Source: an uncultured Gammaproteobacteria bacterium
GTDB taxonomy: Bacteria > Patescibacteriota > Microgenomatia > Levybacterales > UBA12049
DNA length: 64,000 nt
Assembly (NCBI GenBank): GCA_964571255.1
Contig: CAZNAA010000001.1
Coordinates: 620,666 to 684,665 of the forward strand
Reading direction: 5' to 3'
Shown here: positions 1 to 64,000 of the stretch, piece by piece
Position numbering within the stretch: position 1 is the stretch's first letter
Layout of the letters: each line of letters begins with the position of its first letter
Program-made: the position numbers and the translations under genes
Notes under the pieces: generated by a model
Database searches by the model: none
What the model saw: the letters and a program-made list of their open reading frames with translations, nothing else
Told to the model about the DNA's origin: nothing

Positions 1-2523
1 ATTGGGCAACTTCAACGATAATTTTCTTAAGTGTTCCTGCTTCCAACTCATCCCCCTTCTTGCGATCAAGAATTTGGACAGAAACAACAGTTCCTCTCTC
101 TCCGTGAGGAATTCGAAGGGAAGTATCTCGTACTTCTCTCGCTTGTTCTCCGAAAATTGCCCGCAGGAGTCTTTCCTCAGCAGTTAGTTCTGTTTCTCCT
201 TTTGGTGCAATCTTTCCAACTAAAATATCTCCAGGTCCAACTTCAGATCCAACAACTACAATTCCTTCTGCATCAAGCATGGCAAGTTGTTCCTCAGCTA
301 CGTTTGGAATATCTTGAGTGATTTCTTCAGGTCCTAATTTCGTTTCAACAACTGTTGCTTCGTATTTTTCAACGTGGATACTGGATAACAAATCTTCTTG
401 AACCAACTTATCAGAAATGATAATAGCGTCCTCATACCCAAGTCCTTCAAAAGACATATACGCAATAAGAAGGTTTTGTCCAAGTGCTAATTCTCCATCT
501 TCACTGGCTGGTCCATCAACAAGGAGGTCTCCCATTTTTACAATTTGTCCTTCGTTCACTACTGCTCGTTGTGTATACGCTGTTGCAGCTGAGGTTCTCT
601 TAAAGACATTGATTCCTATTGTTGCTTTCTCTCCTTTTTGTCCCTCAAGCATTACTTTATTCGAATCAACAAAGACAACTTTTCCATCAAATGGAGATTT
701 AACAACTCGTCCCATGACTTCTGAAATAGTTGCTTCCATACCTGTTCCAACGGTTGGAGATTCTGGACGAACAAGAGGAACAGCTTGACACTGCATGTGA
801 GATCCCATCAGAGACCTGATCGCTTCATCGTGAGCAACGAAAGGAATAAGACTGGCACTACTTCCTACTACCTGACGAGGAGTAAGGTCAACATAAGTAA
901 TAAGAGCTTTATCTACTTCTAAAAAGTCTCCATTGTGACGGGCTGGAACTCTATCTTCCAAAATTTCTCCTTCTGCACTCATTGGAACTCCAGCATGAGT
1001 AATATATTGTCCTTCTTCATCATCAGCTGACATATAGACAAGTTCATCTGTTACTTTAACTACTGTTTTACTCCCTTTTTTCTCTGTTACTACTTTTTTA
1101 TAAGGAGTTTCTAAAAAGCCATAGTTATTAACCTTGGCATAAAGCGCCATATAGGTAACGAGTCCAATATTTGGTCCTTCAGGAGATCTAATAGGATCAA
1201 TTCTTCCGTATTGAGAAGAGTTAATATCACGAATAGAGAAAGCTGCACGCTCGCGACTTATTCCACCCGTTCCCATAACTGTTAAACGGTTTAGGTTATC
1301 AATTTCTGAAAGGGGATTCGTTTGGTCAAGAATAGTTGACAGTTGTGAGGTACGGAAGAATTCATTAATAGAAGCCATAATTGGACGTGCATTGATAAGA
1401 CTTGATACAACGACAGGAACATCAGCCTGAAGCAAACTCATTCTCTCTTTAACCGATCTTTCAATTCGAAGCATTCCAACTCGGAAAGCATTGGCTGAAA
1501 CGAGTTCTCCAACACTTCGAACACGGCGATTTGCCAAACTATCAATATCATCAACAAAGCCTTTGCCTTGATGAAGCATCATCAAATACCCAATCGTTGA
1601 AACCACGTCATCAATAGTAAGGATTTTTTCCTCAGTTGATTTAAAACCAGGAACTGCTTGAAGTTTTTTGTTTGTTTTATATCGTCCAACTTCTCCAAGA
1701 TCATATCGTCTGTTGTTGAAAAAGAGGTTTTGAATACTTTCTCGAACTTTATCAAGTACAATTGGTTCTCCTGGATGCATTTTCTTAAAGATTTCAATCA
1801 GTGCCTCAGTTTCACTCCCTGTCTCGTCTTTCTGAAGAGTATTCGCAACAAAGGTTTGCTCCGATCCTTCAATCTCTGCAAATTTTTCTTTAATAGAATC
1901 ATTTGATGAAAGACCAATAGCTCTGAGAAGTGTTGTTGCAAGGAATTTACGACGTCTGTCGATTTTAACGGTAATGGTATTGTATCTGGTTGTTGAGAAT
2001 TCAAGCCATGATCCATGAACTGGTCGAATTTCAGCAGTATAGAGCGTTTTTCCTGTAGCTGGATCTTGTACTGCAGTAAAGAATACTCCAGGTGAACGGA
2101 CAAGTTGATTAACCACTGCTCTTTCAATTCCATTGACAATAAAGGTTCCTCTATCTGTCATTTGAGGAATATCGCCCAAGAAAACTTCTGCATTGATTTT
2201 GGATTCTGTTTTTTTATTGGTAAGGCTTGCTTGAACATAGAGGGGGGCATCAAAGGTAAGACCTTTATTTAAGGCTTCTTCAGGAGTAAGCTCTGCCTCT
2301 CCCATACGGTATTCACCAAGCTCTAAACTCCAGTTTTTGCCAGTAAAATCCTCAATAGGAGTAACTTCTTGGAGAATTTCGCGGATTCCTTCTCTGAGGA
2401 ACCATTTATAGGAGGCTTTTTGCGTTGCTAAAAGATCGATTTGAGGAAGATCTGTATATGTCTTACCCCAGTCGTAACGAATAATATGATCTGTATTGTT
2501 AGTTGTGCCTGTCTTTTTAGCCA
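1..2523 (-). CDS. rpoB: DNA-directed RNA polymerase subunit beta, N-terminal ~840 aa (3' end runs off window start)
   Basis: Absent from ORF track because edge-truncated; manual minus-strand translation from ATG(2523): MAKKTGTTNNTDHIIRYDWGK...GTFIVNGIERAVVNQLVRSPGVFF...LTVMGTGGISRERAAFSIRDI...RIDPIRSPEGPNIGLV... open to position 1. Confidence 0.93.
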
Positions 2524-2554
2524 TGAGAAGGTAGGTTTTTGAGCAGATCCCCCT

Positions 2555-2595
2555 AAATACACAAAAAGGTAAGGGAAAGAGAAGATCTCCCTTAC
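2555..2595 (-). terminator. Hairpin + U-tract in rpoB 5' leader (attenuator-like): GTAAGGGA-N11-TCCCTTAC then CTTTTTGTGTATTT on minus strand
   Basis: 8-bp GC-containing stem (2569-2576/2588-2595) followed on minus strand by T-run (2555-2568), located between putative promoter and rpoB ATG. Confidence 0.4.
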
Positions 2596-2621
2596 TTATC
2601 TTGAAATTAAAGGTAAATATA

Positions 2622-2651
2622 TGTATACCACACCAAGTAATTCCCTGTCAA
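2622..2651 (-). promoter_or_regulatory. sigma70-like promoter upstream of rpoB: TTGACA(2646-2651)-N18-TATACA(2622-2627)
   Basis: Consensus -35 hexamer and 4/6 -10 on minus strand, ~95 nt upstream of rpoB ATG. Confidence 0.4.
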
Positions 2652-2661
2652 TAGGCAAGGG

Positions 2662-3153
2662 TTACTGGCGGTATTTAGCAGGAAGCTTAGAAGGACGAGA
2701 AATTCGCTTCGCTCGTGGCTCAAGGACTCGTTGTGCAATAAGCCTTCTGATAAATTCTGTGGTTAAATAAATATCTAACCCTATATCTGCACTTATTTGT
2801 TCGATAGGCCAATTTAAATCTCTTAGTTCAATAATTCGTCCATTCCATTTTTTGAACAGGTTTTCACTTTCTCCTCGAGTAAGGTATTTTCTTCGAGGGG
2901 TTGTTTCTGGCTTCCTATTTATACCTTTCTGACGATGAAGTCTTTCTACTTCAGTTTCCACAACCTCAAACGGTAGAGAAAGAATTTTTGCAATCTCCCC
3001 AGCAGTTTGTCCAAACGATAGATATGTTGGTATATCTCTAATGATTCCATCGCGTCTGATACGTTCATAAGGAGAAAGATTCCTACTAGTACGTGGAAGA
3101 GCATAGAGAAACTTCGAATCCCCCCCAAAATTACTTAATTCTTGCTCTGACAT
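2662..3153 (-). CDS. Hypothetical tandem helix-turn-helix protein, paralog A (163 aa), basic C-terminal tail
   Basis: ORF; two HTH-like segments (GQTAGEIAKILSLPFEVV ; RIIELRDLNWPIEQISADIGLD); ~35% identity to 3638-4156 product. Confidence 0.6.
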   Translation of the reverse strand: MSEQELSNFGGDSKFLYALPRTSRNLSPYERIRRDGIIRDIPTYLSFGQTAGEIAKILSLPFEVVETEVERLHRQKGINRKPETTPRRKYLTRGESENLFKKWNGRIIELRDLNWPIEQISADIGLDIYLTTEFIRRLIAQRVLEPRAKRISRPSKLPAKYRQ

Positions 3154-3186
3154 AAGAGCAGTATTATATCATTTATTTCGCCCCAG

Positions 3187-3405
3187 CTATCTTTGGCCAC
3201 TTACTTTTCCACTGAGCTGTCTGATTTCGCCTTCTGATATCAATATTCTAATTAACCTTTTAGTCATACTACGACTCAAACCTGTAGCTAGAGAAATCTG
3301 GTAAACAGTCTTTCTTTCATTTCTAAGCGCAATCATTCGAGCTCTATGTTTTTTAAGCAACTTTTTTATAGGAGGTTCTGCTATTTCTTTCAGATATTGC
3401 TCCAC
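3187..3405 (-). CDS. Hypothetical HTH protein, short paralog B (72 aa); possibly 3' half of a disrupted gene 3187-3600
   Basis: RMIALRNERKTVYQISLATGLSRSMTKRLIRILISEGEIRQ aligns to second HTH of paralogs A/C; GTG start; in-frame 53-aa ORF (3442-3600) separated only by one TAA (3439-3441). Confidence 0.45.
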   Translation of the reverse strand: MEQYLKEIAEPPIKKLLKKHRARMIALRNERKTVYQISLATGLSRSMTKRLIRILISEGEIRQLSGKVSGQR

Positions 3406-3637
3406 CTCTTTAATAGGAAGCGTGAGAAGCAGTGCTATTTACTTAACTGAGACACCGCTATCATCAAGGGTCGTTATGTATGTTCGTGCTACTTTTCTTC
3501 TGCTTATCTCATCCGCAGCAGTATAGATTACTTGAGTTGGTAAAATAGGGTAATCTTTAGGATTTGGATCTCTGGCTCTTTCGCACTTAAATTTGGTCAT
3601 GGGTGTAGTTTGGATTATTTACTCTAAGCTAAAATAA

Positions 3638-4156
3638 TTACTGTTTACCTCTATATTTTATGGGTCGTTTAGAACGGCCATTATAAACTTGTCTTTTTCT
3701 ACGAGCGATTTCTCCTTCTTCTAATAATTTAGCTAACAGTAAATGAATAGATGACATGTCTAATCCTGTATCCTCACAGATTGCTTGAGCAGTCCATTCT
3801 TTATCTCTTAACTCAATTAGTCTTACTCTGAAGCGATCTAACAATGCTTTAGTCATTTCTGGAGATATAGGGGCTCTATGTCTCACTTCTTTTGGTCTTA
3901 GATTGTTAATACTAATATACTGAGATACTAATGCAACTGGGAGGGAAAGTGTTCTAGCAATAGCTTCATCTGTTAAGCCATTACTGACGTGAAGAGGGAT
4001 TTTTTCTTTCATCAGCTCTCGACGAGCCCGCTCATCAGGAGTTACCTCTCTTCGAGTAGGACGTCGGGGAGTTTGTCTATAGAAAGAACCTCCAGTAAGT
4101 TCTGCACTCATTTTTTTTTGAAAATCATCACCAGACCCTTCCCCCTCTTTAATCAT
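3638..4156 (-). CDS. Hypothetical tandem helix-turn-helix protein, paralog C (~172 aa)
   Basis: ORF; GLTDEAIARTLSLPVALV and RLIELRDKEWTAQAICEDTGLD motifs; start ATG 4156 (MIKEGEG) preceded by TATAAT(4164-4169). Confidence 0.6.
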   Translation of the reverse strand: MIKEGEGSGDDFQKKMSAELTGGSFYRQTPRRPTRREVTPDERARRELMKEKIPLHVSNGLTDEAIARTLSLPVALVSQYISINNLRPKEVRHRAPISPEMTKALLDRFRVRLIELRDKEWTAQAICEDTGLDMSSIHLLLAKLLEEGEIARRKRQVYNGRSKRPIKYRGKQ

Positions 4157-4163
4157 GTGCACT

Positions 4164-4169
4164 ATTATA
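4164..4169 (-). promoter_or_regulatory. -10 element TATAAT 7 nt upstream of ATG 4156 (leaderless-type)
   Basis: minus-strand gtgTATAATagtgcacATG. Confidence 0.4.
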
Positions 4170-4196
4170 CACCTCTTTCAGCTTCGATTAACTTCC

Positions 4197-4205
4197 TGCT
4201 ATAAT
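4197..4205 (+). promoter_or_regulatory. extended -10 TGcTATAAT 6 nt upstream of alaS ATG 4212 (leaderless-type)
   Basis: ccTGcTATAATacgcctATG; divergent from the 4164-4169 element. Confidence 0.5.
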
Positions 4206-4211
4206 ACGCCT

Positions 4212-6113
4212 ATGTTAACTGCAGCTGAAATTATTCAAAGATATATTACCTTTTTTGAAAAAAGAGGACATAAGAGGATTGCAAATGCTCCACTTGTTCC
4301 CCAGAATGATCCCACTACTCTTTTTACCTCAAGTGGAATGCAACCTCTTGTCCCGTATCTTTTAGGAGAAGTGCATCCCCAAGGGACAAGACTGGTTAAT
4401 GCTCAGAACTCCTTTAGAGCAAATGACTTTGATGAGATAGGTGATAACAGACATACCACTTTTTTTAGAATGCTAGGCAACTGGAGCCTAGGAGACTATT
4501 TCAAACAAGAACAAATTCCCTGGTTTTTAGAATTTCTTACTCATAAAGCTGAAGGATTAGGCCTTGATCCTAAAAACATCTATGTAACTGTTTTTTCAGG
4601 AGACAGCGCAAATAATATTCCCAAAGACACCGAATCTGCTGAGATTTGGAAAAAGTTGTTTCAAGAATCAGGAATAGAAGCAAAAGAAGTAGAACTTATT
4701 ACTGAAGAAGAGGGAGCAAAAAAGGGAATGCAAGGTGGAAAGATCTTTTACTACAACGCGAAAAAGAACTGGTGGTCAAGAAGTGGGACACCTGAAAATA
4801 TGCCAGCAGGAGAACCAGGTGGACCAGATACGGAAATGTTTTATGATTTTGGAACTCCCCATGATCCATCTTATGGAGAAAACTGTCATCCAAACTGTGA
4901 CTGTGGCCGGTTTATTGAACTAGGTAACTCTGTTTTCATGCAATATATTAAAAATGCTGACGGAACGTTTTCTCTTCTTCCTAAACAAAATGTCGACTAC
5001 GGAGGAGGACTGGAAAGAATTCACGCTGCAGTTAACAATGTGGCAGATGTCTATCGCACAAACCTTTTCTATCCAATCATTCAAACAATAGAAACACTTT
5101 CTGGCACAACCTATGAAAAAAATCCAAAAGACATGAGAATGATTGTTGGTCATTTGAGTGCAGCCTGTTTTATTATTAATGCTGGTATCTCCCCTTCCAA
5201 TACAGATCAGGGATATATCCTTCGCCGCTCTATTAGACGAGCAATGGATAGTACTCACTCTCTTCACTTAATAGATATTGAGCCTATTATTCAAACACTT
5301 GTTGATCAGTACCAAGAGACTGACCCAGAGTTAGTTGAGAACTTTGAAGTAATTAAAAATACCATTCTTGAAGAAAGTACAACATATAATAAAGCGCTTG
5401 ACTCTGCTAAGAAAAGTATTGAGAAAGAGATTAAAGAGAAAGGCATAAAAATAGGAGACGAACTCATGGGACTTACAGAAATCCCAGCAGAACTCGCTTT
5501 CAAATCCACTGCCTCATACGGCCTTGGCCCAACTCAGTTGAAAAGTCTTGGATACATTTTTGATGAACAAGCTTTTGCAGAGGAGATGAAAAAACATCAA
5601 GAGGTATCCAGGGCTGGAGCTGAGCGCAAATTCAAAGGAGGATTAGCAGATCATGAGGAAAAAACGATTCATGGACATACGGCAACACATTTGCTTCATA
5701 AATCTCTTCGAGACGTATTGGGAACACAAGTTCACCAAACAGGATCAAATATTACAACTGAGCGAGTCCGGTTTGACTTTAGTCACACCGATAAACTAAG
5801 CGATGAACAGCTAAAAACTGTTGAAGATACAGTCAATGAAAAGATCAAAGAAAACTTACCAGTCCATTTTGAGATTATTCCAACTAAAAAAGCCTATGAA
5901 TTAGGTGCTATTGGCTTATTTATGGATACATACGGAGATAGTTCTAAAATTTATTTCATCGGAGATACGTCAGAATCCTACACAAATGCCTATTCTATTG
6001 AATTTTGTGGAGGACCACACGTCGATTTTACAGGAGAGTTAAAATCCTTTAAGATAATAAAGCAGGAGAACCTTGGAAAAAATCAAAGAAGGATCTATGC
6101 TGTTGTTGGATAG
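4212..6113 (+). CDS. alaS: Alanine--tRNA ligase, short form (~634 aa; catalytic + tRNA recognition + editing HxxxH region, no C-Ala domain)
   Basis: MLTAAEIIQRYITFFEKRGH..., TLFTSSGMQ class II motif, FRMLGNWS, editing-domain HGHTATHLLH; ORF-track start 4155 includes the promoter and is probably wrong. Confidence 0.9.
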   Translation: MLTAAEIIQRYITFFEKRGHKRIANAPLVPQNDPTTLFTSSGMQPLVPYLLGEVHPQGTRLVNAQNSFRANDFDEIGDNRHTTFFRMLGNWSLGDYFKQEQIPWFLEFLTHKAEGLGLDPKNIYVTVFSGDSANNIPKDTESAEIWKKLFQESGIEAKEVELITEEEGAKKGMQGGKIFYYNAKKNWWSRSGTPENMPAGEPGGPDTEMFYDFGTPHDPSYGENCHPNCDCGRFIELGNSVFMQYIKNADGTFSLLPKQNVDYGGGLERIHAAVNNVADVYRTNLFYPIIQTIETLSGTTYEKNPKDMRMIVGHLSAACFIINAGISPSNTDQGYILRRSIRRAMDSTHSLHLIDIEPIIQTLVDQYQETDPELVENFEVIKNTILEESTTYNKALDSAKKSIEKEIKEKGIKIGDELMGLTEIPAELAFKSTASYGLGPTQLKSLGYIFDEQAFAEEMKKHQEVSRAGAERKFKGGLADHEEKTIHGHTATHLLHKSLRDVLGTQVHQTGSNITTERVRFDFSHTDKLSDEQLKTVEDTVNEKIKENLPVHFEIIPTKKAYELGAIGLFMDTYGDSSKIYFIGDTSESYTNAYSIEFCGGPHVDFTGELKSFKIIKQENLGKNQRRIYAVVG

Positions 6114-6122
6114 AAGTGCACT

Positions 6123-8495
6123 ATGAAACTGCCTATATCGTTTCCATTTGGGAAAAAAGAGCCACAAAAGGACTATTACCTAGTTCTTCTTCTCCGTGAT
6201 GAAAAAGTCAGTGCTGTTATTTTAGAGGAACAAGAGGCTCAAATCACGGTTAAAAACCTCTCGGAAGAGTCATTACAAACCCCTCTTTCTAAATTAGAAC
6301 TTGAAACCTTTACACAACTTCTCGATAGAACTATTAGTAAAGCTGAAGAACTCCTTCCTCCTAATGTTCAAACAGAAAAAACCATTTTTGGCGTAAAAGA
6401 CAACTGGGTTGAGGAGAAAAAGATTAAAAAAGAGCACTTAGATGTCCTTAAACAAATTGGTAATACCTTAGGATTAAAACCTATTGGCTTTTTAGTCATT
6501 AGTGAAGCTATTGCCCATCAAGTTCAAGAAGAAGAAGGAGCACCTCTTTCTGGACTCGTTGTGGAATTGGGAACTTTCTCGGCAACCATCACTCTTTTTA
6601 AAGGTGGGAGGCTTATTGAAACTCACACAGGAGAGAAGTTAGAAACGCATACCCAAACAGTTGACACGCTGCTTAAGCATTTTAGTGAAGCTGACGTCTT
6701 TCCTTCCCGCCTTCTCATCTTAAATACAGGAGACTCTCCTAACTTGGAACAAGAATTCCTGTCTCACCAATGGAGTAAAAGTATTCCATTCCTTCATATG
6801 CCTCAAATCTCTATTCTTGACTCTCATTTTGACGCAATTTCTGCAGTATATGGAGCTTCCTCTCAAATGGGCTTTAAAGTATTGAGTACAGAACTTACCA
6901 AACAAGCTATTAATATCATCCCTCTCTCTCCAATTGCACTAGAGGATAAAGAAACAGAGGAAAAAAAGGATGATAAAGAAGCAGAGAAATCTGAAACAAA
7001 AGAAGAAAAAGAAGATACTGACGGAAAAGAAAATAAAAAAGATGATGATGAAAAGAAACACGACGAGAAGGAATCAGAAAAAGAACTTCTTAAAGCAAAT
7101 CCCGATAACTTTGGTTTTGTCTCAGAAGAGGACATTGCCTCAACGATTCCTCTTGCTACTCCCACTCCCACTCCCACTCCTGCTTCTTTAGTTGCAATGG
7201 AGAGTGAAAAAGAAGAAGATGAAAGAGAAGAAGAAGAGACAGAAAACACATCACCTTCTCGCCTCTCTCAAAGAAGGAATTTTTCAACTATGTTATCTTT
7301 TTTACCTAAAGGACTTTCTCTTCCTCACCTCTCACTAGGAGCACTCTCTGGAGGAAGAGTTCCCAAAATGGGAATGATTGCTGGAATTGCACTCATTGTC
7401 CTCCTTATTCTTATCCCCTTTCTTTATAAATCCTTTGCTAAAGTAACTATCACCCTTTCTGTGAAAGAAAAATCTTTCTCAGACGAAACAACTGTTACCT
7501 TTGCAGTGGATGAGGAAAATAGTTTTACTGATAATGTTATTGGCGCCAAAACGGTGAGTGTCACGATTGAAGGAGAAGACAGTGCTGAGGCTACAGGGAA
7601 AAAGGATATTGGAGAAAAAGCTAAAGGAGCAGTTACTCTGTATAACAACGGAGACTCTCCACGAACCATTGCTTCAGGAACGGTGCTTAAGGCAAGTAAC
7701 AATGTTGAATTTACTCTAGATAAAGAAGTAACCATTGCCTCAGCCTCAGGAGACATTTTTAGCGGAACAAAGCCGGGAACTTCACAAGGTGCTGTGACGG
7801 CTAAAACCTTAGGACCTGAAGGAAATCTTCCTTCAAATACGAAATTCACTATCGGAGGAAGTAGTGTCTTGGCTGCTAAAAACGATACTGCTTTTTCTGG
7901 AGGAAATAAAAAATCCTTAACAGTTGTGAGCAAAACTGATCGAGACAAATTGCAACTGCAACTTCCTAAAAAACTCGGTGATAAAGCGAAAGAAGAGATT
8001 ACTGCCAAGATATCAAATGACGAAATACTTCTTCCATTTGATTTAGAAACCTCTTTTGATAAAAAAGAATTTGACCGAGCAGTCGATGAAGAAGCAAAAA
8101 GAGTAACTCTTAAAGGAACTATCACCTTTACCGGTGTTATTTATAACAAAGAAGATATAAAACAATATACGCTTGAAAAGGTCAAAGAAAAAACATCAAA
8201 TGATATTTCACTTGCCGAGAATAAACTAACTCAGGAACTATCTGGAATGAAGAGAGATGGGGACGAAATTAGTGCTAAACTTTCTATAAAAGCAGGTCTT
8301 TTGCCTTCCCTTGATACACAAAAACTCCAACAAACTGTTAAAGGAAAAGGAGTAGAGGAAGCACTTACTTCTCTTCGTTCTCTTCCGCAAACTGAAAAAG
8401 TCGAAATCGCTTTCAAACCATCTCTTCCTTTACTCAACGGCTCACTTCCCTCTAAAGAAGGAAATATCACATTTGTGATTAATTCCTATGAATAA
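6123..8495 (+). CDS. Membrane protein: N-terminal actin-like ATPase fold (FtsA/PilM-like), acidic K/E/D-rich linker with TPTPTP, one TM helix, ~350-aa extracytoplasmic beta-rich domain
   Basis: YYLVLLLRDEKVSAVILEE... and LSGLVVELGTFSATITLFKGG resemble phosphate-1/2 motifs of FtsA/PilM; TM MGMIAGIALIVLLILIPFLY; 790-aa ORF. Confidence 0.55.
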   Translation: MKLPISFPFGKKEPQKDYYLVLLLRDEKVSAVILEEQEAQITVKNLSEESLQTPLSKLELETFTQLLDRTISKAEELLPPNVQTEKTIFGVKDNWVEEKKIKKEHLDVLKQIGNTLGLKPIGFLVISEAIAHQVQEEEGAPLSGLVVELGTFSATITLFKGGRLIETHTGEKLETHTQTVDTLLKHFSEADVFPSRLLILNTGDSPNLEQEFLSHQWSKSIPFLHMPQISILDSHFDAISAVYGASSQMGFKVLSTELTKQAINIIPLSPIALEDKETEEKKDDKEAEKSETKEEKEDTDGKENKKDDDEKKHDEKESEKELLKANPDNFGFVSEEDIASTIPLATPTPTPTPASLVAMESEKEEDEREEEETENTSPSRLSQRRNFSTMLSFLPKGLSLPHLSLGALSGGRVPKMGMIAGIALIVLLILIPFLYKSFAKVTITLSVKEKSFSDETTVTFAVDEENSFTDNVIGAKTVSVTIEGEDSAEATGKKDIGEKAKGAVTLYNNGDSPRTIASGTVLKASNNVEFTLDKEVTIASASGDIFSGTKPGTSQGAVTAKTLGPEGNLPSNTKFTIGGSSVLAAKNDTAFSGGNKKSLTVVSKTDRDKLQLQLPKKLGDKAKEEITAKISNDEILLPFDLETSFDKKEFDRAVDEEAKRVTLKGTITFTGVIYNKEDIKQYTLEKVKEKTSNDISLAENKLTQELSGMKRDGDEISAKLSIKAGLLPSLDTQKLQQTVKGKGVEEALTSLRSLPQTEKVEIAFKPSLPLLNGSLPSKEGNITFVINSYE

Positions 8496-9210
8496 AACCT
8501 ATTACAAACAATCCCCTCGGATCAATAAACGGGTTCTGTTTCGTTTTTGTGGAATCTGTTTATGCTTACTTGGCGTTGTGGTAACAGGATATCTTTTTTT
8601 TCCCGTTATTTCCTGGAAGCTATACTTAGAACCAGCTTTTGCTTCTCAACAAATCACAAGTCCTGTTCCTCAAACAAACTTAGTAACGGCCAGTACCTGG
8701 CAAAGTCTTTTACAGTCAAATCAAATTGGAATAAACTTTAACGACCCAAAAAACTGGTTTCCAACTGCGTCTTTTGGCTCAAGTACCAAATCAAGTGTTG
8801 CCGAATACACTATTTCAATCCCAAAAATTAACATTTCCCAAGCGAGTGTCTCAACAATAGATGTGGATTTAGACAGGCATCTTATTAATTACCAAGGCAC
8901 CGCAACTCCTCCAAATAAAGGAAATGCTGTCATATTTGGCCACTCTACTCTCCCTCAGCTCTATAACCCCAAAGATTACAAGACTATTTTTGCTAACGCT
9001 CATACCTTAAAAAATGGAGACACGATTACCGTTCATTTAGACAAGATTGACTATACCTATAAGATTTTCTCTATCACCGTTGTTAGTCCTGAAGATACTT
9101 CCGCTTTAACTCAGAATTTTGATGATAGTTACCTAACGATTATTACCTGTACTCCTCCAGGAACGATTTGGAAGAGACTCATTATTAAATCAAAACTGGA
9201 AAAAATCTAA
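8488..9210 (+). CDS. Sortase family transpeptidase (membrane-anchored)
   Basis: N-terminal TM; conserved His (NAVIFGHSTL), TLxTC-like catalytic Cys motif (LTIITCTPPG), downstream Arg; overlaps upstream gene by 8 nt. Confidence 0.8.
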   Translation: MNKTYYKQSPRINKRVLFRFCGICLCLLGVVVTGYLFFPVISWKLYLEPAFASQQITSPVPQTNLVTASTWQSLLQSNQIGINFNDPKNWFPTASFGSSTKSSVAEYTISIPKINISQASVSTIDVDLDRHLINYQGTATPPNKGNAVIFGHSTLPQLYNPKDYKTIFANAHTLKNGDTITVHLDKIDYTYKIFSITVVSPEDTSALTQNFDDSYLTIITCTPPGTIWKRLIIKSKLEKI

Positions 9211-9251
9211 CCCTTCCCCACTTCTATCCTATTCCAGTATACTAAGGAGGT

Positions 9252-9401
9252 ATGGAAGGATTTTCTGCTCGAGCCTTTAGCTATTTAAAACAAATTTGGC
9301 CAACCATCTATCGAGGCATCAACTCTTTTTTCTACCTTTTCTTGTCATTTATGAAAAAAAGTGTTTCTCTTATGATTAGTCAAATGAAGGGAGGAGTGTA
9401 A
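9252..9401 (+). CDS. Small ORF (49 aa, hydrophobic) translationally coupled (TAATG) to downstream phosphorylase gene
   Basis: AAGGAGG 5 nt upstream of ATG 9252; MEGFSARAFSYLKQIWPTIYRGINSFFYLFLSFMKKSVSLMISQMKGGV; its 3' end supplies GGGAGGAG for next gene. Confidence 0.25.
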   Translation: MEGFSARAFSYLKQIWPTIYRGINSFFYLFLSFMKKSVSLMISQMKGGV

Positions 9402-10675
9402 TGGATCAGGAAGAACTTGCCCTTGACGCTATTCGAAAAAAGTTAGTTGGAAAATCTCTTAACTATAAAGAGATTTATGCCATTATGGATGAGATTGCCC
9501 ATGAGAAATTGGGAAATATCTTAACCACCTATTTTGCTGCATCTGGCTACTCAAAAGGATTTAGTGATGAAGAGCTATACTTTTTAACCAAAGCCATGGT
9601 AGAAACAGGGGAAAGGTTACGATTTGATGGAATTGTTGCTGATAAACACTCTATTGGCGGAGTTCCAGGAACAAGAACCACAATGATTGTTGTCCCCATT
9701 ATTGCCAGTGCAGGATTTACTATCCCCAAAAGTTCTTCTCGAGCCATCACAACTCCTGGAGGAACGGCAGATGATATGGAAGTTTTATGTCCAGTAACCT
9801 TTGATAAAGAAGAAATCTATAAAATTGTTGAGAAAACAAATGGCTGTATTGTCTGGGGAGGCAGCTTTAATATTGCACCAGCTGATGATATTTTAATTAA
9901 AGTAGAAGCTCCTCTTCTTTTTGAAAGTTTTGACAAAATTATTGTCTCTATTTTGGCTAAAAAAATTGCCTTTGGTTCAACTCATGTCATTATTGATCTT
10001 CCCTATGGAAAAGATGTCAAAGTTCATAGAGAATCTGATGCTCAAGTTCTGGCAGATAAATTTATCATGCTCTCTAAAAAATTCAAGATAAAACTTGAGG
10101 TCTTAATTCATAAAGTAGACGAACCTGCAGGACGGGGGCTAGGACCACTTCTTGAGACACGAGAGGCTCTTAGAGTTCTTGAACAACGAGAAGAGCGACC
10201 AATAGACCTTGAAGAGAGAGCACTGAATCTAGCAGGAAAGCTGCTTGATCTTTGTTTATCAGATTCTACGAAGCATTTACGAGAAACAGTATACGATCAA
10301 TATAAAACTGGTAGAGGCTGGGCTGAATATATTCTCTCCAGTGGTCAAGCTCATAAAAAAATGCTTGAGATTATTAAAGCACAAGGTGGAAAAGATACAG
10401 TACAAAGTATTGATCTGGAACCGGGAAAGTTTACTCATAGTGTCAAATCAACTCATTCAGGAAAAGTAAAAGGGATTAACAGTAAAAATGCAACCCTCCT
10501 TGCCAAAATCCTTGGAGCTCCACAAATGAAAACAGCAGGACTCTATTTAGACAAAAAAGACGGAGACAGTGTAGAAAAAGGAGAGAGTATATATACTCTT
10601 TATTCAGACGACGAGCATAACCTAAAAGAAGCTGTTGAATCAGTCAATCATTTTCCAGTCACTATTTTTTCCTAA
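9401..10675 (+). CDS. Nucleoside/AMP phosphorylase family protein (glycosyl transferase family 3; thymidine/AMP phosphorylase-like)
   Basis: DKHSIGGVPG(TRTT) phosphate-binding motif, TPGGTADDMEVL, 424 aa. Confidence 0.8.
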   Translation: MDQEELALDAIRKKLVGKSLNYKEIYAIMDEIAHEKLGNILTTYFAASGYSKGFSDEELYFLTKAMVETGERLRFDGIVADKHSIGGVPGTRTTMIVVPIIASAGFTIPKSSSRAITTPGGTADDMEVLCPVTFDKEEIYKIVEKTNGCIVWGGSFNIAPADDILIKVEAPLLFESFDKIIVSILAKKIAFGSTHVIIDLPYGKDVKVHRESDAQVLADKFIMLSKKFKIKLEVLIHKVDEPAGRGLGPLLETREALRVLEQREERPIDLEERALNLAGKLLDLCLSDSTKHLRETVYDQYKTGRGWAEYILSSGQAHKKMLEIIKAQGGKDTVQSIDLEPGKFTHSVKSTHSGKVKGINSKNATLLAKILGAPQMKTAGLYLDKKDGDSVEKGESIYTLYSDDEHNLKEAVESVNHFPVTIFS

Positions 10676-11638
10676 ATGAAAAACCGTTTAAAACTTTTCA
10701 TTCTTATCATCCTCCTTTGTGGAGTTACCCTCAGTTTTGGAGCTTGGAATTGGGCAAATTCTCCAGCTGATTCAAAAAACACCGTTTCTTCTATGTTTGT
10801 TATTGCTAAAGGAGAAGGAATTCGCTCTATTGGAAAAAGCTTGAAAGAACAAGGATTAATTAAAAGTGAAATTGCGTTTTATCTTCTTGTAAAAGAAAAA
10901 AGCTTTGATAATAAAATTCAAGCAGGAGATTTTCGCCTATCTCCTTCTCTTTCCCTTGAACAAATTATAACAACGCTAACTCAAGGCTCTCTTGATGTGT
11001 GGGTAACCATTCCTGAAGGGAAAAGATCTGAGGAGATTGTTGCAATTTTAAAAAAACAGTTAGCAACAGTAACACCTTTATGGGAGGAGGAGTTTAAAAA
11101 ACATGAAGGCTACCTTTTCCCAGATACCTATCTTATCCCACAAGATGCTGATGCCTCCCTCGTCATTTCTCTTCTGACCTCAACATTTGAGAAAAAGTAC
11201 GAAGCTGCAGTAGTCAAACAAACCTCTCCTTACACCAAAGAAGAAATTGTTATTTTGGCGTCCCTCATTGAAAGAGAAGCAAAATTTCCAGAGGATCGAG
11301 AAAAAATATCCTCAGTTTTACATAATAGACTTGAGATTGGTATGGCGTTGCAAATTGATGCAACTGTTCAATATGCCCTAGGGTTTCAGACACAAGAGAA
11401 TAAATGGTGGAAGGGAAGTCTGACGAATACCGATTTGAAGAAAGTAAGTCCTTACAACACCTATCTTCACCCAGGCTTTCCTCCAACTCCTATTAGTAAT
11501 CCAGGCCTTGCCTCACTCTTAGCAGCAGCAAATCCTGATAATACCTCTTACCTCTATTACTTATCAGATAAAACAGGACATAATCACTACGCAGAAACAT
11601 TTGAACAGCATCAAGCAAACATTGCGAAGTATCTTTAA
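10676..11638 (+). CDS. mltG: Endolytic murein transglycosylase MltG (YceG family)
   Basis: N-terminal TM, LASLIEREA, DATVQYALG, NTYLHPGFPPTPISNPG motifs. Confidence 0.85.
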   Translation: MKNRLKLFILIILLCGVTLSFGAWNWANSPADSKNTVSSMFVIAKGEGIRSIGKSLKEQGLIKSEIAFYLLVKEKSFDNKIQAGDFRLSPSLSLEQIITTLTQGSLDVWVTIPEGKRSEEIVAILKKQLATVTPLWEEEFKKHEGYLFPDTYLIPQDADASLVISLLTSTFEKKYEAAVVKQTSPYTKEEIVILASLIEREAKFPEDREKISSVLHNRLEIGMALQIDATVQYALGFQTQENKWWKGSLTNTDLKKVSPYNTYLHPGFPPTPISNPGLASLLAAANPDNTSYLYYLSDKTGHNHYAETFEQHQANIAKYL

Positions 11639-12099
11639 GCACTCTTTTTCGTACTTCGTTTAAAAAAGCGACGAGGGGATTTAGGTGACTCTCCACTAGT
11701 CATAATCGATTCTTTTATCTCAGCTAATTTTTCTTGTGCTGTTTCAACCAATTCAAGTTTTTTTAGATCTGCAATTACATCGGTAACTTGCTCACCCATG
11801 GGCGTTTCTTCCATTTTTTCAACCACTGCTTCAATCGCTTTCTTGGCTGAAGTAGTTTTTTCTAACACCTGTTTCTCTATCTTCTTTTCAAAAGGGGATA
11901 AATGTTTTTTTGCATTCTCAACTGTTACCTTTCCTTCGTCAAGAAGCTTTTCCAACTCGGAGAGAACATCTTCTCCTTCTTTTCCAATCTTAGAAAGTAA
12001 CTCACGCCCTTTTTTGCTCGTTAAAAAAAGCGTTGCAGCTACTCCAACCACCACACCTACTACAAATCCGCTAGCTCCTTGAGACTTTTGTTCATCCAT
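11635..12099 (-). CDS. YtxH-like membrane-associated protein (coiled-coil, N-terminal G/V-rich hydrophobic segment)
   Basis: GFVVGVVVGVAATLFLTSKKGRELL N-terminus typical of YtxH family; 154 aa. Confidence 0.55.
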   Translation of the reverse strand: MDEQKSQGASGFVVGVVVGVAATLFLTSKKGRELLSKIGKEGEDVLSELEKLLDEGKVTVENAKKHLSPFEKKIEKQVLEKTTSAKKAIEAVVEKMEETPMGEQVTDVIADLKKLELVETAQEKLAEIKESIMTSGESPKSPRRFFKRSTKKSA

Positions 12100-12101
12100 A
12101 C

Positions 12102-12362
12102 TTACTTTTTGTTTGAGAGAAGAGACTTGATAAGTTTAAAAATTCCTGTAATTGAGATCTCTTTTAGTATTCCTGAGATGTTTGAAAGTGGAGTAAGTAA
12201 CCCTTGAGCTGATGCATGAAGCTTTTCTACTGCAGTTCCAGCATTTTTAATAACCATTCGTACCTCTTTAATCAAAAGGAAAACTTGCACTCCAATAATC
12301 ACAAGAACAATCGTAATTGAAGTAAGAGTAAGAAGAAGAATGATTTGAACTGCTTCTGGCAT
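12102..12362 (-). CDS. DUF948-like small membrane protein
   Basis: 86 aa, single N-terminal TM then helical region; adjacent to YtxH-like gene as in Firmicutes. Confidence 0.5.
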   Translation of the reverse strand: MPEAVQIILLLTLTSITIVLVIIGVQVFLLIKEVRMVIKNAGTAVEKLHASAQGLLTPLSNISGILKEISITGIFKLIKSLLSNKK

Positions 12363-12392
12363 ATATCAAGCTTAACAGAAACTACGGTGGTG

Positions 12393-13028
12393 TCAATTGT
12401 CTTGAATGACTACATCTCGTTTTATGATGGTTTCCTTACCAAAAGTATTGCGAGCAACGACAGTTATCGTATTACTCCCTGGAAAAAGAGTAATTACTTT
12501 ACTAAACTCTCCTTGCTCTGAAACTGTTACTTGATCTTCATTCACAAAGACCAAAACAGAGGGATCTGTCTCCCCTGTTACTCGGACATCTTGTCCAAAA
12601 CTCTCTTGATCTTTAGGAGAAGAGAGGGAGATTCGAGGAGGAAGAAAAGCTGCGCGGTATTGATAAAAAAGATAAGAAAAGATAATAAGAAGTACTCCTA
12701 AAACCAAAAAAATCATTCGCCTCAGTCTAAACCTGCCAGTTCGCACCGTATGTTCTTTCGTAAAACCTTTAGGAAGTATCCGGTACGCATTATTGGCGTC
12801 AAATTCCCGTTTAAAAAGAGGGATAATACGTCTAGACGGGATGCCTAAAAACTCAGCATAATTTTTGACAAACCCTTGAGCATAGGAAGGAGAGGGAAGT
12901 TTATTATACTCCCCTTTCTCAATTGCGCTAAGGAACGAAAGTTTAATTCGTGTTCCCTCTGCAACCTCTTGTAGTGTCAATTTTTTATAAAGACGAGTTT
13001 CTTGAAGAATCTGACCAACAGTGATCAT
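12393..13028 (-). CDS. rodZ: RodZ-like cytoskeleton protein (XRE-type HTH + TM + C-terminal domain)
   Basis: MITVGQILQETRLYKKLTLQEVAEGTRIKLSFLSAIEKGEY HTH, TM MIFLVLGVLLIIFSYLFY. Confidence 0.7.
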   Translation of the reverse strand: MITVGQILQETRLYKKLTLQEVAEGTRIKLSFLSAIEKGEYNKLPSPSYAQGFVKNYAEFLGIPSRRIIPLFKREFDANNAYRILPKGFTKEHTVRTGRFRLRRMIFLVLGVLLIIFSYLFYQYRAAFLPPRISLSSPKDQESFGQDVRVTGETDPSVLVFVNEDQVTVSEQGEFSKVITLFPGSNTITVVARNTFGKETIIKRDVVIQDN

Positions 13029-13031
13029 AAC

Positions 13032-15170
13032 TTACTCAGAAGTAGAACTATTATTCATCGATTGGAGAAATTCATCAGCGTTTCGAACCAATACGTCACG
13101 TGGCTTTGATCCCTCAGCGTGACTAATAATCCCCAATTCTTCTAATTGATCAATAATTCTAGCAGCTCGAGAATACCCTATCGAAAGCTTTCTTTGCAAG
13201 AAGGAAGCTGAGGCAGTATCAAATTGACAGACCAGTTTTATTACCTCCTCAAACAAAGGATCCCTCCCGTCACTACTCGTACCAGCCCCTGCTCCTCCTT
13301 TTCCATTCTTGCCTCCAACAGGTTGGTTCAAAATCTCCTCAGTATACTCAACCGGAATTTCTTTTGCTTTTAAGTAGTCAACGAGTTTTTTAATTTCCTT
13401 CTCACTAACCCAGGCTCCTTGAATACGCGTTGCTTTCGCTTGATCTGGGGGAACAAATAACATATCTCCTCTTCCAAGAAGTTTTTCAGCTCCTGGTGCG
13501 TCTAAGATTACTCGAGAGTCAATTTGTGAAGAAACGTTAAAGGCAATACGAGATGGAATATTAGCTTTAATTAAACCAGTTATCACGTTAACTGATGGAC
13601 GCTGCGTTGCTATTACTAAATGAATCCCTGTAGCTCGAGCCATTTGAGCAAGCCTAGCAATCGCATCTTCCACCTCAACAGGTGCAAACATCATAAGATC
13701 TGCTAGCTCGTCAATAATGATGACAATATAGGGAAGGGCTTGAAAGCCTGATAATTCGTTATAGGAATCAATATTTCGTACTGCTCTTTCAGCAAATAAT
13801 TTATATCTGCGATCCATCTCCGATACTGCCCATTTGAGAGCTGAAAGAATTTTTTCTACATCCACAATCACAGGAGTTAATAAGTGAGGAATTCCGTTAT
13901 AGGAGGTAAATTCAACTCGTTTTGGATCAACTAAGATAAGTTTAATTTCCTGAGGAGATGCTCTAAAAAGAAGAGACGTAATGATTTCATTCATGAGTCC
14001 TGATTTTCCAGATCCAGTGGTACCAGCAATTAAAACGTGTGGCATTTTGGCAATATCAGCAATAATTGGTGCTCCTGAAACGTCAAGACCAAGTGAGACT
14101 GCGAGTTTAGATTTACTTTTTTGCATAGCAGCAGAGCCAAGCATAGTTCGAAGCGGAACAACTTCCAAAGACTTATTCGGGATTTCAATACCTACTAAGT
14201 TTCGGCCAGGAATTGGAGCTTCAATACGAATTTGTCCTCCTGGGGCTTCTGTAGCAAGTGCTAGGTTTGAAGCAAGAGAGGTAATTTTGGTAACTTTTGT
14301 TCCAAGTGCAATTTCTAAAGCATACTGAGTGACAGCTGGTCCTAAATTTACCTCAGCAACTCTAGCTTCAATCCCAAAAGACTGAAGCGTTTTTTCAATA
14401 ACAGAGGCGATTTTATTCACGTCTCCACGTTCTGCCTTGGCACCTGGTGCATCAGAAAGAAGAGAAAGAGGCGGATACTCCCAAATTCCTGTTCCATTCG
14501 GAGTCATCATATTCGTAACAAGTTTTTCTGAGAGCAAATCTTCCTTTTTGGCTTGATTTACCGGTTTGTCATTTTGAATAGGAGGTGCAACCTGGTCTTT
14601 TTGTAATCCTTTAATTTGAATTGGTTTACTCCTATCTAAGGTTGATTCAGATTTTTTAAACAGAGAAAAAAGTGACCAAGGAACTAGTTTTTTTCCTACT
14701 TCTTTGATATTGATGACAATTTGTAAGAATTCATCAAAAGACGTGTCAAACATGACAATAGCTCCCACTAAGATACCAAAAATAAAGACCAATCCTGCTC
14801 CAGGAGTAGTTAAAATCTCTTGAAATATATGAAACAAACTGCCTCCTACTTCTCCACTTTTTGTAATACCAATGACTGAGAGGAAGAAAAGGAGAAATCC
14901 AATCGTGACATTAAGTCGGGAAAGAAAAAATTTCAGGTGGAGAATATAAAACCCACCAAAAAAAAGAAGAAAGGGAGCTAAGAATGATCCTCCACCAAAT
15001 TTTTGTTCTAAGAGTATGCCAACTTGTGCCATACTTCCTTCTTGATATACTAAGGAGAGAAATAGGAGTCCGGACACTAACAAACTCCCTGTTCCAAACA
15101 GGGTATAAATGGTATTTTTCTTTAGCTTTAATTTAAGCCCTCGTTTTCGATATCCTCGTTTTGATCCCAT
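13032..15170 (-). CDS. ftsK: DNA translocase FtsK/SpoIIIE
   Basis: N-terminal TMs, Walker A LIAGTTGSGKSG, Walker B IVIIIDELADL, C-terminal winged-helix gamma domain. Confidence 0.9.
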   Translation of the reverse strand: MGSKRGYRKRGLKLKLKKNTIYTLFGTGSLLVSGLLFLSLVYQEGSMAQVGILLEQKFGGGSFLAPFLLFFGGFYILHLKFFLSRLNVTIGFLLFFLSVIGITKSGEVGGSLFHIFQEILTTPGAGLVFIFGILVGAIVMFDTSFDEFLQIVINIKEVGKKLVPWSLFSLFKKSESTLDRSKPIQIKGLQKDQVAPPIQNDKPVNQAKKEDLLSEKLVTNMMTPNGTGIWEYPPLSLLSDAPGAKAERGDVNKIASVIEKTLQSFGIEARVAEVNLGPAVTQYALEIALGTKVTKITSLASNLALATEAPGGQIRIEAPIPGRNLVGIEIPNKSLEVVPLRTMLGSAAMQKSKSKLAVSLGLDVSGAPIIADIAKMPHVLIAGTTGSGKSGLMNEIITSLLFRASPQEIKLILVDPKRVEFTSYNGIPHLLTPVIVDVEKILSALKWAVSEMDRRYKLFAERAVRNIDSYNELSGFQALPYIVIIIDELADLMMFAPVEVEDAIARLAQMARATGIHLVIATQRPSVNVITGLIKANIPSRIAFNVSSQIDSRVILDAPGAEKLLGRGDMLFVPPDQAKATRIQGAWVSEKEIKKLVDYLKAKEIPVEYTEEILNQPVGGKNGKGGAGAGTSSDGRDPLFEEVIKLVCQFDTASASFLQRKLSIGYSRAARIIDQLEELGIISHAEGSKPRDVLVRNADEFLQSMNNSSTSE

Positions 15171-15243
15171 AGGCAGAAAGATGCATTACTATAATAGCAC
15201 AACTCTCTCGATAAAAAGTGTTGCGACTTTTTGGGTATAGTCA

Positions 15244-16848
15244 TTACATTAAGCACGTAAACGGATGAGTTTTATCTTGTTTATAGATCCCACCCCACTC
15301 AACTACGGTGAATCCTTCTCGTTTAAATGTATGTATTTCAGGCTTTTCTATAGCAATAGGTGTATTAATAGGCTCGAAATAGAACATCACTCGAAGCAAA
15401 GAAGTAGGGGATGGAAAGACTGAAAGAGGAGATAATTCTGCAAGAGTTTCTTCAGAAACAAGCCCAACAAGATAATACGGAGACGATGGAAGAATTGGAT
15501 TCCAGTATTCTAAAAAGTCGTTTTTTTCTTTTTCATTAAGACCTACCTCAGTTAAAATCTTAGCTAAATCCTGAGACAAGGTAGAGGCGGGAAAGACATA
15601 GCCTTTAGTTGGTCTGCTAACTTTTTGATCAGGAAGTTTAGCTTCATAATATAAATAATCATAATATTTGTCTCCTCCCCAAATTTGTCCTGAGGGATGA
15701 GCGATAACACTCCATCCTGAAGTTGGGTAAGAAGGAGAAGTATAGGTCATCGGACCGACAGGTTTTACCAAAACATGTACAGGCTGTTTTATCTCTGGAT
15801 ACAGATATACAGCCGGCTTACATTCAGGAGTCCACCATCCCCATGGTTCAACTCCTGGTGCAATAGGGGTAAATGTGCCAATTTGAAGCGTATTTTTCCC
15901 ACTAGCTCCTGTAGTTTCTTCGTTGATTTGAAAGGACTTTGGATCTGGTACTGGATAAGCAGGCGAAACATATTTGTAAATGACTCCCTCTTCTCCTGGT
16001 TCTGGAGCATCATCAAAGAGAATCAGTTGGGGCATGATGGACTCACTAACGTAATGAGCAGAGTAGGTTTTTTGCTTCCCTTTATACGTAAAGGTATATT
16101 TCCCCCGAGGAAATTTATTTGATAAGTTATATTCTCCAGTCCCCGTTGTTTTATAATCATAGGCCAGAAGAGAGTATTTTGTATTTGCTGGCGGTTTAAT
16201 CTCGCATCTGTCACCAATCGGAACTCCATTTTGTGTCACAATATAACACCCGTCCCCTGAGCCATTCTGCCAGCTAGTAATAGCAGCGCTATTTAGCGAG
16301 GTTGGAGGATTTATATTTCCTGCTTCATCACGAGTTAAAGGCCGAGGACCGAGTTGAGAATTTAAATTACAATGCTCTTGAATAAAACCAGGAATTGGGT
16401 TGTTTTCTTCATAATAGACGTCAAAAAATATATAAACTGGACTATTTTGCTCTGGAGAAACATCTTGACTGACATCGACAAATACCATTTTAAAAGCATC
16501 ATCAGTCCACCCTGAGAGATAGATTCTATCATCAACAAAATATAACTCTCGTGTCTTTCCTTCGATAGTAATATTTTGTCCGGATTTTTCTAAATGCAGT
16601 GAGAGTTCTATTTTTAGAAATGGTACAGCTTTTCTAATGAGTCTGTAATTCTTACCATTAAAACTTAAAGGAGTACCTGAATTTGGAGGAATAACACATG
16701 GCTGAAGTTCTACATTTACGGAAGTTGGCGCGTTCGTCGTTTTGTCTGGTGTATAAAAGAGTCCTGAAAGTAATACGGCAAACACTGTTGCTACTCCCAA
16801 TCCTAAAATAACACTTAATTCAGAATCACCACGCAAAAGTTTTTTCAT
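15244..16848 (-). CDS. Hypothetical secreted/membrane-anchored protein (534 aa)
   Basis: N-terminal TM/signal anchor, no recognisable family. Confidence 0.6.
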   Translation of the reverse strand: MKKLLRGDSELSVILGLGVATVFAVLLSGLFYTPDKTTNAPTSVNVELQPCVIPPNSGTPLSFNGKNYRLIRKAVPFLKIELSLHLEKSGQNITIEGKTRELYFVDDRIYLSGWTDDAFKMVFVDVSQDVSPEQNSPVYIFFDVYYEENNPIPGFIQEHCNLNSQLGPRPLTRDEAGNINPPTSLNSAAITSWQNGSGDGCYIVTQNGVPIGDRCEIKPPANTKYSLLAYDYKTTGTGEYNLSNKFPRGKYTFTYKGKQKTYSAHYVSESIMPQLILFDDAPEPGEEGVIYKYVSPAYPVPDPKSFQINEETTGASGKNTLQIGTFTPIAPGVEPWGWWTPECKPAVYLYPEIKQPVHVLVKPVGPMTYTSPSYPTSGWSVIAHPSGQIWGGDKYYDYLYYEAKLPDQKVSRPTKGYVFPASTLSQDLAKILTEVGLNEKEKNDFLEYWNPILPSSPYYLVGLVSEETLAELSPLSVFPSPTSLLRVMFYFEPINTPIAIEKPEIHTFKREGFTVVEWGGIYKQDKTHPFTCLM

Positions 16849-16862
16849 ATCAGATTACCTTT

Positions 16863-16892
16863 ATTGTAGGTAAGGGAGGAATAGCTGTCAAA
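16863..16892 (-). promoter_or_regulatory. sigma70-like promoter TTGACA(16887-16892)-N18-TACAAT(16863-16868) upstream of 16848 gene
   Basis: consensus -35, 5/6 -10, 14-nt leader. Confidence 0.4.
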
Positions 16893-18629
16893 TTAGACTT
16901 CTATGACAACAGGCAAAATCAAAGGTCGTCTTTTGAGAACTTTAAAGATATGTCGAGTCGCAATATCTCCAACGAGTTTTCTCAAATGGACCCAGTTGGT
17001 TACTTTGCCTTTTTGTTTTCCTAGTGCAAGCTGAATTTCTTTAGGAAGAGAAAGAGATAGAGTTTTTTGATCATTAGGAGAAAAACCTCTGGTAACAAGA
17101 GAGGGTGCATCGACTAATTGTCCAGTTGAAGCATTCACTTCAGCCATCACGATAAGAATTCCTTCTTTAGCAAGCTTTTCTCTATCTCTAAGTACATATT
17201 GATCTACTTCTTCACCTGACACGTGGTCAACAAAAACAGTTTTGACTTCAATTTTCTTTCCGAGTCGTGCAACTCCATCCTCAAAAATAATTTCTTGCCC
17301 GTTTTCCGGAATAATTTGATGCGTCTGATCATATCCCATGGCGGTTGCAAGGAGTTTGTACGCCATCATATGTTTGTAATTTCCACTAGTTGGCAGAACG
17401 TATTCTGGCTTGGTCAATGAGATCATGAGTTGTAAATCCTGCTGACTTCCGTGTCCTGACACGTGATAGACTGCTCCACCTGGTGTTGAATAGAGAATTC
17501 TGACTCCCTTTTTCGCAACTGTATCAATAAGAGAGGTAACAGACACTTCGTTTCCAGGAATTGGATCAGCTGACATCACAATCATATCTTTTGGAGTCAG
17601 TTTAATTTCTCTATGTTCTCCATTAGCAATTCGAGTGAGAGCTGAGTTCTCCTGTCCCTGAGATCCAGCAGCCAATAATACTAATTGGTGATCAGGAATA
17701 TGATTAATCTGATCCATCTCCACTTCCATTCCAGCTGGAATTTTCATATACCCTAAACTTGAAGCCACATCTTTGACTTTTAACAGAGATCTTCCGATAA
17801 AACACACCTTTTTATTCAATTTGATGGCAGCAGCAAGAGTTTGATTCCATCTGGCAATTTGTGAGGAATAAGTAGTTAAAATAAACTTTCCTTCACACGA
17901 CCGCATGGCATTCTCAATCGTTTGTGCCAATGGTTGCTCAGTTGGAGAATGACCTGGTTTTTCTGCACCTAAACAGTCAGAAATCAGACACATCACCCCT
18001 TTTTTCCCGGCTTCTGTATATCCTTGAAAATCAGATCCCTTCCCGTCCTCTGGCATAAATTCAAATTTAAAATCTCCCGTATGAAGTAAATTCCCTGCAG
18101 GAGTTTGGATAAAAAGACTCGCACTATCTGGAACAGAGTGAGTGACATGAATAAACGTCACCGCAAAACTACCTATTTTGACGGTTGGATTTGAAAATTC
18201 CACTGGTTTTACGACTGGTTTGAGGCGAAAATCCAACAATTTGGCGTTAGCAAGTTGAGCTGTAAAGGGTGAAGCATAGATAGGAAAAGTTGTTTTTAAT
18301 TGAGGAAGAACAAACGGAAGAGCTCCGATATGATCTTCATGCCCGTGCGTTAAAACCATTCCAACAATTTTTTTGTTGGTAGTCAAAAGATAGGAGATAT
18401 CTGGGAGAAGAAGATCTACTCCAAGCATGGTTTCATCGGCAAAACCAATTCCACACTCTGCCAGTAAGATTTCGTCTCCATATTCATAAACGTACATGTT
18501 TTTAGTTACGTCCTCAACGCCACCAAGTGGCATGAAAGAAACTATTTTTCGACTCACCTTTACTTCAGGCTTGAGTTTATAATGAGGTTTTTGTGGTTGA
18601 GATGAAACTAAGGGTTGTATTGGATCCAT
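16893..18629 (-). CDS. rnj: Ribonuclease J (metallo-beta-lactamase/beta-CASP RNase)
   Basis: HGHEDHIG motif, beta-CASP and C-terminal domain, 578 aa. Confidence 0.9.
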   Translation of the reverse strand: MDPIQPLVSSQPQKPHYKLKPEVKVSRKIVSFMPLGGVEDVTKNMYVYEYGDEILLAECGIGFADETMLGVDLLLPDISYLLTTNKKIVGMVLTHGHEDHIGALPFVLPQLKTTFPIYASPFTAQLANAKLLDFRLKPVVKPVEFSNPTVKIGSFAVTFIHVTHSVPDSASLFIQTPAGNLLHTGDFKFEFMPEDGKGSDFQGYTEAGKKGVMCLISDCLGAEKPGHSPTEQPLAQTIENAMRSCEGKFILTTYSSQIARWNQTLAAAIKLNKKVCFIGRSLLKVKDVASSLGYMKIPAGMEVEMDQINHIPDHQLVLLAAGSQGQENSALTRIANGEHREIKLTPKDMIVMSADPIPGNEVSVTSLIDTVAKKGVRILYSTPGGAVYHVSGHGSQQDLQLMISLTKPEYVLPTSGNYKHMMAYKLLATAMGYDQTHQIIPENGQEIIFEDGVARLGKKIEVKTVFVDHVSGEEVDQYVLRDREKLAKEGILIVMAEVNASTGQLVDAPSLVTRGFSPNDQKTLSLSLPKEIQLALGKQKGKVTNWVHLRKLVGDIATRHIFKVLKRRPLILPVVIEV

Positions 18630-18634
18630 ATGAG

Positions 18635-19810
18635 TTACCAGGAAGGTAAAAATTCTTTAATATTTGATTGATCTACCTTTACACTTTCTACTTTTCCCTC
18701 AACAATCATTCGTGCAACCTTTCGACACATGCCCTCAATCAGTCTTTCTAAACTTCGAATGCCTGAGTCAAATCCTAAAGGCCTAATAAGAAGCGGCCAA
18801 ACAGAATCATCCACTTGTAACTGAGGTTCTGATAATCCTGTTCCTAATCGCACTCTATTAAACAGATATTGTTTCGCAATGGTTATTTTCTCTTGATCTG
18901 TATAGGAGGGCATCTGGATGATCTCTAAACGGTCTAGAACTGCGGTTGAGATGTTTTTGGTATTATTTGCCGTTGCGATAAACAACACGTTTGAGAGATT
19001 TACTGGATAGTCAATATAATGATCGGTAAAAGCTGCATTTTGCTCAGGGTCTAATAACTCAATGAGAACTCCCATAATATCAGCCCGAGCATTATCAGCA
19101 ACTCTATCTAATTCATCAAGAAGAATCACAGGATTTTTTGTTCCTGCAACACTAAGTTTTTTAATAACGCTCCCTGGTTCTGCATCAGGATACGCTTTTG
19201 ACTGTCCTCTGAGGACTCGTGAATCTGCCATACCTCCAAATGGAATACGAGCAAACTTTCGCCCTAAGGCTTCAGCTATAGAAATTGCCAGGGTTGTTTT
19301 TCCTGTTCCAGCCAATCCAACAAGGCACAAAATAGGAGCATGAGAAATCGTGTCTTTTTTACCAGATTTGAGATTTAAAATAATCGTTGCTAAGTATTCC
19401 AAAATTCTATCTTTAATAGGGTCTAATCCATAATGATTCTTATCAAGAACTTGCTTGGCTTTAATCAAATCCAGTAAGTCCTCAGATTGCGTATTCCAAG
19501 GAAGTCCTAGTACCCAGGTAATGTATGAAGAAGTATTTTCGTACTCTAAAATATAGTTAGTACTCATATACCCACTACTGGCACGAACCAAAGCAAGGCG
19601 TGATACGCGCTCTAAAAGAGTTTGCTTTAAATCCGAAGGAAGCGTAGTTGATTCAACTCGCTCTCCTAATTTTCGAATTTGATCATTTGATTCTATCTTA
19701 TCATTTCCGTTTCCATTCGTTTGAATTTGTGGCACGTCAGTAGTACTCGTTGGAGAGGGGTCTAAAGGAGTTTGATGTGGCGCTTGAAACAGCGGATGAG
19801 TTGGATCCAT
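18635..19810 (-). CDS. Lon-like AAA+ ATPase lacking LAN N-domain and S16 protease domain
   Basis: LGLPWN, LDKNHYGLDPIKDRILEYLA, Walker A LCLVGLAGTGKTT, Walker B VILLDELD, LDPEQNAAFTDHYIDYPVNLSNVLFIATAN; ends right after AAA+ alpha-subdomain; start ATG 19810 (MDPTHPL) because ATG 19831 overlaps the -10. Confidence 0.75.
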   Translation of the reverse strand: MDPTHPLFQAPHQTPLDPSPTSTTDVPQIQTNGNGNDKIESNDQIRKLGERVESTTLPSDLKQTLLERVSRLALVRASSGYMSTNYILEYENTSSYITWVLGLPWNTQSEDLLDLIKAKQVLDKNHYGLDPIKDRILEYLATIILNLKSGKKDTISHAPILCLVGLAGTGKTTLAISIAEALGRKFARIPFGGMADSRVLRGQSKAYPDAEPGSVIKKLSVAGTKNPVILLDELDRVADNARADIMGVLIELLDPEQNAAFTDHYIDYPVNLSNVLFIATANNTKNISTAVLDRLEIIQMPSYTDQEKITIAKQYLFNRVRLGTGLSEPQLQVDDSVWPLLIRPLGFDSGIRSLERLIEGMCRKVARMIVEGKVESVKVDQSNIKEFLPSW

Positions 19811-19830
19811 ATATGTAATACTATACAGCA

Positions 19831-19858
19831 TTTATAAAACCGGAGCAAAATGAGTCAA
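19831..19858 (-). promoter_or_regulatory. Promoter TTGACT(19853-19858)-N16-TATAAA(19831-19836) for lon-like/rnj operon
   Basis: near-consensus hexamers on minus strand. Confidence 0.35.
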
Positions 19859-19867
19859 AGACTACTC

Positions 19868-22258
19868 TTAATAGTGGACTTTACGACGAGCTGAGGAGGA
19901 AGGAGATGAACTCCGTCCGTCCCGAGAAGCATTTTGTCTTTTAAGTTGTTCTGTTAACGGATGAAGTGGTGGTCTATCACTACTTGATCTCTCTGGTCTA
20001 GGTCCCCTGTATCCTCCACTAGCTGCTCTAGGTCCACGATCTCCACCACGTCTATCTCCTCCACGATCTGAATAAGGAGGGCGACTTGTGCCTCCACCTT
20101 CTCTTCGAGGTCCACGATCTCCACCACCACTACTTCGTGCTGGTCCTGTATCTTCACTATCTAAAAGCATAGTCAAATTAATTCGTCCTTGATCATCAAT
20201 TTCAACTACGCGCACCTTTACCATTTGTCCAAGTTGGACAACGTCTTCTGGACTGTTTACAAATTCTTTGGACATTTTGGAAACATGAACAAGTCCTTCT
20301 TTTCCAGGAAGTACCTCAACAAAAGCTCCAAAATTTAAGATTCGTTTTACTTCTCCTTCAAATTCTTCCCCAACCATTACTTCTCGCATCATGCCAGTAA
20401 CCCAATCAACTGCTTTTTGAACTGATGCTTCGTCCACTCCTGAGACCGTAACAGTTCCATCATCTTCAACATCAACCGTTGCACCAGTTTGAGCAATGAT
20501 ATTTTTAATCACTTTTCCTCCAGGCCCAATGAGTTCTCCAATCTTGTCAACGGGAATTTGGAGTGTTTCAATCTTTGGAGCATACATCGAAACTTCTTTT
20601 CGAGGCTCTGCAATCGTTTTTGTCATGGTCTCAAGAATTTGCATTCGAGCTGTCTTTGCTCGAGCAAAGATTTCAGCAATTTCCTCAACTGAAAGACCTG
20701 GAATTTTTACATCCAACTGAATTGCCGTAACTCCTGTGTCAGTTCCTGCTACTTTGAAATCCATATCCCCTGAGAAGTCTTCAAGACCAATAATGTCTGT
20801 AAGAAGCGCTGATGCACCATCAACTGACATTCGTCCAATCGAAATTCCTGCAACTGGCTTTAAAATGGGAACTCCAGCATCCATTAGAGCAAGAGTTGAT
20901 CCACAGGTTGATGCCATTGAGGATGATCCATTTTGGGAAAGAACTTCAGATACGAGTCTAATGGTATAAGGGAAGTCTTTTTGTGAAGGGATTACTGCTT
21001 GCAAAGCTCGTTCTGCAAGTGCTCCGTGTCCAATCTCACGCCGAGATGGAGAGCCAATTCTTCCTGCTTCTCCAACGGAGAAAGGTGCTGCGGAGTAGTG
21101 ATGGATATAGCGTTTTGACTCTTCACCTTCTGCTGACTCAATAAGAAGCTCCATACGAGGGGATCCAAGCGTTGCAATGGTTAGAGCCTGAGTAAGACCG
21201 CGTTGGAAAACAGCTGAACCGTGAGTTCGTGGAAGAACTCCAACTGTGGTAGTGATTTCTCGGATTTCATCCATTTTTCGTCCATCAGGTCGTTTAGATT
21301 TTTCAACTACATTTGATCTAATTTTTTTAAACATCAAATACTCAACAGCTTTGGATAGAAGTTTTTTATCCATAGTTGTATTTGGATCTGCCATTTTGGC
21401 ATCAGTAGAGATAGCAGTTAGCAAATCATCTGTCTCTGTTCCTGAGCCTTCTTTATTAGCCCTCGTTGCGATCAGTCCTTCAACCTCTTTGGCATAGCCT
21501 TTTTCAACAAATTTAACAGCATCCATAAGCGCTGTATTTTGTGGAACAGCTTGTTTTTTCTGTCCAACCTTTTTGACTAATTCTTCAATAAGTGAGAGAA
21601 TTTTTGCTGTTTCTGTATGAGCCATTTTTACTGCTTCAACTAACACTTCCTCAGAAACTTGAAGAGCTCCAGCTTCAATCATGTTGGTCTTATCTTTAAG
21701 TTGGGAGAAAACGATATCTAAATCCGAATGCTCTGCTTCACTTGCAGTTGGATTTGGAAGAAATTGTGACGAATTTCCTTCTTTTTCTGTTATATACCCA
21801 ATACGAACTGCTCCAATTGGTCCACTCCAAGGAATACTAGAAATAGCAAGAGCTGCAGAAACGGCATTAACAGCAACGATATCTGGCTCATGTTCTGAAT
21901 CAACAGATAAAACGGTTGCAATCACTTGTACTTCCTGTTTGAATTCTTTGGGAAAAAGAGGACGAATAGAGCGATCAATAAGACGGCCAATCAGAATAGA
22001 TTCATCTGTTGGACGACCTTCCCGTTTTACCCAACGACTTCCTTTAATGCGTCCGCCTGCATAAAGTTTTTCAACGTATTCAACACTGAGTGGGAAATAA
22101 TCAATATCATCACGTGCTTTACCCTCAACAACGGTCACAAGTACGACAGTATCCCCAAGAGTTGCGAGAACTGATGCGGTTGCTTGTGGAGCAAGAAGCC
22201 CTGTTTCTAATGTTAATGTTTTCCCTGCAAATTCTGCAGATACTGAGGTCTTAGCCAT
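19868..22258 (-). CDS. pnp: Polyribonucleotide nucleotidyltransferase (PNPase) with ~110-aa Arg/Gly/Ser-rich C-terminal tail
   Basis: two RNase PH domains, KH and S1 domains; tail RGPRREGGGTSRPPYSDRGGDRRGGDRGPRAASGGYRGPRPERSSSD. Confidence 0.95.
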   Translation of the reverse strand: MAKTSVSAEFAGKTLTLETGLLAPQATASVLATLGDTVVLVTVVEGKARDDIDYFPLSVEYVEKLYAGGRIKGSRWVKREGRPTDESILIGRLIDRSIRPLFPKEFKQEVQVIATVLSVDSEHEPDIVAVNAVSAALAISSIPWSGPIGAVRIGYITEKEGNSSQFLPNPTASEAEHSDLDIVFSQLKDKTNMIEAGALQVSEEVLVEAVKMAHTETAKILSLIEELVKKVGQKKQAVPQNTALMDAVKFVEKGYAKEVEGLIATRANKEGSGTETDDLLTAISTDAKMADPNTTMDKKLLSKAVEYLMFKKIRSNVVEKSKRPDGRKMDEIREITTTVGVLPRTHGSAVFQRGLTQALTIATLGSPRMELLIESAEGEESKRYIHHYSAAPFSVGEAGRIGSPSRREIGHGALAERALQAVIPSQKDFPYTIRLVSEVLSQNGSSSMASTCGSTLALMDAGVPILKPVAGISIGRMSVDGASALLTDIIGLEDFSGDMDFKVAGTDTGVTAIQLDVKIPGLSVEEIAEIFARAKTARMQILETMTKTIAEPRKEVSMYAPKIETLQIPVDKIGELIGPGGKVIKNIIAQTGATVDVEDDGTVTVSGVDEASVQKAVDWVTGMMREVMVGEEFEGEVKRILNFGAFVEVLPGKEGLVHVSKMSKEFVNSPEDVVQLGQMVKVRVVEIDDQGRINLTMLLDSEDTGPARSSGGGDRGPRREGGGTSRPPYSDRGGDRRGGDRGPRAASGGYRGPRPERSSSDRPPLHPLTEQLKRQNASRDGRSSSPSSSARRKVHY

Positions 22259-22310
22259 ATAATATTCTTTCTATATACGAAGCGTATTTGGGGAAAAATC
22301 TAAGTCTAGC

Positions 22311-22580
22311 TTAGTCTTTCATTCCTAATTTCTTTAGTATATCACTCATTCGAGTTTTATCAACCTTTTCTAAAAAGTTAATAAGACGACGTCTTTTTGC
22401 AATCATTGAGAGAAGCCCACGTCGACTATGGACATCATGTGCATGAAGTTTCAAATGTTCTGCAAGTTTTGTGATTCTGGTTGTAAGAAGGGCAATTTGT
22501 ACTTCTGGACTCCCGGTGTCTCCTGGAGTTGTTTGGTATTGTTTAATTACGTCTTGTTTAATTGTTGGTGCTAGTGGCAT
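22311..22580 (-). CDS. rpsO: 30S ribosomal protein S15
   Basis: MPLAPTIKQDVIKQYQTTPGDTGSPEVQIALLTTRI...HSRRGLLSMIAKRRRL; start at second ATG (22580); ORF-track start 22601 lies inside the promoter. Confidence 0.9.
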   Translation of the reverse strand: MPLAPTIKQDVIKQYQTTPGDTGSPEVQIALLTTRITKLAEHLKLHAHDVHSRRGLLSMIAKRRRLINFLEKVDKTRMSDILKKLGMKD

Positions 22581-22589
22581 ACAAAAGGT

Positions 22590-22618
22590 ATTATAGCACA
22601 TGACTTACTCAGGTGCAA
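22590..22618 (-). promoter_or_regulatory. rpsO promoter TTGCAC(22613-22618)-N17-TGcTATAAT(22590-22598), 9 nt before ATG
   Basis: extended -10 consensus; implies leaderless or near-leaderless rpsO mRNA. Confidence 0.5.
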
Positions 22619-22762
22619 AGAGAATATCATTATCAGTCCGGCTTAGTCGAAGAGTACTAGATTCTTTAACTACTAAACATACTGCAGAAGTTGTCTTTGA
22701 AACAGGGGTTAATTCAAGAGGGTTAAGAAAAATAGCAGTCGTTTCAACCATATATTTCTATA

Positions 22763-23893
22763 TTAGACATTTGAGGAGCCTTTATATACTTTAGGGGTTA
22801 GCCAATCAGCAGGAGGAGTATTTTGTCCTTTATCACTTTGTGGTCTACTTTCCTGTTGGACTACTTGTTCCTCAACTACATCAGAAACTGCAGGAACTGA
22901 AAACGCTAAATCTGCAAAAGGATCTCGTTGAGGTTTTGGTTGGGTTGGTTGTCCACCTTGAGTATTTTGATTACTTTGCGATCTTGGTTGCTGTTGCTGA
23001 CGATTTTGATTCTGTTGTTTTGGCTGTTGGTTTCGTTGCGTATTTTGTCCAATTTGATTTTGTTGCTGTAGCTTTGATTGAGCTGGCTGATTTTGTTGTT
23101 TTGGTTGCTGCATTAAACTCATAAAGTCATCTCTGGCTTCAGTATGAAGAGCACGAGCTTGTTCCCGAGTTGCTCCTTTTTTCATGAGTTCTGCTGCCAT
23201 TTCAAAAGCAAGAAAACTCGTATTATCGTTTTGGAAATTATTTGTTCCGTCAATAATTCCAGAAAGGAGGTTTTGGGCTGCGTCTTGATCAATAGAGGTT
23301 TCATATCCAAGGGTTAAAATAAGATCAGCAACTTGCTCAGAAAGAGAAGAGAATCGACCTGAAACTAAATTAATATCGCCATATCTTTCATTACTGTCAT
23401 TATTATCAATATTTACAATCGTTGCATCTGTTAATGAGTCAGCAGCAATAGATGTATACATATCATCGTTATAGGACACCCCGATGGTGAGCAATAATTG
23501 AATAACTCCTGTTCCGCGGGTAAACTTAACACTTTGTTCATCAAAACTCAAACCAATCTCTCCAGCTTTGACTACAATGTTGAGAAAGTTATCATCCATG
23601 GTATAGGAAACGTTCTCAATTTCTCCGTCTTTATACGGGAAGGAAACAATCAAATCGCCTTCATTTGAAGCAGGCTGAGTGTGTACTTGATCAATACCTA
23701 CTAACGAGCCAACAGCAACGGTTGGTTCTGATCCAGTAATAACTTGGGGGGATTTTTGCAAACTACGCAAAACAAGAGATAAAGAAAGAGCTGCAGCCAT
23801 CTGGTCAACGGTTGGATTTTTTCCTACCAAAACCACGATTTTTTCGCTTTTCTCAATGGTACTTTTAAGATTTTGCAGTAATTGTTCGTCCAT
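22763..23893 (-). CDS. DHH/DHHA1-like (NrnA-like) protein with degenerate catalytic motifs and ~120-aa Gln/Asn-rich C-terminal tail
   Basis: N-terminal IVVLVGKNPTVDQMAAALSL resembles NrnA motif I region but lacks DGD; DHH replaced by DQVH; tail QQPKQQNQPAQSKLQQQNQIGQNTQRNQQPKQQNQNRQQQQPRSQSNQ. Confidence 0.5.
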   Translation of the reverse strand: MDEQLLQNLKSTIEKSEKIVVLVGKNPTVDQMAAALSLSLVLRSLQKSPQVITGSEPTVAVGSLVGIDQVHTQPASNEGDLIVSFPYKDGEIENVSYTMDDNFLNIVVKAGEIGLSFDEQSVKFTRGTGVIQLLLTIGVSYNDDMYTSIAADSLTDATIVNIDNNDSNERYGDINLVSGRFSSLSEQVADLILTLGYETSIDQDAAQNLLSGIIDGTNNFQNDNTSFLAFEMAAELMKKGATREQARALHTEARDDFMSLMQQPKQQNQPAQSKLQQQNQIGQNTQRNQQPKQQNQNRQQQQPRSQSNQNTQGGQPTQPKPQRDPFADLAFSVPAVSDVVEEQVVQQESRPQSDKGQNTPPADWLTPKVYKGSSNV

Positions 23894-23909
23894 ATGTAGC
23901 CCTTATTTG

Positions 23910-25337
23910 CTAACTATGGGATAGTATCACATCTCCAGGCTGGATGTCAAGAGGCGTGGAAAGCAGAATTCCTGCTTCTTTTTTCTCCTCAACTTTGGTT
24001 ACTTGGTCTTTTCCTACTCGAAGAGACGAAATGTGTGTTTCGCCAACGATTTCCTCTCCTCTCATGACTCGAATTTTATCTCTTTGGGCAACGCGTCCTT
24101 CCATAACTCGAATGCCAAAGGCAAAACTTTTCTCAAACGGAAATTTGGCCTGCACTTGAGAAACTCCATAAATTTCCTCCATTCCAGCTAGCTGCTTACC
24201 TTCTAATGCATCAGATAACTCATCAATCATTTCATAAATAATCGTATAGTTTTTAGCCAAAACCTTCTCAGTTGAAGCTAGTTTTACAACTTCTGGTCGA
24301 ATTCGGACGTTGAAACTTACGACAAATCCTCCAACTGATTTGGCCATTAAAATATCTGCCTCACTTACTTCTCCTGTTTTAGCGGAAACTACTTTAATCT
24401 CCTTAGGAAGTGAGGCCATAATAGCCTCAAGTGAACCTTTAGTATCAGCAATAAGGATAATAAAAAGACCGGTATTATCAGCATTAGCTTGATACATTGT
24501 TGGGTTTTCCTCAATAACCGGTACTAGTTCATCTTTTGTAGCTTGAATAACACTTCCCACTTCCAAAACTTCACTCATGCCTAAAATCTCTACCCCGTCT
24601 CCAATAATCGCTTCCTGAAGTTGTTTTCCCGTCTCATCCATCAAAGATCTCACCTTAAATTCATGCTGATCTGCATATAACACATCACGCACGGTGAGTT
24701 TGCCATTTTTGACAATAATAGTTGCCTTTGGACCTGATTTGGGATCTCTTTTTGATTCAATTACAACGGCTTTAACAGGAGCGGTAAGGGAAATATCTTT
24801 TGGAGACTGGAATTCCCAGACAAGTAAGATAAGATCTAGTAATTCTTTAATATTATGTCCTGTAGTTGAAGCTACTTCAATAACCGGAGTGTCTCCTCCT
24901 AATCCTTCCATCAACACGCCTTCTCCACTTAACTGTTGTTTCACTCTATCTACATTTTTAGTTGGGAGATCTGATTTGGTTAATACTACGATATAAGGAA
25001 TTTCAGCTTCTTTTAGAAGTGCGATACTTTCCTTCGTTTGAGGCATAACCCCATCATTGGCTGCCACAATTAAAAGACCGATATCAGCTGCATTAGCTCC
25101 CTGACTTCGCATCTTACTAAATGCAGCATGACCTGGAGTATCGATAAAAGTCATTTTTGAAGATTTTCCTTCATGCTCAATACTAATTGAGGACGTTCCA
25201 ATTTTTTGAGTAATTCCTCCGTGTTCTCGAGCTGCAATAGAGGTTTTTCGAATAGCATCAAGAAGTGATGTTTTTCCGTGATCTACATGGCCAAGGACCG
25301 TAACGACAGGGGCAAATGAGTGTTGTTTCTGTTCCAT
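23910..25337 (-). CDS. infB: Translation initiation factor IF-2, minimal form (G domain + C-terminal domains, 475 aa)
   Basis: VVTVLGHVDHGKTSLLD, DTPGH, TKSD GTPase motifs. Confidence 0.9.
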   Translation of the reverse strand: MEQKQHSFAPVVTVLGHVDHGKTSLLDAIRKTSIAAREHGGITQKIGTSSISIEHEGKSSKMTFIDTPGHAAFSKMRSQGANAADIGLLIVAANDGVMPQTKESIALLKEAEIPYIVVLTKSDLPTKNVDRVKQQLSGEGVLMEGLGGDTPVIEVASTTGHNIKELLDLILLVWEFQSPKDISLTAPVKAVVIESKRDPKSGPKATIIVKNGKLTVRDVLYADQHEFKVRSLMDETGKQLQEAIIGDGVEILGMSEVLEVGSVIQATKDELVPVIEENPTMYQANADNTGLFIILIADTKGSLEAIMASLPKEIKVVSAKTGEVSEADILMAKSVGGFVVSFNVRIRPEVVKLASTEKVLAKNYTIIYEMIDELSDALEGKQLAGMEEIYGVSQVQAKFPFEKSFAFGIRVMEGRVAQRDKIRVMRGEEIVGETHISSLRVGKDQVTKVEEKKEAGILLSTPLDIQPGDVILSHS

Positions 25338-25431
25338 AGTTGTTGTGTGTTATTCATGAGTAAAACAGCTTAGGCTGACTTACTGGGCACCAGTAGGGCT
25401 ATTATAGCGGAAAAAGAATGATTTGGGAAAT

Positions 25432-26601
25432 TTACTCTTTAGTACCGTCTTCAGGAGTTTCAGGAGCTACTTCTTCAGTAACTGGGGATTCTTCTGCACT
25501 TTCAGAAATGTCTTCAGTAGCTTCTACTTCCTCTTTTGGAGCTTCTGAAGCTGTTTCACTTTCAGGTTCTACTTTTTCTGCTGCTGGCTTACTCTCAGCT
25601 ACTTCCTCAACTGACTCTTCTACTACTTCTTCTTTTTTCTCTTCAACTGGAGGAAGTCCTGCTCCTTCAATTTCAATTCTATATCCAGTTAGTTTTGAGG
25701 CTAATCGAACGTTTTGGCCATCTTTTCCAATAGCTAGTGACAATTGATCTTCAGGAACGGTTACTTTTGCTGTTTTTTCCTCTTCATTAATCGTTACACT
25801 AACGTCTTTTGCAGGAGCTAAGGCTTGAGTAATAAAGGACTTATTGTCATCAGTCCATTGGATAATATCAATTTTTTCTCCATTTACTTCCTGCAAAACT
25901 GCCTGAACTCGAACTCCTTTTTGTCCAACACAACTTCCCACAGGATCAATTCCTGGTTGGTCAGAAAACACTGCCATTTTAGTACGAGTCCCTGCTTCTC
26001 GAACAATGGTTCGAACCTCAACACTACCTGACGCTACTTCTGGAACTTCTCGTCTAAATAGTCCTTCAATAAGTCCAGTGTGAGCTCTGGAGACAATAAC
26101 TTCTTCGCCTCTCGTTCCTTCTCGAATTTCTACCAAGTAAAAAGAGAGACGCTGATTTAAGTAATACTTATCAGACCCAACTTGCTCTGATGGAGGCATG
26201 AGCGCTTCAGCTTTTCCAATATCAACAATGATATTTGGTCCTGCAAAGCGAAGAACCATTCCAGCAACAACTGTTCCCATTTTGATTTTGTAATCACTAA
26301 TGATTGCTTCTTTTTCTTTTTCTCTAATTTGTTGGAGGATTACTTGTTTAGCAGTTTGTGCAGCAATGCGGCCAAATCCTGGAGGTGTTACGTCTTTTCC
26401 TTGATGAAGAATTTTTGCTTCCCCTGTACTTTGATTTAATTCAGCTTCATATTCTTCAAGCTCAATTTCTGGATTATCTTTTCTATATGCTGCAAGAATA
26501 GCACTTTTAACCGTATCAAGTACGACTTTAGCATCGACTCCCCTCTCGGTAGCGACTTGGTTTAAAGCTAGTGCAAATTCTGAACGTTGTATAGCTGGCA
26601 T
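25432..26601 (-). CDS. nusA: Transcription termination/antitermination factor NusA with acidic C-terminal tail
   Basis: S1 and two KH domains (GPNIIVDIGKAEALMP, GSCVGQKGVRVQAV, LAIGKDGQNVRLASKLTG); start ATG 26601 (MPAIQRSEF). Confidence 0.9.
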   Translation of the reverse strand: MPAIQRSEFALALNQVATERGVDAKVVLDTVKSAILAAYRKDNPEIELEEYEAELNQSTGEAKILHQGKDVTPPGFGRIAAQTAKQVILQQIREKEKEAIISDYKIKMGTVVAGMVLRFAGPNIIVDIGKAEALMPPSEQVGSDKYYLNQRLSFYLVEIREGTRGEEVIVSRAHTGLIEGLFRREVPEVASGSVEVRTIVREAGTRTKMAVFSDQPGIDPVGSCVGQKGVRVQAVLQEVNGEKIDIIQWTDDNKSFITQALAPAKDVSVTINEEEKTAKVTVPEDQLSLAIGKDGQNVRLASKLTGYRIEIEGAGLPPVEEKKEEVVEESVEEVAESKPAAEKVEPESETASEAPKEEVEATEDISESAEESPVTEEVAPETPEDGTKE

Positions 26602-26608
26602 GTGAGTA

Positions 26609-26617
26609 ATTATAGCA
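26609..26617 (-). promoter_or_regulatory. extended -10 TGcTATAAT 7 nt upstream of nusA ATG 26601
   Basis: minus strand tcTGcTATAATtactcacATG. Confidence 0.5.
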
Positions 26618-26754
26618 GAAGAGACCCGAGCATTCAATCCGTACATGAAAGAATTGACAATAAAAGTCCTATAGTTTACAATTGGAACATGGCAAAGATA
26701 GCTTTCTTAAGCTATTTAGTCGTTCTTTAACAGTAATACATGGGTTTTTCATAT

Positions 26755-26805
26755 CTAGCTTAGGAGATAAGGTTATACCTTTTATAGCTTTTTTTCCTAA
26801 GCTAG
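26755..26805. repeat. 11-bp perfect inverted repeat CTAGCTTAGGA / TCCTAAGCTAG with 29-nt AT-rich spacer at the AT-rich/GC-rich boundary
   Basis: arms 26755-26765 and 26795-26805. Confidence 0.6.
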
Positions 26806-26820
26806 TAGCAAGGGAATCAA

Positions 26821-26842
26821 TACGCTACCACCTGGTAGCGTA
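26821..26842. promoter_or_regulatory. 22-bp perfect palindrome TACGCTACCA-CC-TGGTAGCGTA 25 nt upstream of ATG 26868 (operator-like or 5'-UTR stem)
   Basis: 10-bp arms, GC-rich like the downstream gene; followed by AGGAGG RBS. Confidence 0.55.
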
Positions 26843-26867
26843 TCTCATCCAGCAGGAGGTAGTCACC

Positions 26868-27467
26868 ATGGCGATCAACGGAAAGTTTGTTGCGTCGGCG
26901 ACGCTACTCGTTAGCCTCTTTCTCTTAGCATTACTAGGCGGAAAGAGCGGAGTGGGGTCAGAACACTACATCCCGCGTCATCAGAGTATTATTCTCATCG
27001 CTACACCCGCACTTGAGCGGGGAGAGTGCTTCGAACTTCGTTTGGAGATCGAGGAAACCTACTCCCCGACCGAACGGATGTATCACACACGAACCTTACT
27101 CACGAAGGAGGATTGGTGCAAGCTGATTGGCGCGGAGCCAGAGCTTGTCTACCAGGTCGGCAAAAATATCCGATCCGCCTCTTCTCAAATATCGATAGAT
27201 GGAGGAACGGTACGGATCGGAGGGCTTCTGAGGCCATTTGGTGCTCAGGAGCACTACAGCGTCACATACCAAGTGACGATAGATACCAGCTGGAAGTGGC
27301 AAGAGAGCTTCGGGTCCAAGGGGCCCGAATACACTCTTTTCCGCATGGGCGATAATCAAAACTCGCCCCCGGCAGATTACATACTCGAAATCACGGAACC
27401 TGAAGGAGTCTCCATTCTCACTGATGAGGGGAGGTATTCCAACTTCGTGATGTCCAAGTCACGCTGA
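26868..27467 (+). CDS. Hypothetical secreted protein encoded in a GC-rich islet (~199 aa, N-terminal signal/TM)
   Basis: AGGAGG 8 nt upstream; MAINGKFVASATLLVSLFLLALLGGKSG...; local GC ~55% versus ~38% flanks. Confidence 0.55.
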   Translation: MAINGKFVASATLLVSLFLLALLGGKSGVGSEHYIPRHQSIILIATPALERGECFELRLEIEETYSPTERMYHTRTLLTKEDWCKLIGAEPELVYQVGKNIRSASSQISIDGGTVRIGGLLRPFGAQEHYSVTYQVTIDTSWKWQESFGSKGPEYTLFRMGDNQNSPPADYILEITEPEGVSILTDEGRYSNFVMSKSR

Positions 27468-27487
27468 TTGATGAGGGGTGGCTGTCC

Positions 27488-27514
27488 ACAGTGGGCGGCC
27501 ACCTGATCCCTATG
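27488..27514 (+). terminator. GC-rich hairpin GGTGGC-N15-GCCACC (loop contains palindrome CCACAGTGG) after the islet ORF; no U-tract
   Basis: seen directly; weak as intrinsic terminator. Confidence 0.3.
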
Positions 27515-27657
27515 AAAAAGCCTTTTTGTACCTAGTGAAAATTTTTGAAGTCTTCATTTATCTGCAATTGCGCAGAGAAAAAGGAGATTGAGGAAAGATC
27601 ACAAAATACAAAGCGGTGAGAGGAGCAATCTGCTTCTTCCCCATGTATTACAACAAC

Positions 27658-30033
27658 TTATTTAGAAATCGTATAGATAATTTCTTCATTCTCAACTGAA
27701 AATACTACCTTACTTCCCCGTTGCAGCATATCTTGCAGTTTCATTTTCGCTAAAGCATCCTCAATCGTATCCTGAATATAGCGTCGTAAAGGCCTGGCTC
27801 CAAACTGATTATTAGCTCCATGTGTAGCAATAAAGCCCAAGATGCTTTGATCAAAGCTAACCAAAAAATCTTGTTCTTCAAGGTATTTTGTTAACGATGC
27901 AAGCATGAGCTTGGTCACTTCTATTTGTTCCTGCGCAGAAAGAGGTTCAAACATGATGACATCATCAAATCGATTCAAAAGTTCAGGAGTATACAACCCT
28001 TGTGTTTGCAAAAATTCTAACAGATCTGTTTTCAACTGTTCTGCTTGAGTTTCTGCTTGAATTTTTTCTCGAATAAATTCTGCCCCTGCATTTGAAGTTG
28101 CAATAATGATTGCATTTTTAAAGGACACAACTCTTCCTAACGCATCTGTTAGTCTTCCATCGTCAAGTACCGGAAGGAGAAGATTTAAAACATCTCTGTC
28201 TGCTTTTTCAAATTCATCAAGAAGAATAAGACTAGAGGGATGATCCCGAACAGCTTCTGTTAATTCTCCTCTTCCATTATTTCCTCCAGGCATGCCAATC
28301 AGTCTCGCAACTCCTTCTGCTCCTCTAAATTCACTCATATCAAATCGAAGCATTTTCCCTTCTCCTCCAAAATAGACTGAGGCTAAGGCTTTAGCTGTTT
28401 CTGTTTTTCCAACTCCGGTTGGACCTAGAAACAGAAACGAAATAGGTTTTTTAGGAGGTTCTATATTTGACCGAATTCGCCTCACTGCCTCGGCAATTGC
28501 CACAGTTGCGTGCTGTTGACCAATAATTCTCTCTTGTAACTTGTCTTCAAGGGACAAAAGAGTTTTCTTTTCTTCTTGGCTTGGAGGAAGAGCCGTCGCA
28601 ACCCCTTTTTGTCCAACCGTTTGAGCAACATCTGATTCTTCTAAGAATTGTACTTGTCTTGTCTGGTGGACCCGTTGCCTGACATATCGGATACTGTCCT
28701 CAAGAAGGTTTATCGCACTTCCCGGAAGAACAACGTCTTGGGCATAAGAATCAGAGAGGCGAATTGATTCACGTAAGGCTTGATAACGGATTTTTACTCC
28801 AGTTCGTTTCTCTAAGTCTTCAACTTTTTCACATAAGATATGGAGTGCCGTTTGTTTATCAGGCTCTGAAATAGTAATAACCGTAAAAGCCTCACGAGCT
28901 GGACTATTTTCTAAGTATTGCTTATAGGCAGCTTGGGTCATAGTTGCAATAACAGGAAGTTTCCCATTTTTTAAATAAGGAAGGAGCGCTTCGGCAATAT
29001 TTACCTGGAAAGTAGGATTTCCCAGAATGTTTTCTAAGGCTGGAATATACAAAAGTACGTTATAAGAATGAGACACTTCTTGAATAATGGTTTGTAGCCT
29101 CGTTTCCAAATCAGCTCTATTAGCTGCTCCTGCCAAAAGTTGTCCTACCATTAACTCCAAAATTCGTCTGAAATTTAACTTTTCGGTAAGATTTCCAGAT
29201 TCTGTATCAAAAGCAAAGGCTTTTATGATACTCTCCTTCCCTACACCAATATCTCCAACCAGTAACACGTTATTATTCTCTGGTTTCTGAAGCGTTCCAA
29301 TTAACTCTTCATATTTTGCCTCTCTACTAAATAAATGAGGCCTTTGATAAGAGGAATAATAAAATTCTTGCGTATACTTTTGCGTTTCTGGGGTCCAGCC
29401 AGAAACTACTGCGTCTCCTATTCCTCTGCCACTGACCCGTACTCGAAACGGTTGTGGGTTTTCTTCTTCTGGATGAGCCATTCGAACCCAAGAGAGAAGA
29501 ACAAGGAGATCCTCTCGTTTTAAGTGGAGATTAAAAAGGGTTTGGCTTTGTTCCTCAATAAGCAACAAATAAGAAGCTAATAAATCCATTCGTAAAATGT
29601 ATTTACCCTTCACTTCTGTTGCTAATTCATAGGCAGTACGTAATAGTTGTTGCTGATCCACAAATATCTGAGGAATCATCTGTTTCTCAACTCCAAACCG
29701 GGTGAGAAAGAACTGCCCTTCAACCGTATTTAAAATATTGATTATTCCCCTTGTTCCTTTTTGATAGGCCAAAAGAGCATCAAGCGTACAACACTGGGTT
29801 AAATCAGAAGGATTTTCTGGAATCGTTTTATCAGGCATCATATGGCCTATTTTTCCAAAAACAAACAGCTCAGACGTAATTAAAAATTGAGTTAAAAAAA
29901 GCAAATAAGGAAAAAGGACTTTAGTCTCCCAAGAAAGATAGGCCAAATAGCTTAGTATTAAGACGCCTACTCCTCGAACAATAAGAAATTGCCAGGAAGT
30001 ATAGACTTGATAAATATGGGCAAAATATTTCAT
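27658..30033 (-). CDS. Hsp100/Clp-family ATPase paralog: N-terminal 2-TM anchor + Clp_N-like repeats, degenerate AAA D1 (Walker A GDIGVGKES, Walker B lost), intact D2, no M-domain
   Basis: TMs FLIVRGVGVLILSYLAYLSW / VLFPYLLFLTQFLITSELFVFG; D2 [55 protein letters not shown]; start overlaps upstream gene stop (ATGA). Confidence 0.85.
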   Translation of the reverse strand: MKYFAHIYQVYTSWQFLIVRGVGVLILSYLAYLSWETKVLFPYLLFLTQFLITSELFVFGKIGHMMPDKTIPENPSDLTQCCTLDALLAYQKGTRGIINILNTVEGQFFLTRFGVEKQMIPQIFVDQQQLLRTAYELATEVKGKYILRMDLLASYLLLIEEQSQTLFNLHLKREDLLVLLSWVRMAHPEEENPQPFRVRVSGRGIGDAVVSGWTPETQKYTQEFYYSSYQRPHLFSREAKYEELIGTLQKPENNNVLLVGDIGVGKESIIKAFAFDTESGNLTEKLNFRRILELMVGQLLAGAANRADLETRLQTIIQEVSHSYNVLLYIPALENILGNPTFQVNIAEALLPYLKNGKLPVIATMTQAAYKQYLENSPAREAFTVITISEPDKQTALHILCEKVEDLEKRTGVKIRYQALRESIRLSDSYAQDVVLPGSAINLLEDSIRYVRQRVHQTRQVQFLEESDVAQTVGQKGVATALPPSQEEKKTLLSLEDKLQERIIGQQHATVAIAEAVRRIRSNIEPPKKPISFLFLGPTGVGKTETAKALASVYFGGEGKMLRFDMSEFRGAEGVARLIGMPGGNNGRGELTEAVRDHPSSLILLDEFEKADRDVLNLLLPVLDDGRLTDALGRVVSFKNAIIIATSNAGAEFIREKIQAETQAEQLKTDLLEFLQTQGLYTPELLNRFDDVIMFEPLSAQEQIEVTKLMLASLTKYLEEQDFLVSFDQSILGFIATHGANNQFGARPLRRYIQDTIEDALAKMKLQDMLQRGSKVVFSVENEEIIYTISK

Positions 30034-30377
30034 ATGGCAGATACGATACTCATGATAACAAGAATGGTAACGACAAAAGGAAATCCAATAATAAAACTCA
30101 AAAGGAGTAGCTCAATAAAAAGAATCGGAAGCATCAGAATAAGCCACGTTAAAATAATACATAGTTTCACAAAAATTCCCATCACAATAGAGAATCTCAC
30201 AAGTCCTTCTCGATATTCATTTTTAATTGGTTGAAAAAAGGTTTGGAGAAGCATTTTTATGGAGAACATATGCATAAATGCCTTATTAAATGAGAGAAAA
30301 AAAAGTACTGCTTCTCGAGGTACTTCAATAAACCAAAAATGCAGAAAATAAAGAGGCAAAAGGGAGATATGTGACAT
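30030..30377 (-). CDS. Small polytopic membrane protein (115 aa, ~3 TM)
   Basis: hydrophobic ORF embedded in operon. Confidence 0.5.
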   Translation of the reverse strand: MSHISLLPLYFLHFWFIEVPREAVLFFLSFNKAFMHMFSIKMLLQTFFQPIKNEYREGLVRFSIVMGIFVKLCIILTWLILMLPILFIELLLLSFIIGFPFVVTILVIMSIVSAI

Positions 30378-30415
30378 GCTTTCAGTCTAAAGGGTTTTTA
30401 ATGGGTTTGCAATTT

Positions 30416-33280
30416 CTATGCAGCTGCAGAAAGTGTCGCACCCGTTGCTGGAGGTTTCGGAGCATCAGGCTGTGACTGATTAAACTCTTGCGTCGGTGGT
30501 AAATTCCACCCAGAAGAAGAAGCAGCAGGAGGAGGAGGTACAGCTGATACAGGGGATGAACTCATAACTGGTGCACCTTCAGTTATTGGAGGCAGCGATG
30601 ATACAGGAGAAGGGGTAGAAGCGAGTAGAGACGGAGGTACCTCTACTGGAGGCATTTGAGATGTGTCAGCAAGATTCTTTTCACTCATTGGATCAATTTC
30701 ATCTAGTTTTGCATCAGGAGTTGGAGGGATTTCTTCTCCTTGAACAGGAGAGGCATCCGGTTTTGCACCACCTGCACTAGCAGAGCCTTTAGCAAAGGTG
30801 AATTCTGATTTTGTAGCGTCGTATCCAACTAAAATAACATCAGGTGAGGCAAATGTTTTCCCAATAAGCTTGACTGCGATGGGATTTTCAATAGAGGTTT
30901 GAATCAACCGTCGTAACGGACGAGCTCCATAGACTGGATCATATCCTTCCTTGGCAAGCTCCATGAGAGCAGATTGGGTAATTTGGAGATCAAGTCCTTG
31001 CTCTTGAAGCAGATGGGCTGTTTTGGCAATATTATTTTTGGCAATTGAGGCCATATCAGCTTGTGCTAGAGGCTTAAAGACAACTACTTCATCAAATCGA
31101 TTCAAAAGCTCTGGCTTGAAAAACTTATGCAACTCATCAGAAAGAAGTGAATTAAGGTCTGCAAAGTCTTTCTGATACTCCTCCTCAGTTGCATGAGGTT
31201 TGCTCATTTGCTGCTGGATCAAAGCACTTCCGATATTTGAAGTAGCAATAATAATGGTGTTTTTGAAAGAAATAGTATTTCCTTTGTTATCCGTAAGTCT
31301 CCCATCCTCAAGCAGTTGCAGTAAAATATTAAAGACATCAGGATGGGCTTTTTCAATCTCATCAAGAAGCACAATGGAGTACGGTTTTCGTCTTACTGCT
31401 TCTGTTAATTGACCACCCTCTTCATAGCCAACATAGCCTGGAGGAGCTCCGATAAGCTTGGCTACTTCATGTTTTTCCATATACTCACTCATATCAAGTC
31501 GAACAAGTGCGTCTTCTTTGCCAAAAAGAATTTCAGCTAGGGTCTTGGCCAACTCTGTTTTTCCAACTCCAGTAGGGCCGAGGAAAATAAATGAAGCAAT
31601 CGGACGAGTAGGACTTGCGAGTCCAATTCTTCCTCTTTGAACTGCCTCTGTTACTGATTGGACAGCTTCTTCTTGCCCAATAAGACGTTTGTGGATAAGC
31701 TCAGCCAAGTGAAGTAGTTTTTCTCCTTCATCTTCAGTCAATTTAGTAATAGGAATCCCTGTCCAACTACTTACAACCTTTTCAATATCTGATTTGACTA
31801 CTGCTGTATCTGTTTTTTTACCTGTTGAGTGTTGCAGCTTAACATCTGCTGCAGCCTCATCCATCAAATCCACTGCTTTATCTGGCAAAAATCTCTCTCC
31901 AATATATTTTTTTGACAAATGGACTGCGTCTTTTAAGGTTTCATCTGAAAAAGTCACACTATGAAACTTCTCATATTTTGGCTTAATGATTTGAAGCATC
32001 TCAACTGCAACTTCCTCAGTTGGTTCGTCAACTATAATTGGCTGAAAGCGTCTTTCAAAGGCTTTATCCTTTTCAAAATGCTTCCGATACTCACTGGTTG
32101 TTGTCGTTCCAATAAGCTGCAACTGTCCCCGAGCTAGATAGGGTTTAACAATATTTGAAGCATCCAGTGCTCCTCCCTCATCTCCTGCTCCAATAAGAGT
32201 ATGAATTTCATCAATGAAAAGAATGATCTCTCCACTCGCCTCAATGGTTTCTTTAATAACATCTCGAAGTCTCTCCTCAAACTCTCCCCGATGAGATGCT
32301 CCGGCCACAAGAGAGGCAAGATCCATTTGAATAATTCTTTTACCTGAGAGATCTTTTGGAGCAGTTCCTCCCACAATTGATTGAGCAAGGCCTTCAACAA
32401 TAGCCGTCTTTCCAACTCCTGCCTCTCCAATGATAATAGGATTATTTTTCGATCTTCTGAGTAAAATATGCACCATTCGCTCAATTTCTTTATCTCGTCC
32501 TGCAATCGGATCTAATTTTCCGTCTTTGGCTTGTTGAGTGAGATCAATTCCATATTTCTCCAAAACTGATTTTTTTCCCGTGTGATAGGTGGGATTTTTA
32601 GCAAGAGACTGAACAAGCTTATCTTTTTGAATTCCCTTCTCACTGAGTGCTTTATTCATCGATTCCAAAGAGGCAAGAGCTACGAGGAGATCTTCAGGTG
32701 AGATAAAGGCAACTCCTCGTCCTTTCACGTCCTTATATGCAGCATCAAAAACTGATTTGGTTTGATCACTCAGTTTTGGCTGCCCTGAAAAATTCCCTGG
32801 AATTTGTTTCGCTTGGATTTCTTTAGAAAGGGCTCCAACATCTACTGATTCTTTTTGCAAAAGAGCAAAAATTTCTTGATCAAAAAGAATTCCATATAAA
32901 AGCAAATCTGGCTCAATCTTTTCTTTTTTCAATCTTGTTGCTTCTTCTTGAGCATGGGTCAAGGCTTGGGAAGATCTCGCATCTAGATGAGAAAGAACTG
33001 ACATGTCTTGCTTGGTTGCAGGATCTAAGGAAGAAGACGTTGAGGCAACAGGTGTTTGTCCTATAGGAGCTTCTGGATCAAGAGGAGTTGGATCATTAGG
33101 AACAGGAGATACAGGCGTACTCGTTGCACCTGAAGAAGCTAATGGAGCTTGAGGTACAGGAGTAGCTACTGGCTGAGCAGATGGTGTTTGTCCGTCTTCT
33201 GGTTTATGAAATAAATTACCAAACATAGTTCCATTATGGACATAAGTTTTGTCAAAAAGCAACTTATAACCTGTCTTCAC
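30416..33280 (-). CDS. ClpA/ClpC-type Hsp100 ATPase (two Clp_N repeats, canonical D1 and D2, no long M-domain) with Pro/Ser/Thr-rich N- and C-terminal extensions
   Basis: D1 [32 protein letters not shown]; D2 [56 protein letters not shown]; 954 aa; overlaps upstream gene by 17 nt. Confidence 0.9.
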
Positions 33281-36200
33281 TTACAGGAGCTTTTTCCTCT
33301 GTTTTACTTGGTGGAATCTCTTCTTTTATCTCCATGTGTTGCACCTTCATCTCAGGCTTTTTCTCGTCACGTCTGGCAGGAAGTTTTGATTCTTCCTCTT
33401 GCTCTTTTTTATCGACATCCTCAAGTACATCTTTGGCTGCTTCTTGTTTGGCCTTCAAATAGCCAACAATTTCTGTTTGTGAGAAGCCTCCAATAAGAAG
33501 GAACGGCAGAATACCTGATACTTTTTTCATTCCTTCCTGTCTTTTTTCATTGACTGGAGAGGAAAGAAGGTTAATGGCCTCAGTAATCTCTTCAATATCT
33601 TGACTGATAAATTGAGCCTTTGGTACTTTTTGTCCTTGTCTAATTGGTTCATCGAGATTTTCATAGTTTTCCTTCCAGATTTTTTTGACTGCTTCATAAT
33701 CCTCAAGTGAGACGTTTTGAACTCTATTCACAACGGGGAAGGAGACATCTTTTTTAATCAGTGAGGTATTGGGTTTTTGCTGGCGTTGTTTGACCAACAA
33801 ACTATAAATAAATCCAGCTAACTGATCACCCTTGTCTTTGGCCTTTACTAGTTCCTCTTTGACTTTCTCAACGGTAACTACAGGCTGTACAGGTGTAACC
33901 GTTTGGATAAGTTGAGTAGCAAAAGGTGTTTGTTGTTGAGCCTCAAGACGGATTTGTTGGGTGAGATTAAAGACTGTTTCTTTACTCGCTTCTCCTCTTC
34001 CCTCAATCATATCCAAAAGTTGCGTGGCAAGTTTGTTGCCTTTTACTTGCTCTTCTTTAATAAAGGTAAGAAGTACTGTGTAGGACTCTTTCTCTTTTTG
34101 ATCAGTAATAAGCTCTGGTTTAAGAAGTTTCTCAACAATCTCTGTAACTTTTTGTGACTGAACTGGAGCAGGAGTAGATTGGACAGGAGTAGTTTGTTTT
34201 TGAACAAGTGTAGAAAGAACCGATTGGAGAGTTGTACTTCCTCGTACTTCTTTTATCGTTTGAGTTACTTGCTTAATCAGATCTTGCGTAATATTTTGAG
34301 GTGATTGGAGAATAGGGAGAAGTTGAGTAGCTAACTGATCACCTTTTTGGGCATCTTTGACAATCGTTTCTCGAATAGTCATAGCTGTTTCTTTTTCTTT
34401 TTGAGGAAGCAAATCAGGTTGAGCTAGGTGTTGGATAAAGGTAGCAACATGATTTTCTGTAATTTCCGTTGTCCCTTGTTGCAAATACGTATTGGTAATG
34501 TAGTTTACAACTGATTGATCTGTTTTATTAACTTGGCTCATTTGCTGAGTGAGAGAATTCATAACAGATGGAGAAAGAGATTGCGTTTGGGTAATAAGTG
34601 AGAGCAGTTGACGAGCTAGTGGAGTACCCAACACTGCTTCTTTCGTAATCGTTTCTTTCAAAACTTCTATATTTTGCTTGTCAGAAATGTTGGTAATCAC
34701 CTCAGGATGTGCGAGTTGGTTAATAATAGTAGTTAAGGCTTGCTCTGTTGAAACAGCTTGGGTACTACTCGACTGATCAGTTTTGGAGGAGATATATTGA
34801 TTAAGAGTTGTGGCAAAAGAGTTTCCCGCAACAGATTGCTGGCTTACGGTCTCTTTGACTTTCTCATAGACTGTTTTTTCGGTTATTTGAGTAACTCGCT
34901 CAGGTGTTGCAATGTTATTTAAGATATTAATTAACACTGGTCTGTCGTCTGAAACAGTAACAGGAGTTGAAACAATAGCACTGGATGCTTGCAATACGAC
35001 ATTGGCAAATTGATTCCCTCTTTGACTTTCATTTCTTAACGTCTCTCGAATCCTTTCAAATTGTTGTCTTTCAACAGGAGTTCTAGCCAGTTGAGGATTT
35101 GAGATTTGTTGGAGATTTTGAACAGACACAGGAGTACTCGTTTGCGTTGTTGTTGTCGTTTTTATTTGATTAGTATCGAACATGGCAATATCTCGCATAG
35201 TAGGAATTGCTACTTGGATTTGTTTGAGAACTTCATTTAACCTACTCACCTCTGTACTTCGAATAACAGGAGTTGATTGCTGCTGTTGCACTGAAACCGT
35301 TTGTCTTAATGGCCTTGCTTGAGGCAGTGACTTGGCCTGAGAGGCTGGAGTAACCGATTGAACGATAGGTTCTGAGAAAGGAAGTTGCAGCTTTCGTCCA
35401 AACGGCAAACTGAGAGCCTTTCCAGTTGGGAAGGAAGGAGGAGTAGGTGGAGGTGGTGGAGATAGTGGTTGACGATTAAGCATAGTATTTGAGAGAGCAA
35501 GAAACTGCTTCATTCCTGGAGCATCATTTAAAGCAAGACTAAATAGATAATCAAGAAAAATACGAAGCAAGATAAAGGGCAAAATCATAACAGCCCACAG
35601 CATCATGAGACAAATAGTGTAGAGAGCAAACGTTTCAGGAAGATTCACGCTACTGGCAAGACCAATAGCTTGTCTTGGTCCTCCTAGTAAAATATTCACT
35701 GCTGTTTGATAGACAGGAGTTGCCGTTTTCGTAACAATAGTTCCTGTTGGTTGATAAGAAAAAAGCGGAATGGTTGATTGCCACAAAGAGACAAGTCCTG
35801 CAAGGAGTACGGCAAAAAGAGGGCCATATAATACCCACCGGAAAAACTCCCCTATCCAAATTTTAGCGGTATTTCGAATCGGCCAGTAGAAAAGAAGCAG
35901 AGGGAAAATGGGAGAGATAATAATAAAAAACCACAATACTATTTTTCGAATAATAAGCATGGCAGCCATGGCATAATAGGTAACTGCAGTAAGTCTGGTT
36001 AAAAGAAGCGTCATGAACGCTGACTCATCAGTAAAGGAGTCTACTCGCTTGTACCCGATAAAGTCTTCATATTTAAATGCAATATTTAGCAAATTTTCTT
36101 GACTAATTGTTTGACGCACTGCAGCAGTGGCGGGATCTGGATTTCGCAGGAAAAACCCTTGGGTAATATCAGTTAGTTGATAAATGATCTGGACCATTCC

Positions 36201-36584
36201 AAATGAAAAGGTGACTAGAAGTAAAATTCCCACAAAGCGGGGAATAAATTTTTGCAAGCTAATATTACTTCCCCTAGTTATGAGCATCAAAAACGCTGTT
36301 GAGAGAATAAAGAGAGCAAAGAATGCATAGACAAGATTTCTGATAATAATCCAGAAAGGAATGAGAGGGTTTCCTTCGTTGCCTAACTGCACCCATTTGT
36401 AGTTTTCCAACGTCCAATCCAAAAACGCTCCAGCTCGTGCAGCTGTTTTTCCAACAAAGGTTACTTCATTATCAACAACCCACGTTCCAACTAAGTCAGC
36501 TGCAAAAATATGAGAGGGAACAAAGAACAAAAGAATACTAAAAATGGTAAGAAAAAGAAGAAAGTTGGGCAGCAAGCGTTTCAT
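33264..36584 (-). CDS. Large membrane protein (1106 aa): signal peptide + ~7-8 TM N-terminal module, poly-Pro linker, ~600-aa Gln/Thr/Ser-rich region of ~6 degenerate tandem repeats, acidic/Lys tail
   Basis: repeat signatures ETIVKDAQKGDQLATQLLPIL / ETITKEAVLGTPLARQLLSLI / EEQVKGNKLATQLLDMI / KAKDKGDQLAGFIYSLL / RNESQRGNQFANVVLQ / QQSVAGNSFATTLNQYI, each preceded by (H/Q)PE(V/L)IT-like segment. Confidence 0.8.
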   Translation of the reverse strand: MKRLLPNFLLFLTIFSILLFFVPSHIFAADLVGTWVVDNEVTFVGKTAARAGAFLDWTLENYKWVQLGNEGNPLIPFWIIIRNLVYAFFALFILSTAFLMLITRGSNISLQKFIPRFVGILLLVTFSFGMVQIIYQLTDITQGFFLRNPDPATAAVRQTISQENLLNIAFKYEDFIGYKRVDSFTDESAFMTLLLTRLTAVTYYAMAAMLIIRKIVLWFFIIISPIFPLLLFYWPIRNTAKIWIGEFFRWVLYGPLFAVLLAGLVSLWQSTIPLFSYQPTGTIVTKTATPVYQTAVNILLGGPRQAIGLASSVNLPETFALYTICLMMLWAVMILPFILLRIFLDYLFSLALNDAPGMKQFLALSNTMLNRQPLSPPPPPTPPSFPTGKALSLPFGRKLQLPFSEPIVQSVTPASQAKSLPQARPLRQTVSVQQQQSTPVIRSTEVSRLNEVLKQIQVAIPTMRDIAMFDTNQIKTTTTTQTSTPVSVQNLQQISNPQLARTPVERQQFERIRETLRNESQRGNQFANVVLQASSAIVSTPVTVSDDRPVLINILNNIATPERVTQITEKTVYEKVKETVSQQSVAGNSFATTLNQYISSKTDQSSSTQAVSTEQALTTIINQLAHPEVITNISDKQNIEVLKETITKEAVLGTPLARQLLSLITQTQSLSPSVMNSLTQQMSQVNKTDQSVVNYITNTYLQQGTTEITENHVATFIQHLAQPDLLPQKEKETAMTIRETIVKDAQKGDQLATQLLPILQSPQNITQDLIKQVTQTIKEVRGSTTLQSVLSTLVQKQTTPVQSTPAPVQSQKVTEIVEKLLKPELITDQKEKESYTVLLTFIKEEQVKGNKLATQLLDMIEGRGEASKETVFNLTQQIRLEAQQQTPFATQLIQTVTPVQPVVTVEKVKEELVKAKDKGDQLAGFIYSLLVKQRQQKPNTSLIKKDVSFPVVNRVQNVSLEDYEAVKKIWKENYENLDEPIRQGQKVPKAQFISQDIEEITEAINLLSSPVNEKRQEGMKKVSGILPFLLIGGFSQTEIVGYLKAKQEAAKDVLEDVDKKEQEEESKLPARRDEKKPEMKVQHMEIKEEIPPSKTEEKAPVSEDRL

Positions 36585-36702
36585 ACTATAAATTCATAAA
36601 AAGAGTAGACAGAATTACCTATCTCTCCTCTTGTATAGTAGCATATTTACTGACTCATATTGGAATAGATATTTAACAAATTGTGGATGAAAAAGAGATT
36701 CA

Positions 36703-36733
36703 GGTATCCCGCTGCAGTTAGCAGCGGAATACC
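36703..36733 (-). terminator. 13-bp stem hairpin GGTATcCCGCTGC-AGTTA-GCAGCGGaATACC followed on minus strand by UCUCUUUUUC
   Basis: seen directly; sits between GC-islet ORF and the Clp operon start. Confidence 0.5.
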
Positions 36734-36904
36734 ATACTCTTGCGATGATAGTGTGAAGGAGTAGTCTACGGTAGCCTGCATCTCCCACCCAATGGAATCA
36801 TGCCCCCAGCGTTTACCCACCCTGAGGCGCGTAGTCGCTTTGCAACCGCCTGCTCGTCTTCTTCTTTGGTACGGGCTTGACATGATCTCCATCCTTTCTT
36901 GTTG

Positions 36905-37276
36905 TTAACCATTTATCTGCTCGTCGATCATCGAGAGCAGCAGTTCGCGGACATTGTCCTCCGCTAACAACCGTCGGAGAGCAAGCCTCGTGATAGCACC
37001 CTTGAAGGCCGAGAGAAAGATCTCGATGATAGCGTGTTCGTGTTGGGAAGCAAAATTGTGTTTTTTTTGCTTCGCCAAATCCTGCCACCTCGGATAGTGG
37101 GGGCGTTCGTGGGGGAAGAACTTAACAGTCTTTTCCCCCCAGAAACGCCACCTGGGCCTGCGATGATCTACCCTATTGAACTTATCCCACGTTTCTATTG
37201 GAAGTAAGTCCACAAGTGCTACAACAAACGCTGTAGTATTGTTTTTGAGGTCGATTTGAGAATCTAGGATTTCCAT
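36905..37276 (-). CDS. Hypothetical protein in second GC-rich islet (~123 aa)
   Basis: GGAGG upstream of ATG 37276 (MEILDSQIDLK...); GC ~50%; overlapping alternative-frame ORFs judged spurious. Confidence 0.45.
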   Translation of the reverse strand: MEILDSQIDLKNNTTAFVVALVDLLPIETWDKFNRVDHRRPRWRFWGEKTVKFFPHERPHYPRWQDLAKQKKHNFASQHEHAIIEIFLSAFKGAITRLALRRLLAEDNVRELLLSMIDEQING

Positions 37277-37524
37277 TTTTCCCTCCTGCCCTCCTACCAC
37301 TGGTACATCCAGTAGTATTGAAGCAAGTAAAAAGAAAAGAAATTAATTCCTTCCCTCTTTCCTTGCTTCAAAAGATAACAGAGATTACGTTTCACAACTA
37401 TTAATGTGCAAGAGAATTAAAATATTCTAGGTTCTACTAGATTTCTGCATTCAGAAATAAGTTGAATCTAAAAACTGAGAAGATTATAAGATAAAAATAG
37501 AGAGATTGCAAACTATGGGGTTGA

Positions 37525-38406
37525 TTAGAACCAATTTTTCTTTTTGGAATCGGTACTATCAAATTCTTCCAGTAATTCTTTTTGTCTTTTCGTTACACTT
37601 TTTGGAATAGCCACTTTAATCTTGACGTAGTGATCTCCATTCCCGCCTCCTCTGATTCTTGGCATTCCTTTCCCAGAAAGTCTAATAAGCATTCCAGGTT
37701 GTGTTCCTGAGGGAATTTTTATCGTTACTTTTCCTTGAACTGTTTCAACAGGTAATTGAGTTCCGAGTACAGCTTGAGGAAAAGAAATCTCTTCTTCTGT
37801 AATAATGTCTGCTCCTTCTCTTTGATATCTGTTGTGAGGCTGTACATCAATAAGAACGTCATAGTTTTCAAATCGAATACGAGATCCTCGGTCTACCCCT
37901 GCTGGGATTTTTATCTTTTGTTTTTTCCCATCAATCGTTACTTCTTTTTCTACTCCTTTTATAGCATCATCAAAAGTAATGGTTAAGGAGTAAACAGGAC
38001 GACGTTGGGCTCTGGAGAAAGGTCCGCCGGCTCCTCCAAAAAATTGTTCGAAAATTTCAAAGGGATCTGAAAATCCGCCAGAATCAAATCCTTGGTTTTG
38101 AGAAGAAGAATAAGTATACGTAAATGGCCCTCCTCCTTGGAAAGGTCCACCAGGTCCTGGTCCCCCTGCTCCTGGACCTCCTTGATCAAAAGCAGCTGAA
38201 CCATATTGATCGTATAATTGTTTTTTCTGAGGATCTGAGAGAACTTCGTATGCCTTAGTTATTTCTTTAAATTTAGTTTCTGCTTCCTTAGTTTTATTTC
38301 TATCTGGGTGATACTGCAGTGCAAGCTTTCGATATGACTTTTTTATTTCATCAGGTGGAGATGATTTGGTAATTCCTAGTAATTGATAATAATCAGTTTG
38401 TGCCAT
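37525..38406 (-). CDS. dnaJ: DnaJ-family co-chaperone (J domain + G/F region + C-terminal domains; no Zn-finger CxxCxGxG repeats)
   Basis: YYQLLGITKSSPPDEIKKSYRKLALQYHPDRN. Confidence 0.9.
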   Translation of the reverse strand: MAQTDYYQLLGITKSSPPDEIKKSYRKLALQYHPDRNKTKEAETKFKEITKAYEVLSDPQKKQLYDQYGSAAFDQGGPGAGGPGPGGPFQGGGPFTYTYSSSQNQGFDSGGFSDPFEIFEQFFGGAGGPFSRAQRRPVYSLTITFDDAIKGVEKEVTIDGKKQKIKIPAGVDRGSRIRFENYDVLIDVQPHNRYQREGADIITEEEISFPQAVLGTQLPVETVQGKVTIKIPSGTQPGMLIRLSGKGMPRIRGGGNGDHYVKIKVAIPKSVTKRQKELLEEFDSTDSKKKNWF

Positions 38407-38425
38407 AGGTCTTTAGATACGAAAG

Positions 38426-38443
38426 AAGCGCGTTTCCGCGCTT
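38426..38443. other. Intergenic hairpin AAGCGCG-TTTC-CGCGCTT between dnaK and dnaJ
   Basis: 7-bp GC stem; minus-strand RNA loop GAAA; T-run on plus side, weak U-run on minus side. Confidence 0.4.
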
Positions 38444-38467
38444 TTGTATAGCTTTTTGAGCTAATAG

Positions 38468-40381
38468 TTATTCTACCACTTCTCCTTCTTTTGCTTTTCC
38501 TTTATCTTCTCCCGGCTCTTTTTTCTCATCACCATCAGTTTTCCCATCTTCCTCAACTGCTTCAATTTCTGGTTCCTCAGTTGGATTAGGAGTAGATTGC
38601 ATATGTTGTCCAATTTTTTGCATAGATTCAGCTAACTCTTTGGATTTACTCTCAATCTCTTCTTTGCTTCCTGAATCAAGTACGCTTCTGAGACTACTGA
38701 TTTTTTCCTCAACTTCAGTTTTTATTTCATCAGTTATTTTCCCTTCAGCATCTTTAAGGGATTTTTCTGCAGTAAAGATGAGTGAGTCAGCCATGTTTTT
38801 AGCCTCAACTTGAGATTTTTTCTCTTCGTCTTCTTTTGCATGCAACTCTGCTTCTTTAGTCATTTTTTCAACCTCTTCTTTGGATAACCCAGTTGAGCCT
38901 TGAATCTTGATACTTTGCTCTTTGCCACTAGCTTTGTCTTTAGCCGTAACGTGCAAGATTCCATTGGCATCAATATCAAAAGTCACCTCAACTTGTGGCA
39001 TACCTCGTGGAGCTGGTGGAATTCCGTCTAGGATAAATCTTCCCAAGGATTTATTATCAGCTGCCATAGATCTCTCCCCCTGTAATACATTAATTTCAAC
39101 TTGTGTTTGGTTATCAGCAGCAGTTGAGAAAACTTGGGATTTACTCGTTGGAATAGTCGTATTTCGATTAATAAGAGGAGTTGAAACAGCACCAAGCGTC
39201 TCAATACCCAGAGTTAATGGAGTAACGTCTAAAAGAAGTACATCTTTAACATCTCCTGCCAATACTCCTCCTTGAATGGCTGCACCCATGGCAACGACTT
39301 CATCTGGATTTACTGACTTATTGGATTCTTTCCCAAAGTATTTAGAAACTGTTTCGATAATCTTTGGCATTCGAGTCATTCCTCCAACCAAAACGACTTC
39401 ATCAACCTCCGATGCTTTCATCCCAGCGTCTTTAAGAGCTAATTCTACTGGTTTAAGCGTTTTTTGAACTAAATCATCAACAAGTTGCTCAAGCTTGGAA
39501 CGAGTCAAAGTCAAAGTCAAATGTAGTGGGCCATTCTCTCCTTGGGTGATGAATGGTTGATTAATGGATGCCTCTTGTGAAGAAGATAGTTCAATTTTGG
39601 CTTTTTCAGCAGATTCTTTGAGACGTTGGAGTGCTTGAGGATCTTTTCTCAAATCAACGTTGTTTTCCTTTTTAAATTCATCGGCAATGTGATCAATAAT
39701 GACTTGATCAAAATCATCTCCTCCCAAATGAGTATCACCATTCGTCGACTTTACCTCAGTTACGCCTTCTCCTAACTCAAGAATAGAAATATCAAACGTC
39801 CCTCCGCCCAAGTCATATACGGCAATCGTATGAGAGTTTTTCTTATCTAAGCCATAGGCTAAAGCTGCTGCAGTTGGTTCGTTAATAATTCGTTTTACAT
39901 CAAGTCCAGCAATCTCTCCAGCTTGTTTGGTTGCTTGGCGTTGACTGTCATCAAAATAGGCGGGAACGGTGATAACTGCTTCTGTTACTTTCTCACCCAG
40001 ATAGGACTCTGCATCGGCTTTGATTTTTTGCAAAATCATGGCTGAGATTTCTTGTGGAGTAAAGGTTTTCCCATCAACCTCAACTACTGCCATTCCATCT
40101 CGTCCTTCTTTAACAGTGTATGGAAGCCATTTCAAATCGCGTTGTACGGATTCGTCTTTAAACTTTTTTCCCATGAGACGTTTGACTGAGAAAATGGTTT
40201 GTTTTGGCTTTAACACCATTTGGCGCTTAGCAACGTCTCCAACAACGTGGGAGATTGGGTCAACCACTGAAGGGATAACGTTTCTGCCTTCAGCTGAGTG
40301 GATAACATTTGCCATTCCACCTTGCATTACAGCAACGCATGAGTTTGTTGTTCCTAAATCAATTCCAATTATTTTACCCAT
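38468..40381 (-). CDS. dnaK: Chaperone DnaK (Hsp70)
   Basis: [31 protein letters not shown], acidic C-terminal tail. Confidence 0.97.
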
Positions 40382-40443
40382 ATATTTTTTGTGAGTCTTT
40401 TTAAGATCTCAGAGAAAAAAATTTATTTTTCTTCTCTCAAATC

Positions 40444-40956
40444 TTACTTTCCTCCAACTGCTACTTCAGCAGGACGTAGTAATTTTCCGTAGAGCAAGTA
40501 TCCAGGACGTCTTTCTTCAATCACTATATTAGCATCTCCGTCAATAATTTCAACTGCCTCCATGAGGGATGGATCAAAAACTTTTCCAACTGTTTCTATC
40601 TTCTCAACCCCTTCACCTTTTAGTGCGTCTTTGTAGACAGTAATGACTAATTCAAGAGTCTTATCAGTATTATGCTTTGAAGTCATCTCCAGCATATCTA
40701 GAGTGGGAAGTAATCGTTGCAGAAGAGACAGATTGGCACTTTTAATCCACTCTGACTTTTCTTCTCGTACTCGCTTTTCAAGGTTCTGATAATCAGCAAG
40801 AATTCTCTTGTACTGATTTGTCATTTCTTCTAGTTGTATTTCGCAACTGTCATGTATGTCTTCTTCAAGAACAGGCATTTCCTCCACGTCTTGTTGTTCC
40901 TCTTTCACTTGATCTTGCTTCTTCATAATTTTACCACTGTTTTGCCACGTCTTCAA
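40444..40956 (-). CDS. grpE: Nucleotide exchange factor GrpE
   Basis: coiled-coil N-half and C-terminal beta domain; operon position. Confidence 0.85.
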   Translation of the reverse strand: MKTWQNSGKIMKKQDQVKEEQQDVEEMPVLEEDIHDSCEIQLEEMTNQYKRILADYQNLEKRVREEKSEWIKSANLSLLQRLLPTLDMLEMTSKHNTDKTLELVITVYKDALKGEGVEKIETVGKVFDPSLMEAVEIIDGDANIVIEERRPGYLLYGKLLRPAEVAVGGK

Positions 40957-41665
40957 TCAAATCTCCAAAATATCTTACTGCAGGAACAATAGTTGTATAG
41001 TTAAGGCGTTGTGGTCCAATAACTCCAATTTCTCCATGTTCCTGTCCTGGTACGTTGTACTCAGTAAAAACTAACCCATATGGTCCTTTTAACGCTCCTC
41101 CTAATTCATCTCCCATAACAATGTGAATTTCTTCATCAACGTCACTGTTTGCAAATAGTACTTTGAAATATTCATACTCATCCAAGGCTTGTAAAAGTGT
41201 TTTAGTGATATCGATATCAAAAAACTCTGGCATATCTAAAATATGTGCATAGCCTGAGCAATAGATTTGTCCACTTCCTGTTGTAGCAATGGCAACGGCT
41301 CCCGTTTTTTGAGCTAATGACTTAGTAACTTCCCTCAGAAACCTATCGACTTGAGACCGATAATCCCATACATTTTCTTTTAAGGCTACTTCCTCAACCG
41401 TTGATAACTGCTTTACTTTCATTAACTCTTTGACATACAGTCTCATGCCTTCAGCGGTTGGGATTCTTCCGGCTGAGGTGTGAGGTTTTTCTAAATAGCC
41501 AAGAGTTGTTAGATGAACCATTTCGTTTCGAATGGTTGCAGGAGAAGCACTTAAATTATATTTCTTCTCAATGGTTTCTGATCCAACTGGTAAAGCAGTG
41601 TCAATGTATTCCTCAATAATACTTTTCAGAATATCGATTTGACGCTGAGTAAGGTTATGAATCAT
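40931..41665 (-). CDS. hrcA: Heat-inducible transcription repressor HrcA (short, 244 aa)
   Basis: N-terminal winged HTH (TQRQIDILKSIIEEYIDTALPVGSETI), operon hrcA-grpE-dnaK-dnaJ. Confidence 0.85.
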   Translation of the reverse strand: MIHNLTQRQIDILKSIIEEYIDTALPVGSETIEKKYNLSASPATIRNEMVHLTTLGYLEKPHTSAGRIPTAEGMRLYVKELMKVKQLSTVEEVALKENVWDYRSQVDRFLREVTKSLAQKTGAVAIATTGSGQIYCSGYAHILDMPEFFDIDITKTLLQALDEYEYFKVLFANSDVDEEIHIVMGDELGGALKGPYGLVFTEYNVPGQEHGEIGVIGPQRLNYTTIVPAVRYFGDLIEDVAKQW

Positions 41666-41676
41666 AAGTTAGCAAT

Positions 41677-41705
41677 ATATTAACAAGACTGCCAGATTTT
41701 GTCAA
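41677..41705 (-). promoter_or_regulatory. Consensus sigma70 promoter TTGACA(41700-41705)-N17-TAATAT(41677-41682), 11 nt before hrcA ATG
   Basis: seen directly on minus strand; no CIRCE inverted repeat detectable nearby. Confidence 0.5.
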
Positions 41706-41745
41706 GTATATACATGAGAGTCTTTTTTTCGATACTATAAAAACA

Positions 41746-42081
41746 ATGATGAAAAGAAACAAGCGCAAAATCATGCATGCACTTCTAAGTGGTGTGTTTT
41801 TTATTCTTTTTTGTTTGTTTATTCGCTATGTCTCACCTGAGACAGTCGTAAGCTTAGGCTTTTTCTCTCTTTCCAGCTTGCCTTTTTTCTTTATCCTCCT
41901 TTTTCTTTTTACCTACTTTTTAACTATTACCTTTCTTCCCAGTGGTTTTCATGGACTTCTCATCTCAGGCTTTATCACCACCTACTTTTTGTTTCGGCTC
42001 AACGGACTGGAGAACCCGTTGTTTTTTGTCTTGCTTCTCTCTCTTCTTCTTCTCATTGAGCTTGTCATGTATAAGCGCTAG
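41746..42081 (+). CDS. Small membrane protein (111 aa)
   Basis: 3-4 hydrophobic helices; TACTAT 7 nt upstream of ATG. Confidence 0.45.
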   Translation: MMKRNKRKIMHALLSGVFFILFCLFIRYVSPETVVSLGFFSLSSLPFFFILLFLFTYFLTITFLPSGFHGLLISGFITTYFLFRLNGLENPLFFVLLLSLLLLIELVMYKR

Positions 42082-42101
42082 TTTCTATTTTTAGCCTCGT
42101 T

Positions 42102-42110
42102 TGGTACAAT
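42102..42110 (+). promoter_or_regulatory. extended -10 TGgTACAAT 6 nt upstream of metG ATG 42117
   Basis: ttTGgTACAATccagttATG. Confidence 0.5.
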
Positions 42111-42116
42111 CCAGTT

Positions 42117-43565
42117 ATGAACAAGTATTACATCACTAATGCCATTCCCTATGTCAATGCAGCTCCTCATATTGGACACGCATTAGAATTTATTCAATCA
42201 GATACCATTGCTCGGTTTCACCGCTTACTTGGTGAAGAAGTAACATACCTTTGTGGCTCTGATGAGAATGCTCTTAAAAATGTTCAAGCAGCAGAAAAGA
42301 CTGGAGAAACAGTTCAAGTGTTTGTTGATAAATATGCATCAGTTTTTGAGGAAGCAGTGAAGAAATTAGGAGTTGCGTTTGATATCTTTCAAAAAACGAG
42401 TGATCAAGACAAACACTATCCAGCTAGTCAGAAGTTATGGGAACTTTGTAATGCAAACGGCGACATCTATAAAAAGTCCTACAAAGGGCTCTATTGTGTA
42501 GGATGTGAGACGTTTTATGCTAAAGAGGAACTTAACGAAAATGGCGAGTGCTTTGAACACCCTGGGAAAAAATTAGAAGAAGTAGAGGAGGAAAACTACT
42601 TCTTCCGCCTTTCTAAGTATCAAAAGGAGCTTATTGAACTTATTGAATCAGATACCTACCAAATTGTCCCTTCATTTAGGAAAAACGAAATTCTTTCTTT
42701 TCTGAAAAGTGGACTTGAGGACTTTAGTATTTCTCGAAGTAATGAGAGAGCCAAAAACTGGGGAATACCAGTTCCTGGAGATCCAACTCAGCGAATTTAT
42801 GTCTGGTTTGACGCGTTAAACGTATATCAAAGTGGGATTGGATTTTGCTGGGATGAGGAGCAATATTCAAAACTTTGGCCAGCTGATTTACATGTGATTG
42901 GCAAAGGAATTATTCGATTCCATGCTATCTATTGGCCAGCTATGCTTCTTTCAGCTAAACTCCAGCTTCCCAAAAAACTCTTTGTTCATGAGTACTTTAC
43001 TGTTGACGGGCAAAAAATGTCAAAGACTCTTGGAAATGTGATTGATCCAGTCGAAATGGTTGAAAAGTATGGAGCAGATCCCTTACGGTATTATTGCCTC
43101 TCTAAATTCTCTCCATTTTCTGATGGGGACTTTTCAGAAGAAAGACTCAAAGAAACGTATAACTCTGATTTAGCCAATGGACTAGGAAATCTTGTTGCCA
43201 GAGTTTCACGACTTTGTGAGACAGTACAGCTTGAAAACAAAGGACGAGTTAAGTCTCTTTCTGAATTAACTGAAATTGAAGAGTATCTTTCCTTTTTTGA
43301 AGAATTTAAGTTTAATGAAGTACTTTCTTTTGTCTGGAGAAAAATTACAGAGGTTGATCAATATATAAATCAAGAAAAACCATGGACTTTAGTTGAATCA
43401 GATACGGAGAAGGCAAAAGAGATCCTCACAAGGTGTGTTGAGGAAATTCTCGATATCTCAGTTCTTCTTACTCCTTTTATGCCAGAAACAGCAGGGAAAA
43501 TTCAAAATATATTTGGGAAAGAGGCAATTACTGCAGGAGAATCATTATTCCCTCGTCTTTCGTAA
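42117..43565 (+). CDS. metG: Methionine--tRNA ligase, minimal form (482 aa, no C-terminal tRNA-binding domain)
   Basis: HIGH motif PYVNAAPHIGHA, KMSKS motif KMSKTLGN. Confidence 0.92.
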   Translation: MNKYYITNAIPYVNAAPHIGHALEFIQSDTIARFHRLLGEEVTYLCGSDENALKNVQAAEKTGETVQVFVDKYASVFEEAVKKLGVAFDIFQKTSDQDKHYPASQKLWELCNANGDIYKKSYKGLYCVGCETFYAKEELNENGECFEHPGKKLEEVEEENYFFRLSKYQKELIELIESDTYQIVPSFRKNEILSFLKSGLEDFSISRSNERAKNWGIPVPGDPTQRIYVWFDALNVYQSGIGFCWDEEQYSKLWPADLHVIGKGIIRFHAIYWPAMLLSAKLQLPKKLFVHEYFTVDGQKMSKTLGNVIDPVEMVEKYGADPLRYYCLSKFSPFSDGDFSEERLKETYNSDLANGLGNLVARVSRLCETVQLENKGRVKSLSELTEIEEYLSFFEEFKFNEVLSFVWRKITEVDQYINQEKPWTLVESDTEKAKEILTRCVEEILDISVLLTPFMPETAGKIQNIFGKEAITAGESLFPRLS

Positions 43566-43569
43566 TTAC

Positions 43570-43905
43570 TTATTTAAAAAGCATATTCAAAGCCCAGGAG
43601 ATAAGAGATAAAACAATACTAAATAGGAGTGCCCATAAAAACCCATCAACAGTAAAGCCAGGAACAACATACGTTGCTCCCAAAATAAGTAAGGCGTTAA
43701 TAACCAGAGTAAACAAACCAAAGGTGAGAATAGTAATAGGAAGGGTAAGTAAAACTAAGATTGGCTTAATAACTACATTGGCAATTCCTAAGACTACAGC
43801 GAGAACTAATGCGGTGACAAAAGTGTCAACATGAATTCCAGGAAGAATATAGGCAGCAGTAAGAATAGCTAGCGCATTCAGTAACCAATTAATAAGTATT
43901 CCCAT
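43570..43905 (-). CDS. YvlD/DUF360 (phage holin 4_2 family) 4-TM membrane protein
   Basis: NALAILTAAYILPGIHVDTF...KPILVLLTLPITILTFGLFTLVINALLIL...VPGFTVDGF; likely start MGILINW (43905); longer ORF to 43968 also possible. Confidence 0.65.
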   Translation of the reverse strand: MGILINWLLNALAILTAAYILPGIHVDTFVTALVLAVVLGIANVVIKPILVLLTLPITILTFGLFTLVINALLILGATYVVPGFTVDGFLWALLFSIVLSLISWALNMLFK

Positions 43906-43951
43906 ATCTATATGGTATTCCAAACTAATTTCCCAGGTCAAGAGTGATTCT

Positions 43952-43960
43952 TGGTATAAT
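43952..43960 (+). promoter_or_regulatory. extended -10 TGgTATAAT 7 nt upstream of tatD ATG 43968
   Basis: ttTGgTATAATgcagacaATG. Confidence 0.5.
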
Positions 43961-43967
43961 GCAGACA

Positions 43968-44783
43968 ATGATTGATATTCATTGTCATTTAAATTTTCAC
44001 TCCTATGAAAATGATACTCCAGAAGTAATTAAGAATGCTTTTGCTGCAGGAGTGAGAGCAATTGTTAATGTTGGGACAAAACTGGACTCGAGTAAACAAG
44101 CAGTTGAACTAGCTCACCAATATGACAATTTGTGGGCAATCGTGGGAGTTCATCCTCATCATGCAGACAAAGTCGAGTTAGGTGAAGACTGGATCAAAGA
44201 GCTTGAGATTCTAGCAACAGATGAGAAAGTTATTGGAATTGGAGAGATTGGAATGGATTATTACTCCTATCAATCAAACGGCATTGTGGAATCCTCACTT
44301 CAAAAAGAAGTCTTTGAGGCCCAAATTGAGCTAGCTCATAGACAAAAACTTCCTCTCCAAATTCATCATAGACAAGTAGGACAAGAACTCATTGATATTC
44401 TCCTCCATCACAAAAATCTACTTCTTCCTATTCCTGGGATGTTTCATTGTTTTGCTGGATCAAAAGAGTTTCTCAAACAAGCACTAGACTTAGGATTTTT
44501 TATTGGCTTTGATGGAAACGTGACGTATAAAGGGATTCCCAAAGGAGAAACTGTCTCCCTTCGAGAACTTGCTGAGTACACACCCCTTGATCGAATCGTT
44601 ACCGAAACTGATAGCCCTTATCTTACTCCTGAGCCTTTCCGTGGACAGAGAAATGAGTCAAAACATGTTATACTTGTTGGAGAGTTCCTTGCAGATCTTA
44701 AAGGAGTAACGAATGCGGAAATGAGTGAGATTACAGTGAAGAATGTCTTGACTGCTTTCCCAAAATTGAAACTTACTCTTTAG
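43968..44783 (+). CDS. tatD: TatD-family metal-dependent hydrolase/DNase
   Basis: MIDIHCHLNF..., GEIGMDYY, HHR, FDGNVTYK motifs. Confidence 0.85.
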   Translation: MIDIHCHLNFHSYENDTPEVIKNAFAAGVRAIVNVGTKLDSSKQAVELAHQYDNLWAIVGVHPHHADKVELGEDWIKELEILATDEKVIGIGEIGMDYYSYQSNGIVESSLQKEVFEAQIELAHRQKLPLQIHHRQVGQELIDILLHHKNLLLPIPGMFHCFAGSKEFLKQALDLGFFIGFDGNVTYKGIPKGETVSLRELAEYTPLDRIVTETDSPYLTPEPFRGQRNESKHVILVGEFLADLKGVTNAEMSEITVKNVLTAFPKLKLTL

Positions 44784-44793
44784 GCACTAACGT

Positions 44794-46287
44794 ATGACAA
44801 ATACATTTGATCGTCTTTTTACCCGCTACCCTATTAAAACAAGACGTTTTTTCGAAATTCTCCCAGGATTTATGGCCTGGACTCTCATTTTATTTCCCAT
44901 CTGGGGAGCACTTCTTATCCCAACCTTTCTTGCCTACTTTATTCTTTTCTTTGATATCTATTGGTTGTATAAATCTGCCTCTCTTGTCGTAACCGCCCAC
45001 ATTGCGTCAAAAAAGATTCGGGTAACAGAAAAAATAAATTGGTATGAAAGAGCTCAAAAGTTTGAAGAGAGATCAAAGGTCCATCATATTCTTATTATCC
45101 CAAACTACACCGAGACTGCCGAGAAACTTAAAGTAACTCTTCAAGCTTTAGCAAATCAAAATATGCCTCTTAAATACTTACACATCGTTTTGGCTATGGA
45201 GGAGAGGGAGAAAAATGGAAGAGAAAAAGGAGATATTCTTATTAAGGAATTTAAAGATGTCTTTGGAACTATTATGGCCACCTATCACCCAGACGTTTTG
45301 GGTGAAGTGAAAGGCAAGTCTTCAAATGAGGCATACGGAGGACGGGAAGCATATAAGTATCTTATTGAAAATGGTCCATTAGATTTGGATTACACCACAG
45401 TAACAGCCATTGATGCTGACTCTATTTTTGATAAAGAATATTTTGGCAATCTTACCTATCTTTTCCTTGAAGATAAATTACGGTATCAAAAATTCTGGCA
45501 ATCAGCTATTGTTCACTACACTAATATCTGGCAAGTTCCCGCCCCTAATAGAATTATTTCTTTCTTTGGAGGATTGTGGAGAACCTCCCTTCTTGTCAGA
45601 CAAGACAAACTACTAACGCACGCAACCTACTCTCTTTCTTTCAGACTCCTTCATGAAATAGGCTACTGGGATGTTGATGTTATTCCTGAAGATTATCGAA
45701 TCTTTTTCAAAGCATTTTATGCCAAACAGGGGCAAATTTGGGTTGAGCCAATTTTTCTCAAAACCTCCGTTGATGTTGCCCAGTCCCCAACGTACTGGGG
45801 AAGTCTACAGAATAAATATAATCAGGAGAGGCGCTGGTCATGGGGAGTATCTGATCAACCTCTTTTTATTAAATGGTGGTTCACCGTTCCTGGAGTTCCT
45901 TTTTACAGAAAGACAACCCTTCTTTTACAAGTATTAATGGATCACGTGTTATGGCCTGCTAATTGGTTTATTATCACCATTGCAGCAAACGTTATTCCCT
46001 TTGTTAATCCAGTCTACTCTCGAACGGCACTTGGCTACCGGCTTCCACAACTTGCCGGATCTATTTTAACTATTGGGCTTATTTCAATTGTTGCACTCAT
46101 TTATATAGATTTTAAAAATAAACCAGAGCATATCAAACTTCCTTGGTACCGAAAACTCTTTTTCCCGTTTGAGTTTATTTTAATGCCTCTTATTGGATTT
46201 TTCCTTTCTGCACTCCCTGCTCTTATCTCACACACTCAGCTCATGTTTGGCAAGAGAATGGAGTATAAAGTAACTGAGAAAGTATAA
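44794..46287 (+). CDS. Membrane-embedded processive family-2 glycosyltransferase (cellulose/chitin/hyaluronan-synthase-like)
   Basis: N-terminal TMs, DxD (TAIDADSIF), Q(x2)RW motif (QERRWSWG), C-terminal TM bundle. Confidence 0.8.
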   Translation: MTNTFDRLFTRYPIKTRRFFEILPGFMAWTLILFPIWGALLIPTFLAYFILFFDIYWLYKSASLVVTAHIASKKIRVTEKINWYERAQKFEERSKVHHILIIPNYTETAEKLKVTLQALANQNMPLKYLHIVLAMEEREKNGREKGDILIKEFKDVFGTIMATYHPDVLGEVKGKSSNEAYGGREAYKYLIENGPLDLDYTTVTAIDADSIFDKEYFGNLTYLFLEDKLRYQKFWQSAIVHYTNIWQVPAPNRIISFFGGLWRTSLLVRQDKLLTHATYSLSFRLLHEIGYWDVDVIPEDYRIFFKAFYAKQGQIWVEPIFLKTSVDVAQSPTYWGSLQNKYNQERRWSWGVSDQPLFIKWWFTVPGVPFYRKTTLLLQVLMDHVLWPANWFIITIAANVIPFVNPVYSRTALGYRLPQLAGSILTIGLISIVALIYIDFKNKPEHIKLPWYRKLFFPFEFILMPLIGFFLSALPALISHTQLMFGKRMEYKVTEKV

Positions 46288-46289
46288 GT

Positions 46290-46643
46290 ATGAAAGAGCT
46301 GTTGCAAGATATTAAAGCTGATGGATTAGTTTGGAGAGGAACCATTGCTGCAACAATCCTTCTTTTCATTTGTATTATCTATACTGGAATTGCCTACTAT
46401 ATTTTCCCACCCGTCATTCCTCTTTTTCACCAACTTCCTTGGGGAGAACAACGACTGGCTGAGAAAATAGGAATTGTACTTCCTGTTGGCTTTACTTTTT
46501 GTACGGTCTATATCAATGTGATTCTCGCTACGATGATTCATAAGACACTTCCTTTAGTTGGAAGAATTCTGATTATCACTAGTCTTTTATTAACGATTCT
46601 TTTAAGTATCTTTTTAATTAAAACGACTCTTTTAGTTATATGA
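46290..46643 (+). CDS. Small membrane protein (117 aa)
   Basis: hydrophobic ORF; 4-nt overlap with next gene. Confidence 0.45.
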   Translation: MKELLQDIKADGLVWRGTIAATILLFICIIYTGIAYYIFPPVIPLFHQLPWGEQRLAEKIGIVLPVGFTFCTVYINVILATMIHKTLPLVGRILIITSLLLTILLSIFLIKTTLLVI

Positions 46644-47689
46644 TCGAAATACTTTATTTGCCATTTCTTTTTTCAGCTCTTTTAACAGCATTTCTTACTT
46701 ACCTCCTTATTCCTCTTATTAAAAAAGCAGGACTCGTGGATGATCCAAAAATTCATATTCACCCAAAAGTGATTCATACAGGGAGTGTTCCCCGAGGGGG
46801 AGGAATACCACTTTTCTTGGGAGTTTTCATCTCAGGGTTACTTTTTCTTCCTATTAATCAACAAACGATTATTCTATTTGTGGCCTCATTTCTTTGCTTA
46901 ATCGTTGGAACGATTGATGATAAATATAATGGTCTTGGGAAAGATCTCTCTCCTGTTATTAGACTTGGAGTGAATATTTTAGCTGCAAGTATCGTTGTTT
47001 TTGGAGGAATCTCCATTTCATTTCTCACTAACCCTTTTGGAGGGATTATTCATTTGGATATTCCCCTTCTTTCTTTTCTCCCTATTACTGCAGGACAAAT
47101 TATCTCCATTGTCTGGATTATTTGGGTTATGAATATGATGAACTGGAGTAAGGGGGTTGATCAAATGCCAGGACTTGTTGCTATTGCTGCATTTGTCATA
47201 GGGCTTTTAGCAATAAAACTAAGTGGAGATATGCAGTTTTTAGATACCCCTCTCTCTTTTATCATTGCAGGAGCAGCACTGGGCTTTCTTCCTTTTAATC
47301 TCAATCCTGCCCGGATTTTTCCTGGATACGGAGCGACCGCACTTTATTTGCTTCTAGCTGCAGTTTCCATTCTTTCCAGTGCAAAATTAGCAACAGCTAT
47401 TTTAGTTATGGGAGTTCCAACTATTGATGCAGCCTTTACGATTATTAGACGAATTGCAAACAAAAAATCCCCCATGTATGGAGATCGGAAACATTTGTAT
47501 CATTTGCTTTTGGATTTTGGTTATTCGAAGAGACAAATTGCGTTGTTCTATTGGGCTTTATCTGCTATATTGGGCGTTGTGGCCCTCACTCTTGAAAGTA
47601 AGAGTAAGTTATTTGCTATAGTAATGGTAACAGTTATTACGGTTGGGGGATTAATATTTTTACACAGCTTTAATGAAAAAGATTCTTAG
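46640..47689 (+). CDS. Polyprenyl-phosphate sugar-1-phosphate transferase of the MraY/WecA family
   Basis: GTIDDKYNGLG and MNMMNWSKGVDQMPG motifs, ~10 TM. Confidence 0.8.
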   Translation: MIEILYLPFLFSALLTAFLTYLLIPLIKKAGLVDDPKIHIHPKVIHTGSVPRGGGIPLFLGVFISGLLFLPINQQTIILFVASFLCLIVGTIDDKYNGLGKDLSPVIRLGVNILAASIVVFGGISISFLTNPFGGIIHLDIPLLSFLPITAGQIISIVWIIWVMNMMNWSKGVDQMPGLVAIAAFVIGLLAIKLSGDMQFLDTPLSFIIAGAALGFLPFNLNPARIFPGYGATALYLLLAAVSILSSAKLATAILVMGVPTIDAAFTIIRRIANKKSPMYGDRKHLYHLLLDFGYSKRQIALFYWALSAILGVVALTLESKSKLFAIVMVTVITVGGLIFLHSFNEKDS

Positions 47690-48644
47690 TTATTTCAAAC
47701 TCTGCAGACCTCGGCAATGGATTAAAAACGTTGCCATTTTCGCATCCATCACCTTTAACGGAGGCTTATTTGAACCAGTATCACTTCTTCATGTATTTTT
47801 TGGCTTTTTAGTATTTTGTGGTCTATCCAGTGCCACGTATATTATTAATGATCTTTTTGATATTCAAAAAGACAAATTGCACCCATTCAAAAGAAATCGT
47901 CCTCTTGCCAAAGGAACTGTATCTGTTCCCGAGGCCATAGTTCTTGCCATTCTTCTTGGAGGAGGATCACTGATTGGAAGCATTGTCGTGCAACCTGGAG
48001 ATAGCTTTAGTGGCCTCCCATCATTCTTCATTGTAGCGGTAACATACTTGGTACTACAGTTCTCTTATTCCATGCTTCTCAAACACGTAACGGTTTTGGA
48101 TATTTTAAGTATTGCTGCTGGATATATCTTGCGAGTCTATGCAGGAGAAGTCCTTTTCCCAGGGTCACACATTCCTGTCTGGTTATTTTTGACAACGATT
48201 TCTTTGTCTCTTTTCTTAGCAGTTGGAAAGAGACGATCTGAGCTGACTCTTGTCTCAACCCAATCGGCTGCAGCGATTGCTTCCATTAGAGAAACGCTTT
48301 CTCATTACTCAGAGAGGCTCCTTGACGTGTATGCTTCAATTTTTGCTACCTCCACCTTTATTTCTTATGCCCTTTTTACCTTTGTGGAGAATAGCAAGTC
48401 TCTAACCATTACTAATGAATTACTTCTCCCAGATTACCTTCCCATGTCACTGCAAAAAAAGTGGCTCATGATTACAATCATCCCAGTAGTGTATGGTTTG
48501 ATGAGATATCTTCAAGACATTTATGAAAAACATGAAGGAGAGAGTCCTGAAAGAGTACTATTGTCTGACAAGCAGTTACTTGCAACAGTTATTACGTGGG
48601 TATTGATGGTAATTGGGATTATTTATGTTATTCAGGGAGGGTGA
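47673..48644 (+). CDS. UbiA-family prenyltransferase, decaprenyl-phosphate phosphoribosyltransferase (DPPRS)-like
   Basis: YIINDLFDIQKDKLHPFKRNRPLAKG (NDxxDxxxD + KR.RP.A.G signature), polytopic; overlaps upstream gene by 17 nt. Confidence 0.75.
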   Translation: MKKILSYFKLCRPRQWIKNVAIFASITFNGGLFEPVSLLHVFFGFLVFCGLSSATYIINDLFDIQKDKLHPFKRNRPLAKGTVSVPEAIVLAILLGGGSLIGSIVVQPGDSFSGLPSFFIVAVTYLVLQFSYSMLLKHVTVLDILSIAAGYILRVYAGEVLFPGSHIPVWLFLTTISLSLFLAVGKRRSELTLVSTQSAAAIASIRETLSHYSERLLDVYASIFATSTFISYALFTFVENSKSLTITNELLLPDYLPMSLQKKWLMITIIPVVYGLMRYLQDIYEKHEGESPERVLLSDKQLLATVITWVLMVIGIIYVIQGG

Positions 48645-48853
48645 GAAGATGATTCGCATTCCTTTTGGGTCACCATCGGGAACCACCTGCTTCTCAGATT
48701 CAAGAATAGGTTGATATATTGAGCTAATCGTATCGTTCTTAACCAATATTTATTTCAAACATAGTTAGCCTCAAATGTACTGACACCCTAACAGGATTCG
48801 AACTCTTCTTCTTGAATAACATACTACTTTATGGAATACTTCAGTTACATATG

Positions 48854-49945
48854 GAAGATACTCAACAACCAATACCCATACAGCCAGTAATACAAACTCC
48901 CCCGGATTCACGGAAACCAAATACGCTAGTGATGGGTTTAGGAGCAATTGTTCTTATTGGTTTAGGATTGCTCGGGGGATATTTTCTTTTTGCAAACAAA
49001 AATCTGACTAACTCTCAAATTCCTTTACAAAGGATAGCCGCTTCACCAACTATAACTCAACAACCAAGTCAGACAGAGAATCAAACAGCAAATTGGCAGA
49101 CATATAGAAATAATAAATACTTCTATAGCATAAAGTATCCAAATCAGTTAAAAACTGAGGATAGAATGGCTGGTCAAACTAGTTATGATCCAAATACACT
49201 TCAAATATTTAGTAGTGACACAAACATAGTATTTACAGTACAAGTACTGACTTCTGCCAATACTTCAGACTTGAAAACATATGTAGAAACTATTAAAAAT
49301 CAAAATAGTACTAATGCAAACGTAAAGATTGGAACAATTACGCAAACGACTATTGATAACCAAAATGCGTTTGAAATTCAAGTTACGGGAAACGGCAGAG
49401 ATGGCGGCTGGCAAGGAACAGATTCACAGCCTCATACTTATATGTATGTCCAAAATAAAAACCTAAAATACCAATTAGATTATGCAAATAATGACACTTT
49501 CGCTCCAATTATATTAGCAAGTTTCAAATTTCTGAATAATACTTCTCCAACAACCTCGTCTCAAATAAATGGAGCAAGCTTAGTAAACATTAAATATACT
49601 TTGCCAGCTGGATGGAAAGCTACCTTAAATGCGGATTCTCTTTTACTCGCGCCGAGTACAGGATATTTATCTATAAAAGTAGATGACTATAATGGAACGA
49701 CTGGCAGACGAGAATATTACTGCCAAGTAAGTAAGATATGTGTTGAAGGAACTACAAAGTTTACTGAAATGACTATTGGAAATATTTCAGGGTATATGGC
49801 ATCAGGATTAGATAACAGCGGTGGTGGTTCAGAATACTTTGGAGCAAAAGGAAATAAATTCTATGTTATCAGTAGTTATAATCCACCTTTACCAAATAAT
49901 TTTGAGAATTCTTATAAGCAAGTATTAAACTCTTTAGTATTCTAA
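48854..49945 (+). CDS. Hypothetical membrane-anchored secreted protein (Asn/Thr-rich)
   Basis: ORF; TM GLGAIVLIGLGLLGGYFLF; ORF-track start 48812 uses TTG; ATG 48854 preferred. Confidence 0.5.
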   Translation, partial: EDTQQPIPIQPVIQTPPDSRKPNTLVMGLGAIVLIGLGLLGGYFLFANKNLTNSQIPLQRIAASPTITQQPSQTENQTANWQTYRNNKYFYSIKYPNQLKTEDRMAGQTSYDPNTLQIFSSDTNIVFTVQVLTSANTSDLKTYVETIKNQNSTNANVKIGTITQTTIDNQNAFEIQVTGNGRDGGWQGTDSQPHTYMYVQNKNLKYQLDYANNDTFAPIILASFKFLNNTSPTTSSQINGASLVNIKYTLPAGWKATLNADSLLLAPSTGYLSIKVDDYNGTTGRREYYCQVSKICVEGTTKFTEMTIGNISGYMASGLDNSGGGSEYFGAKGNKFYVISSYNPPLPNNFENSYKQVLNSLVF

Positions 49946-50046
49946 AATTTACTCTTCATTTTGTTCATCATATACTAGTATCAATTGTTCCCAAAAAGTC
50001 AGAGATCGTTCGAACAGACTCCCCGTCGGGTCACTAATCTACGATT

Positions 50047-50790
50047 TTACTCCTCAAGTAACCGTTTTAAATACGAGGAGGGATTATTGAGAAAAGTCTT
50101 TGTTAGTTGGTATACTTCTGTTTCTTCATACGCAACTTCTTCAATTACTTCTCCGTTAAATGCAAGTATTTGAGCCTCAGGATATGCAAGAAGAATAGGT
50201 GAGTGAGTTGCAATAATAAACTGACTATTCGGATTATCTTTAATCATATTATGAATTAATACCATTAAAGAAAGTTGCCGCTGAGGAGATAATGCAGCTT
50301 CTGGTTCATCCATTAAATAAAATCCTCCTCTTGAAAATCTTTCTGTAAATAGGATTAAGAAAGACTGACCATGTGATTTCTTATGTAATGATTCTCCTCC
50401 ATAGGCGTTATACATTCTTTTATCCTCTTTTCCTATTTCATCAACGTATGTGGCTAAATTAAAAAATGTTTCTGCACGAAAAAAGTATCCACCTAAAAGT
50501 TTATTTGACCAACTTAACCTTAGATACTCTGATAATGAGTTCGTATCTTCGTCAGATGTATTTGTTGCAATACTTCTACTCCCTCCTTCTTTTCCAAATC
50601 CATAGTTTCCAGCAATCGCTTCAAGAAAAGTTGATTTGCCAGATCCATTTTCACCGATAAAGAAAGTAACTTTTTGAGTTATATCTAGAGCAGTAAAGTT
50701 TTTTACAATATCAATATTAAAGGGATATTTATTCCAATCAGGAACTTGATCTTTTAAGAAAGTAATTTGACGAAGATATGGTTCATTCAT
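50047..50790 (-). CDS. Stand-alone ABC/RecF-like ATPase (AAA_21-type, 247 aa)
   Basis: Walker A FFIGENGSGKST, ABC signature-like region, Walker B FYLMDEPEAALS, H-loop IIATHSP. Confidence 0.75.
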   Translation of the reverse strand: MNEPYLRQITFLKDQVPDWNKYPFNIDIVKNFTALDITQKVTFFIGENGSGKSTFLEAIAGNYGFGKEGGSRSIATNTSDEDTNSLSEYLRLSWSNKLLGGYFFRAETFFNLATYVDEIGKEDKRMYNAYGGESLHKKSHGQSFLILFTERFSRGGFYLMDEPEAALSPQRQLSLMVLIHNMIKDNPNSQFIIATHSPILLAYPEAQILAFNGEVIEEVAYEETEVYQLTKTFLNNPSSYLKRLLEE

Positions 50791-50793
50791 TCT

Positions 50794-51642
50794 TTATCCT
50801 TCTTTCACAAACTCTGCACTAACCCATCCTTCTTTTCCATCTTTCAACTTTATCCTGTACCATCCATCAATAGTTTGAAGAGGAACATACGTTTCTCCAG
50901 GAAGCACTCTTCCTACCTCATTTGCAGTTGATGAGTTAGAATCTCGAACTCTTAGAAATCCAGTTGGAGTTTGAAGAATAGTAATTTGAGAGGCTGGAGT
51001 TGCTGTAGGAGTTGGAGTCAATGAAACTTGTGGAGCAGGAGTGGGAGTAGGAAGAGGATCTTGTCCAATGCCAAGTGTTCCAATCACTGTTACTTTGTAC
51101 CCTGCATAAGTTCTAATGGGAACTGTTTTTTCTCTATAACCTGACTTTTTTAACTTTACTTTATGATCTGATGCACTGAGGTTTTTCATAAGAAGGGGAG
51201 TAACCCCAATAAGATTGGAGTCCATATATACTTCGGCTTTATCTGGAAAAGAAACGACTAATACTTGTACTTCGTTTTTCTCAGGAACTGCAGAGACAGA
51301 AATGACACTCCCACTTCCTTTTCCTTCGGGTCCAAAGACTCTATCAACTGCCGTAAGAGTATTATTGGTTAAAGTAATTTTTTCTTTGTATTCAGGAAAA
51401 GCAGTATCCAGTGGAACTAACTTAATCGTGTAATCACCTGAGGGGAAAACATTTTGTCCATCTGTTCGAGGATAGGGAGTTTGTCCTAGATACTTATCAT
51501 TTAAATAGATTTTACTTTCTGGATTTGATGTTACTTGAATGGCTCCCTTCCCATTTATGCGTCTAACAATAAAAAGAGAGATAAAAATAAGAAAGAGGAA
51601 AAAGAGAGTAAAGACAACTAATAGAAATATGATTTTTTTCAT
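50794..51642 (-). CDS. Membrane-anchored protein with two PEGA-like domains, TPTP linker and C-terminal SH3b-like domain
   Basis: IYLNDKYLGQTPY / VYMDSNLIGVTPL PEGA signatures; GWYRIKLKDGKEGWVSAEFV. Confidence 0.55.
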   Translation of the reverse strand: MKKIIFLLVVFTLFFLFLIFISLFIVRRINGKGAIQVTSNPESKIYLNDKYLGQTPYPRTDGQNVFPSGDYTIKLVPLDTAFPEYKEKITLTNNTLTAVDRVFGPEGKGSGSVISVSAVPEKNEVQVLVVSFPDKAEVYMDSNLIGVTPLLMKNLSASDHKVKLKKSGYREKTVPIRTYAGYKVTVIGTLGIGQDPLPTPTPAPQVSLTPTPTATPASQITILQTPTGFLRVRDSNSSTANEVGRVLPGETYVPLQTIDGWYRIKLKDGKEGWVSAEFVKEG

Positions 51643-51668
51643 GTGGTAAAGCTCTTAGGGAGAGAATA

Positions 51669-53813
51669 CTAAACTACAGAGATTACTTCAACTGTTCCAC
51701 CACAAACGCGTGTAATAAGCTCTGTTACTTCAGTAAGAACGGATTGCACTCTCTCTTCTGTAATTCCTTCTCCTCCATCGACATTAATATACAGATTTTT
51801 CGTTTCCTCAGTTACTGCAGTTCGGACACTATCTCTATAGTTTAGATCTAAATTAAATGGTCCTACTTGATCGGTGTATATCATCTCTCCTTTTTTAATA
51901 GAAGTTTCCTCCGCTTCTCCAAGCAAATGAATTTTCTCTTCTCCTTTTGCAAGAGTTAGTTTCGTTGGGAATTCTAATTTTTCCATATCAAATACACCAA
52001 TTGATACTTTGTGTTTCAAAACCACAACGTTTGCTGCATCTACTGCTGTGTTGACGTTGTATACCTCTTTTCCACTGGCAAGACGTCTCAGGAGTGCTTC
52101 AGGACTAGGACGGCGTGAGTGATAGTCTACTCCCATGGTTTTATACATTGCTCTATAAGACTGAACTTCTGGAATTTCATTAATTTGTTCATTCGTTAAT
52201 CCAGCAAGGGATGTGACTACTTCTCCTTTTTCTTTTTCTAACTCTTCTGAAAGTTTTGTAACAGAGACTCCTTTAATAACCGCTACTCCCACCTTTATTG
52301 CTGGGAATTTTTGTAATACTGTTGAATCAATAGTGAGTTGCTCATTTGACACACTTTGTATAGAGGGAGCACTGTCTGATTTTAAGGTTGGGAACATCAC
52401 TACTTCTTTAATTCCCCATTTATTGGTGAAAAACATTGTGAGTCTATCAATTCCTACCCCAATTCCTCCAGTTGGTGGCATGCCATGCTCCATGGCAAGA
52501 AGGAAGTCTTCATCAAGTTGTTGTGCTTCTTCTTTGTCTTTTCGAGCAGCAACAACGTCTTTGGTAAATCTTTCTCTTTGAATAACAGGATCTGTCAACT
52601 CAGACCATCCATCAAAAATTTCTTTGCCTCCAACGTATCCTTCAAATCTCTCTACCCATCCCGGTTTACTCCTGTGAGGTTTTGAGAGAGGACTCACGTC
52701 TTCTGGATAATCAATAATCCAAGTTGGTTCACTCAGTTGTTTTGGAATTAAATGATCAAAGATCATAAAGATAAGTTGTCCTCTCGTTTCTCCTCCTAAA
52801 AGTTCCATATGAGGACAATGAAGTTTGGCAAATTCAAGAAGAGATGCTTCTGTCTCATCATCAACATCTAGTCCCAATTTTTCTTTAAGAATCTCAGTCA
52901 TAGAGATTCTTTTCCACTCTCCTCCAATATCAATAGTTTTATCTTCAATTTGGAGTGTGGTGTTTCCATTGAGTTTTTGGGCGATATGTTTGCAAAGTCC
53001 TTCTGCTACATCCATCACCCTGTTATAGTCTGCATACGCCTCATACCACTCAATCATGGTAAATTCTGGAAAGTGAGTTTGATCAATGCCTTCATTTCGA
53101 AAATCTTTACAGATCTCATATACTCTCTCATATCCACCAACCATCAAACGTTTCAGATATAACTCATCAGCAATTCGCAAATAGACGTCTTTATTTAACG
53201 CATTTAAATGAGTTTTAAAAGGTTTTGCATTAGCTCCACCATAAAGTGGTTGCAAAGTAGGGGTTTCGACTTCCCAGAATCCTAAATTGTCTAAATATTC
53301 ACGTACTGCGCGAACAAGTTTGGTTCGAGTATTAAATCTCTCCCGAACTTCTGGGTTAAGAAGTAAATCTAAATATCTTTGGCGATATCTCGTCTCAACG
53401 TCTTTTACCCCGTACCACTCACTAGGAAGCGGACGAAGGACTTTGGTTAAGAGAGTATAACTGGTTGGAGCAATAGAAACTTCCCCTGCAGTTGTCATAA
53501 CAATTTCTCCCTCAACGCCAACAAAATCTCCCAGATCCAAAAGTTTTAAATGATCATAGAGCTCTCCAAGGAGTTCTTTTTTAAGAAAAAGTTGGATTTT
53601 CCCTGTTTCATCTTTCAAATCAGCAAAAGAGATATTTCCATGAGAGCGAAAAGACGTGAGTCTTCCTGCAGTTTTCACTGTTTTTCCTTCCATCTCACGA
53701 GCTTGCCCAATCGTTTGTTCTTTAGGATAGGACGCAGGGTATGGATTCCAGCCTAAAGCTCTAATTCGCTCTAGTTTTTCAATCATTTGTTGACGCAGGT
53801 TTGAGTCTTCCAT
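51669..53813 (-). CDS. lysS: Lysine--tRNA ligase (class II) fused to ~215-aa C-terminal B3/B4-like tRNA-binding/editing-type domain
   Basis: OB anticodon domain; class II motifs (FRNEGIDQTHFPEFTMIEWY; GGIGVGIDRLTMFF); C-terminal NTAVDAANVVVLKHKVSIGVFDMEKL matches B3/4 N.VD..N...L..G.P.H.FD signature. Confidence 0.85.
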   Translation of the reverse strand: MEDSNLRQQMIEKLERIRALGWNPYPASYPKEQTIGQAREMEGKTVKTAGRLTSFRSHGNISFADLKDETGKIQLFLKKELLGELYDHLKLLDLGDFVGVEGEIVMTTAGEVSIAPTSYTLLTKVLRPLPSEWYGVKDVETRYRQRYLDLLLNPEVRERFNTRTKLVRAVREYLDNLGFWEVETPTLQPLYGGANAKPFKTHLNALNKDVYLRIADELYLKRLMVGGYERVYEICKDFRNEGIDQTHFPEFTMIEWYEAYADYNRVMDVAEGLCKHIAQKLNGNTTLQIEDKTIDIGGEWKRISMTEILKEKLGLDVDDETEASLLEFAKLHCPHMELLGGETRGQLIFMIFDHLIPKQLSEPTWIIDYPEDVSPLSKPHRSKPGWVERFEGYVGGKEIFDGWSELTDPVIQRERFTKDVVAARKDKEEAQQLDEDFLLAMEHGMPPTGGIGVGIDRLTMFFTNKWGIKEVVMFPTLKSDSAPSIQSVSNEQLTIDSTVLQKFPAIKVGVAVIKGVSVTKLSEELEKEKGEVVTSLAGLTNEQINEIPEVQSYRAMYKTMGVDYHSRRPSPEALLRRLASGKEVYNVNTAVDAANVVVLKHKVSIGVFDMEKLEFPTKLTLAKGEEKIHLLGEAEETSIKKGEMIYTDQVGPFNLDLNYRDSVRTAVTEETKNLYINVDGGEGITEERVQSVLTEVTELITRVCGGTVEVISVV

Positions 53814-53819
53814 ATTGGT

Positions 53820-53828
53820 ATTATAGCA
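53820..53828 (-). promoter_or_regulatory. extended -10 TGcTATAAT 6 nt upstream of lysS ATG 53813
   Basis: minus strand ttTGcTATAATaccaatATG. Confidence 0.5.
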
Positions 53829-53833
53829 AAGCT

Positions 53834-54919
53834 TTACTCTGTCATTTTGATCAGTTTTGCTACTAATTCTTTCAGGGTTTCCATATCTTCAATTGAGACA
53901 TACTCATCAGTCGTATGAGTAAGAAAAGTCCCGTCCCCCAGATTAATCACTTGAATTCCGTGCTCAACAAAGATATTGGCATCAGCACATCCCCAATCAG
54001 GCTTCAAAACTGGTGTAATCCCCATTTCTTCCATTACCGATTGAATATAGGAGATTTCTGGATCAGTTTTTTCATAAAAATATCCTCCGTTCTCCCTCAC
54101 TATCTCTATTTCAACAGTTGCAGAGTGAGATTTGGTTACTTCCTCTACTACAGATCTAATCTCCTCACTTAATCGATCTATTTCTTCCTCATAAAAACTC
54201 CTTACCTCTCCTTGAAACAGTAGTTCTCCTGGAATCGTATTGCGAACACTTCCTCCTTTAATTACCCCTATATTTACCGCTGCACTTTCTGAGACTTTTC
54301 CCACTTTTATTTTTCCAAGGATTTCATGAAACATAGTGAGTGCATTAATTCCAATTTCTGGTTTTGATGCATGAGCTGATTTCCCAATCAGTTTTATATT
54401 AAACCGGTCATAAAAAGGAGCTGCCGTAATGATAGTTCCAAGAGGATTTGGATTATCAAAGGTATACCCTTTTTTAGCAGTAACGAGTGAACAATCGAGA
54501 TTCACTGCACCATAATTTCCCACCTCTTCTGAAAGAGTAAAGACAATATCAAGACTGGGTCTATTTTCTTCAACAAGTGTTGAAAGTTCTGAAAGAAGAG
54601 TGAGAAGAATTGCCACTCCCACTTTATTATCTGCACCAAGAATAGTATCTCCACTACTTCGAATAAATCCATCAGTAATAACAGGTTTCACTCCTCTTCC
54701 TGGCTCAACCGTATCAACGTGTGCAGATAAAAGAATTCTTTCTCCTTTTCCGCTAACTGAAATAATGACATTCCCAAAAGAATCAAGAGTCGGAGTAAAA
54801 GGAAGGTGTCCTATATAGTTAAGAATAAAAGAAACAATTCTGTCTTCCTCTCCACTAGGACTATCTATTTTTACTAAATCTAAAAATGTATTGATAAGTA
54901 AGCTATTCATAATATCCAA
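53834..54919 (-). CDS. M20-family metallopeptidase (peptidase T-like)
   Basis: HVDTV, GADNKVG, SEEVG metal-ligand motifs. Confidence 0.75.
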   Translation of the reverse strand: MDIMNSLLINTFLDLVKIDSPSGEEDRIVSFILNYIGHLPFTPTLDSFGNVIISVSGKGERILLSAHVDTVEPGRGVKPVITDGFIRSSGDTILGADNKVGVAILLTLLSELSTLVEENRPSLDIVFTLSEEVGNYGAVNLDCSLVTAKKGYTFDNPNPLGTIITAAPFYDRFNIKLIGKSAHASKPEIGINALTMFHEILGKIKVGKVSESAAVNIGVIKGGSVRNTIPGELLFQGEVRSFYEEEIDRLSEEIRSVVEEVTKSHSATVEIEIVRENGGYFYEKTDPEISYIQSVMEEMGITPVLKPDWGCADANIFVEHGIQVINLGDGTFLTHTTDEYVSIEDMETLKELVAKLIKMTE

Positions 54920-55703
54920 CCTCCATTAATCTTCTCACCATATTCTCTCGTGATCCAAAGAATTCTCGATACCCATCACTAAATCGTTGCGCTGTATCTG
55001 TACTGGAAATAAACATGGTACAGGGAATATGTGTATCATACATTTGCATTTCTTGCCTATGTGGAATTTTACTTCTCACAATAATATCAGGAACCTGTGC
55101 CCTATCAACTCTTTGTACACATGCTTCTCCATATTGAAATCCGGTTCCAAAAGGAGACTCCGTTGGTTTACACACACACGTTAATGGAGCAATGAATGGA
55201 TAATCCAAATGATGGGTTGGTTTGAAAGAAACTCCTCTCATCCCAGCAATATGTCCAAGCGCTCTTAGTTCTCTAATCTCTTTTGTTGTCCCAATAACAA
55301 GTTGTGAGCCATTACTAAGAGCAGTACTTGACGCTTCAAGCGTTGCTTGTTGAACAAGTGTCCCTAGTCCTTGATTTCTATTTGATGCATGAACAAAAAC
55401 AGATCCCATTTCACAAATACCTCGTAATTCTTCAGGAAGACCAAGTTCTTCTGCAAGTTCTGTTGAGATAAGAGGAATGAGACGAGAGATAGCTACAGGA
55501 ACATCTTGCCCTTCTTCTCCTGCCATAATAACAGCAGCAAGCCCTTGAAGTAATGATACTTCAAGTTTTCTTGGATCAACTTGAAGTAATGCTCCATCTC
55601 GATTCATCTCGTGTGCCAAACAATCCAGAGGAGGAAGACCTCTTTCAGGAAGTGTATGAGCTGTTATAACTGATATTCGTGATTTTTCCATAGTTTTTTC
55701 CAC
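54903..55703 (-). CDS. Hypothetical protein, possibly GNAT-fold
   Basis: NRNQGLGTLV resembles acetyl-CoA binding Q/RxxGxG/A; weak. Confidence 0.35.
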   Translation of the reverse strand: MEKTMEKSRISVITAHTLPERGLPPLDCLAHEMNRDGALLQVDPRKLEVSLLQGLAAVIMAGEEGQDVPVAISRLIPLISTELAEELGLPEELRGICEMGSVFVHASNRNQGLGTLVQQATLEASSTALSNGSQLVIGTTKEIRELRALGHIAGMRGVSFKPTHHLDYPFIAPLTCVCKPTESPFGTGFQYGEACVQRVDRAQVPDIIVRSKIPHRQEMQMYDTHIPCTMFISSTDTAQRFSDGYREFFGSRENMVRRLMEVGYYE

Positions 55704-55819
55704 TAAAAAACCCCTCAGTGAGGGGCTACTATTTTTTGGTGTGTACCACCAGAAAACCCCTCGTTAGGAGAGGTTCTTCTTACTTGCAACTGTTACGTTT
55801 TGAAATGTCATAAAAATAA

Positions 55820-56926
55820 TCATACCATGATTTCTTCTTTTGTCAAGGATACTCCCAACAGATACCAGAAGGCCGTTAGTGTCACAACACTTACTGGATT
55901 AAAGCACATACACGTTATTATTCCTAAAAGCATGAGAAAATATGCAGTCTGTTTTTTTTCTATAAACTGTTTTATGGCTTGATACAACAGAGCAAGAATA
56001 GATATGACACCAATTACTCCTCCTTGCACAAACCAATCAAGCAAAAAGTGATGACTACTATCAAGATTAATATATTTCATCTCGATAACACTTCTGGCAT
56101 TTGTCTCAATCACTTGTTGAATATTTCCAATCCCTTGTCCAATCAGTGGAGAGTCTATTCCAGAAGTGAGTGCTACTTTCCAAATTTCTGCTCTATTTTC
56201 ATAGATGCTTTTTGTTTCAAAAAAAGGAAATGTGTGACTTACTACTAATAGACAAAGGGTAATAATAATTGCTTTTGAAATACTTAATTTACTCATGCAA
56301 AGAAGAAATATTCCTTGAAGTACAAAAGCTAATAACCCAGATCTGGATCCAGTAAGAAGAATGATTATCAATGAGAGGAGTACTACTCCGACTTTTTTCC
56401 AAAGATTTTTTTCTTTGATAGAGATAATCCAAGGCCATAAAAAAATAACAAAAGCAGAAAGAGCATTTGGTTCACCGAGTGTTCCAATACTCCTTTCATC
56501 TATTCTTCCAGAAATAAAAAGACTAGCAATGAATTGAACTAGTAAAAGAATCAGTAATACATTTGATGAAAAACTGGGGAGTTTATTTTTCTGAGCTAGA
56601 AAAAACAAGCCAAGAAATAAAACTAATAAAAATACTCCTTGCAGTCGAAATGCAGTTCCTAACAGAACACTTGGACTTGGAAAGAAAAGAAAACTACAAA
56701 GAATAATAAAGAGTATTCCCCCAAGAGCAAGTCTTGTAAGTTTTGTTTGAGAGGAAAATAAATCCCTTACTTTTTCTTTTGGTAATGAAAGACTAAAAAG
56801 AGCAATACTTACTAAAAGAAGTATTTCACTAACTAATACTTTTGGTATTTCAAATGGAGTAATGCCAAGTGGAAAAATAACATAGGGAGTGAGAAAAAGA
56901 AGAGTGAAAAGAAGTAGTGAAATCAC
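55820..56926 (-). CDS. O-antigen ligase/polymerase-like (Wzy_C) polytopic membrane protein
   Basis: ~10 TM, periplasmic-loop motif LLTGSRSGLLAF. Confidence 0.65.
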   Translation of the reverse strand: MISLLLFTLLFLTPYVIFPLGITPFEIPKVLVSEILLLVSIALFSLSLPKEKVRDLFSSQTKLTRLALGGILFIILCSFLFFPSPSVLLGTAFRLQGVFLLVLFLGLFFLAQKNKLPSFSSNVLLILLLVQFIASLFISGRIDERSIGTLGEPNALSAFVIFLWPWIISIKEKNLWKKVGVVLLSLIIILLTGSRSGLLAFVLQGIFLLCMSKLSISKAIIITLCLLVVSHTFPFFETKSIYENRAEIWKVALTSGIDSPLIGQGIGNIQQVIETNARSVIEMKYINLDSSHHFLLDWFVQGGVIGVISILALLYQAIKQFIEKKQTAYFLMLLGIITCMCFNPVSVVTLTAFWYLLGVSLTKEEIMV

Positions 56927-56934
56927 AAGATGGA

Positions 56935-57333
56935 TTATAGATTAAATAATAATCCTTGGAAATTTACAGTTCTTTCTTGTCCAGCAACAACTCGTACTAC
57001 TTGAAGTGGAGGATTAAAAAATGAACTACTACTACTCGTTGCTTCAACAAAGTAAAGACCAGGAACTACATTTGCCATATACTCTCCATTACTATCAGTC
57101 ATAACTGTTGTCTTTTGATTTTGGTTTAAAACATTTTTTAGAGTAATCGTTACGTTTGCTCCTGGAAGAATTGATGAGAGGGGACGTAAGACATTACGAA
57201 GAGTTACTTTTCCCTTCACTGAGAAAAATGTAACAGGAGCGGTAACAACTTCTGCTGCAGAGACTGGGATGGTTGAGAAAACAAGGAAGAGGGAAAAAAG
57301 AAAAAGAGTTCCTACTAAAATTCTTTTTATCAT
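56935..57333 (-). CDS. Secreted carboxypeptidase-regulatory-like (transthyretin-fold) domain protein
   Basis: signal peptide, TDSNGEY motif. Confidence 0.55.
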   Translation of the reverse strand: MIKRILVGTLFLFSLFLVFSTIPVSAAEVVTAPVTFFSVKGKVTLRNVLRPLSSILPGANVTITLKNVLNQNQKTTVMTDSNGEYMANVVPGLYFVEATSSSSSFFNPPLQVVRVVAGQERTVNFQGLLFNL

Positions 57334-57339
57334 TTATTT

Positions 57340-57369
57340 AGTGTAAAAATTTTTGCACTTTTCTGTCAA
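57340..57369 (-). promoter_or_regulatory. Promoter TTGACA(57364-57369)-N18-TACACT(57340-57345), 6 nt before ATG 57333
   Basis: seen on minus strand. Confidence 0.35.
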
Positions 57370-57383
57370 TAGATCAGATGGGG

Positions 57384-58343
57384 TCATTTTATGACCTCTA
57401 CTTCTGGATCAAGAGTAAATCCAAATGTTTCTTGGCATTTATCCTGAATCGCTTTTATAACAGCTAATACGTCTTGAGATTTGGCTCCTCCAAGATTATT
57501 GATAAAATTTCCATGTCGTTCAGACACTTGAGCTCTTCCTACTTTATATCCTCTAAATCCCATATGAGTAATTAAATATCCTGCCGAAACTTTTCCATGC
57601 CATTTTGTTTTGATTGTCTCCTCAAGTTCTGGAAGTACTTTAATCACTTTTGCAATTTCTTCAGGGGACTCAATATTTTTAAAGACAGATCCTGTATTAG
57701 GATATTCATGAGGATGATTTGTTTCCCTGTATTCAATATGTTCTTTATAAACCTCTTTTGCTTTTTCAACTTCTTCCTCCGTTGCAGGAAAAAGTTGAAA
57801 AGTTGCCGAAATAAGAATGAGTTCCTTGTTATGTTTAACAACACTTCCTCGATATTCAAATTCCATTTCACTCTTTTGCAGTGTTTTGGTTTTGGTTGGA
57901 TCTGAAAGTGAAAAAACTTCACACGACACAAAAGTATTTTTCAATTCTCCTCCAAAGGCTCCAACATTTCCTCGAACAGCAGCACCTATTGTTCCTGGGA
58001 GTCCTCCTGCCCATTCAAGTCCAATAAATCCGGCAGCAAAACCTTCTTGAATAAGCGTATCCAGTAATTCTCCGGCAAAAACAGTAACTCTTCCATCTTT
58101 AGTAAATTTCAATGGTTCTTTTGATTCATTAAAACGCAGCACTGCTCCATCAAAATACTTATCAGTAAAAAGAATATTGGCCCCAGTTCCAACCACCACA
58201 ACATTTTTTAATTTTTGCTCGGAAATATATTGCAGCGCAGTTTTAACGTCTTCAATTGAGGAAATATCAAAAAGGTGTTTTACTGTCCCACCAATTTGAT
58301 ACCAAAGGATCTCACTAATTGGAAAATCTTCATATACAACCAT
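57384..58343 (-). CDS. murB: UDP-N-acetylenolpyruvoylglucosamine reductase
   Basis: FAD-binding GTGANILF, C-terminal SAGYLI...GFRGYKVGRAQVSERHGNFINNLGGAKSQDV. Confidence 0.85.
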   Translation of the reverse strand: MVVYEDFPISEILWYQIGGTVKHLFDISSIEDVKTALQYISEQKLKNVVVVGTGANILFTDKYFDGAVLRFNESKEPLKFTKDGRVTVFAGELLDTLIQEGFAAGFIGLEWAGGLPGTIGAAVRGNVGAFGGELKNTFVSCEVFSLSDPTKTKTLQKSEMEFEYRGSVVKHNKELILISATFQLFPATEEEVEKAKEVYKEHIEYRETNHPHEYPNTGSVFKNIESPEEIAKVIKVLPELEETIKTKWHGKVSAGYLITHMGFRGYKVGRAQVSERHGNFINNLGGAKSQDVLAVIKAIQDKCQETFGFTLDPEVEVIK

Positions 58344-58347
58344 ACAG

Positions 58348-60138
58348 TTAACTTTCAGTTTCCATTGATACAGAGGAAACAAGATGATCAGGAAGGCGCA
58401 AAAGGCCCTCGTCTAATCTTTTTTGATCTAGAAAGTGGGCAATAAATCCAACACTTCGTGACAGGACAAATAAACTATTGAAAAATTCTTGAGTTACCAA
58501 TTCTTGCAGCTCTTCAGGACTTATGCCTTCTTTTTCTGAAAGAACATCAAGTAAAACTGCCGCAATAGCTCCGTCAATGTTTAAGATTAAATTTCCTTTC
58601 TTGCTACTCGTTACCTTCTCAACCTCAAGAGCAAAACTGGTATAAACTTTTTTCTCACAACTTTCAATAAAGGTAAGAAGCTTTTTTACTCTTGGATCAG
58701 GAAGATCTACTCGGTATTTTTTATGCCCTATTCCTAAGATATATTCATTTCGTGAAGCAAACGACTCAACAAACTCAGAAGCTTGAGTTTTTTCACTTAC
58801 TCCTTTTAGCCAATTACCAGCTGCTTCATTGACTGCTCCTCCAAAACGAGAACCAATGGTAAGTAAACCTGATGCTAAGGCTGAAACTAAATCCCTCCCA
58901 GCTCGGGCTGTAACAATGGTATTCACTGCTCCTGAGACGTGTGGTCCGTGATCAATAAGAAGTTTTAAGATAAACTCCACTACCTTTTCTGTTTCTTTGG
59001 ATTTGATTTGTTTTCCCAAAAAAGCTGATGCGACAAGGTAAGCAAACGAGTTGTTCTCAACGAGTGAGAGGAGTGAGGAATTGAGAAAATAGGCCTCTCC
59101 ATCTTTCTCCTGTGAAAGAGAGGTGGTGATTAAGGATTGGGAGCGATTTTTAATCTCATCCATATGCGTAGTATACGACTTCTCAGTGTGCTTGGATAGA
59201 GATGGAATTTGACCAACTAGAGAAACAAACTCTTCAAAAGAAGTAGCAACACTCATTCCCACTTCTTTTAGTCGCGCTCTTTTGGCCTTCGCACTCTCAT
59301 CCACAGTTCCTGCCATAGCCTTAGCATGACCAAATTGGGGAGGAGTTGGGAACAGATCGGAAACAATTCCAGCAATGTAGCAAACTGTTGGTTTAGTAAG
59401 TTTCTTCTGCTCATAAAGAGTAGCAATTTCATACTCATCTACTCCCCCTAACTCTCCGTAATATACAATGTGAGTTGTTTGGGAATCATTTTCTGCAAGT
59501 AAAAAAGCGTCTTTTGGACTAGTAAGGGGAAATCTATCTCCTCCCATATGCAACCCAAAAGAAATTCTTTTTCCACTCGTTGTCACTATTCGCATCAACT
59601 CATTAGTCATCCCGCCTGATGCTGAGATAACCGCAACACTTCCTCCATCTAGTAAATCTCCATCTAAAAATTGCACTGCATCAGTTCCTCCAATAGCACC
59701 ACTTTTCAAAAACCCAGGAAGAAGAAGACCAATACTTGCTGGTCCTAGAATTAATTTGTCTTTTGTCATTGTTAACAGTTCAAGTGCTTGTCTTTCCGGA
59801 ACGTCTTCAGCAAAGATGGTTAATACTTTTAACTTAGGGAGGGAAAGGGCATCTTTGGAGGAGTGTAATACTCTTCTTCCAGAACGAACGTTAATAGCAA
59901 CGGTTATTTTTTCTTGAAATGACTGAGGAAGTGAAGCAATGGATTCAAAAACAGGAAGTAATATTTCTTTTTTTCCAAAATAAAACTTTTCATACTTTCT
60001 TCCTGTTGAGAGAATGGCACAAAGACTAGGTTTTTCTTTTCCCAATAAAAAATCATAGTCCAAAATGGATTGAATAATCCCTTTGTGACTTCCAATCATA
60101 AGAATATTTTGATTACCTGATCTGAGTGCTTGTATCAT
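58348..60138 (-). CDS. aclA: ATP-citrate lyase large subunit AclA-like (CoA-binding/succinyl-CoA-synthetase-alpha-like + citrate-synthase-like domain)
   Basis: ILGIGHKKYRVDLPDPRV matches ACLY GIGHRVKSINNPDMRV; His-loop region; 596 aa. Confidence 0.8.
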   Translation of the reverse strand: MIQALRSGNQNILMIGSHKGIIQSILDYDFLLGKEKPSLCAILSTGRKYEKFYFGKKEILLPVFESIASLPQSFQEKITVAINVRSGRRVLHSSKDALSLPKLKVLTIFAEDVPERQALELLTMTKDKLILGPASIGLLLPGFLKSGAIGGTDAVQFLDGDLLDGGSVAVISASGGMTNELMRIVTTSGKRISFGLHMGGDRFPLTSPKDAFLLAENDSQTTHIVYYGELGGVDEYEIATLYEQKKLTKPTVCYIAGIVSDLFPTPPQFGHAKAMAGTVDESAKAKRARLKEVGMSVATSFEEFVSLVGQIPSLSKHTEKSYTTHMDEIKNRSQSLITTSLSQEKDGEAYFLNSSLLSLVENNSFAYLVASAFLGKQIKSKETEKVVEFILKLLIDHGPHVSGAVNTIVTARAGRDLVSALASGLLTIGSRFGGAVNEAAGNWLKGVSEKTQASEFVESFASRNEYILGIGHKKYRVDLPDPRVKKLLTFIESCEKKVYTSFALEVEKVTSSKKGNLILNIDGAIAAVLLDVLSEKEGISPEELQELVTQEFFNSLFVLSRSVGFIAHFLDQKRLDEGLLRLPDHLVSSVSMETES

Positions 60139-61277
60139 ACGTTTATTGCTTGTTTGACTATTTCAGAAATGGTCATATCAGGACCAGATACTGCTCCGTA
60201 GAGATTTTTATCTTTTAAGAATTGCTCCATTAGTGCTAAGCCTTTTTTCTGATTCGGCCCACCACGCCTCACATAGACTTTTACTTTTTCTTTGACTAAT
60301 TTTTCACTTTCTTCGTCTAAGGCTTGGATTACTCCAGTAAAGGTTTTGGCAATATCCGTAAAGTTGGCTACTCCTCCTCCAATAATAATACGTTTGTTCT
60401 GTGCCGTACTCTTAAAAAGAAGACTGAGTAACTCTTTGGTATACAAATAGGTTTCCTCAGTCGTTGGGTTCCCACTATACTCTCCATAATTTGCAATCTC
60501 TTCTCCTTTACCACTTTGTGCAATTTCATCAGCAATAACTAAACTTGCTCCTCCTCCAGACATGAGTAAAAAGATACTTCCATTTTTATTAAGTACCGTT
60601 AAGGAAAAAGAGGCTTGGGACTTTTCAGAAAGATCCTTAATGTGTTTTTCTTCCTCAGTTATTTTTTGAAAAGGAAGCGCAAAATCCTCTTCATTCCAAA
60701 AAGAGGTTGCAAAGAAGCTAGCTGCTGTATCTACTTCACACGCAATATCAAGTGGAAGAAACTGAGATTGCTTATACACAAACGGATTTATTTCCAAGAA
60801 AGAAAGATACGCATCATTAAAAAGTGTCACAAGGGTAGGAAGAAGTTGTGGATCTATTCCTTCAAGTGAAGGGATCTCTTTTGTAATAAGATGTTTTATA
60901 ACTTCACTTTCCTCTTCTATATGCACTCCCCCTTTTTTTGAGTACAAAAGGTGAATACCATCTCGCTCTCGTGTAAGAGAGAGGTATTGCTCCTCATCTG
61001 ATTCATGAGGAATATATGGCTCAAGTAAAAACGTGCTATAACCTTTCTCCATCCAATCAGAAAGAAGTGATTCAATATCTCCTTTGGCAATATTTACCTT
61101 GACGAGTCCTGACAGAAAACGTTTTTTTACTCCCTGATCTACTTTCAAAACATATTGTCCCTCAGGAATACTGTGCACTTGACTCATATCAGTAAGAGAA
61201 ACTCCAGAATAAGAGAGAGAAAGAGCGTGGAAAACAAGTGTCTTACTGGAAAATTCCGATAACCGTTGTCGTGCCAT
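60135..61277 (-). CDS. aclB: ATP-citrate lyase small subunit AclB-like (ATP-grasp, succinyl-CoA-synthetase-beta-like)
   Basis: FLLMSGGGASLVIADEI...ANYGEYSGNPTTEETY...IIGGGVANFTDIAKTF...VYVRRGGPN aligns closely to the ACLY N-terminal region; 4-nt overlap with aclA. Confidence 0.85.
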   Translation of the reverse strand: MARQRLSEFSSKTLVFHALSLSYSGVSLTDMSQVHSIPEGQYVLKVDQGVKKRFLSGLVKVNIAKGDIESLLSDWMEKGYSTFLLEPYIPHESDEEQYLSLTRERDGIHLLYSKKGGVHIEEESEVIKHLITKEIPSLEGIDPQLLPTLVTLFNDAYLSFLEINPFVYKQSQFLPLDIACEVDTAASFFATSFWNEEDFALPFQKITEEEKHIKDLSEKSQASFSLTVLNKNGSIFLLMSGGGASLVIADEIAQSGKGEEIANYGEYSGNPTTEETYLYTKELLSLLFKSTAQNKRIIIGGGVANFTDIAKTFTGVIQALDEESEKLVKEKVKVYVRRGGPNQKKGLALMEQFLKDKNLYGAVSGPDMTISEIVKQAINV

Positions 61278-61315
61278 ACAAGATAAGCGTAACGAAAGCA
61301 GAGGAAGTTGACAAG

Positions 61316-61780
61316 CTACTCAATAGCTTTAATCGTATATTCTATTTTCCCAGATGGTGCAGCTACGACTGCTTTTTCTCCAATCTTTTTTCCAAGAAGT
61401 GCTTTTCCAAGAGGAGATTGATCAGAGATTTTTTTCTTTCTAGGATCTGCTTCCCATTCACCAACAATCCGATATTTTTCTTCTTTTCCATTCGTTACGG
61501 TAACTGTTGAACCAACCGAGACAACCCCTGTTGTTTTTTTGGAATCATCAATCACACTTACTTGCTTAAGCAGTTCTTCAAGCTCACTAATTCGATCATC
61601 CATAAAAGACAATTCGTCACGTGCTGCTTGATATTGAGCGTTTTCAGAGAGGTCTCCCATCTCACGAGCCGTCGTTAATTGAGAGACAACTTCAGGTCGT
61701 TTTTTATGGACCAAATCATCGTATTCTTTCTTTAGCTCAGCTAGTCCTTGAGCTGTTAAATATTGTTTTTTTGCTTTCAT
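61316..61780 (-). CDS. greA: Transcription elongation factor GreA
   Basis: MKAKKQYLTAQGLAELKKEYDDL coiled-coil + FKBP-like C-domain; ORF-track start 61807 lies in an upstream terminator hairpin. Confidence 0.85.
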   Translation of the reverse strand: MKAKKQYLTAQGLAELKKEYDDLVHKKRPEVVSQLTTAREMGDLSENAQYQAARDELSFMDDRISELEELLKQVSVIDDSKKTTGVVSVGSTVTVTNGKEEKYRIVGEWEADPRKKKISDQSPLGKALLGKKIGEKAVVAAPSGKIEYTIKAIE

Positions 61781-61818
61781 AATAAACCTAAAAATAAACC
61801 CTCCCAAGTACTGGAGGG
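61781..61818 (-). terminator. Intrinsic terminator CCCTCC-N8-GGAGGG + UUUAUUUUUAGGUUUAUU ending at greA ATG
   Basis: stem 61799-61804/61813-61818; U-tract 61781-61798 on minus strand. Confidence 0.5.
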
Positions 61819-61861
61819 AAATGTCAAATCGAGTGCAGTATAGATAATATATTGAGCCTTG

Positions 61862-62710
61862 TCAATGTGGTATAGTACTCGTTTTAGCCTCAAATTCTCT
61901 TAAAATACGCATGCGGTAATCTACTGGGTGAAAGGCAGCTAGATGGAGTGAAACTGTCTCAATTGTTTGCGTTTTTCGAATAGAAAAAAGCTGAAGATGG
62001 TAGCATAAAAAATTAAAAAACCGAGTTACTCCTAACACTTTTGAAGAGGGTGCAATAGAGGGAGAAATTGCGTTTTTTGCATTAGGAAAAAAGGGAAATG
62101 TCCAGGAGTTTTTCCATATAAATCTCTCATAAATACTTTCTTTGTTTATTACAGGAAATAATTGGTGAATTTCCCGAGCAGTATAGATATCTCGTTGTTT
62201 TTGGGGAAAACTCAACTTCTCTTCGTCAAGTAACATATTCACACAGACAAGCTCTGTTGTATTCACAGATTTTTTCGTTCGCAAAACTCCTTTGTATACC
62301 AAAAATAAAAGGACGATACACCGAGTAAGCCAGAGAGTATGGGACTTAGTAATTAAAAAAAGATCAATATCTCCTTTTTTTTGATATTGCCCAGCTCCTA
62401 AGCTTCCACTTATTCCAATAAAAAGAATCCAAGAAATAAAAGACAAAGGAGAAAGAAGTTTTTTCATCTCTTCTCTTTTCTCAGTCACTTTTTTTTCATT
62501 TATCACTCTTGTCTCAATCCATTCGTTTCTTCCTTTCAATGTAACAAAGTTGTCTTTTAACAGAAGTTCAGGCAAGTCAGAGAGCGTTTTGAGAAAAGAG
62601 ACATAGGAGAGTTTTTTGGGAAGAAAATACCAGAGTTCTCTTTGCGTTAAAGGAAAGTGAAAAATACTACTATACAAAAGTGGAATAAGAAAGGCTTTCT
62701 TACTGTCCAT
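61862..62710 (-). CDS. Hypothetical protein with minimal nucleotidyltransferase-like motif
   Basis: GISGSLGAGQYQKKGDIDLFLI (GS-x(n)-DxD); start uncertain (62737 or 62710). Confidence 0.35.
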   Translation of the reverse strand: MDSKKAFLIPLLYSSIFHFPLTQRELWYFLPKKLSYVSFLKTLSDLPELLLKDNFVTLKGRNEWIETRVINEKKVTEKREEMKKLLSPLSFISWILFIGISGSLGAGQYQKKGDIDLFLITKSHTLWLTRCIVLLFLVYKGVLRTKKSVNTTELVCVNMLLDEEKLSFPQKQRDIYTAREIHQLFPVINKESIYERFIWKNSWTFPFFPNAKNAISPSIAPSSKVLGVTRFFNFLCYHLQLFSIRKTQTIETVSLHLAAFHPVDYRMRILREFEAKTSTIPH

Positions 62711-64000
62711 ACTGCCCCAGGACTTGTGAAACCCCATTAGATAACGTATCTACAGCACTTTCTGGAGAAGTTGCTTGCAATACTGAGCGAACAGCATTCC
62801 CCATATACCCATTTAATTGGTCATTTAATCCATTGTCATACGTATCTGCAACAAAAGGAGTTGATACAGCAAAAGGAGACTGTAGAAGGAATGGATAGAC
62901 CAGCTTATTGTCTTTTAGCGTTTCAGAAAGATCTGATCGAGGATATAATTCTCCAAAGAGGCGTACCTTTGCTGCTTCTGCATAGAACTTTTGTAGGGTT
63001 TCTTTTCGTTGTAAAAAGTTCATAAGTAAAAAGGCTGCTTCTTGATTCGTACTTTTACTCGATACCCCTTCAAGCCAATAACTTGCAACGGTCAGACTTT
63101 TTCCAGGCAAATTTGGAACAGGATGAGTTGAGAACTTTAACTCTTTATTTACGGCTTCGATTTGGAAAATATCCCATGAATAGCCAAGATACATGGCTAA
63201 TTTTCCTTGGATAAACAGAGTAAGGGAGGGTTCTAGTGAACTATCCCACACGTTATTTGTATCTCTAGCAAAAGCTGTGTAGAAAGTAAGTGCTTCACTT
63301 GCTTTATCTTTTGTTTGGGCAAGAGTAGCAAAGTCTGTTCCATTTTGAAGCATAATGAGTGAGACAATATCTGGAGCATGGGTGATATTGTCATACGTCC
63401 CTAGTCCTGCTCCGGCTGTTTGAATTTTTCCTTCTTGATCTTTGACTGTTACGGCTTTTGCAACTTTAATAAACTCATCCCAGGTGGTTGGAACCGGTTG
63501 ACCACTGGCTTCTAAAATTTCAGTATTCACAAAAAGTGCGAGAGTATCTATCCCTAGTGGAATGCCATAGACAGCTCCTCCCTTAACACTATCTTGTTGA
63601 ACTACAGGAAAGTAGTTGATTTGAAAACTTTGAGGATCAATCGTATTTTTGGGAAAAGGAGATAACTCTTTGGAAAGCATTGGATACCATGTATTGTGGT
63701 AGCGAAAAACGTCAGGTCCATTCCCTAAAGGAATTCGAGCAGAAAGACGTTGGCGATAATCTTTGATGTCTTGTCTGGAATATTTGACTGTAATATGGGG
63801 ATACTCTTTGCTAAAGTCATCAAAAAGTGACTGCATCACTCGTGGCTCTTCCCATAATCCCCAATACGTTAGTGTAACGGCTTGAGGCTTTGAGTTAAAC
63901 ATTGGAAGAATCACTCTGGTAACAAGGAGAAAGAGTAATCCTATTCCTAAAATAAAAAGGAGGACAGCAATAATTGGTCCCCATGGAATAGAACGATGAG
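62700..64000 (-). CDS. ABC transporter solute-binding protein (family 1, sugar-type), N-terminus extends beyond window
   Basis: ORF open to window end; upstream in-frame ...PWGPIIAVLLFILGIGLLFLLVTRV TM anchor; 404-aa periplasmic-domain-like body. Confidence 0.7.
   Translation of the reverse strand, partial: HRSIPWGPIIAVLLFILGIGLLFLLVTRVILPMFNSKPQAVTLTYWGLWEEPRVMQSLFDDFSKEYPHITVKYSRQDIKDYRQRLSARIPLGNGPDVFRYHNTWYPMLSKELSPFPKNTIDPQSFQINYFPVVQQDSVKGGAVYGIPLGIDTLALFVNTEILEASGQPVPTTWDEFIKVAKAVTVKDQEGKIQTAGAGLGTYDNITHAPDIVSLIMLQNGTDFATLAQTKDKASEALTFYTAFARDTNNVWDSSLEPSLTLFIQGKLAMYLGYSWDIFQIEAVNKELKFSTHPVPNLPGKSLTVASYWLEGVSSKSTNQEAAFLLMNFLQRKETLQKFYAEAAKVRLFGELYPRSDLSETLKDNKLVYPFLLQSPFAVSTPFVADTYDNGLNDQLNGYMGNAVRSVLQATSPESAVDTLSNGVSQVLGQYGQ

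Follow-up and report, generated by a model that had tools for sequence, protein, structure and literature searches.

The window analysed here, 64,000 nt of Levyibacteriota (Patescibacteria) DNA, contains a small strain-variable segment in a neighbourhood of dnaK, dnaJ, a TrbL-like gene, ClpB-like genes and nusA. The segment exactly fills the interval that separates the dnaJ stop codon from the region upstream of the TrbL/VirB6-like-ClpB-like operon, and all of its features are given on the minus strand. Three strains define it: strain A (the window), strain B (its sister, represented by L001 and L087) and strain C (the next relative after the sister, represented by L084/L085). Strain C has an empty site: in two independent assemblies its dnaJ stop lies 102 nt from the TrbL/VirB6-like start (940 nt in the window), with neighbouring genes that are 92-96% identical to those of the window at the protein level. 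Because this empty site delimits the segment, it can be placed at 36687-37524 (838 nt, GC 0.445), with one end directly behind the dnaJ stop and the other where the spacer common to strain C starts. The remaining ancestral dnaJ-to-TrbL-like spacer (36585-36686) aligns end to end with L084/L085, and 97 of the 100 columns aligned with L001 match. A probable promoter of the operon itself lies in this spacer: TGCTACTAT, identified by eye as an extended -10. The collections searched contained just two alleles and a single empty site: the sister allele is carried by two ENA assemblies, and a Logan contig agrees with the window at 100% identity across 2588 nt. Insertion in the ancestor of strains A and B and precise loss in strain C are equal by parsimony, and the event may have run in either direction.

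Composition sets the segment apart. GC content across 36703-37300 is 0.503, against a window mean of 0.387 (598-nt windows, sd 0.027; z=4.4), and 200-nt windows in the patch peak at 0.535-0.545. These values bear out the initial annotation, which had described a GC-rich islet (islet 2, about 50% GC) of foreign composition at this place, and base composition is far from homogeneous (50.3% against 38.7% GC). The patch itself stands, but not its size of about 600 nt: the inserted unit is the 838 nt of 36687-37524, and an AT-rich promoter and a highly structured leader, neither of which had been flagged, belong to it. Only one other patch in the window has a comparable GC content (26800-27400), and this must be the earlier islet 1. 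The gene of islet 1 is likewise GC3-rich and fast-evolving. The two islets do bracket the operon by position, as had been pointed out, but a joint history is not supported: islet 1 has a separate history, because strain C carries islet 1 and is without islet 2. In the proposed comparison with relatives, the TrbL-like gene occurs in strain C without islet 2 and with islet 1 still present. A composite element built from both islets was considered and rejected (no shared repeats, different strain distributions), in agreement with the earlier statement that this is not a composite transposon.

The only clear gene in the segment is ORF1 (36905-37276, minus strand; 123 aa), a lineage-specific protein-coding gene with a 126-aa counterpart in the sister strain (L001). 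The ATG at 37276 is its real start, because a GTG upstream of it is out of frame in the sister strain. Purifying selection marks ORF1 as a real gene: compared with L001, dN/dS is 0.12 and 43 of 70 differences fall at third codon positions. It is also unusually divergent, with a dN of 0.107 (0.010-0.015 in flanking genes) and a dS of 0.89 (0.21-0.38 in flanking genes), the latter estimated from only about 79 synonymous sites. GC3 of ORF1 is 0.57-0.61 (0.57 in the window) and 0.21-0.31 in neighbouring genes. The atypical GC3 and the excess divergence point to a foreign origin followed by allele exchange or fast evolution. A bias expected of amelioration was looked for and rejected: strain A has A/T where strain B has G/C at 32 sites and the reverse holds at 24, which gives no clear direction.

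The initial annotation had called ORF1 an orphan, and this was confirmed. No match was found in Pfam, NCBIfam, PHROGs or PADLOC. Homologues amount to two clusters among 5.8 billion proteins, and an exhaustive HMMER search of 1.84 billion representatives returned only ORF1's own cluster. Beyond strains A and B, no relatives of ORF1 were found in viral contigs or, using degenerate peptide patterns, in metagenome contigs; nor were relatives of the whole unit found in metagenome contigs using an exact 25-mer of its hairpin. The encoded protein is basic (pI 9.1) and rich in tryptophan and arginine, with no cysteine and no transmembrane segment. AlphaFold2 models reached a pLDDT of 43.6 from the single sequence and 45.3 from a two-sequence alignment, too low for use. 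One similarity deserves mention: the ORF1 motif RWRFWGEKTVK aligns with RWRKYGQKSVK of WRKY1 (phmmer against PDB, E=0.013 to 2ayd, a borderline single-sequence match), and a two-sequence ORF1 profile gives E=0.098. The C2H2/C2HC zinc ligands of the WRKY-GCM1 fold have no counterpart in ORF1, which has no cysteine and does not conserve the aligned ligand positions, and the Pfam WRKY family is absent from the ORF1 results even at E<=10. Because cysteine ligands and Pfam support are both lacking, the WRKY likeness stays a lead.

Upstream of ORF1 lie the predicted elements for its expression. A sigma-70-like promoter, TTGCAA-N17-TATAAT (37483-37511, minus strand; promoter scan score 10/12), starts 13 nt after the dnaJ stop. 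The sister strain (L087) has the same two hexamers, with three substitutions in the N17 spacer. Between this candidate promoter and ORF1 is a structured 5′ leader (37277-37476, minus strand) with a folding energy of -67.7 kcal/mol and z=-5.6; its 124-nt core has z=-6.0 in the window and -6.4 in L001. The predicted structure has two hairpins, a long A/U-rich one (37318-37371) and another at 37294-37315, and an outer helix in which CU-rich segments pair with the ribosome-binding site. Pairing is kept between the window and the sister strain, with two pairs changed on both sides and two on one side. Rfam searches of the leader gave only sub-threshold miRNA-like noise. The Shine-Dalgarno sequence AGGAGG (37282-37287, minus strand), 5 nt before the ORF1 ATG, is the element predicted to be sequestered: its unpaired probability is 0.02-0.10 at 15-45 °C in both strains. 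An RNA thermometer was rejected as an explanation of the leader, and simple melting is unsupported, because in silico no temperature from 15 to 45 °C brings the pairing of the ribosome-binding site below 90%.

The unit ends in a predicted intrinsic terminator (36692-36741, minus strand). Its core is a 13-bp stem with one G.U pair (36703-36733), extended by an outer 5-bp AAGAG/CUCUU helix and followed by UUUUU. The hairpin folds at -29.1 kcal/mol (z=-7.0) in the window and at -34.2 kcal/mol in L001, where the sole difference in the stem is the replacement of the G.U pair by G-C. A simple terminator scan missed the hairpin because more than 2 nt separate the core stem from the T run; thermodynamic prediction is the ground for calling it an intrinsic terminator. 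The terminator is part of the inserted segment, because it is missing in strain C. The 13-bp-stem hairpin with a U-tract noticed in the initial annotation is accordingly real, terminator-like and the islet's own, placed just upstream of the TrbL-like/ClpB-like operon.

Between ORF1 and the terminator is a variable GC-rich 3′ segment (36753-36904, minus strand) with no family, fold or codon signal, which corresponds to the non-coding stretch of the initial annotation. The stretch as first delimited (36734-36904) has a GC content of 52.6% and contains only overlapping short ORFs; as had been said, none of them is convincing, and no frame has a codon-position GC signal. A 48-aa ORF (36766-36912, ATGGTTAA) whose ATG overlaps the ORF1 stop could be a real second gene. 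The calls of 78 aa and 81 aa, both of which cross the terminator, are doubtful; the latter (36647-36892) runs into a flank that is non-coding in the sister strain. Searches of the 78-aa and 48-aa ORFs against Pfam, NCBIfam, PHROGs and PADLOC gave nothing above noise, and the 81-aa ORF matched no family either. In L001 the same place is occupied by ORF2, a 93-aa gene that begins 1 nt after ORF1 (TAG C ATG) and encodes a protein with three hydrophobic segments (three-TM) and a pI of 11.5; it, too, has no match above noise in Pfam, NCBIfam, PHROGs or PADLOC. GC3 of the islet genes is 0.50-0.61, far above host genes. ORF2 and the 78-aa protein are both present in the protein collection. The possibility that 36734-36907 is a deletion derivative of ORF2 was rejected: local and semi-global DNA alignments scored inside the shuffle range, and three-frame protein comparisons (run without a shuffle control) gave only short low-scoring matches. 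Of the three options first listed for the stretch (a structured RNA, a 3′ UTR or a decayed gene), the latter two fit best, and 36753-36904 probably represents either a 3′ UTR or what is left of a replaced or exchanged second gene.

The segment is best read, with a probability of roughly two in three, as a self-contained accessory unit made up of a promoter, a folded leader, ORF1, a variable 3′ tail and a terminator. Transcription would begin at the unit's own TTGCAA-N17-TATAAT promoter, and the leader of about 200 nt would fold into three helices, with the AGGAGG ribosome-binding site paired. ORF1 translation would be low or gated; this proposal follows from the pairing of AGGAGG in the leader. 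The product would be a 123-aa basic, W/R-rich soluble protein confined to the lineage. The stretch of about 150-170 nt that follows would be the unit's variable 3′ part, where the sister holds what looks like a translationally coupled membrane-protein gene. Transcription would stop at the 36703-36733 hairpin, which would also bar the new promoter from the downstream operon, and that operon would retain its own promoter in the shared spacer. As to function, a low-confidence guess is a two-gene accessory or conflict module in which a soluble nucleic-acid-binding or regulatory partner accompanies a small membrane protein, with only the first gene kept in the window strain. Nothing was found that would account for movement of the segment, whether a transposase, terminal repeats or a target duplication. 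Neither terminal inverted repeats nor a clear target duplication is present at the ends of the 838 nt; a degenerate CC(C)A(Y)A(R)TTTG likeness seen by eye at both junctions was set aside as weak and not significant.

The site itself is prone to change. Of 38 relatives, 23 have a gap of 324-577 nt from dnaJ to the TrbL-like start and 14 others one of 1.0-6.3 kb, with assorted genes inside the longer gaps. The interval is an intergenic hotspot for varied accessory genes, and the unit is one occupant of it. A known counterpart is the phage moron of Hendrix and Juhala: an independent promoter-gene-terminator unit of deviant composition that lies between genes adjacent in relatives. The resemblance is close. 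The two genes on either side of the unit, dnaJ and the TrbL-like gene, are neighbours in strain C; the unit has a predicted sigma-70-like promoter and intrinsic terminator of its own; its GC is 0.50 vs 0.39 and its GC3 0.57 vs 0.21-0.31; and its cargo gene is without an annotated function. It differs from a moron in that it is found in a Patescibacteria chromosome by chaperone and T4SS-like genes rather than in a phage or prophage (phage context was sought and gave no PHROG match and no relatives in viral contigs), and in that it has a long leader predicted to sequester the ribosome-binding site. It also resembles an ORFan genomic islet, the kind in which accessory genes gained horizontally sit at intergenic hotspots, in being strain-variable, atypical in codon usage, fast-evolving and homologue-less, at a position that receives varied accessory genes. 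In contrast to such islets, however, the unit is very small, with one gene, a clean stop-codon boundary and a complete set of predicted expression signals, and it is without integrase, tRNA or repeats. The feature is of an ordinary kind, a moron-like accessory islet.

The most serious alternative concerns the second gene. ORF1 and the gene downstream of it might form a two-gene module of the toxin-antitoxin or immunity-like type, in which ORF1 is a soluble antidote or regulator, the downstream gene encodes a small membrane toxin, and the window has lost or swapped the second gene. There is a precedent in the type V system GhoS/GhoT, in which an antitoxin is followed by a membrane toxin. The sister pair has the expected form, a soluble protein of about 125 aa and then, after 1 nt, a coupled small membrane protein with three hydrophobic segments and a pI of 11.5. 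Other features of the unit are likewise typical of such modules: a predicted promoter and terminator of its own, a structured leader that is predicted to sequester the ribosome-binding site, a foreign composition and a presence that varies with the strain. Yet neither protein matches Pfam, NCBIfam, PHROG or PADLOC above noise, so that sequence or profile similarity to known toxin-antitoxin or defence families is absent, and ORF2 (93 aa, three TM) is larger than typical membrane toxins. The pair, moreover, exists in one strain only: two adjacent, coupled, co-directional small genes are present in L001, and the window has no second gene other than the doubtful 48-aa ORF. An antisense promoter and a repeat array are both lacking. 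Purifying selection on ORF1 without its partner agrees equally well with an independent function and with an orphan antitoxin. A toxin-antitoxin or immunity-like module is possible but unlikely.

A second alternative starts from what relatives have at this position. A PF18895 T4SS_pilin gene of about 95 aa stands directly upstream of the TrbL/VirB6-like gene in about 70 Levyibacteriota loci (pilin profile matches at E 1e-27 to 1e-50; Pfam pilin match 30.6 bits vs a cut-off of 26.6). The segment could be a decaying form of this ancestral T4SS pilin region, with ORF1, the downstream gene or both as extremely diverged pilin-locus genes, and would then not be an insertion. Sister ORF2 shares the size, the position upstream of the TrbL/VirB6-like gene and the hydrophobic helices of a VirB2-like T4SS pilin, and Patescibacteria pilin arrays have been reported to be highly variable (PMC12102498). 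Homology, however, is not detectable. The pilin profile found nothing with E<1 among window ORFs of at least 30 aa; among ORFs of at least 25 aa in the window, L001 and L084-L087 its best E was 0.41, to an unrelated window ORF, with no match to ORF2; and hhalign of the pilin profile against L001 ORF2 gave a probability of 0.4%. The composition differs too, with islet GC3 (0.50-0.61) far above the host and the overall GC of pilin genes near that of their loci, and the window's version of the segment is without a membrane-protein gene. Judged by these profile searches, the lineage lacks the pilin gene that is elsewhere always found at the TrbL-upstream position. Pilin loss and the islet are separable events, because strain C has neither pilin gene nor islet. 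Descent of the segment from a pilin region is, on balance, quite improbable.

Still less probable is a structured non-coding RNA at 36734-36904, whether cis-regulatory element or small RNA; a structured RNA had been one suggestion of the initial annotation. In its favour, the stretch is GC-rich, without a convincing ORF and flanked by a gene and a terminator, and the region folds at z=-3.1 when the terminator is included. That value is due to the terminator hairpin: without it, the minus strand of 36738-36910 folds at z=-0.14, and 87 of 200 shuffles fold at least as well. Rfam has no gathering-threshold match in the whole window, and even at E<=10 over 36000-38000 it gives only miRNA/snoRNA-type noise, none of it inside 36734-36904. 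Conservation is missing as well, since the only sister strain has a wholly different, protein-coding sequence there. Rfam-negative and unconserved, the stretch shows what the initial annotation had named as refuting the idea. According to the folding models, the real RNA structure of the unit is the leader rather than this stretch.

In IS200-type elements a small ORF is combined with hairpins at the ends and a leader that hides the ribosome-binding site, and there are no terminal inverted repeats or target duplication. The segment shares this outline (about 840 nt, one small ORF, hairpins near both ends, no terminal inverted repeats or target duplication, a leader predicted to occlude the ribosome-binding site), but that ORF1 is the transposase of an IS200/IS605-like or other non-canonical mobile element is the least probable reading of all: there is no Y1 transposase (PF01797) or other Pfam match at E<=10, the sole H-x-H triplet (HEH) reads HED in the sister strain, the segment is single-copy in the 64-kb window with no second copy in the loci and no other copy or homologue in the 5.8-billion-protein collection, viral contigs or metagenome contigs, and its 3′ part differs between the two strains.

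Returning to the self-contained accessory unit, a more far-reaching version of it can be imagined, which is speculative and improbable, though somewhat less so than a pilin remnant. The unit would belong to an undescribed class of compact, transposase-free Patescibacteria cassettes, each with a predicted promoter, a leader locking the ribosome-binding site, a conserved W/R-rich (possibly WRKY-like nucleic-acid-binding) protein, an exchangeable second gene and a terminator. They would enter at the head of the T4SS-like/ClpB-like operon, where they would replace the usual pilin gene, and would serve either as conflict modules or to regulate that host-interaction machinery; islet 1 would owe its gene to the same pool of donors.

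For annotation, these results mean that ORF1 should be kept as a real gene starting at the ATG and the hairpin treated as a terminator. No existing idea is overturned, and the value of the finding is descriptive unless ORF1 or the ORF1/ORF2 pair gains a defined activity. The hotspot adjoins a conserved dnaK-dnaJ-pilin-VirB6-like-ClpB-like cluster that is presumably linked to host interaction. Even ultra-reduced Patescibacteria genomes, then, still carry fully equipped single-gene units of foreign composition at an intergenic hotspot.

Islet 2, the GC-rich patch at 36703-37300, is real; it belongs to an accessory unit with clear limits whose presence varies between strains. Its GC content is 50.3% versus 38.7% for the window (z=4.4 among windows of equal length), as the initial annotation had proposed, and the sole comparable patch in the window is islet 1 (26800-27400). 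Alignment of the window (haplotype A) with the empty site of a relative delimits the unit as an 838-nt segment (36687-37524) that begins directly after the dnaJ stop codon; no terminal inverted repeats and no clear target duplication were found. Three haplotypes can be distinguished. Haplotype A, also found at a second locus that is 100% identical over 2588 nt (L003), has an islet with ORF1 (36905-37276, minus strand) and a GC-rich stretch. Haplotype B, a sister strain (L087 and L001/L002, two ENA assemblies), has an islet with an ORF1 of 79% amino acid identity to that of the window, then ORF2, which starts 1 nt later, is 93 aa long and has three hydrophobic segments. Haplotype C comes next in relatedness after B and is represented by L084/L085, assembled independently of each other. 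Here the site is empty: the dnaJ stop is followed by 102 nt and the start of the TrbL-like gene. A further locus, L086, has the same dnaJ, with sequence that stops about 50 nt past it. The neighbouring genes of strain C have 92-96% protein identity to those of the window. At synonymous sites the flanking genes of A and B diverge by 0.21-0.38; the value rises to 0.63-0.87 when either strain is compared with C, so strain C is the outgroup.

Judged by its predicted signals, the 838-nt segment is a complete transcription unit. A promoter scan predicts TTGCAA-N17-TATAAT on the minus strand (37511-37483); both hexamers are identical in strain B and the spacer has three substitutions. ORF1 is preceded by a leader of about 200 nt (37277-37476, minus strand) that folds far better than its shuffles (z=-5.6 entire; for the core, -6.0 in strain A and -6.4 in strain B), is conserved in strain B and has no Rfam family match. 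Its predicted elements are an extended A/U-rich hairpin at 37318-37371, another hairpin at 37294-37315 and an outer helix in which CU-rich segments pair with the ribosome-binding site, AGGAGG. In two pairs both bases differ between the strains A and B and pairing is kept. For either strain, predicted pairing of the ribosome-binding site is 90% or more between 15 and 45 °C; the leader is predicted to occlude the Shine-Dalgarno sequence. At the other end, the reading of the strong hairpin at 36703-36733 as a terminator is supported (-29.1 kcal/mol with its outer helix, z=-7.0); its stem has a single difference between A and B, a G.U pair replaced by G-C.

The stretch at 36734-36904 had been noted as lacking a convincing ORF, and it does hold short overlapping ORFs only. 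Three options had been offered for it: a structured RNA, a 3′ UTR or a decayed gene. The first is not supported, as the Rfam scan gave no match and, without the terminator, the variable segment (about 36753-36904) has no excess folding (z=-0.14); the real RNA structure is the 5′ leader, outside these coordinates. An 81-aa ORF is for the most part read-through of the terminator into a flank that in strain B is non-coding. Another ORF, of 48 aa, has an ATG overlapping the stop of ORF1 and may be a gene; the variable segment has no codon-position signal in any frame. The best reading of the variable segment is a 3′ UTR or a remnant of an exchanged second gene, in line with the other two options, and its similarity to the ORF2 region of strain B is no greater than that of shuffles. 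A search with a concatenated 293-aa query missed its own 93-aa and 78-aa components, both of which are in the collection by exact look-up, and its negatives are therefore untrustworthy.

ORF1 is a real gene: dN/dS between A and B is 0.12, and of 70 differences 43 affect third codon positions. A 1-nt indel in strain B throws an upstream GTG out of frame, which places the start at the ATG at 37276. Its description as a 123-aa orphan was borne out, with no match in Pfam, NCBIfam, PHROGs or PADLOC. A collection of 5.8 billion proteins contains two clusters of homologues, and when 1.84 billion representatives were scanned exhaustively with HMMER, its own cluster was the only one to appear. ORF1 evolves faster than its surroundings (dS 0.89 versus 0.21-0.38, over about 79 synonymous sites; dN 0.107 versus 0.010-0.015), and its GC3 is 0.57-0.61 versus 0.21-0.31 in host genes. 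Foreign origin combined with allele exchange or fast evolution would fit these values. Structure prediction was unusable (pLDDT 44-45). ORF1 weakly resembles the WRKYGQK strand found in WRKY domains (PDB E-values 0.013 and 0.098); this is an unsupported lead only, as cysteine ligands and a Pfam match are both absent.

Islet 1 (GC 0.51-0.545) is flanked by nusA on one side and by the 3′ end of the second ClpB-like gene on the other. Its ORF (within 26682-27467, plus strand) encodes a protein of roughly 199 aa whose N-terminus is hydrophobic, likely starting MAINGKF at about 26868; its GC3 is 0.60, and the protein has no match in Pfam, PHROG or PADLOC. Strain C has a homologue (L085:13275-13901) that is 52% identical, versus 92-96% for its neighbours, and none was found in 80 more distant Levyibacteriota loci. 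Relatives without the islets had been suggested as a comparison, and strain C serves in part: it lacks islet 2 yet retains the islet 1 homologue, so the two have different histories. The islets are thus alike in composition and fast evolution and unlike in history. They have no repeats in common, in keeping with the lack of similarity noted initially, and their bracketing of the operon is a matter of position and does not point to a single element.

The surrounding minus-strand genes are dnaK (38468-40381), dnaJ (37525-38406), a TrbL/VirB6-like membrane protein (1106 aa, 33264-36584), a ClpB-like ATPase (954 aa, 30416-33280), a 115-aa ORF (30030-30377) and a second ClpB-like ATPase (791 aa, 27658-30033). 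Relatives of the TrbL-like protein are encoded at 80 genomic loci, all in metagenome-assembled genomes and many labelled Candidatus Levyibacteriota or Patescibacteria; this places the window in the Candidate Phyla Radiation, in a member whose GC is about 39%. In strain B, a TAC to TAA change at codon 695 (L001:3045-3047; window about 34500) cuts this 1106-aa gene into 694-aa and 380-aa calls, which could reflect either true loss of the gene's integrity or a mistake in sequencing or assembly. A short GC-rich stretch (30400-30600, 0.50-0.51) is located at the 3′ terminus of the ClpB-like gene of 954 aa; relatives' alignments mostly end at residues 831-885, and the C-terminal end may be a lineage-specific extension. 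The interval from this gene to the 115-aa ORF differs greatly in length between relatives. More local GC peaks (0.48-0.53) occur at 19850-21100, within a 796-aa ORF (19868-22258, minus strand).

The conserved Levyibacteriota cluster is dnaK-dnaJ-T4SS_pilin(PF18895)-TrbL/VirB6-like-ClpB-like-(variable)-p115-ClpB-like. In about 70 Levyibacteriota loci with upstream sequence, all but L078, a gene of about 95 aa lies directly upstream of the TrbL-like gene (for example L005:9717-9998); it is recognised by a profile made for this analysis (E-values 1e-27 to 1e-50) and by Pfam T4SS_pilin PF18895 (30.6 bits, cut-off 26.6). VirB2-like pilins are reported to be widespread in Patescibacteria (PMC12102498), which agrees with this. 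The pilin gene is absent from this site in strains A, B and C and from the entire 64-kb window, and ORF2 of strain B is not detectably related to it. Since strain C lacks both pilin gene and islet, the loss of the pilin is an event distinct from the islet. Some of L029, L037, L045, L047, L052, L054, L060, L068 and L072 have a tandem series of 2-4 pilin-like ORFs, divergent from one another, upstream of the TrbL-like gene. In other relatives a larger protein carrying a pilin-like domain is encoded upstream of dnaK, on the opposite strand (e.g. L038:4459-5331); this variation fits published variable VirB2 arrays. The dnaJ-to-TrbL-like gap holds 1-6 kb of assorted genes in some relatives and is a hotspot there too.

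The organism is rare: the nearest relative of its DnaJ beyond its own 90%-identity cluster is 71% identical. Islet 2 is of the "moron-like / ORFan islet" kind in being strain-variable, accessory and well delimited, and its overall significance is modest.

Follow-up and report, generated by a model that had tools for sequence, protein, structure and literature searches.

A gene block fixed in Levybacteria, possibly for a lipid-linked pentofuranose glycan, and the loss of its GT-C gene in one clade

The stretch of DNA analysed here (64 kb in length, hereafter the window) carries on its plus strand a run of five intact ORFs, encoding TatD, a GT2, a membrane protein of 117 aa, a PNPT-like protein and a UbiA-like protein that resembles DPPRS. 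The question raised by this locus is whether these genes serve a common lipid-linked glycan pathway and, if so, which pentose it would use.

Organization and conservation of the block

The genes are separated by 10 nt (tatD-GT2) and 2 nt (GT2-117-aa gene), while the 117-aa gene overlaps the PNPT-like gene by an ATGA (46640-46643) and the latter overlaps the UbiA-like gene by 17 nt (47673-47689). Both overlaps given in the sequence-only reading are genuine, and so is the tight packing. The five-gene set and the gene identities were also confirmed by intact ORFs, profile matches and, for the GT2, motifs and fold. Each of the five proteins has hundreds to thousands of homologues and sequences identical to all of them are called genes in public assemblies; therefore, they are not chance ORFs.

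The order metRS-tatD-GT2-GT-C-117aa-PNPT-UbiA was found in 157/157 informative Levyibacteriota loci from genomes and metagenomes (77 of 80 genome loci, the other three ending at contig edges, and 80/80 metagenome loci), and consecutive block genes overlap by 4-20 nt in sister genomes. The more distant lineage L170 retains GT2...GT-C-small protein-PNPT despite a 2.4-kb insertion, and the small-protein gene lies immediately upstream of the PNPT gene in every case, including short contigs of distant members. The five window genes are the local copy of a block fixed in Levybacteria (CPR/Patescibacteria). It should be considered that the regional synteny detected by tblastn also takes in the unrelated housekeeping genes hrcA, metRS and lysRS and that the packed run of sister genomes starts at metRS. 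Therefore, in genomes as streamlined as these, gene order and co-transcription are weak evidence of a common pathway.

The first gene, tatD (43968..44783, plus strand), encodes a TatD/YchF-family metal-dependent hydrolase/nuclease of 271 aa (PF01026, E 8e-76; TIGR00010, 255.5 bits with a cut-off of 206). Its ORF is also open from a GTG at 43944, with public gene calls starting at the ATG at 43968. An extended −10-like element, TGgTATAAT (43952..43960, plus strand), was read directly in the sequence; a consensus promoter scan did not list it, the −35 hexamer being absent. Since this element ends 7 nt from the ATG and no Shine-Dalgarno sequence precedes the start codon, it is a candidate promoter of a leaderless tatD transcript. 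Two sister genomes, L084 and L167, have the same TATAAT-7 nt-ATG spacing, and the leaderless operon proposed from the sequence is thus plausible. The counting of tatD among the pathway genes was not borne out: it overlaps metRS by 4 nt (ATGA) in L085 and L168, and metG and tatD form an ancestral pair in other bacteria, so that tatD is probably a co-transcribed passenger of an ancestral metRS-tatD pair and not a glycan enzyme. In the window clade a holin-like gene is inserted between metRS and tatD, and with this insertion tatD would have gained a −10 element of its own, positioned for a leaderless transcript.

The UbiA-type enzyme and its membrane-protein neighbours

The last gene (47673..48644, plus strand) encodes a UbiA-superfamily protein of 323 aa (PF01040, E 6e-21), predicted to be a PRPP:polyprenyl-phosphate 5-phosphoribosyltransferase (DPPRS/PPPRS-like). 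Its score against NF008978, the NCBIfam DPPRS model, was 207.8 bits (cut-off 207). DPPRS models matched it with an E of 2e-61, whereas other UbiA subfamilies reached at best 2e-13, about 48 orders of magnitude weaker; the heme O synthase model gave 5e-10 and UbiA proper 4e-6. The best PDB match was M. tuberculosis Rv3806c (8j8j), aligned over the full length with an E of 2.4e-34, while the next prenyltransferase gave 8e-6. When the published PRPP/Mg ligands of Rv3806c (PMC10994848) were mapped through this alignment, 12/13 were retained, with the conserved pairs (Rv3806c/window) R22/R12, K28/K18, Y70/Y56, N73/N59, D77/D63, K87/K73, R90/R76, Q135/Q129, Y138/Y132, K143/K137 and Y157/Y151; the sole altered ligand is K208, which is E207 in the window protein. 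Among near-invariant family positions, 105/106 are retained.

An ordinary prenyltransferase of the menaquinone, ubiquinone or heme O type, unconnected to sugars, would also fall in PF01040, but this identity is hardly credible. No heme O synthase, UbiA or MenA-type model did better than 5e-10, compared with 2e-61 for DPPRS, and the ribose/5-phosphate-binding residues kept here are not conserved in true UbiA enzymes, the phosphoribose-binding positions of Rv3806c not being common to ordinary members of the superfamily (PMC10994848). The DPPRS scores and ligand conservation effectively refute it. Judged by these comparisons, the window enzyme groups with DPPRS, apart from the prenyltransferases of quinone and heme O synthesis, as the sequence-only reading had suggested. 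Its view that a polyprenyl-P-pentose donor would be notable in this lineage needs revision, as more than 400 species genomes carry a DPPRS-like gene and the NCBI name in Levybacteria is already DPPRS.

The GT2 (497 aa; 44794..46287, plus strand) is an integral-membrane protein with a predicted cellulose/hyaluronan-synthase-like fold. Pfam gave no match even at E<=10; therefore, it is recognisable by motifs and predicted fold only. The family-invariant motifs D207xD209, E299-D300, Q344ERRW348 and the C-terminal Y491KVTEK496, similar to the FxVTxK gating loop, are present, and 146/148 near-invariant positions are retained. The predicted fold matches HAS, BcsA and PcManGT. The D, DxD, ED and QxxRW motifs and this fold support the call of a synthase-like GT2. 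BcsA and class I hyaluronan synthase are membrane-integrated GT2 synthases and PcManGT is a minimal synthase-fold mannosyltransferase; unlike these three, the window protein had no significant Pfam GT2 model and, compared with BcsA, it stops right after the gating-loop-like motif, with fewer membrane helices.

The PNPT-like protein (349 aa; 46640..47689, plus strand) is a divergent homologue of the polyprenyl-phosphate N-acetylhexosamine-1-phosphate transferases, the WecA/MraY superfamily (PF00953, E 4e-21). The family consensus retains DD and HLHH, but K replaces the first Asp of NxxNxxDGxDG and FPGYGAT stands at the site of the MraY motif FMGDTGS, two canonical Asp positions being missing. 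Since an Asp missing from this family coordinates Mg in MraY and GPT, the activity is uncertain, and the protein is presumed to be a putative lipid-primer enzyme. The superfamily assignment made from the sequence was therefore right, while the WecA label was too specific (94 bits against TIGR02380, cut-off 326; two Asp missing). In the window clade 5/85 near-invariant positions are changed, including a one-residue deletion in KGVDGQ and HLHH to HLYH.

The 117-aa protein (46290..46643, plus strand) is predicted to have three membrane helices, the first of which is followed by a conserved loop motif, LPPxIPxFxxLPWGxxRL. Neither Pfam nor NCBIfam matched it. At 50% identity its family falls into 384 clusters, almost all of about 117 aa, with weak DUF1648 matches in 5/38 members (best E 0.002) and none to GtrA, SMR or MATE; the AF2 model is of low confidence (pLDDT 60). 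It may serve as an accessory or flippase subunit.

Loss of the GT-C gene and surroundings of the block

Between GT2 and the small-protein gene, 157 related loci carry a PMT_2-type GT-C gene of about 485-517 aa (PF13231, E about 1e-10); in its product the invariant motif WYGDEG follows helix 1. No tblastn match to the GT-C was found in the whole window, where the GT2 stop and the next start are just 2 nt apart (junction 46287..46290). The gene list of the sequence-only reading had missed this canonical member, which is deleted here. The same junction recurs in the independent assemblies L001, L084 and L167; GT-C is absent from the window, L084 and L167 and present in their sisters L085 and L168. 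The window and two sister lineages share one clean deletion of the gene. These three diverged lineages (69-90% amino-acid identity) have kept every ORF intact, and within the clade all five genes show pN of 0.07-0.24 against a saturated pS of 0.68-0.81. The remaining genes are under strong purifying selection.

An O-antigen-ligase-like (Wzy_C) gene does exist at 55820-56926 (PF04932, E 8e-16). None of the 83 related loci has it, nor does the nearest relative at the corresponding position; therefore, nothing ties this genome-specific insertion to the cluster, and its proposed part in a lipid-linked glycan pathway is unsupported. The convergent neighbour directly after ubiA in 78/80 relatives is a gene for a membrane-anchored protein with PEGA and cell-wall-binding-type SH3 domains (50794..51642, minus strand), assigned by tblastn synteny and NCBIfam SH3 wall-binding matches; the L005 orthologue matches PEGA and SH3_3. 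In the window it is set apart from ubiA by two inserted genes. Across 80 relatives, the 10 kb around the block show no recurrent DprE1/E2-type (FAD-oxidase, SDR) or phosphatase family, nor was a recognised flippase found near it. In the window there is no DprE1/E2-like FAD oxidase or SDR, the only FAD_binding_4 protein being MurB. The partners expected of an arabinan pathway were thus not found. Since no epimerase family recurs near the block, the lipid-linked pentose is more likely to be ribofuranose than arabinose.

A proposed pathway and its alternatives

The locus is similar to known three-component polyprenyl-phosphate-pentofuranose systems and to mycobacterial arabinogalactan assembly. 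The decaprenyl-phospho-arabinose branch of M. tuberculosis (arabinogalactan/LAM) comprises WecA, GlfT2, Rv3806c, Rv3807c, DprE1/E2, Rv3789 and the Emb/Aft GT-Cs. As there, a UbiA-fold phosphoribosyltransferase with nearly all PRPP/Mg ligands adjoins, in the canonical block, a PNPT-family primer enzyme, a GT2 and a GT-C; the block echoes the ubiA-glfT2 neighbourhood of Rv3806c-Rv3808c. However, the window enzyme is only about 30% identical to Rv3806c; no PAP2 phosphatase, DprE1/E2, Glf or GtrA-like Rv3789 was detected near the block; GlfT2 is peripheral, whereas the GT2 here is an integral-membrane enzyme of synthase fold; and the GT-C, missing in the window, is PMT_2-type and matches no solved GT-C structure in sequence.

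In Citrobacter youngae O1/O2, ORF15 (PPPRS-PRP), ORF14 (MATE flippase) and ORF12 (GT136 GT-C) likewise place a PRPP-dependent polyprenyl-phosphoribose synthase beside a GT-C for extracytoplasmic pentose addition (Kelly et al., 2024, PMC11127046). In such systems ribofuranose is the default without an epimerase. The Levybacteria protein has the UbiA domain only, without a fused HAD phosphatase; its block has no MATE gene, places it among a GT2 and a PNPT-like gene and not within an O-antigen locus, and has a GT-C (lacking in the window) from a different family. The row GT2, GT-C, small membrane protein is also like three-component Gtr glucosylation (the small flippase GtrA, the GT2 GtrB, which makes polyprenyl-P-glucose, and the GT-C GtrC), and a WecA-primed, synthase-dependent pathway is known from the O-antigen made by WecA and WbbF (PMC2841628).

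Taken together, a fixed block for a lipid-linked pentofuranose glycan, with GT-C lost in the window clade, is the reading that we favour by somewhat more than even chances. At the cytoplasmic face, the UbiA enzyme, whose homology and ligands are clear and whose activity we infer from them, would transfer 5-phosphoribose from PRPP to polyprenyl phosphate, giving polyprenyl-P-ribofuranose-5-P. A phosphatase would strip the 5-phosphate and the lipid-linked pentose would be flipped outward, perhaps by the 117-aa protein, the only candidate at the locus. In the canonical block, GT-C would then take the donor outside the membrane and add pentofuranose to a glycan, as in the established PPPRS, flippase and GT-C systems (PMC11127046). 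Gene order and shared polyprenyl-phosphate chemistry suggest, most economically, the product of the adjacent GT2 as acceptor, built on or next to a lipid primer that the PNPT-like enzyme would provide. The lack of the proposed donor consumer in the 64-kb window counts against this proposal.

The same loss, with the other genes kept, would suit neighbours without a common pathway, co-transcribed through CPR compactness, in which the GT2 product would be a glycan by itself, the PNPT-like protein would prime another wall polymer and UbiA/GT-C would form a separate modification module. The packed run with metRS and tatD and the synteny reaching hrcA and lysRS fit this possibility, to which we give about one chance in a few; however, the products of five consecutive genes are all integral-membrane enzymes of polyprenyl-phosphate-linked glycan chemistry or partners in it, neither their order nor their overlaps vary among 157 loci, the order is partly kept across the L170 insertion, and the small protein-PNPT pair is constant even in distant members. 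An actinobacterial-type arabinan pathway, in which DprE1/DprE2 homologues encoded elsewhere epimerise polyprenyl-P-ribose to polyprenyl-P-arabinofuranose as donor for an arabinan-like polymer and the O-antigen-ligase-like gene participates, appears improbable. It would agree with the DPPRS-like enzyme, with canonical-block analogues of four arabinogalactan steps (PNPT primer, GT2, DPPRS, GT-C) and with epimerase genes needing no linkage to the locus, but not with the lack of FAD-oxidase/SDR families within 10 kb of the block in 80 genomes and in the window, or with the 0/83 loci with Wzy_C, and known ribofuranose systems function without epimerases (PMC11127046). Decay after the GT-C loss, leaving functionless UbiA and small-protein genes on the way to pseudogenisation, could explain the missing consumer and the altered PNPT-like positions; it is very unlikely given intact ORFs in three diverged lineages, pN far under saturated pS, and a UbiA enzyme that keeps 105/106 near-invariant positions and all mapped catalytic ligands.

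Returning to the favoured pentofuranose block, since the remaining genes are under purifying selection, the lipid-linked donor is presumably still made in the window clade, where its consumer would presumably be a transferase encoded elsewhere, or the donor would serve another purpose.

The gene cluster and its predicted phosphoribosyltransferase

Five intact ORFs follow each other on the + strand between positions 43968 and 48644 of the window: tatD (43968-44783; PF01026, E 8e-76, and above the TIGR00010 cut-off) and the genes of a 497-aa membrane protein (GT2; 44794-46287), a 117-aa membrane protein (46290-46643), a 349-aa Glycos_transf_4 protein (PNPT-like; 46640-47689) and a 323-aa UbiA protein (47673-48644). 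The third and fourth genes overlap by ATGA at 46640-46643 and the last two by 17 nt (47673-47689), while the remaining spacers are 10 nt (tatD/GT2) and 2 nt (GT2/117-aa gene). This arrangement is exactly that described in the sequence-only reading, and identical protein sequences with identical starts had already been called as genes in public assemblies. The G+C fraction of the window is about 0.38, and its composition and gene content are typical of a CPR/Patescibacteria genome. A consensus scan returned 14 terminator-like hairpins in the region 43400-50200, whereas shuffling predicts 5.0 ± 2.4; almost all fell within coding sequence and none in the ubiA-psbP intergenic region, and the excess may be a compositional effect.

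The UbiA protein was matched by the NCBIfam models of decaprenyl-phosphate phosphoribosyltransferase (DPPRS) at E 2e-61, whereas families other than DPPRS scored it at E 2e-13 or worse, and the models of heme O synthase, 4-hydroxybenzoate prenyltransferase and further UbiA subfamilies at E 5e-10 or worse. It passed NF008978 marginally (207.8 bits, cut-off 207) and stayed below the cut-offs of two further DPPRS models (207.5 vs. 234 and 151.9 vs. 474 bits). Its best PDB match, over the full length, was M. tuberculosis Rv3806c (E 2.4e-34), followed by an archaeal prenyltransferase (E 8e-6). When the phmmer alignment to Rv3806c was mapped onto the published ligand list (PMC10994848), 12 of the 13 residues binding Mg, pyrophosphate, ribose and 5-phosphate of PRPP were found to be kept, namely R12, K18, Y56, N59, D63, D67, K73, R76, Q129, Y132, K137 and Y151 (R22, K28, Y70, N73, D77, D81, K87, R90, Q135, Y138, K143 and Y157 in Rv3806c). 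The sole altered ligand was Rv3806c K208, aligned to E207, and the conserved ones were invariant in 24 relatives. The phosphoribose-binding positions of Rv3806c are not common to ordinary UbiA enzymes (PMC10994848). The protein is thus a predicted DPPRS-type enzyme, as had been proposed; it does not group with the menaquinone or heme O prenyltransferases, the alternative raised at the time, because the DPPRS models and the Rv3806c match outscore the other UbiA subfamilies and the PRPP ligands are largely kept. Levybacteria homologues of this protein are already named DPPRS in public annotation.

The GT2, PNPT-like and 117-aa proteins

Pfam gave no match to the 497-aa protein even at E<=10. It has more than 3900 homologues (65-83% identity), which hardly vary in length and some of which show a weak PF13632 match. 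The protein carries the D, DxD, (T)ED and QxxRW motifs of processive membrane GT2 synthases of the BcsA/HAS/chitin synthase type, and D207-A-D209, P298-E299-D300 and Q344-E-R-R-W348 were invariant in 32 sequences. Its AlphaFold model (pLDDT 68.6 on average and above 85 in the GT-A core) was matched by Foldseek over the whole length to Chlorella virus hyaluronan synthase and BcsA (E 1e-9 to 1e-7). The C-terminal Y491-K-V-T-E-K496 is also invariant and looks more like FxVTxK, the gating-loop motif in cellulose synthases, than like WGT(R/K)G, the motif in hyaluronan/chitin synthases (PMC10592267). The motifs and the modelled fold support a membrane GT2 with a probable synthase-like fold, in agreement with the earlier call of a synthase-type enzyme; its processivity is putative.

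The 349-aa protein matched PF00953 (E 4e-21, 76 bits, cut-off 27) and scored far below the cut-offs of TIGR02380 (WecA; 94 vs. 326 bits) and TIGR00445 (MraY; 40 vs. 192 bits). Consequently, the WecA/MraY-family transferase of the sequence-only reading stands at the level of the superfamily and falls at that of either equivalog. The family consensus, built from 76 relatives, keeps DD and HLHH, but Lys replaces the first Asp of NxxNxxDGxDG, and FPGYGAT is found in place of the MraY FMGDTGS, whose Asp faces a gap when the family is aligned to MraY 5jnq. At the position taken by the Mg-binding Asp in MraY, WecA and GPT, the family lacks an acidic residue. By its profile and motifs the protein is a divergent member of the WecA/MraY (PNPT) superfamily.

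Three helices are predicted in the 117-aa protein, together with the loop motif LPPxIPxFxxLPWGxxRL. A word-indexed search gave 5 matches, whereas an exhaustive profile search revealed 384 clusters at 50% identity, with a length almost fixed at 117 aa, a near-invariant P...PWG..RL loop and the gene always directly upstream of the PNPT-like gene. In Pfam, only a weak DUF1648 similarity was seen, in 5 of 38 relatives. An AF2 model from six sequences reached pLDDT 60 and pTM 0.33, values too low for the model to be relied on or used in fold comparison. A role as a GtrA/SMR flippase was discarded for want of sequence support, as Pfam profiles gave no GtrA or SMR match in the protein or the 38 relatives.

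The block in related Levybacteria and the lost GT-C gene

Scanning one genome per species with a UbiA alignment revealed a relative in 412 species, the best 80 of which were all Levyibacteriota-type Patescibacteria. When their loci were searched with the window proteins (tblastn), one invariant order emerged: (hrcA)-metRS-tatD-GT2-[~1.45 kb]-117aa-PNPT-UbiA, with a PEGA+SH3 gene in convergent orientation behind UbiA. A multi-pass membrane protein, about 485-517 aa long, is encoded in the 1.45-kb interval. It contains PF13231 (PMT_2), and its first helix is followed by the invariant motif WYGDEG; because of both features, it is assigned, at sequence level, as a GT-C glycosyltransferase; its profile gave no matches among PDB sequences or in NCBIfam. 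The GT-C gene was present in 77 of the 80 genome loci, the other three ending at contig ends. With GT-C as query against metagenome contigs, the same context was seen in all 80 loci among the matches listed, and a more distant lineage (L170) kept the order GT2...GT-C-small protein-PNPT despite a 2.4-kb insertion. It must be noted that unrelated housekeeping genes fall within the regional synteny too, so that the argument from linkage is weaker.

The window departs from this order. In 157 related loci GT-C sits precisely where the window has the junction 46287/46290; at this junction only 2 nt separate the GT2 stop from the start of the 117-aa gene, and tblastn gave no GT-C match anywhere in the 64 kb. 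Assemblies made independently for this organism (L001-L003) show the same junction, and so do its nearest relative, L084, and a further sister lineage, L167 (GT2 82 and 83% identical, respectively), whereas the gene is present in L085 and L168, which come next in relatedness (71-72% identical). The simplest reading is that the gene was cleanly deleted once, before this small clade diversified. Relocation of the gene was considered as well; the matches listed in a metagenome scan with the GT-C alignment were loci in the canonical context at <=46% identity, and none came from the sample of the sister lineage.

The genes left after the loss remained under constraint. In the comparison of the three genomes without GT-C, pN ranged from 0.07 to 0.24, with pS saturated at 0.68-0.81, and the window retains 105 of 106 UbiA and 146 of 148 GT2 positions conserved in at least 97% of the relatives. 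The PNPT-like protein of the window's clade carries five changes at positions conserved to at least 97%, common to L084; in the GT-C-less lineages HLHH became HLYH and one residue was lost in KGVDGQ. The constraint retained on UbiA and the small protein would imply that a replacement transferase is encoded elsewhere or that the lipid-linked ribose has a different use.

With respect to the start of the run, metRS and tatD overlap by 4 nt in L085 and L168, and the genes are packed through UbiA with overlaps of 4-20 nt; therefore, the run began ancestrally at metRS. The pairing of metG with tatD is common in other bacteria, and we treat tatD as a passenger of the block. TatD was also considered as the missing 5-phosphatase and rejected, adjacency being the sole argument for it and the metRS-tatD coupling explaining this adjacency better. 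In the window, metRS and tatD are separated by a Phage_holin_4_2-like gene (43570-43905, minus strand; PF04020, E 4e-34), an insertion confined to the small clade with L084 and L167, while metRS and tatD abut or overlap in other Levybacteria. Direct reading of the sequence showed that TGgTATAAT ends 7 nt before the tatD ATG and that there is no Shine-Dalgarno sequence; the consensus promoter scan, which reports only promoters with a −35 hexamer, did not flag this −10 element. L084 and L167 keep the TATAAT-7 nt-ATG spacing within a different flanking sequence, and this supports the idea of a putative leaderless tatD start in the clade.

The O-antigen-ligase-like gene at 55820-56926 (Wzy_C, PF04932), which had been linked to the cluster, was rejected as a pathway member for lack of conserved co-occurrence. 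Together with the adjoining gene of a 132-aa signal-peptide protein, it is inserted next to murB (55820-57333, minus strand); neither gene has a homologue in 83 related loci, and both are missing at the corresponding place in L084.

Other features of the surroundings were also recorded. Two genes lie between ubiA and the PEGA-SH3 gene (48812-50790). One encodes a secreted, PsbP_2-like protein of 377 aa, the other a lone AAA_15/AAA_21 ATPase of 247 aa, for which PADLOC gave AriA, PtuA and GajA-type ATPases as the best matches (E 3e-19); without homologues in the 83 related loci, the pair is specific to this genome and may have arrived as a small insertion of mobile or defence type. The LysRS at 51669-53813 (minus strand, 714 aa) is of class II with a C-terminal B3_4 domain, while the sister loci carry a class I enzyme (PF01921) at the syntenic position (L085, 16259-17803; L168, 16282-18549, the latter also with B3_4), which looks like non-orthologous displacement at a fixed locus. 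Two adjacent ATP-citrate-lyase-type genes (Citrate_bind + ATP-grasp and CoA-ligase + citrate synthase C-terminal domain; 58348-61277, minus strand) are conserved next to murB in related Levybacteria, an unexpected metabolism for a reduced CPR genome. A 1106-aa protein (33264-36584, minus strand) combines an N-terminal TrbL/VirB6-like membrane domain (weak, E 1e-4) with a long repetitive Q/T-rich C-terminal part, and the small neighbouring gene shows weak T4SS_pilin matches in relatives. Finally, sortase, a thymidine/AMP-phosphorylase-family protein and an MltG (YceG) homologue are encoded in a row at 8488-11638; sortase and MltG are envelope-related and lie 30 kb from the cluster.

Proposed pathway and its meaning

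The best-supported step would be the transfer by the UbiA enzyme of 5-phosphoribose from PRPP to polyprenyl phosphate. By analogy (PMC11127046), the lipid-phosphoribose would then be dephosphorylated, flipped and used by GT-C outside the membrane, and the acceptor, to judge from the adjoining genes, may be a lipid-primed glycan produced by the GT2 and PNPT-like proteins. The steps beyond the UbiA assignment we infer from gene order and family chemistry, and the window locus has no enzyme for the last one. Neither the DprE1/E2-like epimerase nor the phosphatase partners for which a search had been suggested were encountered: no DprE1 (FAD oxidase), DprE2 (SDR reductase) or 5-phosphate phosphatase was found in the 64-kb window, and when the ORFs lying up to 10 kb from the block were clustered in 80 genomes, no family of phosphatases, epimerases or known flippases recurred. 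Given that no epimerase genes are nearby, ribofuranose is the default prediction for the pentose.

The working principle of the locus is shared with known polyprenyl-phosphate-pentofuranose donor systems. Its overall logic resembles mycobacterial arabinogalactan assembly, and the proposed lipid-primed mechanism the WecA-plus-synthase O-antigen route (PMC2841628). In contrast to the known pentofuranose systems, the locus has no HAD or PAP2 phosphatase and no MATE or GtrA-type flippase (no MATE gene and no SMR/GtrA-like flippase was seen at the cluster); the block has a PMT_2-type GT-C instead of GT136 or Emb/Aft, and an integral-membrane synthase-fold GT2 and an atypical PNPT are included. Compared with the three-component system (PPPRS, flippase and GT-C), the window lacks both GT-C and a recognised flippase. 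We rate its locus as an uncharacterised, naturally truncated version of a known type of donor system. A literature search returned no paper linking DPPRS, arabinan or glycosyltransferase clusters to Patescibacteria/Levybacteria.

A bolder proposal, which taken as a whole we consider unlikely, combines a CPR-specific secondary envelope polymer paralleling mycobacterial arabinogalactan with a second, GT-C-independent role of polyprenyl-phosphoribose. In the polymer part, the divergent PNPT may prime a polyprenyl lipid, the minimal cellulose-synthase-fold GT2 may extend and perhaps export the chain, and the PMT_2-type GT-C may add ribofuranose from polyprenyl-P-ribose. The second role is invoked because the clade lost GT-C yet strongly constrains the phosphoribosyltransferase and the 117-aa protein; polyprenyl-phosphoribose may serve, for instance, as a primer, a membrane anchor or a substrate of the atypical PNPT-like enzyme.

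The value of the truncated donor system lies in CPR envelope biology and glycoenzymology, and it brings no categorical surprise. For enzymology, the block offers a compact 323-aa PPPRS, a compact 497-aa synthase-fold GT2 and an atypical PNPT for study. The biochemistry of CPR/Patescibacteria envelopes is almost unstudied, and given that minimal genomes keep this six-gene membrane glycan block invariant across hundreds of Levybacteria species, it is likely of importance for the surface or for host attachment. It would bring to a candidate phylum the polyprenyl-phosphate-pentofuranose chemistry known so far from mycobacterial arabinan, Pseudomonas pilin and enterobacterial O antigens, and the natural GT-C deletion in the window's clade provides a ready comparison for the purpose of the lipid-linked ribose.

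Follow-up and report, generated by a model that had tools for sequence, protein, structure and literature searches.

Two-subunit ATP-citrate lyases (ACL) have been described in Methanothrix soehngenii (Methanosaeta concilii), as ACLY-A/ACLY-B (PDB 6HXI/6ZNW) in an organism that is not a reductive TCA (rTCA) autotroph, and in Chlorobium limicola, as the rTCA-type AclB/AclA (PDB 6HXJ) that works in a full reductive TCA cycle. In humans and other eukaryotes the enzyme, ACLY (PDB 6POE, 6HXH), is a single fused polypeptide of about 1100 aa that includes a regulatory linker, and Hydrogenobacter thermophilus splits the same net reaction between two enzymes, citryl-CoA synthetase (CCS; 6HXQ) and a separate citryl-CoA lyase (CCL; 6HXP). 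Desulfobacter postgatei provides a prokaryotic precedent for an ACL outside CO2 fixation, which, in the passages of PMC9768450 and PMC8085960 that cite Moller et al. 1987, runs in the ATP-forming direction as substrate-level phosphorylation inside a complete oxidative TCA cycle. Genes for aclAB in CPR bacteria have been mentioned only in passing in earlier papers, and their physiological setting is unusual and largely unexamined. Here we analyze an aclB-aclA pair in a 64-kb stretch of DNA (the window, i.e., the whole stretch analyzed) that lies within a 772,860-bp contig of a Levybacteria-like CPR bacterium. The pair and its surroundings contain the following features:

60135..61277, minus strand: aclB, ACLY-A-type small subunit of 380 aa with ATP-grasp and citrate-binding domains (open reading frame, Pfam, PDB matches, AF2 model)
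58348..60138, minus strand: aclA, ACLY-B-type large subunit of 596 aa with CoA-binding/SCS-alpha-like domains and a fused citryl-CoA-lyase/citrate-synthase-homology domain (open reading frame, Pfam, PDB alignment)
57384..58343, minus strand: murB, UDP-N-acetylmuramate dehydrogenase of 319 aa (Pfam MurB_C and FAD_binding_4; TIGR00179 196.5 against a cut-off of 144.5)
61316..61807, minus strand: greA (Pfam GreA_GreB_N and GreA_GreB; 154-aa product from an independent gene caller)
61837..61865, minus strand: sigma-70-like promoter match, TTGACA-17-TATACT, 11/12, the best upstream of greA (consensus match only)
55709..55727, minus strand: terminator-like hairpin and T-run downstream of a Wzy_C gene (pattern match only)

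Both open reading frames are present exactly as a preliminary description of this DNA had reported them, on the same strand and with a 4-nt overlap (ATGA). Its alignment of the 380-aa product to the N-terminal ATP-grasp region of ACLY is borne out by Citrate_synth_N PF24948 (90.8 bits, cut-off 83), alongside a match to Citrate_bind PF16114 (201.9 bits), and by the closest solved structures, Methanosaeta ACLY-A (6hxi_A, 2.8e-65) and human ACLY (2e-59). An AF2 model of AclB (pLDDT 90.7) returned human ACLY and Methanothrix ACLY-A as its top Foldseek hits, both with a TM of about 0.80, with ACLY ranking above CCS and SCS. The 596-aa AclA chain contains both Ligase_CoA PF00549 and Citrate_synt PF00285, and its residues 12-589 form a single alignment to human ACLY residues 499-1093 (7e-102) and to residues 14-605 of Methanosaeta ACLY-B (6hxi_B, 5e-99), the closest solved structures; the citrate-synthase-like signature earlier attributed to this product was found as GIGHKKYRVDLPDPRV. 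The sequence features of a heteromeric ATP-citrate lyase are present: the small-subunit domains, the large-subunit fusion, the catalytic and ligand residues, and adjacent, co-oriented genes. Domain content, alignments over the full length, the catalytic residues, predicted structure and phylogeny all agree, and we are close to certain that the predicted products of aclB and aclA make up a complete two-subunit ATP-citrate lyase (EC 2.3.3.8), as had been proposed.

The placement of the pair next to murB and greA and the reduced-genome setting, both noted previously, were also confirmed. The murB start lies 4 nt past the aclA stop codon, with the same start obtained from an independent gene call, and greA lies upstream of aclB across a gap of 38 nt; murB is probably part of the same operon as aclA, and greA is probably the first gene of this operon. 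The hairpin may possibly end a greA-aclB-aclA-murB-(132 aa)-Wzy_C transcription unit, and these operon boundaries are only suggestive, because promoter and terminator matches in our scan of the window were no commoner than in shuffled sequence. A Pfam scan of 43 open reading frames from the window identified no TCA or rTCA genes besides aclB and aclA, with the remaining 41 encoding translation, chaperone, RNA-processing or cell-envelope functions, or having no match. No citrate transporter was recognized in the 64-kb window, which also gave no tRNA or Rfam matches.

Using human ACLY as the reference, we mapped the catalytic and ligand residues of both subunits to the following sites:

59806..59808, minus strand: AclA single-codon site (residue mapping, PMC10115795; invariant in 198/198 CPR AclA)
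58570..58581, minus strand: AclA NIDG, with D522 equivalent to human D1026 (mapping, PMC10115795; invariant in 198/198 CPR AclA)
59317..59337, minus strand: AclA phosphohistidine loop QFGHAKA, with H271 equivalent to human H760 and K273 in place of Gly (residue mapping)
58687..58734, minus strand: AclA GIGHKKYRVDLPDPRV motif in the citrate-synthase-homology domain, with H472 equivalent to human H975 and K473 to human R976 (residue mapping)
60357..60368, minus strand: AclB citrate-binding loop ANFT, with N305/F306/T307 equivalent to human N346/F347/T348 (mapping; invariant or near-invariant in 72 CPR AclB)
61119..61151, minus strand: AclB ATP-grasp nucleotide-site segment VLKVDQGVKKR, with K45 equivalent to human K58 and R53 to human R66 (residue mapping)

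Human residues E599, H760, H900, H975, D1026 and R1065 correspond to AclA E111, H271, H397, H472, D522 and R561, all of which are present. The sole swap among the residues checked, human R976 to AclA K473, is conservative, and either K or R is common at this position in ACLs from outside the CPR. Alignment of AclB to human ACLY demonstrated that the citrate site (G269, N305, F306, T307, R338) and the ATP-grasp residues (K45, R53, E96, N164, D177) are kept, and that G241-243 are also conserved. Human K58 and R66 presumably touch the nucleotide, and the ligand contacts behind our AclB citrate and ATP-grasp sites are in part what we take to be the case from ACLY crystal structures. We likewise take human H975 to be catalytic, this residue being absent from PMC10115795. 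The functional human residues that PMC10115795 does name are E599, H760, H900, D1026 and R1065, together with F347 as the only one of the small-subunit-type ligand residues that we checked. Across 198 CPR AclA and 72 CPR AclB proteins the checked residues are invariant or near-invariant, and this constancy indicates purifying selection. With its active sites intact, AclBA is predicted to be catalytically competent. The phosphohistidine and the neighboring lysine (GHAK) occur in 198/198 CPR AclA; non-CPR ACL representatives nearly always have Gly at the K273 position, and as judged from these alignments GHAK beside the phosphohistidine appears to be specific to the CPR ACL clade.

The phylogenetic check against Chlorobi proposed in the preliminary description was run, and placed the acl pair within a large, monophyletic CPR AclBA clade (100% bootstrap) that contains Levybacteria, Saccharimonadia, Woese-, Roizman- and Dojkabacteria. 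The Chlorobiaceae rTCA-type ACL (cluster P0188) is separate from this clade, also at 100% bootstrap, and shares 31% identity with it. An archaeal/DPANN-like group is nearest to the CPR clade in the NJ tree, with a bootstrap of only 10%. The preliminary description called the pair unexpected in this gene set and ACL a hallmark of the rTCA cycle; we amend it on two points, in that aclBA is no peculiarity of one genome but is conserved in several CPR lineages, and the enzyme is not of the Chlorobi/Aquificae rTCA type. Current annotations list many of these CPR ACL proteins as hypothetical, as citrate synthase or as succinyl-CoA synthetase (SCS).

We surveyed the neighborhoods of 81 CPR acl loci, with flanks of 8-10 kb. 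aclB and aclA are paired in 74 of 81 loci, most commonly with a 4-nt overlap, and the genes that are operon-tight with them vary by CPR lineage. For example, murB is operon-tight with aclBA in 27 loci, glmM followed by a GNAT gene in 7-8, glmS in up to 7 (in places with a 1-nt overlap with aclA), Acyl_transf_3 O-acyltransferases in at least 5, ddl in 3 and DapL in 1. In addition, 4 loci have the acetyl-CoA-forming tdh-kbl pair in an operon-tight position, their threonine dehydrogenases being of two non-homologous types, and an archaeal-type PEP carboxylase is located 4-5 genes upstream in 5 loci. Overall, 41/81 loci have a gene for peptidoglycan or amino sugars no more than three genes away from aclBA, 21/81 have one for an acetyl-CoA enzyme, and 48/81 have either, counts that are inflated by common ancestry among the loci. 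The operon-tight neighbors make acetyl-CoA, use acetyl-CoA or build peptidoglycan, and no TCA or rTCA enzyme, separate citrate synthase or SCS is found among the recurrent neighbors of the 81 loci. The GNAT proteins encoded after glmM gave weak, generic GNAT matches in NCBIfam and PDB, and no sugar N-acetyltransferase assignment. A hydrophobicity screen combined with Pfam analysis of polytopic neighbors identified Acyl_transf_3, MFS, Wzy and AI-2E proteins and one MatC/CitMHS carrier, with no citrate transporter consistently linked to aclBA. This di-/tricarboxylate carrier is encoded three genes from aclA in a single locus (L041), its nearest relatives are in named CPR and DPANN organisms, tblastn found no second copy in the locus DNA, and the homologues that other contigs carry do not lie beside acl.

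Based on what is known of the family, ATP would phosphorylate H271 of AclA, the phosphate would pass to AclB-bound citrate, attack by CoA would form citryl-CoA, and cleavage of citryl-CoA, involving E111 and D522, would release acetyl-CoA and oxaloacetate. AclBA would run outside any TCA or rTCA cycle, most likely making acetyl-CoA out of citrate drawn from a host or from the environment, because aclBA adjoins cell-wall genes and not citric-acid-cycle genes. The acetyl-CoA would be used for N-/O-acetylation of envelope sugars (UDP-GlcNAc to UDP-MurNAc via MurB) and for other acetylations, and the oxaloacetate by-product could go towards aspartate and diaminopimelate. Flux direction, citrate import and the acetyl-CoA sinks are the parts of this scheme that we infer. 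The complete Saccharibacteria genomes are described as being without pyruvate dehydrogenase and PFOR, with "acetyl-CoA metabolism lacking" (PMC6031116), and these genomes still encode GlmS, GlmM and MurB, whose pathway requires acetyl-CoA. Counting against this reading, the organism may have other acetyl-CoA sources (PFOR, ACS) or citrate-using enzymes elsewhere in its genome; at least one Microgenomates genome carries PFOR and ACS (PMC7143001). The suggestion in the preliminary description that acetyl-CoA is generated from scavenged citrate stands as the reading best supported by the 81 neighborhoods, and fits PMC6031116, while falling short of proof. On balance we lean towards the whole statement, i.e., a competent ATP-citrate lyase that gives a non-cyclic supply of acetyl-CoA (and oxaloacetate) from imported citrate for envelope synthesis.

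The ACL reaction is near equilibrium, so metabolite levels set its direction. The main rival to our preferred reading is that the enzyme mainly runs in reverse, forming citrate, CoA and ATP from acetyl-CoA, oxaloacetate, ADP and Pi, so that thioester energy would be saved from acetyl-CoA obtained from threonine (Tdh-Kbl) or other sources. In that case PEP carboxylase or transamination would provide the oxaloacetate, and the cell would excrete its citrate or hand it on to a partner. D. postgatei is the precedent for this direction, and both the tdh-kbl pairs, as acetyl-CoA producers, and the PEP carboxylase genes, as irreversible producers of oxaloacetate, suit it at least as well as they suit citrate cleavage; neither the window nor the recurrent neighbors include a separate citrate synthase, and, speculatively, the clade-specific lysine by the phosphohistidine could shift the phosphoryl-transfer equilibrium. 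However, citrate would be a dead end needing export where aconitase and isocitrate dehydrogenase are lacking, and an ADP-forming acetyl-CoA synthetase or Pta-Ack would yield equal ATP with no PEP or oxaloacetate spent. The commonest neighbors, moreover, use acetyl-CoA or serve cell-wall precursor synthesis (murB, glmS, glmM-GNAT, Acyl_transf_3, ddl) rather than fermentation genes, and the reported lack of routes from pyruvate to acetyl-CoA in Saccharibacteria (PMC6031116) implies that acetyl-CoA is scarce rather than in surplus. We consider mainly reversed operation unlikely, if still well worth bearing in mind.

A role as the key enzyme of the reductive TCA (Arnon-Buchanan) cycle in a CO2-fixing host is suggested by the use of ACL as the classical marker of that cycle, and a supplementary table of PMC12577380 files CPR aclAB under "Arnon-Buchanan cycle", although the supplementary tables of that study give no counts under the KEGG entries that we searched for TCA, ppc and ackA. 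We regard this role as very improbable, given the 31% identity and fully supported split from the Chlorobiaceae enzymes, a contig of about 0.77 Mb with no further rTCA gene in the window or among the recurrent neighbors, and reports that CPR bacteria, including one complete Microgenomates genome, are without TCA or autotrophic pathways (PMC7143001, PMC6031116). That the genes are misidentified sucCD or ccsAB/ccl is barely conceivable, even with some homologues annotated at source as "succinyl-CoA synthetase alpha/beta subunit" or "citrate/2-methylcitrate synthase" and one preprint grouping some CPR sequences with CCS/CCL. The SCS-alpha-like part is fused to a citrate-synthase-homology domain, the small subunit carries the ACL-specific Citrate_bind domain, PDB searches give 345 bits for ACLY against 55-75 bits for CCS, CCL and SCS (37-75 bits over 6hxq and 6hxp), and the structure search likewise puts ACLY above CCS and SCS. 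Succinyl-CoA synthetase (SucC/SucD), the identity that the preliminary description named as its refutation, was rejected on its NCBIfam equivalogs (NF004230, 94.7 against 336; TIGR01016, 42.1 against 375.55; NF001913, 41.4 against 370) and on the extra C-terminal lyase domain, the SucD alpha subunit being about 290 aa with no citrate-synthase-like domain. CcsAB/Ccl, in which a lyase of about 260 aa is encoded on its own and is missing from the synthetase small subunit, was rejected because the lyase is fused here, with citryl-CoA lyase models scoring 57-81 bits against cut-offs of 193-409. Many related MAGs bear the implausible label "uncultured Gammaproteobacteria", which could hint at a binning or assembly contaminant, or at a very recent horizontal gain unrelated to host biology; this, too, has next to no likelihood, as the acl genes lie inside the 772,860-bp contig with CPR-typical genes on both sides and a G+C that matches the DNA around them (0.38-0.39), named Levyibacteriota MAGs share the SBP-F11-greA-aclB-aclA synteny, homologues are located on contigs of up to a 938-kb chromosome (L070), and the CPR clade is monophyletic.

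A large part of bacterial diversity belongs to the CPR, and little is known of what these bacteria take from hosts or of how they come by central intermediates. An intact ACL across CPR phyla, operon-linked to cell-wall genes, offers a concrete answer, in which citrate would go in and acetyl-CoA and oxaloacetate would come out. It also addresses the puzzle of Saccharibacteria, which build acetylated cell-wall sugars with no reported route from pyruvate to acetyl-CoA. In addition, matches to aclAB in metagenomes are routinely scored as reductive-TCA carbon fixation, and the CPR clade would give false positives. As a tentative and wider possibility, ultra-small symbionts of the CPR, and possibly of the DPANN with their related enzymes, may use ACL as a cytosol-style generator of acetyl-CoA and oxaloacetate that runs on host-derived citrate, citrate then being a main carbon currency of episymbiosis and the source of peptidoglycan acetyl groups and perhaps of aspartate-derived diaminopimelate, with the invariant GHAK marking a functionally tuned third ACL lineage beside the rTCA and eukaryote/Methanothrix types.

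Among the described systems, Methanothrix ACLY-A/ACLY-B shares the two-subunit form and domain order of the CPR enzyme and is the best or near-best match in both sequence and structure (AclB 2.8e-65, AclA 5e-99, TM about 0.80). The two differ in that identity is only about 30-40%, GHAK stands at the phosphohistidine of the CPR proteins where Methanothrix has GHAG, AclB is 380 aa here and 421 aa in Methanothrix, and the CPR sequences group in a clade of their own. The C. limicola enzyme belongs to the same family and has the same two-gene aclB-aclA arrangement and catalytic residues, but lies a good deal further away (4e-63 and 1e-36), in a separate clade (100% bootstrap), and no reductive TCA cycle like the one it serves is evident for the CPR enzyme. 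CCS and CCL of H. thermophilus have homologous domains and give weak scores, with the lyase that is separate there fused to the alpha-like subunit in the CPR enzyme, and the ACL of D. postgatei, as far as the cited passages describe it, is likened to ours by function alone, not by sequence. In human ACLY the catalytic and ligand residues correspond to those found here, R976 to K473 aside. Eukaryotes have one chain where the CPR have two subunits encoded by overlapping genes, and a CPR bacterium has no compartment from which to export citrate, but the proposed role, acetyl-CoA from citrate outside the TCA cycle, would be shared, and by this analogy the CPR ACL is most likely a bacterial counterpart of eukaryotic cytosolic ACLY.

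The two genes read in the preliminary description as a two-subunit ATP-citrate lyase (ACL) are both present exactly where it had placed them, and the citrate-synthase-like signature that it quoted is found in AclA:

60135..61277, minus strand: aclB ORF, 380 aa
58348..60138, minus strand: aclA ORF, 596 aa
58687..58734, minus strand: citrate-synthase-like signature GIGHKKYRVDLPDPRV in AclA
59317..59337, minus strand: phosphohistidine motif QFGHAKA, AclA residues 268-274, with Lys after GHA

The two ORFs overlap by 4 nt (ATGA), and the neighbours described for them, murB and greA, are indeed adjacent, with greA ending 38 nt ahead of aclB and murB, for which an independent gene call yields the same 319-aa product, starting 4 nt past the aclA stop.

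In AclB, Pfam recognises the ATP-grasp domain of ACL (PF24948) at 90.8 bits, where the cut-off is 83, and that for citrate binding (PF16114) at 201.9 bits; AclA contains the Pfam domain Ligase_CoA followed by a C-terminal citrate-synthase-type domain. Compared with solved structures, AclA residues 12-589 form a single alignment to residues 499-1093 of human ACLY (7e-102), and the matches to Methanosaeta ACLY-B (5e-99), Chlorobium AclA (4e-63) and citryl-CoA lyase (5e-20) follow in that order, with SCS-alpha and the small subunit of CCS last, at 1e-14 to 1e-17; AclB likewise matches Methanosaeta ACLY-A (2.8e-65) and human ACLY (2e-59) ahead of Chlorobium (1e-36), CCS (2e-8) and SCS-beta (1e-4). 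Although the AclB of the window is the shortest of its family, its AlphaFold2 model (64-sequence alignment) is of high confidence along its whole length (pLDDT 90.7, with every segment at 50 or above), and the top structural matches of this model are human ACLY and Methanothrix ACLY-A (TM ~0.80), above Chlorobium ACL, CCS and SCS-beta. We rejected a succinyl-CoA synthetase (SCS) identity: one NCBIfam equivalog for SCS gives 94.7 bits where 336 is required, and the others give 41-42 bits where 370-375 is required. On the domain, structure-match and equivalog scores the pair does not place with SCS, the outcome that the preliminary description had named as refuting its proposal of a two-subunit ACL.

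Functional residues of human ACLY listed in PMC10115795 were mapped onto AclA using pairwise alignments. In these alignments, human E599, H760, H900, D1026 and R1065 correspond to AclA E111, H271, H397, D522 and R561. Human H975, which is our own addition and is absent from PMC10115795, corresponds to AclA H472. Human R976 aligns with K473, a position occupied by K or R in CPR AclA, as in many non-CPR ACLs. The ATP-grasp residues K45, R53, E96, N164 and D177 of AclB are all conserved, as are its citrate-site residues G241-243, G269, N305/F306/T307 and R338; the ligand roles of these residues are presumed, in part from ACLY crystal structures. Across 198 CPR AclA and 72 CPR AclB sequences the mapped positions are invariant or nearly so, and at the level of sequence the ACL is shown to be intact and under purifying selection. 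All 198 CPR AclA sequences have Lys after the GHA of the phosphohistidine motif; P0124, a cluster representative from the CPR clade, keeps GHAG. Of the other ACL/ACLY representatives examined, nearly all have Gly at this position, whether from Chlorobiaceae, Methanothrix-like, DPANN-like or fused and of eukaryote length. In these alignments the Lys after GHA is a signature of the CPR ACL clade. Two other cluster representatives are odd relatives: P0128 (1003 aa) has an N-terminal AclA part, then an extension of ~400 aa, with lyase-domain histidines swapped (H900 to R, H975 to C), and P0256 (1114 aa), of ACLY length, is without E599, the phosphohistidine, H900, H975 and D1026, and may be a pseudoenzyme.

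ACL is rare, with only 134 matching clusters at 50% identity (E <= 1e-30) among 1.84 billion representative proteins. A scan using one genome per species gave 127 confirmed aclA loci, 80 of which were kept for locus analysis; informative names among them are Levyibacteriota, Saccharibacteria/Saccharimonadia, Woesebacteria, Roizmanbacteria and 'Patescibacteria group', and a basal representative comes from Dojkabacteria. In a neighbour-joining tree (66 sequences, 587 columns), all CPR sequences form a single clade with 100% bootstrap, and the Chlorobiaceae enzyme of the reductive TCA type (P0188, 31% identity) lies in a separate clade, likewise at 100%. Among the remaining sequences are the Methanothrix-like cluster P0296 (695 bits to 6hxi_B), many fused eukaryote-length forms, and one two-subunit group, whose members include a Ca. 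Norongarragalinales (DPANN) archaeon and also a contig carrying archaeal marker genes. For the CPR clade, a sister group is suggested at only 10% bootstrap. On an archaeal contig (L084, 3107..6104; PcrB, Rpr2, AsnC-type regulator), the gene ahead of aclA codes for no more than 93 aa, a Citrate_bind fragment, and in front of it lies a 277-aa ORF that Pfam does not match; together they may represent an aclB that is split or frameshifted. This region is adjoined by a gene pair for 2-oxoacid:ferredoxin oxidoreductase.

The exact window protein is on record from a contig of 772,860 bp, and its nearest named relatives are from Candidatus Levybacteria/Levyibacteriota, with the gene order SBP-F11-greA-aclB-aclA common to the window and named Levyibacteriota MAGs. 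The title 'uncultured Gammaproteobacteria bacterium' is carried by dozens of the MAGs with aclBA loci (L001, L003, L005, L007, L009-L012 and many more). Their synteny resembles that of Levybacteria and their identity to the window protein is 55-61%; the taxonomic name in the title seems to be either provisional or mistaken. G+C content is uniform along the window (0.36-0.43; 0.38-0.39 across the acl genes). A Pfam scan of 43 window ORFs identified three aminoacyl-tRNA synthetases, RNase J, PNPase, IF-2, NusA and GreA; FtsK, TatD, two ClpB-like ATPases and a DnaK/DnaJ/GrpE/HrcA set; and a sortase, an MraY-like transferase, a UbiA prenyltransferase, an O-antigen-ligase-like protein, a solute-binding protein and MurB. 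TCA or other central-carbon enzymes were absent from these 43 ORFs, and no tRNA or Rfam elements were found in the window. Four further features of the window are as follows:

51669..53813, minus strand: 714-aa class II aminoacyl-tRNA synthetase (tRNA_anti-codon + tRNA-synt_2; Asp/Lys/Asn type) with a B3_4 domain fused C-terminally
27658..36584, minus strand: two ClpB-like AAA+ genes side by side (791 and 954 aa), after a 1106-aa ORF without Pfam match
9401..10675, plus strand: thymidine/AMP-phosphorylase-family protein (Glycos_trans_3N, Glycos_transf_3, PYNP_C)
6123..8495, plus strand: 790-aa protein whose sole Pfam match is a marginal Baseplate_J (22.4 bits), with a sortase gene immediately after it

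Elsewhere, B3_4 is known as a domain characteristic of the PheRS beta subunit, and phosphorylases of this type are associated with a CPR nucleoside-salvage route.

For the 80 loci and the window (81 in total), ORFs were called and then clustered. The aclB-aclA pair is invariant, being present in 74 of the 81, most of the remainder being truncated, and its flanks vary by lineage, with three groups of recurrent, operon-tight partners whose spacings are typically <=30 nt or overlapping. The first group, for peptidoglycan and amino-sugar precursors, comprises murB as the next or almost the next gene downstream (27 loci), ddl just upstream (3), glmM just downstream (6-7), glmS within a few genes (up to 7, with a 1-nt overlap with aclA in L074) and DapL (1). 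The second consists of acetyl-CoA enzymes: a GNAT overlapping the glmM end (8 loci), another GNAT after murB (5), adjacent Acyl_transf_3 O-acyltransferases (at least 5), and threonine dehydrogenase with glycine C-acetyltransferase (Kbl), operon-tight with aclBA in 4 loci. The third is an oxaloacetate node: in 5 loci a PEP carboxylase of archaeal type is encoded 4-5 genes upstream of aclB, and PLP aminotransferases also belong here.

L008 4579..6785, L013 9795..11993, L050 10529..12743, L026 9854..12070: tdh-kbl pairs
L044, L051, L057, L065, L068 (e.g., L068 2671..4209): archaeal-type PEP carboxylase (TIGR02751, 483 bits), one CPR sub-lineage
L041 9206..10456, minus strand: MatC_N/CitMHS di-/tricarboxylate carrier, three genes from aclA

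Two non-homologous dehydrogenases are used in the tdh-kbl pairs, a Zn-ADH type (3 loci) and an SDR type (L026), the latter matching a solved L-threonine dehydrogenase (PDB 2yy7, 6e-112). Curated equivalog cut-offs were reached for GlmM, GlmS, MurB, Ddl, DapL, PEPC and one Kbl; Tdh was the top match but under its cut-off. The PEP carboxylase loci also carry a gene resembling dCTP deaminase (an assignment by eye) and one for a 564-aa protein without Pfam match that looks secreted. At a distance of up to three genes from aclBA, 41 of 81 loci have a peptidoglycan/amino-sugar gene, 21 have an acetyl-CoA enzyme and 48 have either class; shared descent inflates these counts, and the weight lies in the number of distinct architectures (at least six).

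These loci show that aclBA is co-encoded with makers and users of acetyl-CoA and with cell-wall genes, with no visible TCA genes around. Acetyl-CoA is needed for UDP-GlcNAc synthesis, and the substrate of MurB is a UDP-GlcNAc derivative. PMC6031116 describes complete Saccharibacteria genomes as without pyruvate dehydrogenase and PFOR, and seemingly without 'acetyl-CoA metabolism', and the TCA cycle is described as generally absent from CPR in PMC7143001. From this comparative context we propose that imported citrate would be cleaved by ACL to acetyl-CoA and oxaloacetate, with the acetyl-CoA used to acetylate envelope sugars, among other targets, and the oxaloacetate feeding aspartate and diaminopimelate. 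The main rival is that the enzyme runs in reverse for ATP gain: the ACL reaction is near equilibrium, the tdh-kbl and PEPC neighbours are compatible with that direction, and Desulfobacter postgatei provides a precedent (Moller 1987, as cited in PMC9768450 and PMC8085960). Whether ACL cleaves citrate, as we propose, or forms it, citrate has to cross the membrane. L041 is the only locus with a MatC/CitMHS carrier nearby; the closest homologues of this carrier are from Roizmanbacteria, Dojkabacteria, 'Patescibacteria group' and one Nanoarchaeota archaeon, in a family rich in CPR and DPANN members, and no acl linkage of these homologues was seen on the other contigs examined.

Our full-text literature search found no paper analysing ACL in CPR. 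In PMC12577380, a single sentence mentions Saccharimonadia MAGs enriched in aclAB, and a table files aclAB under the Arnon-Buchanan cycle (3/11 MAGs); a 2022 preprint reports some CPR/DPANN sequences annotated as SCS or CS to be monophyletic with CCS or CCL. Source annotations of the proteins studied here are inconsistent, ranging over hypothetical protein, citrate/2-methylcitrate synthase, succinyl-CoA synthetase subunit and ATP citrate lyase. The physiological setting of CPR ACL had been noticed previously and not examined. The aclBA pair is real and its identification is correct; it adds a member to an already known enzyme family and belongs to a distinct CPR clade.
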